Source: Tubulanus polymorphus
Taxonomy: Eukaryota > Animalia > Nemertea
Length of the DNA: 64,000 nt
Direction of reading: 5' to 3'
Assembly (NCBI RefSeq): GCF_964204645.1
Contig: NC_134026.1
Location: 14,790,150 to 14,854,149, forward strand
The translations under genes and the position numbers were made by a program. Positions within the stretch are counted from its first letter, which is position 1. Each line of letters opens with the position of its first letter. The notes under the pieces are model-generated. The model saw only the letters and a list, made by a program, of their open reading frames with translations, was not told the origin of the DNA and made no database searches. This document shows positions 1-64,000 of the stretch, piece by piece.

Positions 1-169
1 TAGAAAAATTAATTTGTGTTAAATGTTAAAACTAGCTGTCTGAAGTTTCTGTTGTCTGTATGCGCTCGTTGGTAATTCACAGACAATAGCTGCTCTCTCA
101 ACAACGACTAGCAAGGAGTGAGTAAATCAAAACGCGTCATGACAGGAGGGTTGGAAGAAAAGAGAGGGA

Positions 170-603
170 GGAGGGAGAGGGAGAGGGAGAGGGAGAGGGA
201 GAGGGAGAGGGAGAGGGAGAGGGAGAGGGAGAGGGAGAGGGAGAGGGAGAGGGAGAGGGAGAGGGAGAGGGAGAGGGAGAGGGAGAGGGAGAGGGAGAGG
301 GAGAGGGAGAGGGAGAGGGAGAGGGAGAGGGAGAGGGAGAGGGAGAGGGAGAGGGAGAGGGAGAGGGAGAGGGAGAGGGAGAGGGAGAGGGAGAGGGAGA
401 GGGAGAGGGAGAGGGAGAGGGAGAGGGAGAGGGAGAGGGAGAGGGAGAGGGAGAGGGAGAGGGAGAGGGAGAGGGAGAGGGAGAGGGAGAGGGAGAGGGA
501 GAGGGAGAGGGAGAGGGAGAGGGAGAGGGAGAGGGAGAGGGAGAGGGAGAGGGAGAGGGAGAGGGAGAGGGAGAGGGAGAGGGAGAGGGAGAGGGAGAGG
601 GAG
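170..603. repeat. (GAGAGG)n hexamer microsatellite
   Basis: Perfect GAGAGG run of about 430 bp; it accounts for the spurious RE/SL/SP ORFs. Confidence 0.98.
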
Positions 604-3600
604 GAGAGAATCTGTACCCTAGTAAGACGAGTGTCGACAGCAGGATAGGGGAAGCTTCGGAACGATAGGGATTCATATACAATAGGGATTAGGAAAATCA
701 TTCTTTGTTCAAAGTAAATAAAATATATTATCTTCAAGATTATCATCCGGTATTTCAATTTATTCATTCGGATTTGTGCACGGATACGTTCTCTCGCCAG
801 GGCCTTACTCAAGTACTTTATAGATAACGATTAAAGAGAGGATTGTGACCGGTGTATCACAATAATCATACCTGAACAATCCACAACGCGTCCTTTAAAC
901 GCGGGATAATAAATGGCCTTCGACTTTTTCTGTTCCACTTCCATTCGAATCCACTCTAATGAATCTAATCATTCAATGATCCACTATGTGTTTCACCTCA
1001 AACAAAGAAGCGGTGTCACTTTAGGTCCAGTTGTCAATGATCCCCTAATATACATTGTCATCCATTAATGCGTTTTGCAATCATTATGAGAATATAATAC
1101 TGAATAGATCGTGAAAGCCTGTGAAAACGGCGTGAAAACGTGTTGCTTAACAATGGCAATATGGCTGCCACCGCGCAGGGGTGCTTGGGAGTTTAATTGA
1201 AATAGATTATTTAATTATTAATAAGTTTTACATCTGCATTTTAGTTCTTTTAGAATTTAAGAATAATCGTGATTAGTGATATTTAATTAGTAAAAAAATT
1301 ACTTATACGAAGTTATTATGAAGCTAAGGCAAAATCAATTAAGTAAGTTGAAAATAACGATTCAGTGAAGAAATGACGATCATTTTAATATACGCTGTAT
1401 TATAAAAATAGACAAAAAGGTGCATGAATAAGGCCTGTTACTATTTAATTCAACATTTAGATGAGATTATTTTGTCTAGGTTGTTTTTCTGTTCATTGAA
1501 AACCATTTAATCGGAGCTCGTCAGTTCATCAGTGAGGTTTTCATTTTAGTAGTGTTCCAAAATGGAATACAAATAACATAAAGGGTGCGATTCAAGAATA
1601 GGGGACTATAGCAATATATATGTAGTGATAGTAATCAATTAAGTAATAATATTAGTAATTGATAATGATGATATATATTGATAGTAATGTATATAGTAAT
1701 TAATGATGATTAGGGAACTAAACGATAGCGTATCTACGCGCCAACTCTTGGAACATACTCTATAAAGATCCGGGTGTCAAGTTTCAAATTTCTCTAAAAC
1801 AGACAATTTATATTCGGATAACAATTCAAATGACATCGCTCAAAAGTATTAGTAGCTATATTCAAAAACCGCACTATAGGTTGTAGAAGTATAAGAAGTT
1901 TATAGGATAAATAATAGTCCACGGACATCAATCACTGTTTACAAGTCACTCATAATTAGTGACCGATCGGCCACCTGCGCCTCTTGACTAATTTATAATT
2001 ATCCCACTCAATTCTATACAAAATCGCAGTTACGACGCCTTCAAACTCATCAGTTTTTGTCAAAGAACACGGCCCAATATTCCCGATTCAAAAAGAGTTT
2101 TATATCACGTATATATTTCAACCTTCGGATTAAAGAAGAGATCATAGTGTTTTTGAACCACTCAAACTACGCAAACTTAAACCGATTTACTGAATACCCG
2201 CGCTCCGGTCTGAATATATTTGACACATGTTCAAGATCGGTTCCCTTATACATAGCTTTACTCGATCCTAATAACTCTAAATAAGCGTAGTTCATCTAAT
2301 AGAATTATATTTAAGAACTTAGAATTAAAACAGACGTATTAGTAAGACTTTTCTATCAAAACTCGTCACCCGTAATTAGGGCTAATTAACCACCCGCGCT
2401 CACTCAGTAATTTAGATCTTACGGGTTATAACTTCCTACTAAATCGCCGACGCCGCGCTGTCTAATTCATCCAATTTTCGGTAGAATACCGCGTAGATAT
2501 TTCAAAATCCGCTCTTAAAAGCTTTAGAATACGGAGAAAACTTGATTAACTAAGAACCGGATTTCACCATTTACGACTATTTAGTAAACACGCGTATATC
2601 GGAATACGCCTCGGCCGCGCACCGCTAATTAACGCATCTAAACTAATTAGGAATTAGGCAATTTTGAAACTGAACTCGGACATATTTCGAACATTCCGGT
2701 TCACGTATATTAATAATACATATTCTAGATTTCACTTTATAGAAAACACTTTGAGTATTTATTAAGTTATATCGAAATAAACTTTTCAACTCTATATTAG
2801 ACACGCCGTTCTTTAGATCTTTAGAACTATACATCAAAGCAAACTATTCAACAGCTAGATCAAGGGCCATAATTAGTGCTGTTTTCTAGTCACTCTGGAT
2901 CAAAGGCATAATTAGTCAGACCCCTAGTTTGTCTATTAGCTTGATCACAGAAGTACAATTAGTCTAGATCACAAGGTCTCTGTGGTCACTTAACTTCTAA
3001 CTCAAATACTGTTCACTTGTTGCGCGCTGCGTGTATAAAAACCCGTGTCTAATCCTAGTTCAGCAGTTATTTTCGGTTACTTTCGTGGTGTCCTGTGTGG
3101 GAGAACGCACTTGGCACGCAGCAAAGTTCGGGTAAAAACCTCAACTTGGTTGTAAAAATTGTTTAAACTGCGTGTAAGTGCCGTAGATTAGGTATTTTTA
3201 CTGTTGCTCTACGTAATTTGATGAAAGGTGATTTCTCCTTATCCTAAGATCGAAGATCGTATCAACAGGTTTCGCGACAAGAACATTCCCTGGGTCTAGT
3301 TAGGCAGTTTCGTAAGTCCTTCCTTAGATCCAGTTCATCTTCATTTCATATCATTTTCATCCCATCACGAAACATTTCCAAAAACTAAACACCCAGTCTT
3401 AGGTCAGAGAGATCAGAGTTGCACGTCCTGAGGAGCTAACTGAGTCCTCCCAGGGCATACTTTGACGGCCACACAATAGAGGCTTGCTCTCTTTTAAAAT
3501 AGGTTTAGGTTAGGTTTAGGACTAAAACCACACATATCATACCATATATTACACACATTATTATACATATTATTATCCGTATATACTGCAAGTTATCGTC

Positions 3601-4020
3601 GTAACAGTATACAGTATACAGTATACGTTAGAGAATTAGTTCGGAATACAAATAGTCTTTCATCTAGATTACGTGCGTTGCGGAAATTCGAGTACGCACA
3701 CACGTATACATTATCCATACGTATTTCGTCGATTCAAAATTCGTCACGCTCCGTTGCATTTTCTTTTGTTCGTAGCCATAGTTACAACAAAGCACACTGG
3801 TCTTGACTCGCCACGCTCTATTGCGTTACTATTAGCTACTTTCTATTGAACTGACACGACACCGAGATTCGTCCTAATCCGGCAAGCTCTGCCAAATTCG
3901 TCATCGGTTACTCTGAAAAGATTGAAACCGTACAATCTGTAGTTCTATATAAACACGAACATACATTTATATTTATATATACCCGTTAAATGATCTACCC
4001 TTTTCAATCGGCGTTTGAAT

Positions 4021-5129
4021 ATGTCTGTTTTACGATCACCTCCAGCCAGACGTGATCCGGAACCATCGACCTCGTCGCCGGTGGTCCTTGAAAAATCCAG
4101 TAAGCGAATATCTCCTAGTGAACATTTTGTTGAATTCGTTCGGGAAAAACTCTCTAGAACACCTACAAAAAGACAAGATGCATTAGCGTCTCCGGTTCTA
4201 AGAGAACCATCCACTACATACGCCGAGGTCGTTGCAGTAACCCCGGCAGTGAACACAAACATAGAAAATCCAATCTTACCAGTAAAAGTTAACGCAGAAC
4301 CGACTTCGAAAAAAGGCCAGCGTGCGAGTCACCGTCGGACGACGGACAGAGACGAAGTAAGGTTCGGTCGACGGATGACGGTATTTGTCGCCCGATTATT
4401 GTAACCAGAGTAGCTAAATATATGAGCGAACCAGTATTCATCAGAACCTTAGTCAAAGAAATTCCAAACGTTAAAATCAAGTCTATCAAACGTCTCATGT
4501 CCGGCGATTACCGAGTTAATCCGGAAACGTACCGCGATATGAAACTGATCCTAAATTCTCAAAATACCACTTTCGAAAAATATGATATATCTTTTTATAA
4601 GCTCGAAAAACAAATAGATTACATCGTCGTTATCAACAATGTCGCTGAGTACAGCGAAAGAGACATAGATATCGCTCTTAAAGACCACTCAATCACTCCA
4701 AAATACACGACAAAAATGAAATCGGCAGCAACGAACAGAACAACAGATAAGATTAAAGTCGCTCTATCAGAAAAAACAGACTACGATTTTCTGTTAAGCA
4801 ATGGACTCGAGATTTTCGCCGGTGTGAGGAAGAAATGCGTAGCTTATAGACGCAGCCCAACACTACTCCAATGTAGGAAATGCCAGATGTTTGGGCATAA
4901 TCAATATAACTGCACAGAAGACAAAGCAATTTGCGCGAAGTGCGCCCACTTTCACCAAACTTATGAGTGTAAAATAAAAGAAAATTACGTTTGTTCGAAC
5001 TGCGGTGGAGAACACCGCAGTTTCGACAAAGCCTGCACATTTGTGCAGGAAGAAATTAAAAAGAAACAACGAGAGAGATCTAGGTCGAGGTCGAGGTCGA
5101 AATCCAACTCCAGACCGGGGTGTCACTAA
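4021..5129 (+). pseudogene. Non-LTR retrotransposon (LINE) ORF1, gag-like, frameshifted and 3'-truncated
   Basis: Three CCHC knuckles (CRKCQMFGHNQYNC, CAKCAHFHQTYEC, CSNCGGEHRSFDKAC); ORFs 4015-4404 and 4422-5129 appear joined by a frameshift; cut off by the foldback element at 5117. Confidence 0.8.
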
Positions 5130-5781
5130 ACCTAAGACCCCCTAAACCTAAGACCTAAGACCCGTTAGGTCTTATGTTTAGGGGGTCTTAGGTTTAGTGA
5201 CACCTATATATAATATACTAAACCTAAGACCCATAAACCTAAGACCCCCAAATATCTCGTCCAAAGTACACAAATAACGAATTAGAGCCAGGTCTTATGT
5301 TTATGGGTCTTAGGTTTAGTGACACCTATATATAATATACTAAACCTAAGACCCATAAACCTAAGACCCCCAAATATCTCGTCTCTGATAAATAAACTAA
5401 ATTTTAATAGGCCATCGATGGATCATTTTAACTAATATCTATATATTAGAACCATTTCGAATAGTCTAAAGTACACAAATAATAACTTAGAGTCGGGTCT
5501 TAGGTTTATGGGTCTTAGGTTTAGTGACACACCTATATATAACATACTAAACAGACTATTCGAAATGGTTCTAATACATAGATATTAGTTAAAATGATCC
5601 ATCGATGGCCTATTTAAATTTGGTTCATTTATCAGAGACGAGATATTTGGGGGTCTTAGGTTTATGGGTCTTAGGTTTAGTATATTATATATAGGTGTCA
5701 CTAAACCTAAGACCCCCTAAACATAAGACCTAACGGGTCTTAGGTCTTAGGTTTAGGGGGTCTTAGGTTTAGTGACACCCC
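5117..5781. mobile_element. Foldback/MITE with nested inverted repeats
   Basis: Begins GGGGTGTCACTAAACCTAAGACC and ends GGTCTTAGGTTTAGTGACACCCC; many internal copies of the motif in both orientations; long inverted arms. Confidence 0.8.
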
Positions 5782-7005
5782 TCAAGTGTACTTACTTCTT
5801 GTTTAACGGCGGTTACTACCTTCAAGTCCATGGTGCTGCTATGGGTTCACCAGTCTCACCCATCGTATGCAATCTATACATGGAAGAGTTTGAACAGTTA
5901 GCCTTAAGGACGGCATTACATCCTCCCAGGTGGTGGAAACGGTATGTCGATGATACATACACAGTATTGAAGAAGCAGTACGCCGAAGAATTTAGTACCC
6001 ATCTGAACCAAGTGGACGATGACATAAAATGGACATCGGAAGCTGAATCGGTCAATGTTTTACCGAGTATTGACTATGGTGGTGACAGTAGGACGGAACG
6101 ATCTATTGCGTTCTTAGACACGCTATCGGTGGTAAACAGTGACCACACTATCCGTACGAGAGTATACAGGAAAGACACTCATACCGACCAGTACCTGAAC
6201 GTCAATAGCAACCACCCCCTAGAACACAAGAAGGGTGTTGTGAGAACGTTGAACCACAGGGCGGAAAGTGTCGTATCGGATCCAGTGGATAAGTTAGAGG
6301 AGGTCAACTATGTAAAGAAGGCTCTGAGTTTTAACGACTATCCTGCCTGGATCACGTCACCGAACCCATGCAAACCGGCTAATAATACTAAGGAAGCTAC
6401 ACAATCCGAAAGGTGGAAAGTCGCTCCCGTCGTGATGCCATATATTAAGGGTACCTCAGAACAGTTACGTCGGGTTATGAAACGATACGGAGTACCGGTG
6501 TTCTTCAAACCCATGAACACTCTACGGCAGATTTTGGTTAGACCTAAGGACAAACTGGATAAATCGAGAGTAGCGAGTCCGGTGTATCAAGTGCGAACAG
6601 TGTAGTGACTCGTATGTAGGTGAAACCGAACGATCCTTAAGAGCCAGATTCGGGGAACACAGACACCCCAGCTCCGTTACGTCAGAGGTGTCGAAACACC
6701 TTCATGTCGACCAACCGGGTCACACAGTTGACATTGACAACGTTAGGATTCTCGGTGTTGAACCCAGATGGTTTGAGAGAGGTGTCAAAGAAGCAATCCA
6801 CATCCGTACATTGCACCCTTCTCTCAACAAAGACGGGGGCCGTTTTCATCTCCCGGCCGTCTGGAACAACGTGCTGTCCCGTTCTATGGAGGGGGGCACA
6901 CACACAGCTGATTCTCGAGGGAATACCGGAATCCCGGATGACGTCAGCAGTGACATCATCAGTGTGATCAAGCCTGTAGGAACAGGCGAAAGCTAACAAG
7001 TAAGT
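5782..7005 (+). mobile_element. Penelope-like retroelement, 5'-truncated (RT C-terminal half plus GIY-YIG endonuclease)
   Basis: GAAMGSPVSPIVCNLYME, RYVDD, FLD and YRKDTHTDQYL motifs; after a frameshift near 6600, GIY-YIG motif YVGETERSLRARFGEH and ERGVKEAIHI...LNKDGG. Confidence 0.92.
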
Positions 7006-7544
7006 TTCGTTAATTATTCGGAGTTCCTACGGTTCAAATTAGGATACTAAAAATTAATCATATATATTAAATGAATGATAACTTTAATTATTACAATAAA
7101 TTCTTACAAAATAATCTGTAACAGCAAAATTATTATAGGATCGAGATCAGAAAATATTTGCTGAAGGCACATATAAAAAAACTACATGTATAAAATTTCG
7201 TGAAGTTCAATGGAAAGAAACTTTAAAATTCCTCAAAATATACGTGGACATACGAAAATACATTATTTTTCTAAAATATCAATAATATCTTATCGTCTCA
7301 AAACTATATAGCATGCATACCGGTCATTCAAGACTATCACAAAACAATATCACCGGTATCATAATTACAAAAAAAAACAAATCATATTTAACATGCATGT
7401 GTAAAAAAGTACACGTTTTCCTAAAATGTTGCCACAATTGAAAATTATTTAGTCTTTAACATTTACATGAGAAAAATGTATAAGCTCAAAACTATAATCG
7501 CATACATTCAATCAAGATTATTACAAAACAATATTACTGATATC

Positions 7545-8270
7545 TAAATCATTATTCTCAGATTATTCTAAAGGCACAATTTGCACCTTCTATACACATC
7601 CAAAAATATTACAGCAGGCATTACCGATATCTTAAATCATTATTCTCAGATTATTCTAAAGGTACAATTTGCACATTCTATACACATCCAAAAATATTAC
7701 AGCAGGCATTACCGATATCTTAAATCATTATTCTCAGATTATTCTAAAGGTACAATTTGCACATTCTATACACATCCAAAAATATTACAGCAGGCATTAC
7801 CGATATCTTAAATCATTATTCTCAGATTATTCTAAAGGTACAATTTGCACATTCTATACACATCCAAAAATATTACAGCAGGCATTACCGATATCTTAAA
7901 TCATTATTCTCAGATTATTCTAAAGACATAATTTGCACATTCTATACACATCCAAAAATATTACAGCAGGCATTACCGATATCTTAAATCATTATTCTCA
8001 GATTATTCTAAAGGTACAATTTGCACATTCTATACACATCCAAAAATATTACAGCAGGCATTACCGATATCTTAAATCATTATTCTCAGATTATTCTAAA
8101 GGTACAATTTGCACATTCTATACACATCCAAAAATATTACAGCAGGCATTACCGATATCTTAAATCATTATTCTCAGATAGACATCAAAAAATATTACAG
8201 TAGGCATTACCGACATCTTAAATCATTATTCTCAGATTATTCTAAAGGCACAATTTGTACATTATATACA
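7545..8270. repeat. 88-bp tandem repeat, about 8 copies
   Basis: Unit AAATCATTATTCTCAGATTATTCTAAAGG... recurs every 88 bp. Confidence 0.95.
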
Positions 8271-9768
8271 GAGTCATCCAAAAATATTACGGTAGGCTCC
8301 GCTAAAAAAATGTGTCCAACTTCAGTGATATCCGAGTTTTAGTGTTGTAAAAAATATTTCAACAAGCATCAGAGTTCAACAGTAATCCGAGTTGGTCGGA
8401 TCTGACTTGAGCGGAGTTTACTGTACCATAATGGAAATAAAAGTGTAGTCAATTTCAATAAGTACTTTTCCAAGAAAAAGAATATCATTTATCTCAAATC
8501 ATATTACACATATTATATCATACATTTTCCTAAAATGCTATGCTACATTATTTTAGTCCCAAAAATAATACTTGCAATTTCAGCTATTCTAGATTTGCCA
8601 CACGCATGGAGACAAGTTATAGAAGATAGGATTTAATAAAATAGTACTTAATATCATTGGTAGAAAAAGAAATTGGGATGGATGAATGGACAGAGTGCGC
8701 CCTAACTGTTCGCGATTCATAAGCTTGGTAACATAGCTCCTATGGCTTAACTAGGCATCTGCTTCACTGTCACTTTCATTAACGGTTACTAAATTTTCAT
8801 TCCTTGCAGTTGTCTGAAACAAACAATGACACAGTTAGCCTTACAAAAAACCATTAAAAATATTAGTAGATAAATGCCAGGATTATATTATTTCTTACCT
8901 TTTCCGCCAAATAAGAAGAGCCTCCAGGTTTTTGAGGGGCCAATTTGAGAAAGTTTCCAATCGCAAGATCAACATCTGTTTGGCTTGAGTTCTTGCTGGC
9001 ATAACAAGCACCTGAAAAACATTGATAGGTTCAATCTTAGTTAAGTATAAAAAGTGTTAAGTAAAACAAAAAAAAGCAGAACTGAATACCGGTAAGTTTT
9101 TGGAACTTGATATCATTCAACCTTTTTAGAGCAAAATCTAGAAAATAACAGGAAAAATGCGCACAGCCAAACCTGCTTAATTCGGATCTGCTTTATCCGG
9201 ATTTTGGTCTAATCGGGACAATATTTGCAGTTCATTTGTTCTTAAATATACCAAAAAGTGACTTTTAATCCAGATTTCTCATAAACCGGATGAATTTTAT
9301 GTATGTCCCAAATGATCCGAACTATTGCGGATTCTACTGCATTCTACATGCAGGTTTTCAGAAAATTAACTCTTTTCAGCAATATTATTGATATTATAGA
9401 ATGTTTTTACTCACGAACTATTACTGCATAGTTTGGTTTCGATGAAAGCGCGCTTCTTTTTTCGGCCCTTTAGAGAAAAACCTGACCATCTGTTATTCGT
9501 CCCCAGGGCTCTTAACATTCTCCTTGCCACATCTCCAGTACTTTGTCCCCCGATCGAAGGTAAGATTGCTAAATAAAATCCAATAAAAGCAAAAATGAGT
9601 GGTTAGCAAAAAAGAAAAGAAAAAACATTGTTTACTCATAATATATATCTTGTATGTACATGACACTAATACATGTACACATACCAAAGATTTTCTATAG
9701 TTCTTGTCTTCAAGCTTTAGATTCAATTCATCAAAATCTTCCACCGAATCCATTCTTTAGGGAATATC

Positions 9769-10150
9769 AGTAATAGGGGTAATGGGCTTTCAGATCAAAG
9801 GTCGAAGGGTCGAGCTCGTAAAAAATGAAAATAACAATAATTTACAGTTGAATTAGTCGCGCACACTCCTAATTCAACTGTAAATTATTGTTATTTTCAT
9901 TTTTTACTCACTCGCCCCTTCAACCTTTGATATGAAAGCCTATTATCCCTATTACTCTTAAAATATTCATATATATGAATAAAATATAAATCATTGAACT
10001 TCTAAAATCAATTTTAATAAAAAATTTAGTATTAAAATGGAAGCAAATAAGTACTACTGCCCAACATGTAATATCAATATAGATAAATCCCAAAAAGCAA
10101 GACACAATAAAACTAAAACACATTTAGAGAATAAATTGAAATTAGAATAT
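9769..10150 (+). repeat. Left TIR, including an ~188-bp terminal palindrome (9769-9956)
   Basis: Reverse complement of 32470-32852; AGTAATAGGG...CCCTATTACT is self-complementary. Confidence 0.93.
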
Positions 10151-12978
10151 AAAGATGATATATTAGAAACTAAATTAAATGAATTAAAGAATGAAAAAGA
10201 AACATAAAAATGTGATACATGTAATCAATCATTCAGTGATAAAAGATATTATAAAGAACATTTAAAATCTATAAGTCATATTAGAAATAAGAATAATGAT
10301 ATTTTAGGTGAAGATTATTTTGATAATGATAACGATAAGAAACAGAAGACAATTAAAAGAATAAGAAATAAATTAAACAATAAAAGACCATACATGGAAG
10401 ATGTAAGAAATTATATTAATTCATTAGATAATAAAAAAGATATAGAGATAACCGAAGCATCTAAAAGTGATATTGGTCCAGCAGCTATCGAGTTTAAATT
10501 TCATAAAGGAAAAACATTAGAAGAAAATAAAAAACATTTAGAAAATATGAAAAATATTATAAAAATAATTACTGATGTTGAATATCCTAAAATTAGTATA
10601 TCAGTTAAAGTAAAGTTTATAAAATCTGAAGATAAACCAATATATAATATAAATTCTCATTCACAACATATTATATCTAAACAACATATAGATGATAAAT
10701 TAGATAAATGTTATAATGAAGTAAAAACTAAAATAAAAGAGAAATATTTTGAAGGATCTGGTTTAATATTTGATGAGATAATATTTATGACTTTACGTGT
10801 TTATAACACAAAATATAATAAGTTAACTAAATCAAAACCAATAGATGAAAATAATTTATCATATTATAAAGATGATAGTATAAATGGAACAAGTTATATT
10901 AAACTACCATTTAAAACTAATGCTGTAATAAATGTACAAAATTTTGATAATAAATGTTTTCTATGGGCTATAATAAGTTGTTTACATCCAACAGAAGATA
11001 TTACACATAGTTTTAGATTAACTCATTATAAACAATTTGAAAAAAATTATAAGATAGATAAGTATCCTGTTATAATTAAAGACATCCCAAAGATAGAAAG
11101 AGATAATAATTTAAAGATAAATGTATTTGATTTAATCAAATTACCAAATACAAAAGGTAACAATATAAAACATTATACATTAGAACCTTTATATCTATCA
11201 AAAGATTATGATTCAAACGATGTTATAGATATACTATATTATGAGAATCATTATATGTGGATTAAACAAATAGATTTATTTTTTATTTTTTAGAACAGAA
11301 AGTGATCACCATAATAAAATATATCTTTGTAGAAAATGTTTACATAGATTCAGTAATGAAAGTACGATATTAAATCATAAACAATTATGTGAAAATCATG
11401 ATTATTGTAAATTAGTTTTACCAAATGAAAAAGATAAAATATTAGAATTCAAAAAATATGATTAGAAAAATAAAGTACCATTTGTTATATATGGAGATTT
11501 TGAATCATTAAATAAAGAATTAACTGATCAAGATAGAAAAGAAATATATTATAAAAGAAAGAAATTAAATTCTAATGAAAATGATTTTTCAGATGAACCA
11601 CCAAAAACAAATACAATTAAAAAGATTCATCAATCAGCTGCTGCTTTCGGGTTATATATTAAATCTGATTATCCAGAACTAATTGAAAGTGAATATTATC
11701 ATTATAGAAATGAAAATGTTATCAATCATTTTTGTGACTTATTGATTGAATATGAAATAAGATTTAGTAAATTATTGAATACAAATATAGAAATTATAAT
11801 GACAGAAGAAGATAAAGAAGAATTTGAGTTTTCAGATAAATGTTATTATTGTGAAAAGATATTTAATTATAAAGATAAAAAAGTAAGAGACCATGATCAT
11901 TTGAACGGAAAGTTTAGAGGCGCTGCACATGAGAATTGTTACTTACAAGCTAAGAAAATTAACTTTGTACCAGTTATATTTTAGAATCTATCAGGATATG
12001 ATGCACATTTATTCATCAAACAGTTATGTCATAAAATAGAAGAAATCAATAATGAAATAGAAATATTAAATTCAAATAGATCAAAAGATAAAATACCAAC
12101 TTATAAATTTAGAATGTTAGCTAAAACATCTGAGAATTATATATCATTCCAATTTGGTTGCCTAAGATTTATAGATTCATATAGAAATCTAGCTTATTGT
12201 CCCGAACATAAAACTGTAACTCATGAAGAATTATCAAATTATCAAAAAAGAATTAAACCCGAAAATCATATTCATACAGAAAAGTTAATGGTAACTCAAG
12301 AAGATAAATATAATTATGTAGTACATTATAGAATGTTAAAATTCTATTTGAATCAAGGAATGATTCTAAAAAAAGTACATAGATATATTTCATTTAGTCA
12401 ATCTAAGTGGTAAGAAAAATATATAGATTTTAACACCAAACAGAGAACTGAAGCTAAAACTGATTTCGAAAAAGATTTCTTCAAGTTAATGAATAATGCA
12501 TTCTATGGTAAGACTTGTGAAAATATTAGAAATAGAAATGATATTGAGTTAGTAAGTAATGGCAAAAGGATAAGGTATTTACAAACATATCCTAAGTTCA
12601 TTGGTAACAGAATATTTGATGAAAGCCGCAGTTAAGATGAGAAGAACATCAATGAAATTTAATAAACCAATCTATGTTGGCGCTTCAGTTTTAGAATTAT
12701 CTAAATTACTAATGTATGAATTCTATTATAATGTATTACAACCACTTTTTGGAGAAAAACATATAGAAATACTATATTTTGATACAGATTCTTACATATT
12801 AAAGATAAAAACTGATAACATAACTGATGATTTAAAAACATTAAAACATCATTTTGATTTTAGTAATTATCCTAAAGATCATGAATTGTTTAGCAATGAT
12901 AATAAAAAAGTTCCAGGGAAGTTTAAGGATGAATTAGGCGGCGAAGAAATGATTGAATTCATTGGTATTAGATCTAAA
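10037..12978 (+). pseudogene. Protein-primed family B DNA polymerase, copy 1 (stops, internal deletion, 3'-truncated)
   Basis: Close paralog of 16963-20980; YGDFES, FFKLMNNAFYGK and YFDTDS motifs; ~760-bp deletion at TAGA microhomology near 12185. Confidence 0.92.
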
Positions 12979-12979
12979 A

Positions 12980-13369
12980 TTGGTTTTCTGATTGGATGCC
13001 TTGAAATATCATATTATTTCTATTTTCTTTAGTTAACCATAAATCTTTATAATGCATAAATAAATTAGAATCATCTAATGAGAAAACTGTGTCTGGACCA
13101 ATCTTTATAATTAATTTTTTAATCAAATATCTTCCAACATTATCAACAACGTAATTATTATTATTGCCAGTTACTTTTATATCGGCTGATAAATAAATAC
13201 TATTTGGAACATAAAAAGTATTTTGTGTTAATCGAGGAATTCTAACATATAAAGTTTCATCAGGATTAATATTAGAAGGATTATGAGTAATTATATGATG
13301 TGATCTTTCTGCTTTAATAGCATTAGATATTCTATGATTCTTAGAAGGACTTATATAACTCCCACTCAT
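12980..13369 (-). pseudogene. Putative major capsid protein, N-terminal fragment (inverted duplicate)
   Basis: Nearly identical to the first ~130 aa of the 26741 ORF. Confidence 0.8.
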
Positions 13370-13389
13370 TTATTTAACAAAAAAATTAA

Positions 13390-14840
13390 TTATTTATTTT
13401 TTATCATATTCACTAACCCAAAAATAATTGCACTTACAACTGTAATTAAAAATAAAATAATATGTTCAGCAGCAAAGTTAAGAATATTCCCTGCAGATTT
13501 CAATATAAAACCAACAATTGATGCAATAACTCCGGGTAAAGCTGCAGCAGATTTTTTAGATAGTTCCCATAAATATTTTGCTAATTTCTTTAAACCATCT
13601 TTAACTTTATCTTGTATAGAATTATTATCATTTGGCGGTTTATCTGGTTTATTAGGATTTAGCGTAGATTTCAGTGAATTTGATATAGCTAAACCAATTG
13701 TTGTAAATACCATAGTTACAGCTGTTAGAATTGAAAGAATTGTTATACCTTCTAACTTAAATAATAATTTTATTCTATCTTTCAATGATATTTTAGAATC
13801 TGGTTTAATCAACAAATCTTTAAGAATAACTTTTAATCTATTAATATTATAATCATGTGATTTTAATAATAATTTAATTTTTTCTTTCTGAAATTCTATG
13901 TTATATTCTAAATCATCTTTTTCTTTTTCTAAATATGCATTTGTTTTTTTAAATTCGATTTCTTCAATAACTTTATTATCTCTATCTAATTTTAGTTGTT
14001 CTATTTCTTTAATTTTATCAGTTCTATCTTTTTCTAACGTTCTAATTTTAAAATCTCTTATACTTTTATCATGTGCAATTTTATCAGATGCAAGTCTTAT
14101 ACTAATAATTTCTCTTATTGCTTTATCAGAAAATATATTTAAATCTTCTAATTCTGGATCTGTTGCATCAAGTAATCCATTTGGTAAAAGTTTTTCAATT
14201 GGTACTTTATTTGATTTTAGTTTACTAGTTTTGGAAGTTATATTCTGTTCAGAAGTTCTTTCTGTTTCTAAATTATTTTTGATTGTTTCAAATAAATCAT
14301 TAATTCTTTGTTTAAATACTCTTTTATTTTGATTTATTTCTTCTTGTGTTACATTTTCTATTTCATTACTATTACTTATTCTTTTAATTCTATCTGGTTC
14401 TAATTTTTCCAAAGTTGATTCTGCTAATATTTTGTTTTGATTTTTATAAGAGATATCAATATAATAATTATCTTTCAAATGATAATAATATTCACCATCT
14501 AAAGATTTTAATTCTTGTACTAAAAGTCTGGCGCCTCTATCATTTATATTATACCCAGATCTTTCAAATACAGGTTTGAATCTATAAATATATTCATTAT
14601 ATTCTAATCTTTTTTTACTAAATCTGGATTTTCATTTTCAGGATTTATTCTCGATTAAGTTCTATCAAATTCATCTGTTGATTGGCCTTTAGAACCACTA
14701 TCTGCTAAATTAGAATTATATGCTGATTCATCATCATTATCAATATTAGTTTCTGCATCATTATAATCATCATCAATATATCCTTCATTATTATTTCCCA
14801 TTTCTCCCATTTCATAATCATCTCCACCTTCTACATCCAT
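13390..14840 (-). pseudogene. Acidic/coiled-coil membrane protein, variant copy (frameshift near 14600)
   Basis: Paralog of 25075-26680; C-terminal hydrophobic helices. Confidence 0.75.
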
Positions 14841-14856
14841 TTACATAATAAAAAAA

Positions 14857-16315
14857 TTAATATTTAAAATATAATATTCCTCCAATTACAATTCCTATAC
14901 AAGTTATAGCTAATTTAGCATTTTCATGGGATTTATTGTCATCATTTAGTTTAATTATTTCATGTTGAATATTATCAGTTTCATTATTCCTGAAGATGAC
15001 TATTAGGATATAGTCGAAACGTTGAAATAAACTACTATCTCGAAGTTTCATTTTCGGACTTTTTATTATCATTGTGGGATTCTCTCCTCATCGCGTCAAC
15101 ACGGATATAGTGTTCTACCAATCGTGATTATCAGTTTTAATATTTTCTGATGTATTGTAATCTTTTATTTTAGAATCATTATTTAATTTAATATTCTTAG
15201 ATTTAGTTTCTGTTGATTGAATATGTTTTTTATTTTTTTCACCTTCCATTAATTTTGGAGCAGTAATAATCTTTTTATTTATATCATTTAATCCAAATGA
15301 ATTATTTATTGTTGCAGTCTTAATTAAATTATTATAACCCATCATTATTTCCCATCTTTAATACTAAATCATTAGAAATAATTAATAGATTAGGGCCTAT
15401 ACAATAATTTAATCTAATATGTGATTTATCTAAATAATTTTGATATCTTACAATGTTTTCTGGAATCGATCTATTTTTATCATTATGAATAGAATCTTCA
15501 AATAAAACTTTGAATCGTTTCTGCGCATCAAATGAAGTGTTATCATTTCCAACTATTGGTGATCTTGTTTCAACTTGCGCACCTAGAATACATATCAAAT
15601 AAGTTCTAATAGATTGATTTATTCTTTGTATACCTGTTATCGTAAAACCTTCACTTTTTTCTAAAATGAAATTAATCCAACCATTATTATTATCAATTTT
15701 ATAATTATGATAAGCTGAAATTCTATGCATATAATCAATTCTTTTTATTTCATACTCTTCACCAATACCTTGCAATTTACCATGCGCTCTAAAATCGGAA
15801 TTAATATTTATATTAAATTCATTACATATTTTATAAAACTTAGATAGATTAATATTATTATCCAATTCTTTAAAATATTTAGATCCGGGCAAAGGACATT
15901 CTAATTCATTTGATATTACTCTGATTTGAAAATATGTGTGAAATCTAAATATTGTGTGAATCAATTTTAAATCAGAATACTTCAAATTTTTATCTAAGTT
16001 ATTCAAATGATCATTCCAACTTATACCACAACCAGTTGTTGCACAATAAACAGCAAAATTTAATTGGTTCTGCCAATATTTCATATTAGATTTTACTTTA
16101 TATATATGATATTCATCTCGAGTAAAAGTAACTTCATATGTATTAAATATATTTTCCATTTTAGAAATAAAAAACTGTGATTCAGTAACATAAATTTCTA
16201 AATTAGTTAATGAATTTAAAACTAAATTTTTATATGTAATATTTTTTTTAAAATCTATTGCAGGAATATTATATTTAATTGATTTATTATATTGGAAAGC
16301 TTTTGGAAACCCCAT
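14857..16315 (-). pseudogene. Conserved Maverick protein with a C-terminal TM helix, variant copy
   Basis: Paralog of 23670-25058 (YWQNQLNFAVYCATTGCG); frameshifted and carrying a 145-bp insertion. Confidence 0.75.
14982..15126 (+). mobile_element. 145-bp Penelope pLTR-like insertion containing a hammerhead ribozyme motif
   Basis: Absent from the paralogous copy; flanked by an 11-bp duplication ATTATCAGTTT; CTGAAGA-T-GACTAT/ATAGTC-GAAAC core. Confidence 0.8.
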
Positions 16316-16331
16316 TTATATAATTAAAAAA

Positions 16332-16570
16332 TTAATAATTTATTAATTCTTTAAATAATTTATCTTGTTCTTCAACTGTTATATGACCATTTAAACTTAT
16401 TATATGATCTAGTGTATTTTTTAATTTATTAATTTCTTTTATATTAGTTTTAATGTTTTTTTTATTACTTTTTATATTTAATTTTGAACTTATGCCAGTT
16501 AAAACACTTGAACTTAAACCTAATACACCGATTGATATAGCTAAAGGTGTTAATGAACTGAATATAACTA
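16332..16570 (-). pseudogene. C-terminal fragment of the 144-aa membrane protein (inverted duplicate)
   Basis: Matches the 3' part of 23219-23653 (TPLAISIG..LGLSSSVLTGISSKLN). Confidence 0.7.
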
Positions 16571-16586
16571 TAACTATACTATACTA

Positions 16587-16757
16587 CTCGCGAAACTCAT
16601 AAAAATGAAAAATAAATTCTCACACGCTCGAATTTATTTTTCATTTTTATGAGTTTCACTCCTAATTCAAGTAGAAAATGTTATTATTTTCATGTTTTTC
16701 ATTTTTACTCACCCGCCCATTCAACCTTTAACCTGAAAGCCTATTACCCCTATTACT
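16587..16757 (+). repeat. Internal partial Maverick terminus with an extra apical hairpin
   Basis: Inner arm of the terminal palindrome (ACTCCTAATTCAA...CCTATTACT) preceded by a ~28-bp-stem hairpin at 16592-16657. Confidence 0.8.
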
Positions 16758-16962
16758 CTTAAAATAATCATATACATGAATAACATTTAAATTGACAGAT
16801 TATTCAATATAAAAGTATATATTTACAACATTATTTCAATATTTATATTTGTATGAGTTAGATTTTTAAACATTAAAAGTGTTAGTAAAGTGTGATTGAA
16901 ATAATTCATATATAAATCATTGAACTTCTAAAATCAATTTTAATAAAAAATTTAGTATTAAA

Positions 16963-19900
16963 ATGGAAGCAAATAAGTACTACTGCCCAACATGTAATAT
17001 CAATATAGATAAATCCCAAAAAGAAAGACACAATAAAACTAAAACACATTTAGAGAATAAATTGAAATTAGAATATGAAGATGGTATATTAGAAACTAAA
17101 TTAGATGAATTAAAGAATGAAAAAGAAATATATAAATGTGATACATGTAATCAATCATTCAGTGATAAAAGATATTATAAAGAACATTTAAAATCTAACA
17201 GTCATATTAGAAATAAGAATAATGATATTTTAGGTGAAGATTATTTTGATAAAGATAATGATAAGAAACAGAAGACAATTAAAAGCATAAAAAATAAATT
17301 AAACAATAAAAGACCATACATGGAAGATGTAAGAAATTATATTAATTCATTAGATAATAAAAAAGATATAGAGATAACCGAAGCATTTAAAAGTGATTTT
17401 GGTCCAGCAGCTATTGAGTTTAAATTTCATAAAGGAAAAACATTAGAAGAAAATAAAAAACATTTAGAAAATATGAAAAATATTATAAAAATAATAACTA
17501 ATGTTGAATATCCTAAAATTAGTATATCTTCTAAAGTAAAGTTTATAAAATCTGAAGATAAACCAATATATAATATAAATTCTCATTCACAACATATTAT
17601 ATCTAAACAACATATAGATGATAAATTAGATAAATGTTATAATGAAGTAAAAACTAAAATAGAAGAGAAATATTTTGAAGGATCAGGTTTAATATTTGAT
17701 GAAATAATATTTATGACTTTACATGTCTATAACACAAAATATAATGAGGAAACTAAATCGAAACCAATAGATGAAAATAATGTATCATATCATAAAGAAC
17801 CAGATATTTAAGCATCGAGTTATATTAAACTACCATTTAAAACTAATGCTGTTATAAATGTACAAAATTTTGATGATAAATGATTTTTATGGGCAATAAT
17901 TAGTTGCTTACATGCTGCAACTGATAATATTTGTAGATTAACTCATTATAAACCATTTGAAAATAATTATAAGATAGATAATTATCCTGTTAGAATTAAA
18001 AATATTCCAAAAATAGAAAGAGATAATAATTTAAAAATAAATGTATTTGATTTAATCAAATTGCCAAAAACAAAAGGTAACAATATAAAACATTATACAT
18101 AAGAACCTTTATACCTTTAAGATTATGATTCAAATGATGTTATAGATATATTATAGTATGAGAATCATTATATGTGGATTAAACAAATCGATTTATGCTT
18201 TAGAACAGAAAGTGATCACCATAATAAAATATATCTATGTAGAAAATGTTCACATAAATTCAGTAATGAAAGTACATTATTAAATCATAAACAATTATGT
18301 GAAAATCATGATTATTGTAAATTAGTTTTACCAAATGAAAAGGATAAAATATTAGAATTCAAAAAATATGATTACAAAAATAAAGTACCATTTGTAATAT
18401 ATGGGGATTTTGAATCATTAAATAAAGAATTAACTGATCAAGATAGAAAAGAAATATATTATAAAAGAAAGAAATTAAATTCTAATGAAAATGATATAAT
18501 TGATTATTCAGATCCCCTTATAACAACTACTATTAAAAAGATTCATCAATCAGCTGCAGCTTTCGGATTATATATTAAATCTGATTATCCAGAACTAATT
18601 AAAAGTGAATATTATCATTATAGAAATTAAAATGTTATCAATCATTTTTGTGACTTATTAATTGAATATGAAATAAGATTTAGTAAATTATTGAATACAA
18701 ATATAGAAATTATAATGACAGAAGAAGATAAGAAGCATTTGAGTTTGCAGATAAATGTTATTATTGTGAAAAGATATTTAATTATGAAGATAAAAAAAGT
18801 AAAAGACCACGATCATTTGAATGGAAAGTTTAGAGGTGCAGCGCATGAGAATTGTAATTTGCAAGCAAAGAAAATAAATTTTGTTCCAGTTATATTTCAT
18901 AATCTATCAGGATATGATGCACATTTACTCATCAAACAGTTATGCCATAAAATAGAAGAAATTAATAATGAAATAGAAAGATTAAATTCAAATAGATCAA
19001 AAGATAAAATACCAACTTATAAATTTAAAATGTTAGCTAGAACATCTGAGAATTATATATCATTCCAATTTGGGTGTCTAAGATTTATAGATTCATATAG
19101 ATTTTTAAACAGTTCATTAGATAACTTATCAAAATCATTAGTTGATGATGAATTAAAAATATTAAAACAACACTATCCAAATAATGATAATTTTAAATTA
19201 ATGAGATATAAAGGCGCAATTCCATATTCATTTTATAAATCACATAATGATTTTAATATAACTGAATTATTAAAAGAACAATTTTATGATGAATTAAAAA
19301 ATGAATATGTTAAAGATGAAGTATATAATAGAACATTGAATATTTGGAATCCTTTTGTAATGAAAAATCATGGACAATTAGTAGATTTATATTTAAAATC
19401 AGATGTATTATTATTAACTGATATATCCGAAAGATTTAGAGATGTAAACCTAAAATATTTGAATGTTGATCCATGTCATTGTTATTCATCACCAGGATTA
19501 ACTTGGGATTGTGGATTAAAATTTACAGATATAAAAATGGATTTGTTAACAAATATAGATCAATAACTATTATTTGAAAAATCTATAAGAGGAGGAGTTT
19601 CAGGTGTATTAGGTGATAGACATTTCAATGTAAATGATAACCCTGGATATAAGTTATTATATATAGATGCAAATAATTTGTATGGATGGGCAATGATGGA
19701 ACCACAACCTTATGGAGTATTTGAAATAAGTGAAGTTTTACAACATGAAAATTATGATAAATTTGATTGGAAGAAAAGAATCCTAGATATTGCAGATGAT
19801 TCAGATACTGGTTACTTCTTTGTTGTAGATTTAGAATATCCTGAACATATTAAATTTAAAACTAGAAATCTAGCATACTGTCCAGAAAATAAAACTGTTA

Positions 19901-20980
19901 CTCATGAAGAATTATCAAATTATCAAAAAAGAATTAAACCCGAAAATCTTATTCATACAGAAAAGTTAATGGTAACTCAAGAAGATAAATATAATTATGT
20001 AGTACATTATAAAATGTTAAAGTTTTATTTGAATCAAGGAATGATTCTAAAAAAAGTACATAGATATATTTCATTTAGTCAATCTAAGTGGTTAGAAATA
20101 TATAGATTTTAACACCAAACAGAGAACTAAAGCTAAAACTGATTTCGAGAAAGATTTCTTCAAGTTAATGAATAATGCATTCTATGGTAAGACTTGTGAA
20201 AATATTAGAAATAGAAATGATATTGAGTTAGTTAGTAATGGCAAAAGGATAAGGCATTTACAAACATATCCTAAATTTATAGGTAACAGAATATTTGATG
20301 AAAATTTAGCTGCAGTTAAGATGAGAAGAACATCAATGAAATTTAATAAACCAATCTATGTTGGCGCTTCAGTTTTAGAATTATCAAAATTACTAATGTA
20401 TGGATTCTATTATAATGTATTACAACCACTTTTTGGAGAAAAACATATAGAAATATTATATTTTGATACCGATTCTTACATATTAAAGATAAAAACTGAT
20501 AACATAACAGATGATTTAAAAACATTAAAACATCATTTTGATTTCAGTAACTATCCTAAAGATCATGAATTGTTTAGCAATGATAATAAAAAAGTTCCCG
20601 GTAAATTCAAAGATGAATTAGGTGGTGAAGAAATGATAGAGTTCATAGGTATTAGATCTAAAATGTATTCATATAAAACTAAAGAACATGAAGCTAAAAA
20701 GTTAAAAGGAATAACCAAAAGTGTAGTAGAAAAGAATATTCATTTCAAAGATTACATCAATTGTATATTCAATGAAGAAGTTAGAAAACATAAGATGAGA
20801 TGTTTAAGATCTGAAGATCATGAAATGTTTATTGAAGAAATTGAAAAGATAAGTCTAAACCCATTTGATGATAAAAGATATATTTTAGATGATGGAATTC
20901 ATACAGTTGCTTATGGTTGTAATTTAGATGAATACTTAAAATTTAAAAGAGAAGAAACAAAAGAGAACGAAAAGAGATAA
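16963..20980 (+). pseudogene. Protein-primed family B DNA polymerase (pPolB) with N-terminal zinc fingers; several stops and frameshifts
   Basis: YGDFES, DHDHLNGKFRGAAH, FHNLSGYDAH, DLYLKSDVLLL, SIRGG, YIDANNLYGWAM, KLMNNAFYGK, YFDTDS, KKLKGI and DDKRY motifs. Confidence 0.96.
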
Positions 20981-21032
20981 TGAAAAGAATTCTAACGTGT
21001 TAATCAAATTTTAATAAAAATATGTTATTAAA

Positions 21033-21386
21033 ATGGAGAGTAAACAAGCGCACAGTGAGAACAACAAATCATTTCTAGATAGAATAAAAGATACTACAAA
21101 TGTAAAATCTGTAGATTATAAATTCAAAAAGTTAACAGAATTAGCAATCCATAAGAAATATCTAATTACAAATATTGATACAGTTGCTAACAAATATGGA
21201 GATAAATTAGTTATACACTTAGAATATGAAGGATTAAAAGGAAATACACATAAATTCAGAACATATTTACCGGATAGATTTCATAGATTATCAAGTGAAG
21301 ACTTAGAAGAATTATGTTCTGGAGATTTCTATTTCGTATACAAAGGTAAGAATGAAAAAGGGCACCATGAAATAGATTTCGAATGA
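21033..21386 (+). CDS. Maverick hypothetical protein, 117 aa (possible replication accessory or ssDNA-binding)
   Basis: Intact ORF directly after pPolB with the same upstream motif; pattern suggests beta-rich; function inferred only. Confidence 0.7.
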   Translation: MESKQAHSENNKSFLDRIKDTTNVKSVDYKFKKLTELAIHKKYLITNIDTVANKYGDKLVIHLEYEGLKGNTHKFRTYLPDRFHRLSSEDLEELCSGDFYFVYKGKNEKGHHEIDFE

Positions 21387-21403
21387 GAAAATATGTAAAA
21401 TAA

Positions 21404-22162
21404 ATGGTAGAATTAAAAGAATATAGAATATTTGTAGATTCTAGAAAACTTACAAATTATAAATCACATAATTTATTAGTACAATTAGATAGAGAATTCA
21501 AAAATTGTGTTGATTTAAAATTAGTTAATATAAGTTTATGTAATTCTTTTTATAATATAACGGATAAAACTATTGAAGATAATACTTTTTTAATTCATAT
21601 TGGAAATATAGATAAATGGTTTCATATAATTTTAAAACCAGGATTATATAATTTAGAAACATTAGCTCAAGAAATTAATCGAAGAGCACGGTTGAAAATT
21701 AGAAGAGATGATAAATTTTTAATTAGATTTATAAAAAGTGATAGCACAAATAAAATTAAAATAAAGGTATATGATGAAAGTCAACATGCATTTATGGTAA
21801 AAAACCCATTAGCTAAATTGCTAGGAATTGCACCAGATACTGTTACAGGAAACATAGATGGTAATTCAAATATAATACCTTTTACACACTTTTATATTTA
21901 TTGCAATTTAATCGAGCCTACAAAAACATTCGAAGCAACTAAAGAAACAATTTGTAATTCTAGTATAGTAAATATTTTACCGCTGAAAAATGTTAAACAA
22001 TTTGGAACGCAAATAAATTATAATTTAACAGAATGTGATTTTAAACCTTGCATTCCTAAATTTAATAATTTTAAATTAGAAATAAGAAATCACAATGGTT
22101 ATTTAATTGATTTGAATAACTTTCCTGTAATTTATGAATTAGTTGTAAGATGTAAAGAGTAA
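21404..22162 (+). CDS. Minor capsid protein (penton, single jelly roll)
   Basis: Polinton penton pattern: IFVDSR..., NSFYNIT, PGLYNLETLAQEIN, LLG, YIYCNLIE, LEIRNHNGYLIDLNNFPV. Confidence 0.82.
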   Translation: MVELKEYRIFVDSRKLTNYKSHNLLVQLDREFKNCVDLKLVNISLCNSFYNITDKTIEDNTFLIHIGNIDKWFHIILKPGLYNLETLAQEINRRARLKIRRDDKFLIRFIKSDSTNKIKIKVYDESQHAFMVKNPLAKLLGIAPDTVTGNIDGNSNIIPFTHFYIYCNLIEPTKTFEATKETICNSSIVNILPLKNVKQFGTQINYNLTECDFKPCIPKFNNFKLEIRNHNGYLIDLNNFPVIYELVVRCKE

Positions 22163-22178
22163 TTTTTCACCTATATAA

Positions 22179-22529
22179 ATGAATATAACTGTTGGACCGA
22201 GTATATGTTTTGGGTTTGATTTTAAACATAAGAAAGAAATGAAATTTAACGTTAATGATGTAATTACACATATTAAAAATATTGCATTTTCTAATGAAAC
22301 AACATTTGAGTATGAAACAACAATAGATAAAGAAACTTTTAATGTAGAAAAGATTACTAATTTAATTAGAGAATCTTTAAGATTTTATGAATTAGATGAA
22401 GATTTTATCATCGATGAAAAAATAATAATTGAAATATATACAAATGAAACTAGTAATGAAATAAATGTTGAAATAATCATAAATAAGATAACTAAATATT
22501 TTGATGATAGTAATTTTTTTGATAAATAA
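22179..22529 (+). CDS. Maverick hypothetical protein, 116 aa
   Basis: Intact ORF in a tightly packed gene array; TAAATG start. Confidence 0.7.
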   Translation: MNITVGPSICFGFDFKHKKEMKFNVNDVITHIKNIAFSNETTFEYETTIDKETFNVEKITNLIRESLRFYELDEDFIIDEKIIIEIYTNETSNEINVEIIINKITKYFDDSNFFDK

Positions 22530-22751
22530 ATGAGTGATAATAAGTGGATAATAACTGGATTATATAATGGCGCATTACTATCAGTTGGAACTGTTGGTTA
22601 TTCAATGGTATTAAAAAAAGTATTCAAAATGGGAAGTGTTAATGTTGATAGATTTGATATAAATGATATTTTAAAATTAACGTTAGCAGTAACTTTATCT
22701 AATTTAACTATTGATTATTTAGAAAAACAAAAATATATTCCTCCCATATAA
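22530..22751 (+). CDS. Small predicted membrane protein, 73 aa
   Basis: Two hydrophobic segments; TAAATG start. Confidence 0.72.
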   Translation: MSDNKWIITGLYNGALLSVGTVGYSMVLKKVFKMGSVNVDRFDINDILKLTLAVTLSNLTIDYLEKQKYIPPI

Positions 22752-22775
22752 ATACATAATTTTTTTGCTAAATAA

Positions 22776-23198
22776 ATGGCTTCTGCAATTATAACTATTA
22801 TAGGATCGGCAATTGTTAACGCTTTAGCATTTACTGGTGGTGGTTATTTATTTAAACATATTGATAAAAATAGTTCATTAGGAGAACAAAGAAGACATAA
22901 CTTAGCGTTAGAGAAATATAATAAAGCTGCAGAAGAATATAGAGAAAAGAGGCAAAACTATATGGATTATATTAACAAAGAATTATATGATCAGAAGATT
23001 TCACATAGAGATTTTCAATCAGTTGATGATGCAATGAGTTTATATAACGCGGTAACCAATAAAGAAAAACAACATCTATACAAACCTAAATTATCAGATT
23101 ATTATACCCCAAGTAATGAACAGAAGAAATATGAAATAATATGGATTTTAGGTGGAACAGTTATTGTTATATTTGTTGCTTATAAGTTTACTAATTAG
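22776..23198 (+). CDS. Predicted membrane protein, 140 aa
   Basis: Hydrophobic N-terminus (MASAIITIIGSAIVNALAFTGGG), central coiled coil, C-terminal TM (IIWILGGTVIVIFVAY). Confidence 0.78.
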   Translation: MASAIITIIGSAIVNALAFTGGGYLFKHIDKNSSLGEQRRHNLALEKYNKAAEEYREKRQNYMDYINKELYDQKISHRDFQSVDDAMSLYNAVTNKEKQHLYKPKLSDYYTPSNEQKKYEIIWILGGTVIVIFVAYKFTN

Positions 23199-23218
23199 TA
23201 ATTTTTTTTGCTAAATAA

Positions 23219-23653
23219 ATGGATGATAAAGTTGATAATATTGATATCATTCCTCATGATATAAATAAAACTAAATTAAAAACATATTTAGAAAAACAAA
23301 TATTAGAATTTGAAAGTGACTTAAAAGTTAAAAAGAAAAAATATCTAAAAAGTAAAATTATATATTATTTGATTATTAGTGGTTCGGTTACAATTAGTTC
23401 TGTAATAACATTTCTAGCAATATTCAGTCCATTAACACCTTTAGCTATATCAATTGGTAAGTTAGGATTAAGTTCAAGTGTTTTAACTGGTATAAGTTCA
23501 AAATTAAATATAAAAAGTAATAAAGAAAAAATCAAAACTGATATAAAAGAAATTAATAAATTAAAGAATACACTAGATTATATCATAAGTTTAAATGGTC
23601 ATATAACAGTTGAGAAACAAGATAAATTATTAAAAGAATTAATAAATTATTAA
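23219..23653 (+). CDS. Predicted membrane protein, 144 aa
   Basis: Coiled coil, long hydrophobic hairpin, coiled coil. Confidence 0.75.
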   Translation: MDDKVDNIDIIPHDINKTKLKTYLEKQILEFESDLKVKKKKYLKSKIIYYLIISGSVTISSVITFLAIFSPLTPLAISIGKLGLSSSVLTGISSKLNIKSNKEKIKTDIKEINKLKNTLDYIISLNGHITVEKQDKLLKELINY

Positions 23654-23669
23654 TTTTTTAATTATATAA

Positions 23670-25058
23670 ATGGTAGATAGTTTTCCAAAAGCTTTCCAAT
23701 ATAATAAATCAATTAAATATAATATTCCAGCAATAGATTTTAATAAAGATATTACATATAGAAATGAAGTTTTAGATTCATTAACTAATTTAGAAATTTA
23801 TGTTACTGAAACTAATAATTTTAATGCAAAGATGGAAAATATATTTCATGTATATTTAATTAATTTTAAAAAATTGAAAGATGAAAAACAATGGTTATTA
23901 AAATCTAATATGAAGTATTGGCAGAACCAATTAAATTTTGCTGTTTATTGTTCAACAACAGGATGTGGAATAAGTTGGAATGATCATTTGAATAATTCTA
24001 AATATAAATTAATTCAAAGTTTATTTAGATTTCATACATACTTTCAAATCAGAATAATATTAAATGAATTAGAGTGTGCTTTACCAGGATCAAGATATTT
24101 TAAAGAATTAGATAATAATATTAATTTATCAAAGTTTTATAAAATTTGCAATGAATTTAATATAGATATAAATAATTCTGATTTTAGAACAAAAATTGGA
24201 ACAATAAGATCACTTCCTTGCCCTAAAAAGATTGAAGAATATTGTGCACTTCCCATACCATCTAATAGCTTTTATAATATCTATAATAATAAATAAGGTT
24301 ATGGTAAAATAGAAACAAAGGATTTAGAAACATTAAATTTCAATAAATTACCGAAATTTTATGATCATTTAAAACAAGAAAACAATAATGGTTGGGTTTA
24401 TTTCATTTTAGAAAATAGTGAAGGTTTTACTAAATCAGGTATAGAAAGAATAAATCAATCAATTAGAACTTATTTGATTTGTATTCTAGGATCACAAGTT
24501 GAAACAAGATCACCGATAATTGGAAATTTGAATACATCATTCGATACACAAAAACAATTTAAAGTTTTATTTGAAGATTCCATACATAATGATAAAAATA
24601 GATCGATTCCAGAAAACATTAAAAGATATCAAAATTATTTAGATAAATCTCATGTAAGACTAAATTATTGTATAGGCCCTAATCTATTAATTATTTCTAA
24701 TGATTTAGTATTAAAGATGGGAAATATAATTGGTTATAATAATCTAATTAAAACTGCAACAATAAATAATTCATTTGGATTGAATGATATAAATAAAAAG
24801 ATTATCACTGCTCCAAAATTAATGGAAGGTGTAAAAAATAAAAAACACATTCAATCAACTGAAACTAAAACTAAGAATATTAAATTGCATAACGATTCTA
24901 AAATAAAAGATTATAATACATCAGAAAATAATAGAACTGATATTATTCAACATGATATAATTAAACTAAATGATGATAATAAATCCCATGAAAATACTAA
25001 ATTAGCTATAACTTGTATAGGAATTGTAATCGGAGGAATATTATATTTTAAATTTTAA
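23670..25058 (+). pseudogene. Conserved Maverick protein with a C-terminal TM anchor, interrupted near 24296
   Basis: ORFs 23670-24296 and 24474-25058 are colinear with paralog 14857-16315; ends LAITCIGIVIGGILYFKF. Confidence 0.75.
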
Positions 25059-25074
25059 TTTTTGTATTATGTAA

Positions 25075-26680
25075 ATGGCAGAAGGTGGAGAAGATTTTCC
25101 AATGGATACTTTTGGTGATGAACCCGGTATAACTGATGAACCACAACCTGATTTAAATGAAACTAATATTGATAATGATGATGAATCAGCATATAATTCT
25201 AATATAGCAGATAGTGGTTCTAAAGTCCCATCAACAGATGAATTTGATAGAAAACATAGATCGAAAATAAATCCTGAAAATGAAATTACAGGTTTAAAAA
25301 AGGAAGATTTAGAAAATATTAAATTTATATATAAATTCCAACCTGTATTTGAAAGATCTGGATATAATATAAATTACAGAGGTGCCAGACTTTTAGTACA
25401 AGAATTAAAATCTTTAGATGGTAAATATTATTATCATTTGAAAGATGATTATTATATTAATATCACTTATCAAAATACAAGACTTAGTAAAATATTAGCA
25501 GAATCAACTTTGCTTAAGTTAGAACCAGATAGAATTAAGAGAATAAGTAATAGTAATGAAATAACTGATGTTACACAAGAAGAAAGAGCTGATAATATAA
25601 GAGTATTTAGTGAAAGAATTGATGACTTATTTAAAACAATCGATAATAATTTAGAAACAGAAATGGAAGATCATAGAGATCGATTAGATAAATTAAGATC
25701 TTCAACACCCGAAACATCGAGAAGAGATATTCAACAAATTGATAATGATTCAAATCAATTAAATTATGGTAAAATAATTGATACAATGAATTCATTTGAA
25801 GAAGATATGATTAGTATTTTAGATACGCCCGGTACTGAAACTGGAATAAATCGAATACAATCGTTACTAGAAAAAGGATTACTTGATTTAACTGATGATG
25901 AATTAGAAGCATTTCCTGAACAAGCACGTAGAGAAATTAAAGGTATGCAAGAATCAGCTGGTGAAATTGCTAATATCAAGATGAGATTTTCTAAAATAAC
26001 CATGTTAGAAAAAGAATTAACTGATGCAAATGAAGAATTAAAACAATTAGAATTAAATAGAGATCTTCAATTAATCGAGGAAGCTGATTATGAAAGCAGA
26101 AAGTTAGCTTTAGAAAAAGAAATAGATGATTTAGAATATAACATAAAATAACAAAAAGAAGAAAGAGATATATTATTAAAATCATATGATCTTAATCATA
26201 TTAAAAAATTAAAAGTTATTTTTAAAGATTTGTTGATGAAACCAGAATCTAGTATATCATTGAAAGATAGAATAAAGTTATTATTTAAAGGAATAATATT
26301 TAGAAGGAATAACAATTCTTTCAATTCTAACAGCTGTAACTATGTTATTTACAACAATTGGTTTAGCTATATCAAATGCTTTGAAATCTACTCCTACTCC
26401 CACTCCCAATAAACCAGATAAACCCCCAGGTAATAATTCTATACAAGATAAAGTTAAAGATGGTTTAAAGAAATTAGCAAAATATTTATGGGAACTATCT
26501 AAAAAATCTGCTGCAGCTTTACCTGGAGTTAATGCATCAATTGTTGGTTTTATATTGAAATCTGCAGGAAACATTATTAACTTTGCTGCTGAACATATTA
26601 TTTTATTTTTAATTACAGTTGTAAGTGCTATTATTTTTGGTTTAGTAACCATGATATCAAAAAATATCAAGTTAATATGA
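25075..26680 (+). pseudogene. Acidic/coiled-coil protein with C-terminal TM helices (stop plus frameshift)
   Basis: ORFs 25075-26151, 26230 and 26342-26680 are colinear with paralog 13390-14840. Confidence 0.75.
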
Positions 26681-26740
26681 TATCAAAAGATATCAAGTAA
26701 CCATGATAAAAAATAAATAATTAATTTTTTTGTTAAATAA

Positions 26741-27981
26741 ATGAGTGGGAGTTATATCAATCCTTCTAAGAATCATAGAATATCTAATGCTATTAAAGCA
26801 GAAAGATCACATCGTATAATTACTCATAACCCTTCAAATATTAATCCCGATGAAACTTTATATGTTAGAATCCCTCGATTAACACAAAATACTTTTTATG
26901 TTCCAAATAGTATTTATTTATCGGCCGATATAAAAGTAATCGGTAATAATAATAATTATGTTGTTGATAATGTTGGAAGATATTTGATTAAAAAATTAAC
27001 TATAAAGATTGGTCCGGAAACAGTTTTCTCATTAGATGATTATAATTTATTTATGCATTATAAAGATTTATGGTTAACTAAAGAAAATAGAAATAATATG
27101 ATATTTCAAGGCATCCAATCAGAAAACCAAAATAAATTAAGATCAGAAGCTAATAGCGCAATATTAACTAATGCTGTAGATAAATTGATAAAAAGTATAT
27201 ATGGAAGCAAATATAAAATTCCATTAGATTTTGAATTGATAAATAATAATGCACCTTTATATAAATACGCAATTCAAGAAGACGTTATATTCGAGATAAC
27301 ATTTGCTCCTGTAAATGAAATTGTATTATCTAGCGTTAATAAAGATATGAGTTATAAATTATATGTTTAGAATATGATACAGTAACTGATGAAAATATTT
27401 CAAGTATAATTCAAACTAAATACAATCAAGGATTTTCATTATTATATGATTATACTGATAAATTTAAAACCGTAACTATTAATGCAAATGATGAAATAAT
27501 TAATGAGAATATTAACTTCCCAAGAAGATCTATTAAAGGTATATTAATATTTTTTACCATTGCAACATATACTAATGGTGCAATAAATGTTGATAATTAT
27601 TATAATCCTGAAATAACAAAAGTAGAAATAACTATCGAAGGAATAGCAAATGAAATATTTTGTCAAGGAATGAGAATGATTGATCAATGGCCAGAAATTA
27701 GAAAACATTTTATGAATGAAAAAGTAAAATCATCTGAAAATTGTAATATTAATCAAATTGATTATTATACCGGCAATAAATATGCATTATGGTTAGATTT
27801 TAGAACAACAGAGGATAATTCATTACATGGTTCTGGAAAAAAACTACAAAACACTAAAGATGGAATACAATTATTCATGACAAAGAATAAAGGAATCAAA
27901 AATTTTAAAATGCACAATTATATTATATCTGACGCGCAATTAAATATTGTAAATTCACAATTAGATAGTGTTATGTATTAA
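26741..27981 (+). pseudogene. Putative major capsid protein (double jelly roll), frameshift near 27365
   Basis: About 410 codons in total; alternating beta-strand pattern (ITHNPSNINPDETLYVRIPRL..., NINFPRRSIKGILIFF, YALWLDFR); last gene of the structural block. Fold is inferred. Confidence 0.68.
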
Positions 27982-28013
27982 AATTTTAACTTTAATAAAA
28001 AATCTTATATTAA

Positions 28014-28982
28014 ATGGAAGGTGGTAAAGTATATAAACATATTCCATACATCGATACACATGAAAATAATGATGGTTTATATTATGTAATACCTTGTAAT
28101 ATAGCTTTGATATTTGATCCTATTTTCAAAATTTATAAAACTAAACTAATAGAAATCGATAATAATAAAAGTGAAGTTGTTGATCATTTAAGTAATGTAA
28201 TTGATAATAATGTAATACCTTCTACATCTAATAATGTAATACCTACTACATCTAATAATGTAATACCTACTACATCTAATAATGTAATACCTACTACATC
28301 TAATAATGTAATACCTACTACATCTAATAATGTAATACCTTCTACATCTAATAATGTCATACCTTCTACATCTAATAATGTTATACCTTCTACATCAAAT
28401 AATGAAATAATATTAAATGTTAGTGAAAATAGAAATTATTGTGGATATTGTAAAAGTGAATTTTCAAACGCTACATCAAATTGGAATAAACATATGAATA
28501 CAAGGGTACATATAAATAATGTTATAGAACGTGTTGGTTTAAAAGAATTTATAGAACACCCATTTAGATATGTTACAAAGTTTGTTTCAAATCAAAAAGT
28601 AAATGGCGAAAAAATATATGAAGATTTATTATTAGCAACACCTAATAAAGATGAATTAGATTTAACTGATGCTAATGAAATATTAGGATCAAACACTGTA
28701 AATGAAATATTAGGAGCAAACACTAATAAAGATTCTATGAAACATAAAGTAGAAAATAATGATAAATTTGATTGGATGAATAAGCATAACAATGAAACAA
28801 CTATTGATGATTCGGTAAAAAAGGTGAAAAATAAGTATAAAAATAATAAAGAATTAGAAGAAGATTCGGTAGAGAAATTGAGAAAATTGATGGGGTATGA
28901 TAGTGAATTGGAGAGTGATGATGAAAGTGATTCAGAAAGTAATTTTCTAACACTCAAAAAAGTTGAAAATTGTATAAAATAA
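28014..28982 (+). CDS. 322-aa protein with (NNVIPT/STS)n repeats and a C2H2 zinc finger
   Basis: Intact ORF; 24-bp tandem repeat at about 28206-28403; YCGYC...KHMNTRVH; acidic tail. Confidence 0.75.
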   Translation: MEGGKVYKHIPYIDTHENNDGLYYVIPCNIALIFDPIFKIYKTKLIEIDNNKSEVVDHLSNVIDNNVIPSTSNNVIPTTSNNVIPTTSNNVIPTTSNNVIPTTSNNVIPSTSNNVIPSTSNNVIPSTSNNEIILNVSENRNYCGYCKSEFSNATSNWNKHMNTRVHINNVIERVGLKEFIEHPFRYVTKFVSNQKVNGEKIYEDLLLATPNKDELDLTDANEILGSNTVNEILGANTNKDSMKHKVENNDKFDWMNKHNNETTIDDSVKKVKNKYKNNKELEEDSVEKLRKLMGYDSELESDDESDSESNFLTLKKVENCIK

Positions 28983-29113
28983 TAGTAAATAAAAAAGGGG
29001 GGTTTTAAGTATTTAAGGTATCTAATAGGGTATCAAGTATTAGGGTATCAGGTATTAGGGTATCTAATGGGGTATCAGCTATTAGGGTATCTAATACATA
29101 GTCATATAAATAG

Positions 29114-29725
29114 TTATTTTATAAATTTATATTCATAGGGAAATTGTAGTCTCAGTAATAATTTTGAACCTTTATTATTCTTTAATTTATTCATATATTC
29201 ATCATGTAATTCAGTAGGTACAATTTGATTTTCTTCCAATGATTGTTGCATAGATTTTTTATCTTTGTTATAAAATAAAACTAGAAATCTAATGTTTTCT
29301 CTAAAGTCTTTAACAATTGAATTATATTTTTGATTTAAAACCCAAGTTGTTATCCCAAAATGTCTCCCAGAGAAAGCTAAATAACATAACTCACTTTCTC
29401 TAACTTTTGAATCATGTAAATTTGCGCAATCATCTATAATGAATAATGTATTTGATCCTTTATAAGTATCAATTGCTATTTTTATACAATTATCTAAATT
29501 TTCTTTTACTGTTTTAGGATCTAATATAATAAACTTTTTCATCTTAACTATGTCTCTATTATATGTTTTATTCATTTCATAAGTAGGACAAAATAATATT
29601 ATATTATCAAAATGATTCTTATAAATAGTTTCTAACAAGTCTAATATGAAATGTGTTTTACCACAATTGGTTACTCCAGTTATTAACATATTATGCGGTT
29701 CAAATATAAATAAATCTTTATTCAT
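29114..29725 (-). CDS. A32/FtsK-HerA-like genome packaging ATPase
   Basis: Walker A GVTNCGKT, Walker B LFIIDD, and GRH..ITTWVLNQ. Confidence 0.92.
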   Translation of the reverse strand: MNKDLFIFEPHNMLITGVTNCGKTHFILDLLETIYKNHFDNIILFCPTYEMNKTYNRDIVKMKKFIILDPKTVKENLDNCIKIAIDTYKGSNTLFIIDDCANLHDSKVRESELCYLAFSGRHFGITTWVLNQKYNSIVKDFRENIRFLVLFYNKDKKSMQQSLEENQIVPTELHDEYMNKLKNNKGSKLLLRLQFPYEYKFIK

Positions 29726-29732
29726 TTATTCT

Positions 29733-30517
29733 TTAAATTTTACTAGATAAAATCCATTCATTAAATTTATCATCGTATCCTTTATATTTCACCAAAGAAT
29801 ACTTTTTTCCTTTAAGAGTTTTTGTTTTCAATACTTTTTCTATTTTGTATTCTATTTCATCTGGATTTGGTACAAGTGATAATTCTTGTTCATAGAAATA
29901 ACCTTATATTTCTTCATCTTTTATATCTTCTAATTTATAAACAAAAGGTTTAGTTAATGTTATCTTTTTAATCTTGAATATTTCTTCAGTAAAATTTGGG
30001 GTATAACCTTTATAAAATGTTTTTCGATATTTAGATATTCTAACGTGTTGTCCTATTTTAAATTTAGGTTCTCCGAAATCATGTGTAACAAACGCTCCAT
30101 ATAAATTATTCCAAACTATTTCTGAATTATCTTCTTTTCTAGCTTGTATAGGTTTCATATTTATAGAACTATGTTTAGAATTATTATAACCTTTCACCAA
30201 ATCATCTAATATATTGATATATTTATATGTTTCATTAGCAGTAAAATATTTCCACATTCTAGTTTTCAATGTTTTATTAAATATTTCTATAATAGATGCT
30301 TTTTTATCCGAGTGTGTTGAAAAATAATCTACATCGTTATCAGATAATAGTTTTTTAAAATGTTTGTTATAGAATTCCTTACCTTCATCAAATTGTATCT
30401 TATCTGGAATAGCTTCTTTAAATATAGATTTAAAAGCATTTGTAACTTCTATTCCAGTTTTATTTTTGATTGGAATTGACCATGCGTATCGACTGAATAT
30501 GTCTATAACATTAATTA
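29733..30517 (-). pseudogene. Retroviral-type (rve) integrase with chromodomain, 5'-deleted
   Basis: VIDIFSRYAW, IQFDEGKEF, KASIIEIFNKTLK and YNNSKHSSI motifs; C-terminal YKIEKVL..LVKYKGY..FNEWI; internal stop at 29904. Confidence 0.9.
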
Positions 30518-30712
30518 ACTATAATTACTTCCAGCATTAGAAGAATCAGATGGATTATTATTTGAATCAATATCAGATAAAGTCTGTGATTCATTTATAT
30601 CAGTTAATTTCTTTTTCTTAGCTTTTTTTAATTCTGAAGATCTTTTACCTAATTCTCTTGCCCATTTAATTTGTTTCTCGGATCTAGCCTTTTTCTTAAC
30701 TCCATCACTCAT
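30515..30712 (-). CDS. Small basic protein, possibly 3'-truncated by the integrase deletion
   Basis: TAAATG start; KKKARSEKQIKWARELG basic motif. Confidence 0.55.
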   Translation of the reverse strand: MSDGVKKKARSEKQIKWARELGKRSSELKKAKKKKLTDINESQTLSDIDSNNNPSDSSNAGSNYS

Positions 30713-31307
30713 TTATTTTACTTAATTTTTGTTCTGATTCATTTTCTGTTTCACCATTTGGTTGTAGTACATCTGTTTCGTTCTTACCTGATTTATATTC
30801 CATAGGCTTGATGTTCGAAAATGTTATGACACCAGTAGAAATTAATGTCATAACCGATCCTAATTGAAAAGAAGCATAACCAACCCATTTTTGTAATTCA
30901 GTCATAACTAAGTAGTCATTTTTCAAATCACTATATAATTTATTTTCATCATCAATTGGTATTAACTGGTTACATAACTTAGAATAACATTTGACAATAC
31001 CATTCGAAATAGAATCATTTATTTTAGCTAATCTTGCCTCTTCATAAATCTTAAAATATTTTATTACTTTATCTGGTTTCATAGCATCTAATTCTTGAAA
31101 AGTAATAGTCTTAGTTAAAAATTGTTTACACTTTCCGCTAGCAATTAATAATTCAAGATGATGCTTACAATATAAATAGTATTCATAATCTATATTGTTA
31201 TTAACTTGAATAGAATTAGAAACAACTGTATCTTTATTATCACTAATACCCAAATCATCTAATGTCTTTTCAATATGAATACTATTCTTATTAGATTTCT
31301 TTGACAT
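30705..31307 (-). CDS. Maverick hypothetical protein, 200 aa, with a C-terminal hydrophobic segment
   Basis: Intact ORF; TAAATG start. Confidence 0.72.
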   Translation of the reverse strand: MSKKSNKNSIHIEKTLDDLGISDNKDTVVSNSIQVNNNIDYEYYLYCKHHLELLIASGKCKQFLTKTITFQELDAMKPDKVIKYFKIYEEARLAKINDSISNGIVKCYSKLCNQLIPIDDENKLYSDLKNDYLVMTELQKWVGYASFQLGSVMTLISTGVITFSNIKPMEYKSGKNETDVLQPNGETENESEQKLSKINE

Positions 31308-31585
31308 TTACATTAGAGAAATTTAATAAGAATAGTATTATAAGTATTATAAAATGATACTAGATAGTTAAAGTTAAAGAATTCTAGTATTAGTTATTGT
31401 TTTTTTAGTATTTTTTATTTGTGATATAAAGTATTCTTTTTTGAAAAGAAAATATTAAAAATTAAAATAGAAATAATAGATAGTTGAAGGTATGTAAATT
31501 TTATTATATTTTATTTAAATTCTATTTGATATCTCACTACTTTTGTTTATCTATTAGGAGCAGTAGTTATAACTGTCCAGATAAG

Positions 31586-32254
31586 TCATTTCGGATCCTT
31601 GATATCAAATTCCTCAACGTATTGTTCATTATTGTTCCATTGATCAATAAATTTCTTTGCCTTTGTTAACTGTTCTAAATATAACTGTAAATCTAGTTTA
31701 TTAGATTTGATTTGATCTTCTTTCTTTTCTAAAGGCCTTAAATTTTTCCAACCCCAAATAAGTTTTTTATTGTATTCCTCATTCATGTTAAATTTAGATA
31801 TTGGTAACACGTGATCAATATGGTAATAATCCCCATAATTATCTATATTCATTTTATCATCGAATTGAAATATAATCCATGATTTTAAGAATTCATCTGA
31901 ACAACCCAATAAATTAGATAGTGTTTCTGAATGCGTTTCTTTGTTGAATAATTGTGTTAATCTAGATCTTAAACATTGTTTCAATCTAAAATTAAGATCT
32001 GTTTGATATCTTTCTCTCATATATTCTGTCATATAATCATTATAAGCTTCTCTATTATCTTCTCGGTATTGTTTGGTATATAGTTTAAAACAAGTTTTAC
32101 AGCAATATTGAAAACCATCTTTGCTAATCTTACGCTTACTAAATTCTGTTAAAGCTAATTTATCTAATTCACATTTAGAACACTTCTTGTAGTATATATT
32201 TATAACACCAGTGTTATTTGTAATATTTATAGTTTGTGGTTGTTCTGGTTCCAT
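31586..32254 (-). CDS. HNH-family endonuclease with an N-terminal CxxC...CxxC zinc ribbon (type common in NCLDVs)
   Basis: KKCSKC..CKTC, LLGCS..FL, NYGDYYHIDHVLPISKF, NLRPL. Confidence 0.8.
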   Translation of the reverse strand: MEPEQPQTINITNNTGVINIYYKKCSKCELDKLALTEFSKRKISKDGFQYCCKTCFKLYTKQYREDNREAYNDYMTEYMRERYQTDLNFRLKQCLRSRLTQLFNKETHSETLSNLLGCSDEFLKSWIIFQFDDKMNIDNYGDYYHIDHVLPISKFNMNEEYNKKLIWGWKNLRPLEKKEDQIKSNKLDLQLYLEQLTKAKKFIDQWNNNEQYVEEFDIKDPK

Positions 32255-32331
32255 TTATTATATGTATTTTTTACTAAATTGGTTAATATTTCAGAATCCT
32301 CTTCCATTTCTTCGACCAACGTCATCCTTTT

Positions 32332-32583
32332 TCATTCCTCGCTGCTTTTGATAAGTTGTTTCGATTCCTTGATATCAAATTCCTCAACGTATTGTTCATT
32401 ATTTGGATCATTGTTCCATAATTCAATAAATTTCTTTGCCTTTGTTAACTGTTCTGAATATAACTGTAAATATTCTAGTTTCAATTTATTCTCTAAATGT
32501 GTTTTAGTTTTATTGTGTCTTGATTTTTGGGATTTATCTACATTGATATTACATGTTGGACAGTAGTACTTATTTGCTTCCAT
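32332..32583 (-). CDS. Chimeric 83-aa ORF: pPolB first zinc finger (within the TIR) fused to a duplicate of the HNH C-terminus
   Basis: MEANKYYCPTCNI..KLKLEY matches the pPolB start; LQLYSEQLTKAKKFI matches the HNH tail. Confidence 0.55.
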   Translation of the reverse strand: MEANKYYCPTCNINVDKSQKSRHNKTKTHLENKLKLEYLQLYSEQLTKAKKFIELWNNDPNNEQYVEEFDIKESKQLIKSSEE

Positions 32584-32852
32584 TTTAATACTAAATTTTT
32601 TATTAAAATTGATTTTAGAAGTTCAATGATTTAAATGTTATTCATGTACATGATTGTTTTAAGAGTAATAGGGGTAATGGGCTTTCATATCAAAGGTTGA
32701 AGGGGCAAGTGAGTAAAAAATGAAAATAACAATAATTTACAGTTGAATTAGGAGTGTGCACGACTAATTCAACTGTAAATTATTGTTATTTTCATTTTTT
32801 TACGAGCTCGACCCTTCGACCTTTGGTATGAAAGCCTATTATCCCTATTACT
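32470..32852 (-). repeat. Right TIR, including the terminal palindrome at 32664-32852
   Basis: Reverse complement of 9769-10150. Confidence 0.93.
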
Positions 32853-34697
32853 AATATCCTCCAATAATGATGGAGCATTTGCACGCTGGTTAAGTCGTTC
32901 AAACAGAATCTTTTGGTTCTCAAGGACCTTTTCAAGCTTCATTAACACTGTCAACTTGAAATCTGGAAATGAAAAGTGGAGAAATAATCAGTGCTGAAGT
33001 TACACTTCAAAACTAACAACTTGTACAAACATTTTTGTCTACATGCACACCTTTGTCTGGCTCCGTTTCTGTTCCTATTGGTCCTGTGGGAGATTGTCTT
33101 CTGGAAACTGATGGAAAGATTTGGTTAAAAAATCAATTGTTAATTCATGTAATGATATTGAAAGTACACTTGAAAACAACGATTTTGTATTGTTTACCTG
33201 GTGTAGTCATAATACTCGTACTTTCAGTTGGAGTACCAGTTATAAAAGAATCTTGTCCTTAAAAATATTTTCTATAGATCATTCTCTTTTTTAAATATAT
33301 GTTCATGTTCGTAAGAAAAGTTGATACAACTTACTTGGTGTGCTGGTAGTTGCTACTGGTCCCCTTTGCCTTGGCAAGTATGATGGTGGGGTAGGCAAAT
33401 CTGGTTCTGAAAAGAGCATCAATTAGGTAAACCCACATTAGTTTTCAATAACAAAATATAGGAATAATCGTAAACGGATCATAATTTCTCACTTGTAAGA
33501 GCTGATGTCTGTTTAGTTTTTGTGAATTTACAAGGCGGAATATCTGTAAAGCAAAATGGATACAAGAAATAACTATAGGTGGCTAACAATATCAATGCAA
33601 AATATTAGTTCGAGGTATCTTACCATCGTTACTTTCATCACTCAAGAAACGCCTGTTAGGTTTCACCGCGCGACCACTTTTCGAGGCAACCACTTCCTCA
33701 TCGCTCTCTACATGCGACGTTTCTAAAGCATTTAAGGACTTCTGTTCTGCTTTTTTCAAATTTTCTAAACACAGAGGAATCAGTTCGATAAAAAATGTTA
33801 CAAAAAACCTTGCCTTACTTGGACATGGCCAACTCAGACAAAAATTAAATAATTTGGTGATTTCCTAACGTATCTTAGAATCCTTAACTTGGACTTGCCT
33901 TACCTCAAACAAATTTTGCTGGTCCCAATATGACTGAGTTAGGTGAGGCTTACTATATACATTTTTTAGTTTGAATACTGATAACGCTCGTTACACATTT
34001 CAAGGCCAGATTAGTATGTTTTTCATTATGAAAATTAAAATACTTTGCCAGCTTGACTGGGTAAAAACATATAAAGTATCACAAATAATTAATAGAGTCA
34101 CAATCAAAGAACCAAAAAGTTATTTAAAACAACAGCAAGTTGAAATTAATTGGAAATCTAAATTTTAACTTTTCGTTGTGCTAATAGATTTTTTAGTTCT
34201 TTGATCGGGTATGAGACCCTACCTCAAGGGAAAAACAATCAAAACTTCATACGAGAATACTCTGACTTCAAATTTTGTCCATGTTTCTTTGTCCGGTATG
34301 GCACCAGTTTTAGCTTTCTGAGCCTGGTTGAATGATGGCCAATAAGTGCATAGACTCTACAAAAATAAATATAGGAGCATTTTTATATTGCAGCTAAAAT
34401 ATGCAATGACATATTCCAAATTTGTATGTATATTCTTGAAGGGCAATTAAATTCATTATGCCTACCTTGTTTTCGCTAAACAGCCAGGACATATGGATAA
34501 CACCAACAGATTTTTCTGCAACAAACTCCACAACTACATACATCTGTAGAAAAAATCACTGAAACCGTTTATAAGAAGTATCACTTTGACTGGGCACCGG
34601 GCTAAACTTCAGGATACCTTGTAAATTTTTCACAAAAATGTAATAGGAAAAAAAACACCATGAGTCGAGAAGATACACGATATCCATGAAAGATGAA

Positions 34698-34920
34698 TAA
34701 CAAGAGAAGTCCCACAATATTTCAGCCAAAAAATGAAAAGTTCTATAGTATTTATTTCGAGCAACGTTTCAGCTAAATACTATTAGCCATCATCAGGCGT
34801 ACTGTACACTCTGAGTGCGCCTGATGATGGCTAATAGTATTTAACTGAAACGAAATAAATACGATTCTACTATAGAACTTTTCATTTTTTGGCTGAAATA
34901 TTGTGGGATTTCTCTAGTTA
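34698..34920. mobile_element. Palindromic Penelope pLTR derivative with two divergently oriented hammerhead cores
   Basis: Inverted arms; CTGATGA-T-GGCTAA..TTA(G/A)CT-GAAAC on both strands; shares TTGTGGGATT with 14982-15126. Confidence 0.75.
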
Positions 34921-35016
34921 AAAACACTGTTCAATAGTCTGATGATCTTAAATTCTAAAATAGTCAGATGCTAATAAAAATCTTAGCTAGGCCATTCATA
35001 CCTTGCATATCAAATT

Positions 35017-36915
35017 TCATGACTGATGTAATAGAGACAAAAAAATTTTGTTATTAGTACACATTGCTGGGCTTAACAGATGTCTTTGCAACCGTTTCAT
35101 TTGGCTATTTCGAATATGGCCTTGATATATTCCAATCAAACGGGAATCACAAGGATCAGCAAATAAAGGCTCTACTTCGAAAACCCTGCACAGAATGTAA
35201 TCTTCATGTATTTCAGTTATCTGACAACATGAATCATGGTTTAAAATATACGCATTATTTGGTTTAAATGATGACAACTTATATCTGATTTTTTCTTCTT
35301 CAAATGAAATAGTTTGTTGACCTTCTTCCAAGCGTTTAACAACCTGAGCGAGAGGATTTTTTGCTGATCGTACCATTCTTTTCAATGTTTTCATGTAATT
35401 TTCAAATGGAAATGCACTGAAATTGTCTAAGCAGCCAAATTCTATAACATCTTCACAAAGATGAAGAAGGCAGTGCACATTGTAAATTAGAAATTCTTCT
35501 CCATAGAGTAAGCGAGCTTGTTTAACGAAGTATACAAGGAGTTCTTTGGCATAATTCATATGTTGTTGTCGCTAGTTGTGGCGAAACAAGAAGACGCATA
35601 GCTACCACTAAGCACAGGAAGTGGTCATACATTTCACTAGGGAGTACTCCTTTCAAAACAAGTGGCCCTGTATATAGTAGCAATTGTCTGAATTCTGTAG
35701 CTTTCCACCGATCAACTTCTAACAAACTTCTTGTTTTTCTCGAAAAATATTTAGGTACTGATCCTTTCAATTCTTTCAATTTACCACTTATGATGCTGAC
35801 TTGTTGTTGTGACAATTTAGTTCGATGTTTTGCACGCATCCAAAATAATAACAGTTTTTTCATAACTCCAAGGCAAGTCTGGTGCATATAGTCAACCGGA
35901 AAACATTTAACTAAATCAATATTTGGCAACTGACAAAATGGGGTCACTACGTGGTGATGTTCAGGCTGTGTCTGGTTGCGGAAAGTTTCATCACTTCGCA
36001 GATTCAAATCGTCAATATCTTAGTATGTTACTCTGCCAATATAAAATCCTTTTTGGTCACACTGGTCACACCCATAGTACCCTGAAAACTGTTTTATTCC
36101 TTTCACAAGGGCTTTAGCAGGAGCATCACATATTACTGATGTAACTTTTAACTTCAAATTTTTCTCTTTATAAATGAATCCGTCATTCTGAAGAATTTCT
36201 AGCTCATTGACGACATCTCATTGACGAAATCTAGATCAGATGGTTTGGATCCACATGCAATTGACAATGGAAAAACACATTTTTGTTCAAAATTGACAAT
36301 TGCACAAAGTACAGGCCAGAAACTCAAATTACTGCTCTTAAACAAGGGTAATCCATCAATGTTTAGTTGAATCTCTACCACTGAATTTAAATCATCTAAT
36401 ATCTGATTGGGACATCGATCAAGTACTTTTTCAATCTGTTTTAAGATACCGAAATTGTAGATATGCATCCCAGAATGTTGTGTCACTGTAACTGAACGAC
36501 TAGTATTCAAAAGAGTTTGTGCACAACCAGGTAGATTAGGATGTCTCTTTTTCAAAACCTTCAAAAGTCCATCAACAGCATTTTGTTTGATAGAAAAATT
36601 ATTGGCCCAATCAATAAGTTCATCATGCAGGGAATCATCATCGTTATCAGAATCGGATGAAGACTCAAGGCCTACATCATCAGAATCATTTCCATCATTC
36701 TCTAAATCTGTCAAATAATTGTGATCAAAATTTTCATCGCTTTCAAAATTTTCATTTTGTGCCGGCTCGTGATCTCCTAGATTTAATATTTCATCAACTT
36801 GTAAATCCCGATTTCTATTGACTATCGCATCTCGATCCCTGTTTTGACGCAACCTAATCAGAGTACGATTTGCCCGCATCCATCTTTGACGTTAAGAGGT
36901 TCTATCATTCTCCAT
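35017..36915 (-). pseudogene. CACTA/EnSpm-like transposase, frameshifted
   Basis: NIDGLPLFKSS..FWPVL, CDAPAK, DYMHQTCLGV, RWKATEFRQ and YNVHCLLHL..LDNFSAFPFENY motifs. Confidence 0.85.
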
Positions 36916-37097
36916 TTTTGATATAATTTACTTTACTTAAATGAGTATCCAGCAAGGTTTTCAAAGTAGCCAAAACACAGGTTTTCAGAATAAAAATCTA
37001 TATAAGAAAAAGTAAAAGAAAACGAAATTAAACATCAGTCGAAATATGAAAGCTCTACAAATCTGGCTTTTGCAGCCATCTTGGATGACAATTATAA

Positions 37098-37620
37098 GGT
37101 GCGTTCACACGGCATTATTTAGACCAGTCCAAATTTGGACCAATGTAGTGTAGACCAGACCAATTCTGGTCCAACCAATTTAGACCGGTCTAATTTGGCA
37201 CGGACTGAAAGAGCAAACCAAATTTTGGACCGGACTAAAGCTGAATGTGTGGACAGGTACCAGGTCCAGTCTAAATCGTACTCTGCGGTATGAATTCAAT
37301 TGTATTAAAAATTGATAAAGTTTATCTGTAACTTATAAATTAAAAATTAAATAAGCTCTTTAAAAAAATCAAGAAAGTTAAGGCCAGTTCACATGACCTT
37401 ATTTAGACCGGTCCAATTTAGACAGAAACAAGCATTCACACGGGCAAAAATTCTGTTCCAAATTGGTCCGGTCCATCTTAGACCAGTCTAATTTGGGTCG
37501 ACCTAAAAGAGCCAACCAGGTCCGGTCCAAATTTTGGAACGGACTAAGTCTGTGTGTGTGTGGACAGAAACTGGTACCGGTTCCAGTCTAAATCGTACTC
37601 TGCGGTATGAGTTCAGTTGT
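37098..37620. repeat. Two tandem Harbinger-like terminal segments rich in GGACC/GGTCC; a related inverted segment lies at about 41700-41830
   Basis: GGTGCGTTCACAC and GGCCAGTTCACATGAC starts; both units end CCAGTCTAAATCGTACTCTGCGGTATGA. Confidence 0.5.
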
Positions 37621-37760
37621 ATTAGACTCGTCACCAATTATCGTCATCAAGCTGATTAATATAGTTTTTACATTTCATACAACTTCTTCCTAAAAATTCA
37701 TGTGTATGCTAACAGATTATTATCTATCTTAATATCTAGTATTGGAGTTGTATAGGCTAA

Positions 37761-37924
37761 GGGATCATTCATTTATTACGTACGCATAAAATTGGAATTT
37801 TTCAACCCCCCTCCCCCTCTGTATGCAATATCAGCCATTTTTTTACATACATTAAGCATTACAGTACGCAATTGCACTGACCCCTCCTACCTCGCCTAAT
37901 GCTATGTAATAAATGAATGATCCC
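37761..37924. mobile_element. Tourist/PIF-like MITE
   Basis: TIR GGGATCATTCATTTATTAC / GTAATAAATGAATGATCCC with TAA and TTA flanks. Confidence 0.8.
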
Positions 37925-38140
37925 TTATGCGTTTTAATTGTTCTGGACCCGGTTCCACAGTTCTTGATTAACTTTTAACTCAGAGTTAAATTCCCTAACT
38001 CAGAGTTAAAAGTAACTCGGAGTTAAATCCGGTTCCACAGTTGTGAGTTAAATTTAACTCTAGAGTCAAATTCCTTAACTCAGGGTGAAATTCTAACTCT
38101 GGGTCAGACCTGAATTAAAATGCTTAACTCAGAGTTTAAA

Positions 38141-39937
38141 ATGGCGGCATTCTACTTATTAGCGGGTGGAGAAGCCAAGAATAAAGAATATCGAAGGATT
38201 ACAAATCAACTCGAAATCACGGATGTTGAATGCCATAATAGATATCGCTTTACAAGAACAGGTGTGCAGAGAATCGTTGAAATATGTAGACCATTGATGG
38301 CAGAAAAAACGTGCAATCGTGGATTGCCTTTGACTGTCGAACTGCAAGTTCATATGGCACTTCGATTTTATGCCAGTGGCTCATTTTTGGAGGTAATCGG
38401 AGATAGTTTTGGTGTATCGAAATCAACAGTTTCGAGATCTGTTACTCGTGTAACCGACGCACTTTGCTCGAAGAAAGCAGATTTTATCAAGTTTCCGAGA
38501 GGCCCAGCAGAACTGGCAAAAACGAAATCTGATTTTTATGAAGTCGGAAATTTCCCCGGTGTTATTGGTTGTGTTGATGGAACACATATACGTATTCAAG
38601 CTCCAAGAAATGAAATTGAAAGAGACTTTGTGAACTGAAAAAGTTTTCATTCGATAAATGCACAGGGTGTGTGTAATGCCGATGGTAAGTTCAAGGCCGG
38701 AAATTAACAGGATACTGTCCGATTTGGCAATGTTCTGCGCGTAGTGACTTTTTTTCTTTTCAATGCAGTGTACCATCTAAGTAATTTGTCAGAAACAAAT
38801 GCAAACCCCTCGCTTAGGGAGATTCTCACTGGTGAGAATCAAAAAAATTTAACTTACCAGTACGGTGCCGGCCCTTGATCCTTGTTTGTGATGTATCATT
38901 ATTCCCATAAAAACATAAAAAGTTCCCTGCTTCTATCCATCATTGCATGCAGGACCGTTTACAGAGTCGAAATGAAGCAATCTAGCGTAGGCCCTGGGCC
39001 AAATGCTCATGGATCAATATTTATAAGTACTTATTATCAATATTTTAGTTACATGATTCTTCAACCCCCATGCTGTGTGTATGCGCGTATGCCCTCTCCC
39101 TCTTGCTTAGAGAAAATCTTACGTATAGAAACTGACAAGACAAAAAGAACATATTGTTTGTAACATTTAAATTTACCCATTGGAATAAAAATCGCAACTT
39201 CCAAGGAAAAGGTCTTATTTTCAAACTTGCACGAGCAGCAAGGCTGTATGCTGTTATTTGGACTTTAATTTAAAATCGAAAATAATTTCAACAAAACTAA
39301 TTGTTCTGTCAATAGATTCTTTTTATTTCAGGATTGTTCGTTGATTTTGTCGCCCGTTGGCCTGGCAGCTGCCATGATAGTTTCATCTTTAGATCGTCAA
39401 GTCTCGGAAGGTGAGCAATGCCCCCAGTACATAACAGAATCCTGCGTCAAAATGTATGTGCACATATATTCATGATTTGATTTTAAGGTTCTTAGATGAA
39501 AACCCATGCAGTGGATACCTGCTGGGAGATAGCGGCTACGCGTTGAAGCGATATCTGCTAACTCCGTATGGCAATCCTATAGGTCAACCGCAGGAAAATT
39601 ACAATAGATCGCACAAGAGGACACGATGCGCCATAGAAAGATCATTTGGTTGGCTGAAACGCAGATTTCACTGTCTACATGGAGAATTACGCCTGGATCC
39701 ACGCAAGGCATGCCGAGCCGAGTCATAACAGCCTGTGCTATACTACACAACTTAGCAATTCTCATGAAAGAACCAGTTTTTGATGACAATGATATTGTAT
39801 ATGACGAGGAGGAACCGCTGCAGTCAATAAACGAACCCGAAGATCTACATGGAGCACACATGAGACGATACGTAACAAACACCTTTTTGATTGAATTTCG
39901 AGATCTGTACTCTAAAATTGAAACAATCTATAAATAA
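38141..39937 (+). pseudogene. HARBI1-like DDE transposase, 3 exons (38141-38684, 39332-39410, 39488-39937)
   Basis: [32 protein letters not shown] and [12 protein letters not shown] motifs; GT-AG introns; TGA at 38636 and a frameshift near 39715. Confidence 0.9.
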
Positions 39938-39949
39938 TACAACGACATA

Positions 39950-41311
39950 AACAATCTTCTTTACTCTTCCTTCTCTAGTTTTTTAATTTTCAGTTCCAGG
40001 AGTCGCATTTCCATTTCAACTTTTTTTGCTTTTACTTTCATGTAGTTCACCTGCTCATTGAGAAGATCCTGTTGTGTATAGCGCCTCTTCTTGGCTTTCT
40101 CTAAAATATAGATGTTTTCATGTGTGATGGATGTTCTATATATGACGTATCGAATAATAGATTATTTTTTATTTGGCATTTAATTCGTTACCCAGATTTA
40201 TACGTACCGGTATTTGGAATTGTTCCAATATTATCGGAAGTGCTTATATCTTGAACATGCATCTCAGAAACGTTGGTTTCAGTTGCCGGTAATGGCAAAA
40301 ATGATTCGGTGACTTCGTATACGGTCCCGTCATCCCCCATTAGAGTAATCGGGTTCGACGGTAACGTCTCAATCTTTGATACTAAAATTTAACAGAAAAA
40401 AGTGATTGATTAATCAATACGTCATAATTTAAAATGCTCCCGACTGTTGTTCAAAATTGGGATTCGAACCTAACGAGTCCACGTCTATGACGGTGCATAA
40501 ATTAGCCGGACATGAGCCATTTTTTCTGCACATGGTGTCTGCTAAACTATCGTTTTTAAGCCGAAATGTGCGGAAAATAATCGCAGCACGAGACCAACTG
40601 GATTATCAGAATGATGGGATTTATATGTGCATTAATTTGCAACGCTGGGTCTGTGATGTAACTGCCAAGCCGTAACATGTAAGTTTTATAATCTTATATT
40701 TTCTTGGATTCGGTTCCAGGAAGATATTTAGACGCCATTGCGCATGTGTGTCAAAGGTCAAAATGTAGCACGTCATCAAGCTATCATTTGACGATATGCT
40801 GTTGGGTGAAAGCAAAGTTAAAAACAAAAATGATTGACCCTGTCAGTGAATAAAGATATATATTACCTTCTGGACTTAGTGACATGATTATGGGAGGATC
40901 TAAGTCAAGTGTTGCATCTATTCCGACCCAAGCTTCTCTGTTTTCGTTAGCGCTTATAATTTTCTCCATAGTCTCGTCGACGTTCTTTATCAAATTTTCC
41001 GGTGGTGGCCCCCCTCCAGTTTTGTGTGCTAGTTTCCTTCTTTCCGAATTCATACACTTTGCTTTAGCGCTCATGTTTTTCCATTTGAATTTAAGTTCAT
41101 CTGGTTTTCTCACACAGTGCCCTAGGCTGTTTACTGCACTAGCCACCTCTCCCCATTTCTTCGCTTTCAGCTTGTTTGTGACATCGTTATTCAACTTTGA
41201 AAATAACACATCACCATTTTTCATTACAACGTCAGTGAGAACGGCCATCTCGTCTTTAGTAAAGTTAGGACTTCTTTTTTTAAGCTGTTTTTCGTTGCTG
41301 CACGTTGCCAT
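39950..41311 (-). CDS. Harbinger Myb/SANT-like DNA-binding protein, spliced
   Basis: KRSPNFTKDEM..W..V..VN..R...LKFKWKNM..KTGGGP; splice donor near 40866; coiled-coil last exon. Confidence 0.82.
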
Positions 41312-43499
41312 TTTGAGAATTACCAATTCAAACTCTGAATTAAGATGGTTACTATGGAGATATGACTTTGACTCTGAGTTAGTAAACTCTGAGTTAAATG
41401 AGAACTGTGGAACGCAAAACTAACTCGGAGTCAGCTAACTCAGAGTTAGTTTCTGACCCTGAGTTAAAAACTAACTCTGAGTCAGATTTAATCAAGAACT
41501 GTGGAACCGGATCCTGGAAATTACCTAGAATTTATCATAGATTGATGTGTCCGGATATATGATAAACTGTAATCATCAAAATTGTCCAAATAAAAAACTG
41601 CCGGGACTCATAAATGTATTATTTAGATATAAATGTCGGGGTACAATACTAATAGCGACATCTTGCAGGCCCAGTCATAATCTGCAGCCAATTTAACTTT
41701 GCGTGCATGAATGCACACTGAGATTTCGTCCAGTCCAAATCCGCACCCGGTCCAGTTCAAATTTGGACAGGACCTGGTGCGGACCATTCCCTTCAGACCA
41801 GTCTAACTAGTTGTCATGTGAAGGCGGATTATGTCTGGACATTAAGGAGTTTTTTATTGGCTAGATACATAGACTGGTGGCCGCTTAGTGGAACCTGTCC
41901 GGCCAAGAAATCTTGCAAGCAAGGATGCACTTATACTGGTTTGCAATTATATATTATCAATATCTAATCCATTTCCAATGAGACAGTGGCAAGCGAGGAT
42001 TTAGCGATAATCTGCCAGGTTTCGCTAGTGGCACTGGGTTACCGCGCTTCAATATCCTTCTACATTTCAATTTAAATCGGGTCAACTTTTTTATCAGTAG
42101 GCCTAAATCAATTTTCAGTGAAATCAATACAATACACTGAATGAGAAAGAGAATCTTATAGGCCTATGTATCTGATGACTCGTTTGATAATTTTCGGATT
42201 TGGAAGGAAGCCAAAATATCAAGTTCAAATTTCATTGAAAATGATATTATTTTCACTAATAACCCAGTGTTTTGTAGCGCCATCTGGTGTTGCCGGTATC
42301 CCATTAGTTCCATGAAACAGGTACCGGTACTGTTTGAGTTGAACTGAGTTTGAACTGGTAAAATTTGGTGAATAGTAGGCCTACTAGTAGGCCTAGCTGA
42401 ATTCAAACTGCATTATCCCCATAACTGAATGTAACGCGGTTGTTTCAGTGGCACTGTGTCTGAATCACTGCCAATGCCTTTTTCTAAATATTACAACTGC
42501 ATTTCGCGAAAACTTTAATTTCACTCACGAATGATCATTCTCCAGATTGATAGGCTAATCGCAAAGAGCGCCATGCATACCATACCGGGCAGATGGACCG
42601 GACATATTGAAACTGGGACTACGGACCGGACTTCACCAATCATCTATTATGATTTGAATTTAATGCGACTTTCTTAACACTCGGGCTGATATGAATTTTC
42701 TTGACTTCAGAATTTTTTCTTTTATATCTCTATTTTGCTGATCATATGATAAAAACCGAACTTTCATAATTGATGACGACGCCCATTAATCTAAATTCTA
42801 TTCCTTATAACTGCACTCCTGAGCAACTGTGCCTATAGCTTGCAACTGATGATAGGCCTATATATTATGAATAAATAATTACGCTTAAGTTAAAGTTTTC
42901 ATTCATTCATGGAGCTTGCACTGTCTCTGTTGAATGGACTGGTGGAGGAGAAAGGGAACCCACGGCCAAACGAATTCATTGTTCTCTTTATAAAGAAAAT
43001 TTCATTGTTATTAAACCTATATAGCCATGATGTGGGCTCACTGAATAAACTATAATAGATAATTCATCGGCTGAATGCATAGGGCCTATATTTTATCAAC
43101 CACACAACAGTCCGCTGCCAACGATTCGAATTCGGTGAATTTGAATTCACCTTTGACTTCGTACGCCGACATCAATTTAATATTAAATTCGGGAAGAAAA
43201 CGCTAAGATCAACAAACGACCACACAACGATATTTCAGATATCAGTAAATAATGAATCAATCAGTTTATTCTTACCTTTAAAAACACAATTCGAATGATT
43301 GACGATCCGATTCAATTCGATTATTTAATCTGAGTTAGAGCTTGCAGGAACGCTGCTGTACGAACACAAAGAATTACGGCTGTATCAGAATGCCCACGCT
43401 TCCAGCACGCGTGCGCACAAGTGGCACTCGGAAAAGATGCGCGGATCAGGTTCGAATCCCACGAATATCAACTTTTTAAAAGTCTTTTTTTTTACCGAA

Positions 43500-43890
43500 T
43501 CTAAGAATGTATTCTACATTAGAATTGTTCACAAGAAAATATTCTCAATAAGATTAATGCCTTTTAAAACAAGTTTTGGATAATGTTTCTGTATCGGAAT
43601 AAAGCAACGTTTCTTATACGTTTTACATAAACGTGTTCTAAATGTTTTTCTTAAAACGTTTTTGAAACGTTGAATTATAACTATTCATTTTCAAATAACC
43701 AAGTTTTGTCTGTAAAATAGTATTATAATACTTAAAAGTATGTAATTTTGATATTTTCATTGGTATGTATCATAAAAACAGAAAGTTCAAATTGTTGAAC
43801 GTTTTTAAAATGTTTCTAAAACGTTCCAATAAAACGAAACCAAATCGAAACCAAAACGAAACGTTTCGGAAACGTTTTGTGTTTGCTGGG
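43500..43890 (-). mobile_element. Probable 5' terminus of the CACTA/EnSpm-like element, with AAAACGTT subterminal repeats
   Basis: Minus strand begins CCCAGCAAACACAAAACGTTT followed by many AACGTT repeats; matching far end not found. Confidence 0.55.
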
Positions 43891-44539
43891 TTCTTAGGCC
43901 TTAGGCCTACAGCTTTCTCTATTGGTTAGCGTTGTGATCACTCAAAATTAACCATAAGTTTGAATTCTCACTGATCTACTACATCTCTAAAACAAAAATA
44001 TATTTCATATCAGGCAATTATAGCTTTGATCTGTGGTCAGTGGACAGCAGCTACGAAACATTTAAAACTACTACATTATCATTCCATCTATTCATGTATA
44101 TATAATATGATATCTTCTTTGTTCAGTTTAAAAGTCTTGGTCGTAAAAGTTTGACAAGTCTCGCATGTTGGTACCGATACGCACGTTCACGCGAGTGAAA
44201 TGTGCACGTTACAGGCTCAAATGCGCACGTTACAATTACAAATGGAAACGCTGTTCGTTCAAAACCCTACGAAAAAAAAATCTTATGCATTTCAGCGGAA
44301 TTTCAAAGTTAGCTCGCTACCTACAACAAAAATCGGACAAGACTTTTTCAAGCGACAAATTTAAATGTAAGAGCTAATGTCTATTTATTAATGGATGAGA
44401 CCTGTTTTTCTGGGATATTTTGCTTACTTTTTGGGATACATACCTCATTTATGTCTTACCATGTCCACCTTGCCATGGAGCTAATTCTGTGATATATCTC
44501 CAGGATATACCATTGTTTGACGCATAATTTATGACATCA

Positions 44540-46159
44540 TTATTGGTCATCAAAGATCTCCATACTAGTTGTAGAACACGATCTCCTAGTTTTAACTGGG
44601 ACGCATTGTCTGATAGAATTTCTTCTGGTTTCCCTCGTATAGCAACAAATCTTCTTACAGCTAGGAGGAATTCCTGAGTTCATCACTACTTCTAGATGTA
44701 CAGCTCTGACTGATAAGCATGTAAATAGACATAACCATATCTTCTTCACCTCACTACCCTCCTTCACATTAAAATGACCCATGTAATCGAGACCAACGTA
44801 GGTGAACGGTAGAGATCTCATCAGTCTGTTTGCCGGTAGTGGAGGCATCGATGGTAATTCATACGGTCCGCCTTCTAACAAACGACATACATTACAATCG
44901 TTCAGTACTCTTCTAACCACATCTCGGCCTCGAGGAATCCAGTATTCTTTTCTGACTTCAGCAAGTGTCTGAGCAGTACCAGAATGTAGTTGTTTGCAAT
45001 GACCGTGATACACTACAAGATTAGTGTAATGGTTCTTAGTAGGCAGTAACTTAGGTTGACCTCCGGGCAACTTCAAGTTAGAAACACGTCCATAGCATCT
45101 CAAAATTCCATTTTTGTCCAACTGTAGACCCAAATCGGTTTTCAACTTATTTTTCAAATTTTTCTGTACTGCATTGATGACTTCAGGGAATGCCGATTTC
45201 TGGATAAACTTATCCCATCTCAGTTTGGCTTCTTCAATCAAATGTATGTTCAAACATTCTTCACCGACATGTTCTTTTTTCATCATCTTAAACAGTTTCA
45301 GAATCCATGCTGTTACTCTGAGTAACTTTATAAAGGAGGAGAATTTCTTCATATTCACTTCACATGGACCAATAAACTCAACGCTCAGGAGAGGGGTGCC
45401 CTCCCCAGCCACCAATTCTCCTTCTATTTCTTTAGTAAGAATCATTTCTTGCTCATGTACTTCATCGGCAGATTTATTCCATACCGGCCATTTATTTTCT
45501 TTCATAACAAATTCTGGACCATTCCACCAGATTTTTCTATTCATTTCTTCAACAGTGCATGGTCGAGTCGCAATATCTGCTGGATTTGATGCGCTTTCGA
45601 CATAGTGCCACTGTACAGCTTGGTGTTTTCTAATTTCTTTCAGACGATTTTCGATGAAGACAGGCTGTTTCTTCCTCGACTTGATCCAATTCAACACACA
45701 CTGTGAATCCGTCCACAAATGAGTTTCATCTATTAGGGTTGGTAGTTCGTTCGTCACATAATTTAAACATCTCACGCCAATCAGCACAGCCATTAGTTCC
45801 ATTCTTGGAATGGTACAACCTTTTTTCGGAGCTAACCTCGATTTGGCAAATATCAGATTGACTTTCTGTTCAGTAAAACTCTCAACCTTCAGGTATACAA
45901 GTGTTGAATAAGCTCTATCTGACGCATCACAGAAACATAACAGTAGGTACCTCAATGGATCTTTAACTCCCACATATCTGGGTACCCTCACAGTAGAAAT
46001 CAAGTCTAATTGCCTTTCAATCCTCATCCACAAAGATCTCTGTTCTTCAGTCAAATCATCATCCCAACCTTTTTCTTTCAACCATAACTCTTGAATCAAC
46101 AATTTTCCTCCAAGAATCACTGGGGAAAATAGTCCAAGCGGATCAAAATGAGATGACAA
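44540..46159 (-). pseudogene. BEL pol: RNase H (Pao A17 domain) and integrase, frameshifted and truncated
   Basis: FDPLG, FCDAS, TIPRMELMA, WTDS, NPADIATR, HSG..C..C, GLDYMG and RAVHLE motifs. Confidence 0.92.
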
Positions 46160-46163
46160 TCTC

Positions 46164-48534
46164 CGGTTCCTGAACTTCGCTGAAAAAGCTGAATCACTGA
46201 AACGCTGAAACGCTGAAATAAAAACGCTGAAATTTCAGGGAATTTCCGAAAAACGCCGAAATTTCAGGGAATTCCCGAAAAACGCTGAAATCGTGCTAGG
46301 TACCGACAATACACGTTTTGAAATATTTTCCGGGCCGGTGTCCGCTGCTGAGTCCTGAACCGTGTTTTAGTCTCTACCTTCGGTTACAGAGACATGCATG
46401 GACAGTATGTGTGGAGTATACTTCTAGAGGGCCACTTGTTGGACAAATTAATTCGCTTGAAATCCGGATTTTTAATGCATACAGGCAGCATAATGAGGAA
46501 AACCCATTCACAAACCGTGCAAGCTACCTTAAACACTATGCTCAATATTCCCTGCAAGACGCAAAATATCTTATTTGAACGTTCATGTATAAAACATGGA
46601 GCAACTTTTCTTTTGTCAACACGTTGATGGGCGACGAACTATGTCACTATGGTATTCTCTGAAGGAGGTAAATTAAATTTGACAGCTAGTTATATAAATG
46701 ATGCAGCTTTTGGACAAAAGGGATCTAACTAAATTTCTTTTTAATTCACTGTGGAATGGAATGGAATGGATTGACGCCAATGGCATGCAGTAGGCCCCTA
46801 CATATGGGTCATACTGATTAGCGTCAACCAATTAATCTAAATCGGGCTAACCATTCAACAACTGTGAATAATTTATTTGCTGTGGCGTGATAATAATTAG
46901 TTTTTTTGAAGAAATGACATACCAACTGTTAGAAAAATGTACCGATTCTTATTTTTAGACTACTACTGAATCTATAAAAGGAGGAGTCATAGACAAAGTT
47001 GATTTGCTTAGCTGGTGACACTTCTTGTCAAGTACATCATCTCAAGTACTGGGTGTTTTGTAAGTTTAATTTCAGTATTTATTTACTAAGTGCTGTTCTC
47101 TCGGACCTCAGTGCTTTCAAACTAGGCCCACCCCATAGGCTATATAGTCCAGGGTGCATTAGCCACTATTCTTTTATATCCGACTAAAATTCACCTTTTT
47201 CTATTTTTAGATTCAGGCTTAGAATGTGCAAATTTTTTGAGATACTGAGAAATCAGATGGCACCAGTAAACTTCAACTGCGAAATTTGCAGCAGGATAGC
47301 TGAACGACACAATTTTTAAAAATAAAATGGCTATTCGAATGCTATTTCAATAATAACTTAATTCAACCAGAGAGAAATAAGTCAATTGCGGATGTACAGT
47401 ACACCCACTTTTCTTCCCTGTTTCCTGGTACCAAATTTTTAGTCTTAAGCTAAGCGATATTCTAAGGTATACTAGTGGATTTCATTAGAATATGAAGCAA
47501 TGGAACCAGAATTCTAGCCAGAGTTAAGCGAACTATTGATTCTGATATAATGTAAGAACTGATTTCCTTTGTATACTCTTGCAGAATGTGTTATGTTTTA
47601 TTTCAAGCTGTTAAATAATATAGTTAGACAAATGTCCAATTATTGGATCTTTCTTGTTGACTCGTTTAATTTTGTGAGTTAAGAGTTCCAGTCAATCCAC
47701 AATGTGCAGTGCCTAGCCTTCATCTACACTAAAGCCAAGCCTGTGTATGGGAAAAAAATATCGTTCGACTCCTATAGGCCAGACACATCAAAGCATGCAA
47801 TACATTGCAGATAGTAGTCTCCGGCAAGTCGAAAGAGAAAGTAAACCAGGTTTTACCCCGTACCCTACCCGGGAACAAAGACACTTAAAGATTCCTTCCT
47901 CCTTGTAGAAATTGTAGAAATATGGCACCCAATTGTAGCAATGCTAAGTACAGTATACTATGACGGTTGAACCTTTATTAACGAATTTCAATGACACCGA
48001 AAATAGAATCAAAATAATCATTAGTTCCATGCTAGCACTTAATTTGGGTTATCAGGTTCAGCCTAACTGTACTTTCATTCAGCTACTACTTGTATGAGAC
48101 TTGGCAATGATAAGTTGCAAGAAATCACCAAACATAAGAAAAAATATTGTCAATTAATATTACTGTGATTAAGAATTTATTCAAATGAAGTGATAACTTC
48201 ATTGTTAGATCGTACCGGTATATGCACATAAAACTATGGCAAAAAAACACATCTAACAATCCACGCGATCGATCAAGTCGATCAGAACGACGACCTTAAG
48301 GCATGTCTCTGTAACCGAAGGTAGAGCATAAAACACGGTTCAGGACTCGTCAGCGGACACCGGCCCGGAAAACATTTCAAAACGTGTATTGTCGGTACCT
48401 AGCACGATTTCAGCGTTTTTCGGGAATTCCCTGAAATTTCGGCGTTTTTCGGAAATTCCCTGAAATTTCAGCGTTTTTATTTCAGCGTTTCAGCTTTTCA
48501 GTGTTTCAGCTTTTTCAGCGAAGTTCAGGAACCG
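46164..48534. mobile_element. Non-autonomous long-TIR DNA transposon (MULE-like) inserted in BEL pol
   Basis: About 205-bp TIRs (CGGTTCCTGAACTTCGCTGAAA) and a 9-bp TSD GACAATCTC; no ORF. Confidence 0.85.
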
Positions 48535-48543
48535 GACAATCTC

Positions 48544-49454
48544 ATCAATATTTGACGTTTGGTATTTACAATATCTCTTTCTTTCATTTCTTTTTTCATG
48601 GATGGGATACTGAGTTCATCTCGTTTTCTATCCCATGTTACACCAAGGACCTTCATAACCACATCATTCTGTTCATGATCCTCCTTGAGTACGTTCTTCA
48701 TAAATTCACTATCATTTGATGCATAACATCTCAGATTCATTCCCATCTGATTACAACTTTTCTTCGATTCTTCAAAGAATGTCTCTTTTCCACTGTCGAT
48801 ACTAACAACCATGTTGTCGACATACATATTTTTTCGCATTTTTTCTGCTACAGCACTATTCTCAGTTCGTAAGTGATGATCAATTACAGCTGATAATAGG
48901 AATGGGCTTGAAATAACACCGAATGGTACTCTACAGAAGCTGTATGTCTGTATGTTTTCTGCTACACATGGTCCATCCACATCTTTCAGCCAAAGGAATC
49001 TTGTCACGTCACGCTGACTTTCATGCAGTGAGATTTGTAGGAAGGCTTTTTCAACATCAGCCACAATTGCCACTTTATGAATCCTAAATCTCATCAGTAG
49101 ACCACATAAGTCAGACAGTAACACAGGACCGCGGTACAGACATTCATTTAAACTCTTGTTCTCTCTTGTCCTCTTACACGACGCATCAAAAACGACTCGC
49201 ACTTTAGTTGTCGTCTTCTGAGGTGTCATCACCGCATGATGTGGGATGTAGTGTATTTGGTTGTCTGTTGGTTTATCTTTAACCTTTTCGATGATATTCT
49301 TTTTTTCCTGATCTTCAAATATGGCTTGATATTGAGTCAGAAAATCTTTTGATGCACTCAGTTTCTTCATCAGTGATTTCAGTCTGTAGAAGGCGATATC
49401 CTTATTCTCTGGTAAATTCAACCATGAGTCTTCGATCCATGGCCACTGAACCAT
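48544..49454 (-). pseudogene. BEL reverse transcriptase
   Basis: YIPHH, KVRVVFDAS, SLNECLYRGP, ADVEKAFLQI, RVPFG..SPF and YVDN motifs. Confidence 0.93.
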
Positions 49455-49467
49455 GTAACGACCATCT

Positions 49468-51612
49468 TCAAAACTTAAAATTGGCTTGAAATTTTTCTAA
49501 CGACTTGTCGTCACTAGATATCTTTATTTCTTCAGTTATACCAATTGCATCCAAGTCCCACAATCTTTCCACATGAGGGTTGGTGGCTGCCAATGCCATA
49601 TCAGCCTTGGTATAAGAATGGAGGTTCGCAACCTCCTCCTCAGCATATGTCAAGATTAGCATACCAGGGTTTTGTTTCACATCTATCGCACTTTCACTTA
49701 CTGATCTTCCTGTCAATAACCACCCCAATTTAGATTCAACCAAGAACAAGTTTTCTTCTACCTGTATCTTCCTCTGTTGTACCAGGTTCAAATAATAATC
49801 GTTACCAACCAACAAATCTACTTCAAATGTTTTTTGAGTCTTTGGTAAAGTATCAGCCAGTGACATCTCTTGGTCTGACAATATGACTTCTATTCTCTCT
49901 ATCGTCTCAGGTCGAACGGGATTTTGATGAAGTTTACCCGTTATCATGGGTATTATGGTAATATGTAACGTCATCAAGCTACCATCATTCAGTCTAATTT
50001 GCAAATATGATAACTTCCCATTGAGATATTTTGGTGTATTCGACCCAAACGTGTTGACAGGAATGTATTCTATTGCATACCAAGACAGCTTCAAACTTTT
50101 TGCTTTCAAGCTAGACATATACGTCCGATAGCTTCCAGTGTCGAATACTAGTCGACCATCAACTTTGTTTTTGGTTACCGGATTCATCATGGATACCGTG
50201 GCTGTCTGCATACATACAAGTGGTCTGCCTACACCTGTAGCTACCATACTGAAATTCATTGTCAACATCCCGGATTCAGCTTCAGCTCCCCGTAGACTTG
50301 AACTCTGAATCGATTCAGCTACGCTACCACTAGCTGACGTAAACAAATTCGGACAAATGCTACGATGATGGTCTTTCCTCACACCACAGTGTGCGCATAA
50401 CCGGTTTACCATAGGCCTACATCTATCTTTTCTGTGACCCTTTTTCAGGCAAATATGGCAAACAGCCTTCAATTTCTTCTTCCGACCTTCAATTGTTGAA
50501 AATTTCGTGCACTCATCCGACCAATGGGAGTCAGTACAATAGAAACAGCGTGGAGAGTAACCACCGATGGCGCCTGTGGCAGCTAACGTAGCCGACGGTG
50601 TATGTTGTCTTTTCTGATAATTGGTGAACTTGAAATTCGATCTCTGGTATTGGTGCTCATTGGGTTTAACCCTGCCAGTTGAACCATCATTCTGGTTCCT
50701 CTCCGCAACTTCTCGTGCCGAGATAAAATTATCGAGTGATTCTCGAAGTGACTTCACCGTCCACTTTTCGTCTTTTTCTTTCTGGATTTCAATTGTTACC
50801 AAACATGCTTTGGGTAATTTGGACATGATAATCGATACGAAGACACTTTGATTAACGTCTTGTTTTAAGACCTCTAATGACCGTAAATGTCTCTCAATAT
50901 TGTCAAGAGGTTGACGTAGTTTTGCCGTTTGATTTGTTGACACTGGTAACTCGATGAGATTTACATAGTGCGCATTTATTAGCACTTGGGTATCCCCAAA
51001 TCTTTCACAAAGCAGTTTAACTGCGACTTCATAATTGGCATTGGAGATCGTCAGACCAGCAATAGCATCTAGGGCTTCTCCAGTCAACAAACTTTTCAAG
51101 TATGTCATCTTCTCCACATCGGATAGGTTTTCATTTTTATGTATCGATGTCTCAAAATGATCCCAAAATTCTTGATACTGCATGATATCGCCCGAAAATT
51201 TAGCAATACTCAATTTGGGCAGACTGACAGATGTACTTTTTTCTTTACTAGTTGACGCCTTCTTCATACCAGTACTGTCTTCCGCTACCGTCAATTGAGC
51301 CATGGCTTCCGTTGCCATAGCAATTATATCAGTGTCTTCCTCGTCGAAAGACGCCATAACTTTTTCTTCCTTCTTTCTTTCAGTATCCTCAACGATTGAA
51401 TCAACAAACTCTGCCAATTCATCCAGGGCTCTTTCAAATTTTGAAAGATAATTTCCTATTAATATTTTGAGTGTGGCAACTTTTTTCCGTAGCTCACTCA
51501 CGTCATCCTTTTTCGCTTCAGCTTCAGCCAACAACGACCTCTTTTTTTCAACCTCTTTTTCTATGAGGTTCATATACCTTGTACGACTACCTTTCTTAGA
51601 AGAGACAGACAT
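49468..51612 (-). CDS. BEL gag-protease (DUF1759, zinc knuckles, aspartic protease); frameshift before RT
   Basis: LPKLSIAKFSGD..FWDHF, triple CCHC, FDTGSYRTY and DLLVGND motifs. Confidence 0.9.
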   Translation of the reverse strand: MSVSSKKGSRTRYMNLIEKEVEKKRSLLAEAEAKKDDVSELRKKVATLKILIGNYLSKFERALDELAEFVDSIVEDTERKKEEKVMASFDEEDTDIIAMATEAMAQLTVAEDSTGMKKASTSKEKSTSVSLPKLSIAKFSGDIMQYQEFWDHFETSIHKNENLSDVEKMTYLKSLLTGEALDAIAGLTISNANYEVAVKLLCERFGDTQVLINAHYVNLIELPVSTNQTAKLRQPLDNIERHLRSLEVLKQDVNQSVFVSIIMSKLPKACLVTIEIQKEKDEKWTVKSLRESLDNFISAREVAERNQNDGSTGRVKPNEHQYQRSNFKFTNYQKRQHTPSATLAATGAIGGYSPRCFYCTDSHWSDECTKFSTIEGRKKKLKAVCHICLKKGHRKDRCRPMVNRLCAHCGVRKDHHRSICPNLFTSASGSVAESIQSSSLRGAEAESGMLTMNFSMVATGVGRPLVCMQTATVSMMNPVTKNKVDGRLVFDTGSYRTYMSSLKAKSLKLSWYAIEYIPVNTFGSNTPKYLNGKLSYLQIRLNDGSLMTLHITIIPMITGKLHQNPVRPETIERIEVILSDQEMSLADTLPKTQKTFEVDLLVGNDYYLNLVQQRKIQVEENLFLVESKLGWLLTGRSVSESAIDVKQNPGMLILTYAEEEVANLHSYTKADMALAATNPHVERLWDLDAIGITEEIKISSDDKSLEKFQANFKF

Positions 51613-51804
51613 CTTTCTTTCTTTTTTCTCTTTTTTTTCTTTATTTTTTTATTTTTTTTTTACCTCTACACTTTCACAGTGGGACGGGAGGATGTTGTAC
51701 AGACCAACTCGAAAAAACTCACCACGTGCACGTGTTCATTTTTCCCTCTCAATTTCTTCGAATTCTGGTGTTCAATTTCTCTAACACCACTATCAATACT
51801 TAGT

Positions 51805-51822
51805 TCCCGGGTTTCGGCACCA
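51805..51822 (-). promoter_or_regulatory. Primer-binding site complementary to tRNA-Phe
   Basis: Minus strand TGGTGCCGAAACCCGGGA just downstream of the LTR. Confidence 0.85.
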
Positions 51823-52129
51823 TAATTATGTCTTGAATTCCATCCTTGTCCCTTCGGTTGAGCCGAGAAGTAACTTTTTAACGACCAGTTTTTCTAGTTT
51901 TCCTGACTTTTTATTTATTCTTTACACTTCCGGTTCTGGCAAGTGAGCATTCACAGATTTTTTCCTATAGATGGCAGCAGTAGCCAAGGTTACAATACAG
52001 AGTGTTTCATAACAAATGTTACACCAAAAATTGAACACAAATAAACAAACATATCGATGCCACTGCAATCAATCAATGACGTCGTTAATAATACTGATCA
52101 ATAATAAAAAATATATTCGCACTTCGCGA

Positions 52130-52939
52130 CAAGGCATGGTAACAATGTTCAAATCCAAGAAATTTCACAAAATGGAGGATTTTCTCTCTCATTCAACTGG
52201 ACTTAAGGAGTCTTTTTGCCAATCCATCTTATTGGTACAGAACTGGAATAATATCGGATATTCAGGTGTTGTCCGCGATTTTTGGCATTCTGTTAAGACA
52301 TAAATGAGGTATGTACCCCAAAAAGTAAGCAAAATATCCCAGAAAAACAGGTCTCATCCATTAGGCCTAATAAATAGACATTAGTAGTAGGCCTAATGTC
52401 TATTTATTAATTGATGAGACCTGTTTTTCTGGGATATTTTGCTTACTTTTTGGGGTACATACCTCATTTATGTCTTAACAGAATGCCAAAAATCGCGGAC
52501 AACAACTGAATATCCGATATATTTCCAGTTCTGTACCAATTAGATGGATTGGCAAAAAGACTCCTTGAGTCCAGTTGAATGAGAGAGAAAATCCTCCATT
52601 TTGTCAAATTTCTTGGATTTGAACATTGTTACCATGCCTACGCCACCCTGATTTAGTTGTTGAGACCCCACAAGAAAAATAACTTCATTTCGTAGGCATG
52701 GTGACAATGTAAAAATTCAAGAAATTTCACAAAATGGAGGATTTTCTCTCTCATTCAACTGGACTTAAGGAGTCTTTTTGCCAATCCATCTAATTGGTAC
52801 AGAACTGGAAATATATCGGATATTCAGTTGTTGTCCGCGACTTTTGGCATTCTGTTAAGACATAAATGAGGTATGTACCCCAAAAAGTAAGCAAAATATC
52901 CAAGAAAAACAGGTCTCATCAATTAATAAATAGACATTA
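52130..52939. mobile_element. Long-TIR MITE (52394-52939) plus an adjacent solo arm
   Basis: About 250-bp inverted arms TAATGTCTATTTATT..; GTAGGCC on both sides; a further fragment at 44375-44459. Confidence 0.8.
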
Positions 52940-53461
52940 GTAGGCCTACGAAGGATTCACTGAACATATAAATTACTTATGGGGGTTCTGGTTAGCACTG
53001 GTAACTGGTCTATACTGGTCAAGCATTGGTCAGTTAAACAATTTTTAGATTAATGCCCACATCATATCTAGTTATTTGACACCATACAACTTAATTGTTT
53101 GCAAACAAATAATTTACTATAAATTTCCCGGAATCGCTGCAGACAGCTCAAGTGTTGATGACGACATCAATATCTCTCGGCGAATCAAACACTGCCACCT
53201 AGAATTCCGGCTAGGCATTATCATTCATTGACTTATGTGATTTAGTATATAGCTCAATTAATTTGACGGCCGAAATTGAAGTAAAGGCCGAAATTAGAGA
53301 GAATTGCCCTATGTGAAATTTACATACAGCGCCACCCGTTGATAGTAAAACTAACCCGAGCAATACGGGTGTTAAATAGATACGCTAGCAAACCGGCATT
53401 CTCATAATGTTCGTAAAAGCGCCTATAATGATTCTTGACGCGGAACCTGAGGAGATGCTAC

Positions 53462-54008
53462 TAATGTCTATTTATTAATGGATGAGACCTGTTTTTCTTG
53501 GATATTTTGCTTACTTTTTGGGGTACATACCTCATTTATGTCTTAACAGAATGCCAAAAATTGCGGACAACAACTGAATATCCGATATATTTCCAGTTCT
53601 GTACCAATTAGATGGATTGGCAAAAAGACTCCTTAAGTCCAGTTGAATGAGAGAGAAAATCCTCCATTTTGTCAAATTTCTTGAATTTTTACATTGTCAC
53701 CATGCCTACGAAATGAAGTTATTTTTCTTGTGGGGTCTCAACAACTAAATCAGGGTGGCGTAGGCATGGTAACAATGTTCAAATCCAAGAAATTTGACAA
53801 AATGGAGGATTTTCTCTCTCATTCAACTGGACTTAAGGAGTCTTTTTGCCAATCCATCTAATTGGTACAGAACTGGAAATATATCGGATATTCAGTTGTT
53901 GTCCGCGATTTTTGGCATTCTGTTAAGACATAAATGAGGTATGTACCCCAAAAAGTGAGCAAAATATCCCAGAAAAACAGGTCTCATCAATTAATAAATA
54001 GACATTAG
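53462..54008. mobile_element. Second copy of the same long-TIR MITE, inverted
   Basis: Near-identical arms and spacer, in opposite orientation. Confidence 0.8.
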
Positions 54009-54562
54009 GCCTACTGTGCCCGGTCGGTTACAGAGGGAAGCATTTAATCGATGGATTGGAATAAGACCTTAGTCATCAAAAGTGGGCCTGGTGAATGATA
54101 TCATAGTGAAACCATGTATGGTGGGTGCCGTCACATTAGATTTTAATCTAATCAATAAATAAATGAACATTGAATTGAAGAAGCCTTTATATTCGCCTAG
54201 GCAGCTGCACATGTCTGCTTGTATAGTTAGTTTTAGAATGTTGGTTTTCGCAAACCCGCCCCACTTGGCGAGCATTTAAGAAAAATGAATTTTACTGCTT
54301 ATGTCCTTCCCGTTATTAATCGACAACTTAAATTAGTATTCTAGGTGCTTAATCACGCCAGTATAATCGATGTATGTTCATTGGGAGGTTTCCATCAAAA
54401 CGTTAGAATAACCGGACTCGAACCTATCTCGCTCATGTACTTGGTTTCAGAGATAAATAGACTTCGTTTACTTTACTGATTCCTTGCATACCGGCATCCC
54501 GCGTTATTGGTGAGAAATACTGAGGTGTACTTGAATCAACCGTCTCTATTTGATATTCAATC

Positions 54563-54699
54563 ATGTCAGCGATTTTGTCCTTGAATCCGAAAGCTGAAGT
54601 TGCCCGAGCTCAGCAGGCTTTAGCTGTTAACACAAGCGCGGCTAAAGGACTACAAGATGTACTGAGATCTAACTTGGGACCTAAAGGAACCATAAAAAT
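54563..54699 (+). CDS. CCT6: T-complex protein 1 subunit zeta, coding exon 1
   Basis: [45 protein letters not shown](M) followed by donor GTGAGT. Confidence 0.95.
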
Positions 54700-54726
54700 G
54701 TGAGTCCCCACTACTAACTATAGTCA

Positions 54727-54872
54727 TAGTTGGTAAAAGTGCAGATCCGCACCTCTCCGCGTAAACGGTTAATTTTAATATATCTTCAGTAGAAAGAGTT
54801 TAGCCTGGATTCTGTCATTCTGCAGATTGTCAATCACGAGAGGTGCGGATCTGCACTTTTTTACCGACATAG
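54727..54872. mobile_element. Small MITE-like inverted repeat
   Basis: GGTAAAAGTGCAGATCCGCACCTCTC / GAGAGGTGCGGATCTGCACTTTTTTACC. Confidence 0.65.
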
Positions 54873-55421
54873 GGTAGGGTCTGAAACACGACCCCGGTCC
54901 CAGCCGCGGCCGCACACGGCCACGCCGCTCTTTTTTTTCCGTTTAAATGGTCAAATGAAAGAAAAAAGAGATTTTCTACTTTCTATCACAAGTCTAGTTA
55001 GTTACCTAATCATTGGTGGTAAGCTTTTTATAATCGGATGGGCACACCTGCCAACCGTTACGTTTTTGCCGTATTCCGTTCCGGTGCTACCCGCGGTAAT
55101 ACAGCGTTACTGGCACAGGCAATGGAATATGCTTTTTTCCGATATCGTTCCGATGTTACGCGAATGAGCAAATAAATACGGCCTCAATAAAAATCTCCTT
55201 ATATTATGTCAATAAAGGTAATTTTGCAGTACATAATCGGTATTTTAATGGTTTATTAACATTTATTACGGGGAAATTCCGTTTTTATTTGAGTAATTGT
55301 CACGAAGTTTCCATACAGCCGGGAACCAGTCTAGCGAATTTTCGGTTACGAGTAATACCGGGAACCAGTCTAGCGAATTTTCGGTTACAATGAGTAATTT
55401 TCATCACTCAAATTGTCATGA

Positions 55422-58082
55422 ATGATGCAAATGGCGGACGAAGTTCACAACGTTTTGTCAAATCTGGAAAATTCGGAGGGTTCTCCGTCTTCTTCGGAGT
55501 CGGAATCTGAAACTGATACTGTGGTAACAGGCAGTAGAAAACGTATGATTAAGAAATATCGGAAACAGAAGTATAAAAGATCGTACAGCGCACAATATCC
55601 ATGTTTCATAGCATCGAAATTAAGTAAATATCATGCAAGATGTATGATATGTCAAATCGATATAGTGATCTCACATAGGGGATTAAATGATATTTTACGT
55701 CATTGTGAAAGAAAAAGACATAAGGATAAAGCGAAACTCTCTGAAATTTCACATTTTTTTAGAACTGATAACACAACATACCCTGGCCTATCTGTTATAA
55801 AATCTGAAGTTCTGTTTGTTCACTTCCTGGTTGAGCATAATCTATCATTCAGCACTGCTGATCATGCTGCTAAACTGTTCAAAAAAATGTTCTCATCAAA
55901 ATCTGTGGTTGATGATTTTAAATGTGGGAGAACAAAGGCAACCGCGATAATGAAAGTTATGGCTAGCGAAGTTAAATCTGACATCGTGAAAAATCTTGAT
56001 GGACCTTTTGTCATTGCTACAGATGGATCGACCCTCAATAATGAGACATTTTATCCCATTGTCGTGCGGTATCTCGACTCTCAGGGAGAAATTCAATCAG
56101 ATCTCTTAGCTAACCCTGTTTTTACATGATTCTCTCATACAGGAGAGAGTATATTTGGAATTCTCCAGCGTGAATTATCAAAACACAATATCGATTGGAA
56201 AAAGTGCACCGCATTAGTCTGTGATAACACTAACACCATGGTCGGAAAGTATAGGGGTGTGATAAAATATGTCAGAGACCAGCATAAAGACGTTTTCCTG
56301 GCAGGTTGTGTCTGCCACCTTCTGTACTTGGCATCCAAGAAAGGAACAAAAGCCTTTCAAGGCGAGTTTAATTTTGACAATGTCCTTAGACAATTAAACT
56401 GGTACATGTCAAAATCTAGTAAACGTGCTGCCAAGTTTAAGTACTGTCAACAGAGGTGCAATTTGGCAGACCATGAGCTTATACGTCACGTTCCAACGAG
56501 ATGGCTGTCATTGCGGCCTGCAATAAATAGACTGCTTGAGCAGTGGGCAGCTGTGAAGTTATTCTTCGTCGAGGAATGTGAAGCAGCAGCTGAAACTGAT
56601 GATAATGATGACATTAATGAAGAGGATGATACAGTGATGAGTAGCGACTCGATTAGATCTAGTGTCAAGAAGTTCATGTTGCGACGTACTTCAAAACTAT
56701 ACTGCAGCTTCCTATCAAAAGCTTTAGAGGTGAGTTGAATCAAAGATAAATCTTTTAAGAATCTAGAAAACTTACTCAAGTAAGACATAATATTGAACTT
56801 TTATATTGTAAGCTTTAGTTTAAATCAACATTGGAGTTAATCAATACACACTGCACCATGTACTATTTGTGTCTGGAATAGTCTCAGGCAATTTTTATTG
56901 AAATATAAATTTTCATTTTAGGATTTTGAGATCACTAATATCAGACTGCAAACTGAGAACGCCACCATACATATTATAAAGAGAACACTGGAGAGACTCT
57001 TCAAGAAACTACTTATTTGCTTTGTCAAGCCTTCTGCTGTCAACCATAGTTTAATCATGTCTGTCGATTTTCATAGCCGTTATAACATTAAGGTGAGTCA
57101 GTGTCATCTACATGACATGATTTTTTTACTGGCCTAGAAGATGGTTTAACTATTTTTTAACTATTTTTTGCATTTCTCTAATTTATGCATTGAACTTTGT
57201 TTTTCCAGGACAAGAAAGACCTAGTAATCGGAGAGAAAGCTCAAGCTTGCATTACTGATGGTATAAGTTCTGATGTGTTAAAGAAGTTTTACCAAGATGT
57301 GGTTGAGTTTTATACGAAGGCCTGTGATTACATCAAAGCAAAAATCAACCCTACAAATGAGCCAATTTGGATGCATGCTGAGGTAGGCCTAATCTTCAAA
57401 TTGTGACAGTTTAGTAACAGATTCTCCTATGAAACATCATAGATTTTTACATGTGCAGACTTGTTGATTTTTCCAGGTTGCTGATGTATCACTTTGAGCT
57501 CGAAAGTCATTTGCCTCCATTCGGTACTTCATCGATAGATTTCCTTGCATTGGACAAGATCTCCAGAGTGATATACTGCAAATGGAGTTTGTAGAGTTTC
57601 AGTCTACAAGTGATTCTGACCTACCCACAGACTTGTACTTTATTAAGAATGCTGATGGAAGTGAAAGATGTCGTCCTATGGAACAGCAGTGGAATATGAT
57701 TGCTAAGGAAATGAAAGATCTTAACCAGAGCTGCAGGTTAGTACAACTTAGATTTCCTAGCAGTGTTATCTTGAAGCACTAATATGGAGTTTCATTATTT
57801 TCTTAAACTGGGTGTTTCATATTTTTCAGGTTCAAACAGCTTCCTGTTGTGATGAAGAGAATACTCTTGATCCCTGTTTCAAATGCGTCATGTGAGCCTG
57901 TCTTCTCAACAGTGAAGAAAAATCGAACCATGTTTCGTGGCTCTATGTTGCCAGCAACTTTGGAGAGTTTAATGATTCTTAAAGCTAGGGGCGGTGAATG
58001 CTACAACTTTGAGCCTTCAAATGACCTCCTCAAAAAGGCCAAATCAGCTGCCTATAAAAGTCTTAACCCAGCAGATGAGTGA
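55422..58082 (+). pseudogene. Intron-containing hAT transposase with premature stops
   Basis: BED-like CMIC..H, IATDGS, DNTNTMVG, GCVCHLL, TRWLS and IPVSNASCE.VFS dimerisation motif; four GT-AG introns. Confidence 0.88.
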
Positions 58083-58255
58083 AATTTCCTCACCAAGTAG
58101 ATATTTTATTCTGAGGTAGTCTCAGTGTAAAACTGTATAAAACTGTATATCTTATTCATAGTTAATATCGTGACTTGACAATCACTTGCTGCAAGTGCAA
58201 ATTCTCTCTCAATATACATATATACAAAAATTCATAAAGACTAGTCTTTAATTTT

Positions 58256-58257
<2 letters not shown>

Positions 58258-58326
<69 letters not shown>
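58258..58326. repeat. (TA)n microsatellite
   Basis: Perfect TA run. Confidence 0.97.
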
Positions 58327-58329
<3 letters not shown>

Positions 58330-59817
58330 CTGGTATATTTTCTTCTTCATGACTGCTGATAGTCTGGTGCAAATCTCTTGTGTGCATTACATTGTCTTGT
58401 ATTACTATCAAACTTGCAATATTAAAATTTGTATGTTAAGTCCTGTGGGTTTTCTGCTGTAAATCTTGATAAAAAATTCTAGTATATCATATATGTTTAT
58501 ATGTTTAAGTTTGTTATTTTGTTTTCTAGTTGAGTTAACTGGTAATTATAATCTTTAATTGATGGTAGATTAAATTTACCTGTGATAGTGCGAGTAGGTG
58601 ATGGGGTGTGTCTGATGTCTCAAAATTGTTTATATTTTATGGAAACTGCAGTTTCAAGTTTAATTTCATAATAAATGCATTTTTTAGAATTAATTTCTTT
58701 AGTAGTTTTAATATTCTATATTCTGATTTTAATCCGAAAATTCGTTACTGGCCATATTGAAAATGTTACTGGCAAAGGTCACATCAAGTCTAGTGGGTCA
58801 CTGGAAAAATCTAAAAAATACTGGCAAATTTGAAAAATGTTACTATCTTGAAAAATTCAATGTTGGCAGGTCTGGATGGGCTTATACCAACGTTAGGGAT
58901 GACAAGGGCCAAAACACGGTTGAAAAAAGTAACACTTCAAAAATATACTTTCTATTCACTTCAGTCCACAATTAATGGCTTAATTCACAAACTAACACAG
59001 GTACCTTTCGAAATAATCCAATTTTATGTATTTTTCGAGTGATTAATCAACATTATTTTGAGAAATTAATTAATTACTCCACAAATTTCGCCATTGGTTG
59101 CATTTCTCTGTATTGCTCATGTGGCATGATAAGACAAGGGGACCTACAAGGATTTATATAAAACTTCCAAGACGAAACGACAATTTTTATTTTTGATGGT
59201 TTTTCAACTTACATTTCAAAACCTTCGTGTTTTCCATAATAAATAATGAAATAATAAATTAAATGGATGAAGAAAAATGTGAATTAGTGTTGATTTCTTA
59301 ATTTTTTCAATTTCGTCGTCTCGCTTCGTTAGTTTGTGCTGTTGTCCTGGCCTCAGTCCACAGGTGCCAGCACCCTCCAGTAATTATCAAAATGGCAGCT
59401 GTTGACTCGACGGAAATTTAATCGTACTTTACGGCCGATTTGAACATTGATTAAGATCGTCAGGTGAGGTGTTATAGGTATCAGATAAACTACGAATCTG
59501 TTGCGCGTCAATTACAACAAAAATTTGACGGATATCTTAAGAGACAATGAAATGCCAGTCAAATTGGCTGACGAAGATTGCATACAAAAATGACCTTCCC
59601 ATTCCTGACTGTGGTTTGTGAAAATATCCGATCGTGAAACTAAACCACAGATAGGTTACTGACTATCACAAGTCCAAATAGAGACTATTTCAACTTTAAA
59701 CGGTTAAGCTTCAATCGACTTTGGCCCAAACCAGATGCCTAGGGCCTATCTATCTACCGTTTTGCTTTGCGAGGAGCTATAATTAAATTAAAAAATAATA
59801 CATTTAGTTAGTATGAG

Positions 59818-61066
59818 TTTTTAGCCCACTTGGGACTTTAGTCCTAGCGGGCTATTGCGTTCACTTTTCGTCCGTCCGTCCATAGACGGAATCCAGTTAT
59901 TTTGGGAAGTTTTGAAGACGCTTCAAGGTAACGTCTTGATATTTGGGTTACACATGTATCTACCCTAGACACATCTTCAGCCCAAAAACTGGCCCTGTCA
60001 GATTCAAGATGGCCGACTAGCAGCCATTGTTCGCCAAAATCAGCACTTTTTACACATTTTTGAACTTTTTAAGGGAAATTTTGAAGACGCTTTGACCAAT
60101 TACCTTGACCTTTTGGATGTATGTGAATCACCCCAGGGCCCATCAGCTTAACAAAAATTGGGTCGATCGTGCTCAAGATGGCCGTCCTATGACCTTTTTA
60201 GTGCCCAAAAATGTTAATTTTGGCCCGAATTCTGAGTCCTGTAGCTTTCTACTGGTTTACCATTTCTCATTGCAATTTGTGATGGGTATTCTTTGGAAAG
60301 GGATGTTTTATACCTGAGACAGGTATTTTTCATCAGCCAATTATGACGCAATTGGCGGCCATCTTGGTGTCAGCAGTACTCATTCGTAAGTGGGAATAAG
60401 TTTTCCACATTATATTGATACCTAAGCGTATTTTGTTACCACAATCATTTAGAAAGTTGTAGCTCATAACGTGTTCTATGATTGTGGTGAGTTTCAAGGT
60501 CATTGGTTTTTGTATATGGCCACCAGGGGGCGTTGAATAATGCAATATCTTAGTATTTCTATATTATATTCGTATCAATGCATATTTTGTAACCACAATC
60601 AATTGCCAAGTTGTAACTCATGACATCTATGATTGTGGCAAGTTTAAAGGCCCTTAGTTATTCTATATGGTCACCAGGGGGCGTTGAATAGTAGAATAAC
60701 TTAGTATTTCCTTATTTTATTGGTACCTAGGCATATTTTGTTACCATGATCAGTTACAAAGTTATAGTTCGTGACATGTTCTATGATTGTGGTGAGTTTC
60801 AAGGTCATTGGGTTTTGAATATGGTCACCAGGGGGCGTTGAATGGTAGAATAACTTAGTATTTTCATGTTAAATTGGTAAGGAGGCATATTTTGTTATCA
60901 CAGTCAATTACAAAATCGTAACTGCTGACATGTTCTATGATTGTGGTGAGTTTCAAGGTCATTGGATTCTGTATATGGTCCCCAGGGGGCGTTGAATATT
61001 GAAATTGTTAGATTGTTGAGCATTTGGAACCACTTCCCAAGTGGGCATGGTGTCCCTGGACAATGC
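59818..61066 (+). mobile_element. Helentron-associated (HINE/DINE-like) element with internal ~150-bp tandem repeats
   Basis: TTTTTAGCCCACTTGGG start, GTCC microsatellite, inverted subTIR CCCAAGTGGGC near 61037; a second copy starts at 63768. Confidence 0.7.
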
Positions 61067-61668
61067 AGGACCTCTATAGCCTATCAGGTGGTCATGGTAA
61101 AGGGATACTTAATGGAAATGTTTCATTTTGAAGTCCATATTAAGAATTTTTTTTGTTTTGATGTGACCCCATAAGAAAGCGATTTCCTTCTTATTCAATT
61201 TGACTAAAAGAGACTCTTTAGCAATCAATCCTTATTAGGACAGAATCGTTATCAAAATCATGCTGGGTTACCATTCATAGCAGTTCTGTGAGCCAATGAT
61301 AGATGGGCAATACATTAGCCTAGAATCCATTGGCTCAGTGCGACCGTCATTTTTGTTTCATAATTTCTTTTAACCATTCATGTTATTCAGAAAACAAAAG
61401 CCTATACAGATGTAAAATTTACGTATAGCAAAGCATTCATAATTGAACATAACATTTACAAGTTGTTGTGGTGGAATCTGATGGATGATAGATTTTGTAA
61501 AATTTATTCTCACTTTCTAACTGGAAGGGAAAAGTATGATAAGAATCATGTGAGGTTTGTGAGGAATACATTTAGGTTTTCTGAAAAAGGCTCAAAAAGT
61601 TTTACCTTGTACACACTTGTTTTACGTCATGAACTGCATGTAAAGACATTTCCTTCTTTTTATTTCAG

Positions 61669-61732
61669 GCTTGTTTCTGGTTCAGGAGACATAAAACTGA
61701 CTAAAGATGGGAATGTATTGTTACATGAAATG
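61669..61732 (+). CDS. CCT6: CCT6 coding exon 2
   Basis: TTTCAG acceptor; LVSGSGDIKLTKDGNVLLHEM; GTAATG donor; phase matches exon 1. Confidence 0.95.
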
Positions 61733-62616
61733 GTAATGTATATTTTGCGCGTGGAATAAGTATATTGCACACATTGTTCCGGTTAACAGGTTTTAGTAGT
61801 CGCAGTCATTATACAACATTGGAAAAACATGCAACTTTACCTCAAAATCTAATGAACACATTCCACGCCTCCCGCTGAGGAAGAAATGTTAGGTCCATTT
61901 TTCATTACATTGGGAAAGATGATAGTCATCTGTATCACAGCCTTTCTTTTTAACTTTTTAGGATTAACTGTGTTGATATTATGGAATGGTTCCGAGATTT
62001 AACTTTCTGTTAGTTTTTGGTGGCACAAATTGTAACCACCGGATATATACAGCTGACATTTTGTCATATGGAGGGAAATAGGTGGTGGAATTGAATATTG
62101 CAAGTTTCGTCCTTCAGCTCTAAGCCATTTTATTTGGATGTACTGGGAGAAAATGTGCAAAATTTCAAAGAATTTTTCCCCCATGCAAGAGAAAAACAGT
62201 AACTGATAATACTACGATGATCTGAGGCTGCAACCCAATCTGAACCGCAATAACCAATTAAACACAAGTTACCATCTACTGCTTTAAAGAGCATATGCGA
62301 TCAAAATGGAATATTGTGCAAAATTCATTTTCAAATGTGATGTATTCACAAATATCAAGTATGGAGTTGGTTTGAATCTTAGTTCAGCCATTACTGAGAA
62401 ATATGACTATTAAATCGGCAATTTCAGCGCGTGCTCACTGTTATTGTTTATCTTACTTAGCAGGTGCGTGTTTCTGACGTCATCTCTGACAAACGCTCGC
62501 GGCTTCCTGTCATTTCACTAGACATTTCATGCGATAATCTATCGTTTTGGGAGTGATTTGTATTCATAAACTCTAACCATTGTATAGTGTTGCTGCCGTT
62601 GTATATGACATGATAA

Positions 62617-63543
62617 TCTATACTATAAGCGGCTACGCGTCTTAACTTTGTAACGCGTAATCTCCGTTCGTGGGGCTTCGATTACCCGTTGAGTGGTATG
62701 GATTGAAAGAGGATGGTCTGATCTGTGTTTTAGAATCGATTTCGATAGAGTTTAGGTAGACTTTTGGACCATTTAAGTTTGGACGCTCCGCGTGTCACTG
62801 CGCGTGATGATCAAAACAAACATTTGAGCGTCAGCTGTTGCTCGGTTTTTGTATAGCGTGCATGACTACAGAGACGCCAATGACCTCAATTCATCTCTCT
62901 GCCTACAGAGACGCGGGTGACCTCGCGGGGAATCTACTGTGAGCATCGGCTGTTGCTTGCTTTTCTACAGAGACGCAAGTGACCTCAATTCGCCCTGTCT
63001 GGGGAATCTAATAGTGGAGATTACTGTATGTATTCGAGCTCACCACAGCGCCACTTCCTTAACAAAGAAAAGCGTGCCAATCCATTCTTCTAAGAATCAC
63101 CGAGATTTAATAGCCTGATTTGTCATTGTGGTCGGATTGAAAGGTATGAAAGAGCGTCATTCATTGACAGTCACACCATTCCAGTTCCGTCCTCCAATTT
63201 CCCTTACGCCCTGTTTTGTCATGACAGTTAACAAAGCACAGCCAAACATTCAGATGCATTGCACTGGACTTCCGGAATTCACCATTCACACATGGCATGC
63301 TCTATGTTTCCCTTTCCAGAGTAGGTACCCATGATCGTGTTACAGTACTCACCCCTCAAAAACAAACCGAAAACATAGTTTACAGCGAAATATTGTAATA
63401 CTTTTTCTCTTCTTTGATATTTGTTTCTAATGCCTGACTTATAGTGTAGATTTCATATCGATAAATAAATGTTATATTATTTTTATCCGCACCTTAGTGA
63501 TTTATTATATTCTACCCGTCCTCCAGGACGGGTACTGTGCTAG
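62617..63543 (+). mobile_element. Non-autonomous Helitron with a PIF1-helicase C-terminal remnant
   Basis: A|TC start (TCTATACTATAAG); FVMTVNKAQ, HGMLYVSLSRV and NIVYSEIL fragments; 3' hairpin CCCGTCCTCCAGGACGGG followed by CTAG|T. Confidence 0.82.
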
Positions 63544-63767
63544 TAGTATATAAGTGAGTAGCGCTGTAGGTCAGTGAATATGGTGAACAAATGGTGTTTA
63601 TTTTATCGATTATACATAGGCTTCGCGTACTGGCCCGCACACGTGCTTGTGTTGATTGTCTTAGTTAACATCATAAATAGCGCCACCTGTTGGATATGAA
63701 CAATAGGCACGGAGTGAAGGCTAAATAGTTGACTATTCCGCTAACTATTACGGCAAATTCATGCTCC

Positions 63768-64000
63768 TTTTTTAGCCCACTTGGGACTTTAGTCCCAGCG
63801 GGCTATTGCGTTCACTTGTCGTCCGTCCGTAGACGGAATCCAGTTATTTTGGGAAGTGTTGAAGACGCTTCAAGGTAATGTCTTGATATTTGAGTTACAC
63901 ATGTATCCACCCTAGACACATCTTCAGCCCAAAAACTGGCCCTGTCAGATTCAAGATGGCCGACTGGCAGCCATTGTTGTTCGCCAAAATCAGCACTTTT
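63768..64000 (+). mobile_element. Second HINE-like copy, running off the window
   Basis: Near-identical to 59818-60050. Confidence 0.7.

Follow-up and report, generated by a model that had tools for sequence, protein, structure and literature searches.

Mavericks/Polintons (Polintoviricetes; adintoviruses, PMC8502044) carry a DNA polymerase B of the protein-primed type (pPolB), an rve integrase, an A32 ATPase and a double jelly-roll capsid protein, together with terminal inverted repeats beginning with AG and a 6-bp target duplication. The element described here shares this set, the capsid fold as a prediction, and differs in its hairpin ends, its poxvirus-type start motif and the absence of a detected maturation protease. 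No virions of animal Mavericks have been seen, and gene content is variable among Group 2 Mavericks (10.64898/2026.06.19.733378). The word ‘promoter’ does not occur in the adintovirus paper (Starrett et al., PMC8502044). Entomopoxvirus-associated polinton-like viruses (Barth et al. 2024, PMC11296320) are likewise Polinton-like and are proposed parasites of animal poxviruses; as described in that paper, they are set apart by an adenovirus-type protease, highly divergent capsids, and an rve integrase that is absent or replaced by a tyrosine recombinase. Their helper link, according to the same paper, is physical co-occurrence, and its main text never mentions promoter, TAAAT, motif or transcription. 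Mavirus, Sputnik and PgVV/Gezel-14T are also small integrating dsDNA viruses without an RNA polymerase, and one account reports that their promoters match those of the helper (10.1101/2022.07.28.501842); they differ from the present element in their protist hosts, their known Mimiviridae-type helpers and their motifs. Finally, the yeast pGKL elements are linear, AT-rich and pPolB-bearing, with a TAAAN initiator (PMC6211774), but have their own RNA polymerase and an ATNTGA core and lack a capsid and integration.

The locus lies in a window of 64,000 nucleotides from the nemertean Tubulanus polymorphus, all positions being those of the window. It is an integrated, broken Maverick/Polinton copy of 23.6% GC, with pPolB, rve integrase, capsid, A32 ATPase, terminal inverted repeats and a 6-bp target duplication (Table 1). 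The range given in the preliminary description, 16921..32610, is too short: the element extends from 9769 to 32852, bounded by AATATC copies, and its left and right ends are 94.8% identical over 388 bp. In the second copy, 5′ parts of pPolB on the plus strand are followed by an inverted block, from the 144-aa gene to the capsid gene, on the minus strand. Reads over 20000–28100 are mostly 90–99% identical to the element, which likely occurs in the genome as tens to hundreds of copies that have diverged; contigs and reads over this interval showed no piled starts or ends (four runs, of DNA or unspecified kind).

Table 1. Features of the element and its flanks (window coordinates).
Feature	Position	Strand	Remarks
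Target-site duplication AATATC, left	9763..9768	+	
Left terminal imperfect palindrome (hairpin)	9769..9956		About −75 kcal/mol as DNA; starts the ~390-bp terminal inverted repeat
Second copy, rearranged and deleted	9984..16573		83–95% identity to main copy
Short internal hairpin and partial terminus	16592..16792		Between both copies
A-type core and TAAAATG initiator of pPolB	16938..16965	+	
pPolB (protein-primed DNA polymerase B)	16963..20980	+	Broken, in at least 5 ORFs; PF03175 E=6e-7, one piece
117-aa gene	21033..21386	+	A-type core, TAAAATG
252-aa gene, minor capsid (penton) candidate	21404..22162	+	TAAATG
Four small genes (116, 73, 140, 144 aa)	22179..23653	+	T-type core plus TAAATG at every start (22179, 22530, 22776, 23219)
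Broken gene, ~440 aa	23670..25058	+	Conserved in relatives; T-type core
Broken gene, ~485 aa	25075..26680	+	Conserved in relatives; T-type core
Capsid gene	26741..27981	+	T-type core
322-aa zinc-finger-like protein	28014..28982	+	24-nt tandem repeat; A-type core
A32-type packaging ATPase	29114..29725	−	PF04665 E=2e-12; TAAATG
rve integrase with chromodomain, broken	29724..30518	−	84% to residues 97–361 of the L003 protein
65-aa and 200-aa conserved genes	30515..31307	−	TAAATG at 30712, 31307
222-aa HNH-like gene	31586..32254	−	A-type core
Copy of pPolB promoter and first codons	32332..32583	−	Within right terminal repeat
Right terminal imperfect palindrome (hairpin)	32664..32852		
Target-site duplication AATATC, right	32853..32858	+	

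Structural and profile comparisons assigned several of these products. A 75%-identical intact relative of the capsid protein, when folded, aligned with the PBCV-1 capsid over 340 residues (Z=25.0, rmsd 3.5), and the major capsid protein is accordingly modeled as a double jelly-roll. The 117-aa product is likely an OB-fold single-strand binding protein, with a phage SSB match at E=5e-5 and OB folds at a Z of only ~5. The 252-aa penton candidate gave feature-based matches of 0.98 to viral clusters and a DUF5901 match below cut-off. Pfam matched rve and Chromo domains on the integrases of relatives, while the N-terminal part of the integrase was not found in the element; the HNH match was obtained on one relative’s homologue only, below cut-off. 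The 116- and 200-aa products have no match among PDB sequences. The cysteine maturation protease Adenain, by which Maverick group 1/adintoviruses are recognized, was not detected: the main copy gave neither a Pfam nor a catalytic-motif match, its largest unassigned gap (at most 313 bp) leaves no room for such a gene, and no maturation protease was found in the 11.5-kb relative L001 either. Similarly, no RNA polymerase was matched in Pfam and the gene map has no room for one. Pfam recognized no poxvirus-derived gene in the element copy or related loci, and searches of 22 unassigned proteins for a poxvirus polymerase subunit, with E up to 1, returned sub-threshold noise only.

All 19 gene starts for which the preliminary description had claimed TAAATG or TAAAATG bear the motif on the strand given. 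In the main copy it occurs at 16/16 starts, compared with 50/640 (8%) other ATGs in 16900–32660 (Fisher p=2e-17), although the start at 32583, being a terminal-repeat copy, is not independent of that at 16963. The second copy retains the motif at 10037 and, as described earlier, at 13369, 14840 and 16315; at 83–95% identity these are not independent observations either. Among 15 related loci, whose capsid identity ranges from 45% to 83% and GC from 20% to 44%, the motif stands at 57/63 curated starts versus 134/2208 other ATGs (57/74 before curation, a count that includes 11 ORFs starting inside truncated, broken or antisense frames). Of the six misses, five show TAAAT or TAAAAT no more than 7 nt from the ATG. 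On a quick tree, all loci bearing the motif fall into a single capsid clade (support 97). Outgroup loci have it at 0/10 starts, from only 3 loci, L019–L023 and L040 having given no gene starts and been excluded as too decayed or short.

An AT-rich element with tightly packed genes might produce such starts by composition alone, but this explanation is refuted by the counts and retains practically no credibility: in the same DNA just 8% of the remaining ATGs carry the motif, other AT-rich viral contigs have it at 26/202 starts (13%), and it persists at 9/11 starts in three loci of 36–44% GC. The possibility that TAAATG is a translation signal, in which an in-frame stop before the start serves re-initiation or insulation on polycistronic RNA, draws on the abutting genes, on a TAA that shares the reading frame of the ATG, and on 22530, where the TAA is the stop codon of the upstream gene. 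At 30712 the motif falls within the upstream gene’s final codons, and at 3/7 T-type sites the stop of the upstream gene is the TAA of TAATTTTT. The remaining plus-strand starts lie 16–60 nt past the preceding stop. However, TAA closes the upstream ORF at just 1/57 motif starts of the relatives; the motif also marks first genes and divergent pairs; and a fixed core at −18..−12 would go unexplained. We therefore regard a purely translational role as very improbable. AT content and stop/start overlap, the two trivial accounts raised in the preliminary description, both fail because relatives at 20–44% GC and head-to-head pairs retain the motif.

Upstream of the initiator, the clade has an A/T core at fixed spacing, −18..−12 from the ATG. 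T occupies −12 at 66/72 starts (in 5000 shuffles the highest value reached by any position was 50), A occupies −18 at 55/72 (shuffle maximum 48), and the 7-mer core is free of G and C at 61/72 (shuffle maximum 42). Both proposed upstream classes are real and their patterns match exactly, although four main-copy starts (21404, 29725, 30712 and 31307) fit neither strictly. A-type starts are 16963, 21033, 28014, 32254 (a TAG variant) and 32583; T-type starts are 22179, 22530, 22776, 23219, 23670, 25075 and 26741. The suggested division of labor, with A-type cores for replication genes and T-type cores for structural genes, was not borne out (p=0.11; p=0.35 across relatives). The A-type core also precedes the packaging ATPase, most penton candidates and, in some relatives, the capsid gene. 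Because core type shows no significant link to gene function across relatives, a temporal order of replication followed by structural genes is unsupported. As an observation on the cores themselves, the A-type read as a reversed T-type fits L013 and partly L009/L010 but fails for L003 and L011, and the idea was rejected.

This arrangement resembles vaccinia intermediate and late promoters, as judged from their published descriptions rather than from aligned poxvirus sequences. In PMC11980589, late promoters are described as having TAAAT(G), the 10th nucleotide upstream being a conserved T, and intermediate promoters as having TAAA with an AT-rich stretch 15–19 nt upstream. Transcription starts at the first A of TAAAT (PMC6211774); counted from there, the conserved T of the element clade is at −10, or at the 9th position when the T of TAAAT is taken as the reference. 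The initiator of the vaccinia G8R intermediate promoter is TAAAAT (PMC12722222), the form found at two A-type TAAAATG starts of the element. Shared with vaccinia are thus an initiator fused to the start codon, a T ten bases upstream, and an A-rich versus T-rich core; the difference is that here the layout serves nearly all genes, the polymerase included, of an integrated 16-kb-class element. No early-type promoter was seen at the element genes. The poxvirus-type architecture put forward in the preliminary description holds clade-wide, in the form of an initiator fused to ATG, fixed core spacing and T at −12.

The motif is not specific to Poxviridae, because cytoplasmic elements of yeast have TAAAN initiators as well (PMC6211774). 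A helper polymerase might come from another cytoplasmic TAAA system, such as other Pokkesviricetes, a giant virus or a linear virus-like element. The yeast virus-like elements use their TAAAN initiator with slippage (PMC6211774), and for both core types the coding DNA has fewer T-runs than expected, which departs from the vaccinia late pattern. Against such a source, the vaccinia description is closely matched both by the conserved T ten bases ahead of the start site and by the division into A-rich and T-rich cores, an ATNTGA-like core of the yeast/early kind is seldom found (AA.TGA in 4/63), and the late initiator of ASFV is TATA rather than TAAAT (PMC7163114). A non-poxvirus helper consequently appears improbable to us.

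A third alternative is that the motif is part of a compact, lineage-specific core promoter used by nuclear host Pol II, perhaps with an element-encoded factor, its poxvirus likeness being convergence. A copy number that is likely high, most reads being 90–99% identical, would suit this explanation, and the 116-, 65-, 200- and 322-aa genes are without assigned function. Moreover, the likely tens to hundreds of copies require repeated germ-line integration, which is easier with host transcription and in this respect speaks against a helper. Yet a TATA[AT]A box at about −30 precedes only 5/63 starts, Pfam found no TBP in the element copy, and the start site would leave hardly any leader, −3 being T in 71/78 starts. 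Six head-to-head gene pairs, four of them independent, have TAAATG on both sides just 13–24 nt apart and therefore offer no space for an upstream Pol II promoter and leader. Over 12.7 kb of coding DNA read in the sense direction, AATAAA is undepleted (55 vs 54.8 expected, one per 230 nt); this test is weak because a host-transposon control also shows no depletion (6 vs 5.3) and relatives of higher GC tend towards depletion (17 vs 23.1, P=0.07). The poxvirus early terminator TTTTTNT was rarer in coding DNA than expected (3 vs 7.8; 8 vs 21.5; 3 vs 13.4), a result discounted because the same depletion affects A-runs and other T-runs. Overall, we consider transcription by host Pol II unlikely.

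The gene starts are laid out like poxvirus post-replicative promoters, which makes cytoplasmic transcription by a helper RNA polymerase likely. On the basis of sequence, we think it probable, though by no means assured, that this Maverick lineage is virophage-like and is transcribed by the poxvirus-type RNA polymerase of a co-infecting helper. The element would use the helper’s intermediate and late factors, whose template in the viral factory is naked DNA. A polymerase that starts at the first A of TAAA and slips there would yield a 5′ poly(A) leader in which the poor T at −3 is replaced by A. The element’s pPolB, SSB, ATPase and capsid would then make and package genomes, and an integrase carried in the virion might insert them into chromosomes, as for mavirus. 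To call the element a satellite rather than a transposon, as was first suggested, is too sharp, given the target-site duplication made on integration and the probably high copy number.

Such dependence on a helper would bear on how animal Mavericks are expressed and why their virions go unseen; it predicts a poxvirus-type virus in the host and, if true, would extend the mavirus-type endogenous virophage to animals. With a 20-bp promoter of known biochemistry, it is directly testable. A broader reading, to which we give somewhat less than an even chance, is that the members of this animal Maverick clade are endogenous virophages whose helpers belong to a poxvirus lineage yet to be discovered; they would stay silent in the germ line, be activated by intermediate/late machinery and maybe be host-protective. 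Start motifs would then be fossil labels of the helper, TAAATG marking a poxvirus-type one and an asfarvirus-like TATA initiator that of the outgroup. Polinton-like viruses tied to poxviruses have already been published, with no analysis of promoters. We found no prior report of poxvirus-type promoters in Mavericks/Polintons in a search outside which supplements and subscription journals lay.

Two motif scans of IMG/VR for a helper virus gave 16 and 15 loci; all are chance-like matches, and in no locus does the motif mark the majority of gene starts. Neither pPolB, capsid (two alignments) nor ATPase identified relatives in IMG/VR, and phage records contained none of the element. The HNH-like gene has 8 relatives, none pointing to a helper. 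Prokaryote genomes gave one match, a decayed Maverick contig of 55% GC, and the kinase of L001 has one 37% relative, on a contig without the start motif.

TAAATG or TAAAATG was present at all 16 identifiable gene starts of the main copy, including 32583, the terminal-repeat copy of 16963, vs 50 of the 640 remaining ATGs when both strands of this DNA are counted (P = 2e-17). Each start position in the preliminary description carried the motif reported there, but the duplicate's three sites do not count as independent of the main copy. Stop/start overlap concerns two sites (22530 and 30712), and the other plus-strand starts lie 16–60 nt downstream of the preceding stop. Of the two upstream patterns proposed at the same time, an A-rich core (A-type) matched five starts and a T-rich core (T-type) seven; four starts gave no strict match to either.

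A capsid profile search yielded 23 metagenomic loci. In the 15 closer ones (L001–L014 and L017; several near-duplicates, 20–44% GC, shuffled gene order), the motif occurs at 57 of 63 curated starts vs 134 of 2208 other ATGs; curation removed 11 of 74 ORFs starting inside truncated, broken or antisense frames, all without the motif (uncurated, 57/74). Every locus that bears the motif and has its capsid placed in the tree belongs to a single clade (support 97; quick tree, 64 rows). The motif is at 0/10 starts of three outgroup loci (L015, L016 and L018; capsid 40–45% identical) and at 26/202 starts of 32 other, mostly AT-rich, viral loci. The clade-wide counts and this rarity elsewhere indicate that the start motif is a conserved trait of the lineage. 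AT content and stop/start overlap, named initially as possible trivial causes, do not account for it: the motif stands at 9/11 starts in the three GC-richest loci, and its TAA closes an upstream ORF at 1/57 related starts. Composition and gene packing are thus ruled out as its origin by the counts in relatives, outgroup and other AT-rich loci.

Aligning 72 starts on TAA, with positions tested against 5000 shuffles, revealed a G/C-free 7-mer at −18 to −12 in 61 (shuffle maximum, 42), A at −18 in 55 and T at −12 in 66 (shuffle maxima at any position, 48 and 50). Core A content is bimodal (variance 3.5 vs ≤2.0 under independence; 63 starts, four near-duplicate loci removed). In six head-to-head gene pairs, the two motifs lie 13–24 nt apart. 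Vaccinia has bidirectional promoters with one common core. Its late promoters are described as TAAAT followed by the start-codon G, with T conserved at the 10th upstream position; its intermediate promoters are given as TAAA plus an AT-rich stretch 15–19 nt upstream (PMC11980589). Transcription is reported to start at the first A of TAAAT (PMC6211774); by this convention, the conserved T of the element's lineage is at −10. The cores are placed ~11 and ~6 nt before the initiator, and the G8R initiator is given as TAAAAT (PMC12722222). TAAATG is reportedly kept at many orthologous genes of a fish poxvirus (PMC4542343), so the signal dates far back in the poxvirus family. The poxvirus-type start motif of this Maverick is a real feature.

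The promoters of mavirus and PgVV are described as matching those of their helpers (10.1101/2022.07.28.501842). We consider a similar lifestyle most likely for this lineage, with moderate confidence, but with a poxvirus-type helper whose polymerase and post-replicative factors would initiate at TAAA. Particles would then be made by the pPolB, ATPase and capsid that the element itself encodes, and its integrase would put genomes into chromosomes. T occupies −3 at 71/78 starts, a poor translation context that a slippage-made A leader would correct. Motif scans and gene-relative searches of IMG/VR viral loci found no helper virus; one outside Poxviridae with a similar initiator appears unlikely. 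Raw genomic reads (run of 1,934 Mb, labelled with the species to which the best-matching datasets belong) cover part of the main copy ~500-fold, mostly at 90–99% identity, which would mean roughly 80–500 copies if the genome is 0.3–2 Gb (uncalibrated). Such copy numbers would imply repeated integration in the germ line, which helper dependence does not readily explain. That a host Pol II promoter arrived at a poxvirus-like form by convergence is improbable in our estimate. On the sense strand, AATAAA occurs about as often as expected (55 vs 54.8; 123 vs 124.9), in keeping with transcription in the cytoplasm, although the host control is uninformative and GC-richer relatives lean the opposite way. 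TTTTTNT is depleted, but this is confounded by general homopolymer avoidance.

The two core types had been read as temporal classes, replication genes preceding structural ones. Core type showed no significant link with gene identity (permutation P = 0.11), and A-type cores did not differ significantly between replication (7/15) and virion genes (13/41; P = 0.35; five labels, for pPolB N-termini and relatives of the 144-aa gene, are guesses). A-type cores precede the ATPase (5/5) and the 322-aa zinc-finger-like gene (3/3), and also the capsid gene in L007 and L011. Thus, the proposed order is at best confined to this single copy.

The element is a Maverick by its pPolB, integrase, capsid, ATPase, repeats and target duplication. 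Its main copy encodes pPolB, a penton candidate, small hydrophobic proteins, a double jelly-roll capsid, an A32 ATPase, an rve-chromo integrase and a likely, weakly supported SSB; five genes are disrupted, namely those for pPolB, capsid and integrase and two more. The capsid of an intact relative matches that of PBCV-1 (Z = 25.0). We detected neither a protease nor an RNA polymerase or TBP in the element, whose gene map has no room for a large gene. It thereby differs from adintoviruses, in whose collection a protease was a criterion (PMC8502044), and from the published polinton-like parasites of entomopoxviruses, which are described with their own protease and other integration genes in a paper whose main text leaves promoters unmentioned (PMC11296320). 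Our search among openly accessible main articles found no earlier report of poxvirus-type promoters in Mavericks.

Coordinates of the element, its parts, its surroundings and a gene of two relatives
Feature	Position	Remark
Element	9769-32852	bounded by two AATATC copies
Left end	9769-9956	~190-bp imperfect hairpin
Right end	32664-32852	~190-bp imperfect hairpin, reverse complement of left
Rearranged partial copy	9984-16573	
Segment of right terminal repeat	32332-32583	promoter and first codons of pPolB, joined to a tail similar to the 3′ part of the HNH-like gene
Read-covered part	20000-28100	
BEL/Pao retrotransposon	44540-51648	flank
Nested palindromic repeats	52129-54015	flank
TTAGG-like palindromic element	5117-5781	flank
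Deoxynucleoside kinase (PF01712)	L001:10340-10981	T-type promoter
Deoxynucleoside kinase (PF01712)	L007:2895-3377	

The termini are ~390-bp inverted repeats (94.8% identity) whose outer hairpins resemble flip-flop telomeres; to our knowledge, such ends are unusual among described Mavericks. GC content is 23.6% vs 38% in the flanks, which contain BEL/Pao and DNA transposons. These transposons suggest that the host is an animal, chiefly on account of the Pao element. A single target-site duplication encloses both the partial and the full-length copy. Parts of the two match at 83–85% vs 95% for the terminal repeats, which makes it likely that a chimeric insert was integrated.

In the outgroup, TATA lies within 20 nt of ATG in 8/8 distinct starts counted vs 34/78 in the TAAATG clade, recalling the late initiator of ASFV (TATA), and AATAAA is depleted (9 vs 14.9 expected); the sample is small. 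L001 and L007 encode a deoxynucleoside kinase, the kind of enzyme that characterizes large DNA viruses. The capsid relatives P0058, in a Bartonella record, and L040, in an archaeal MAG, most likely stem from eukaryotic DNA that contaminated these assemblies.
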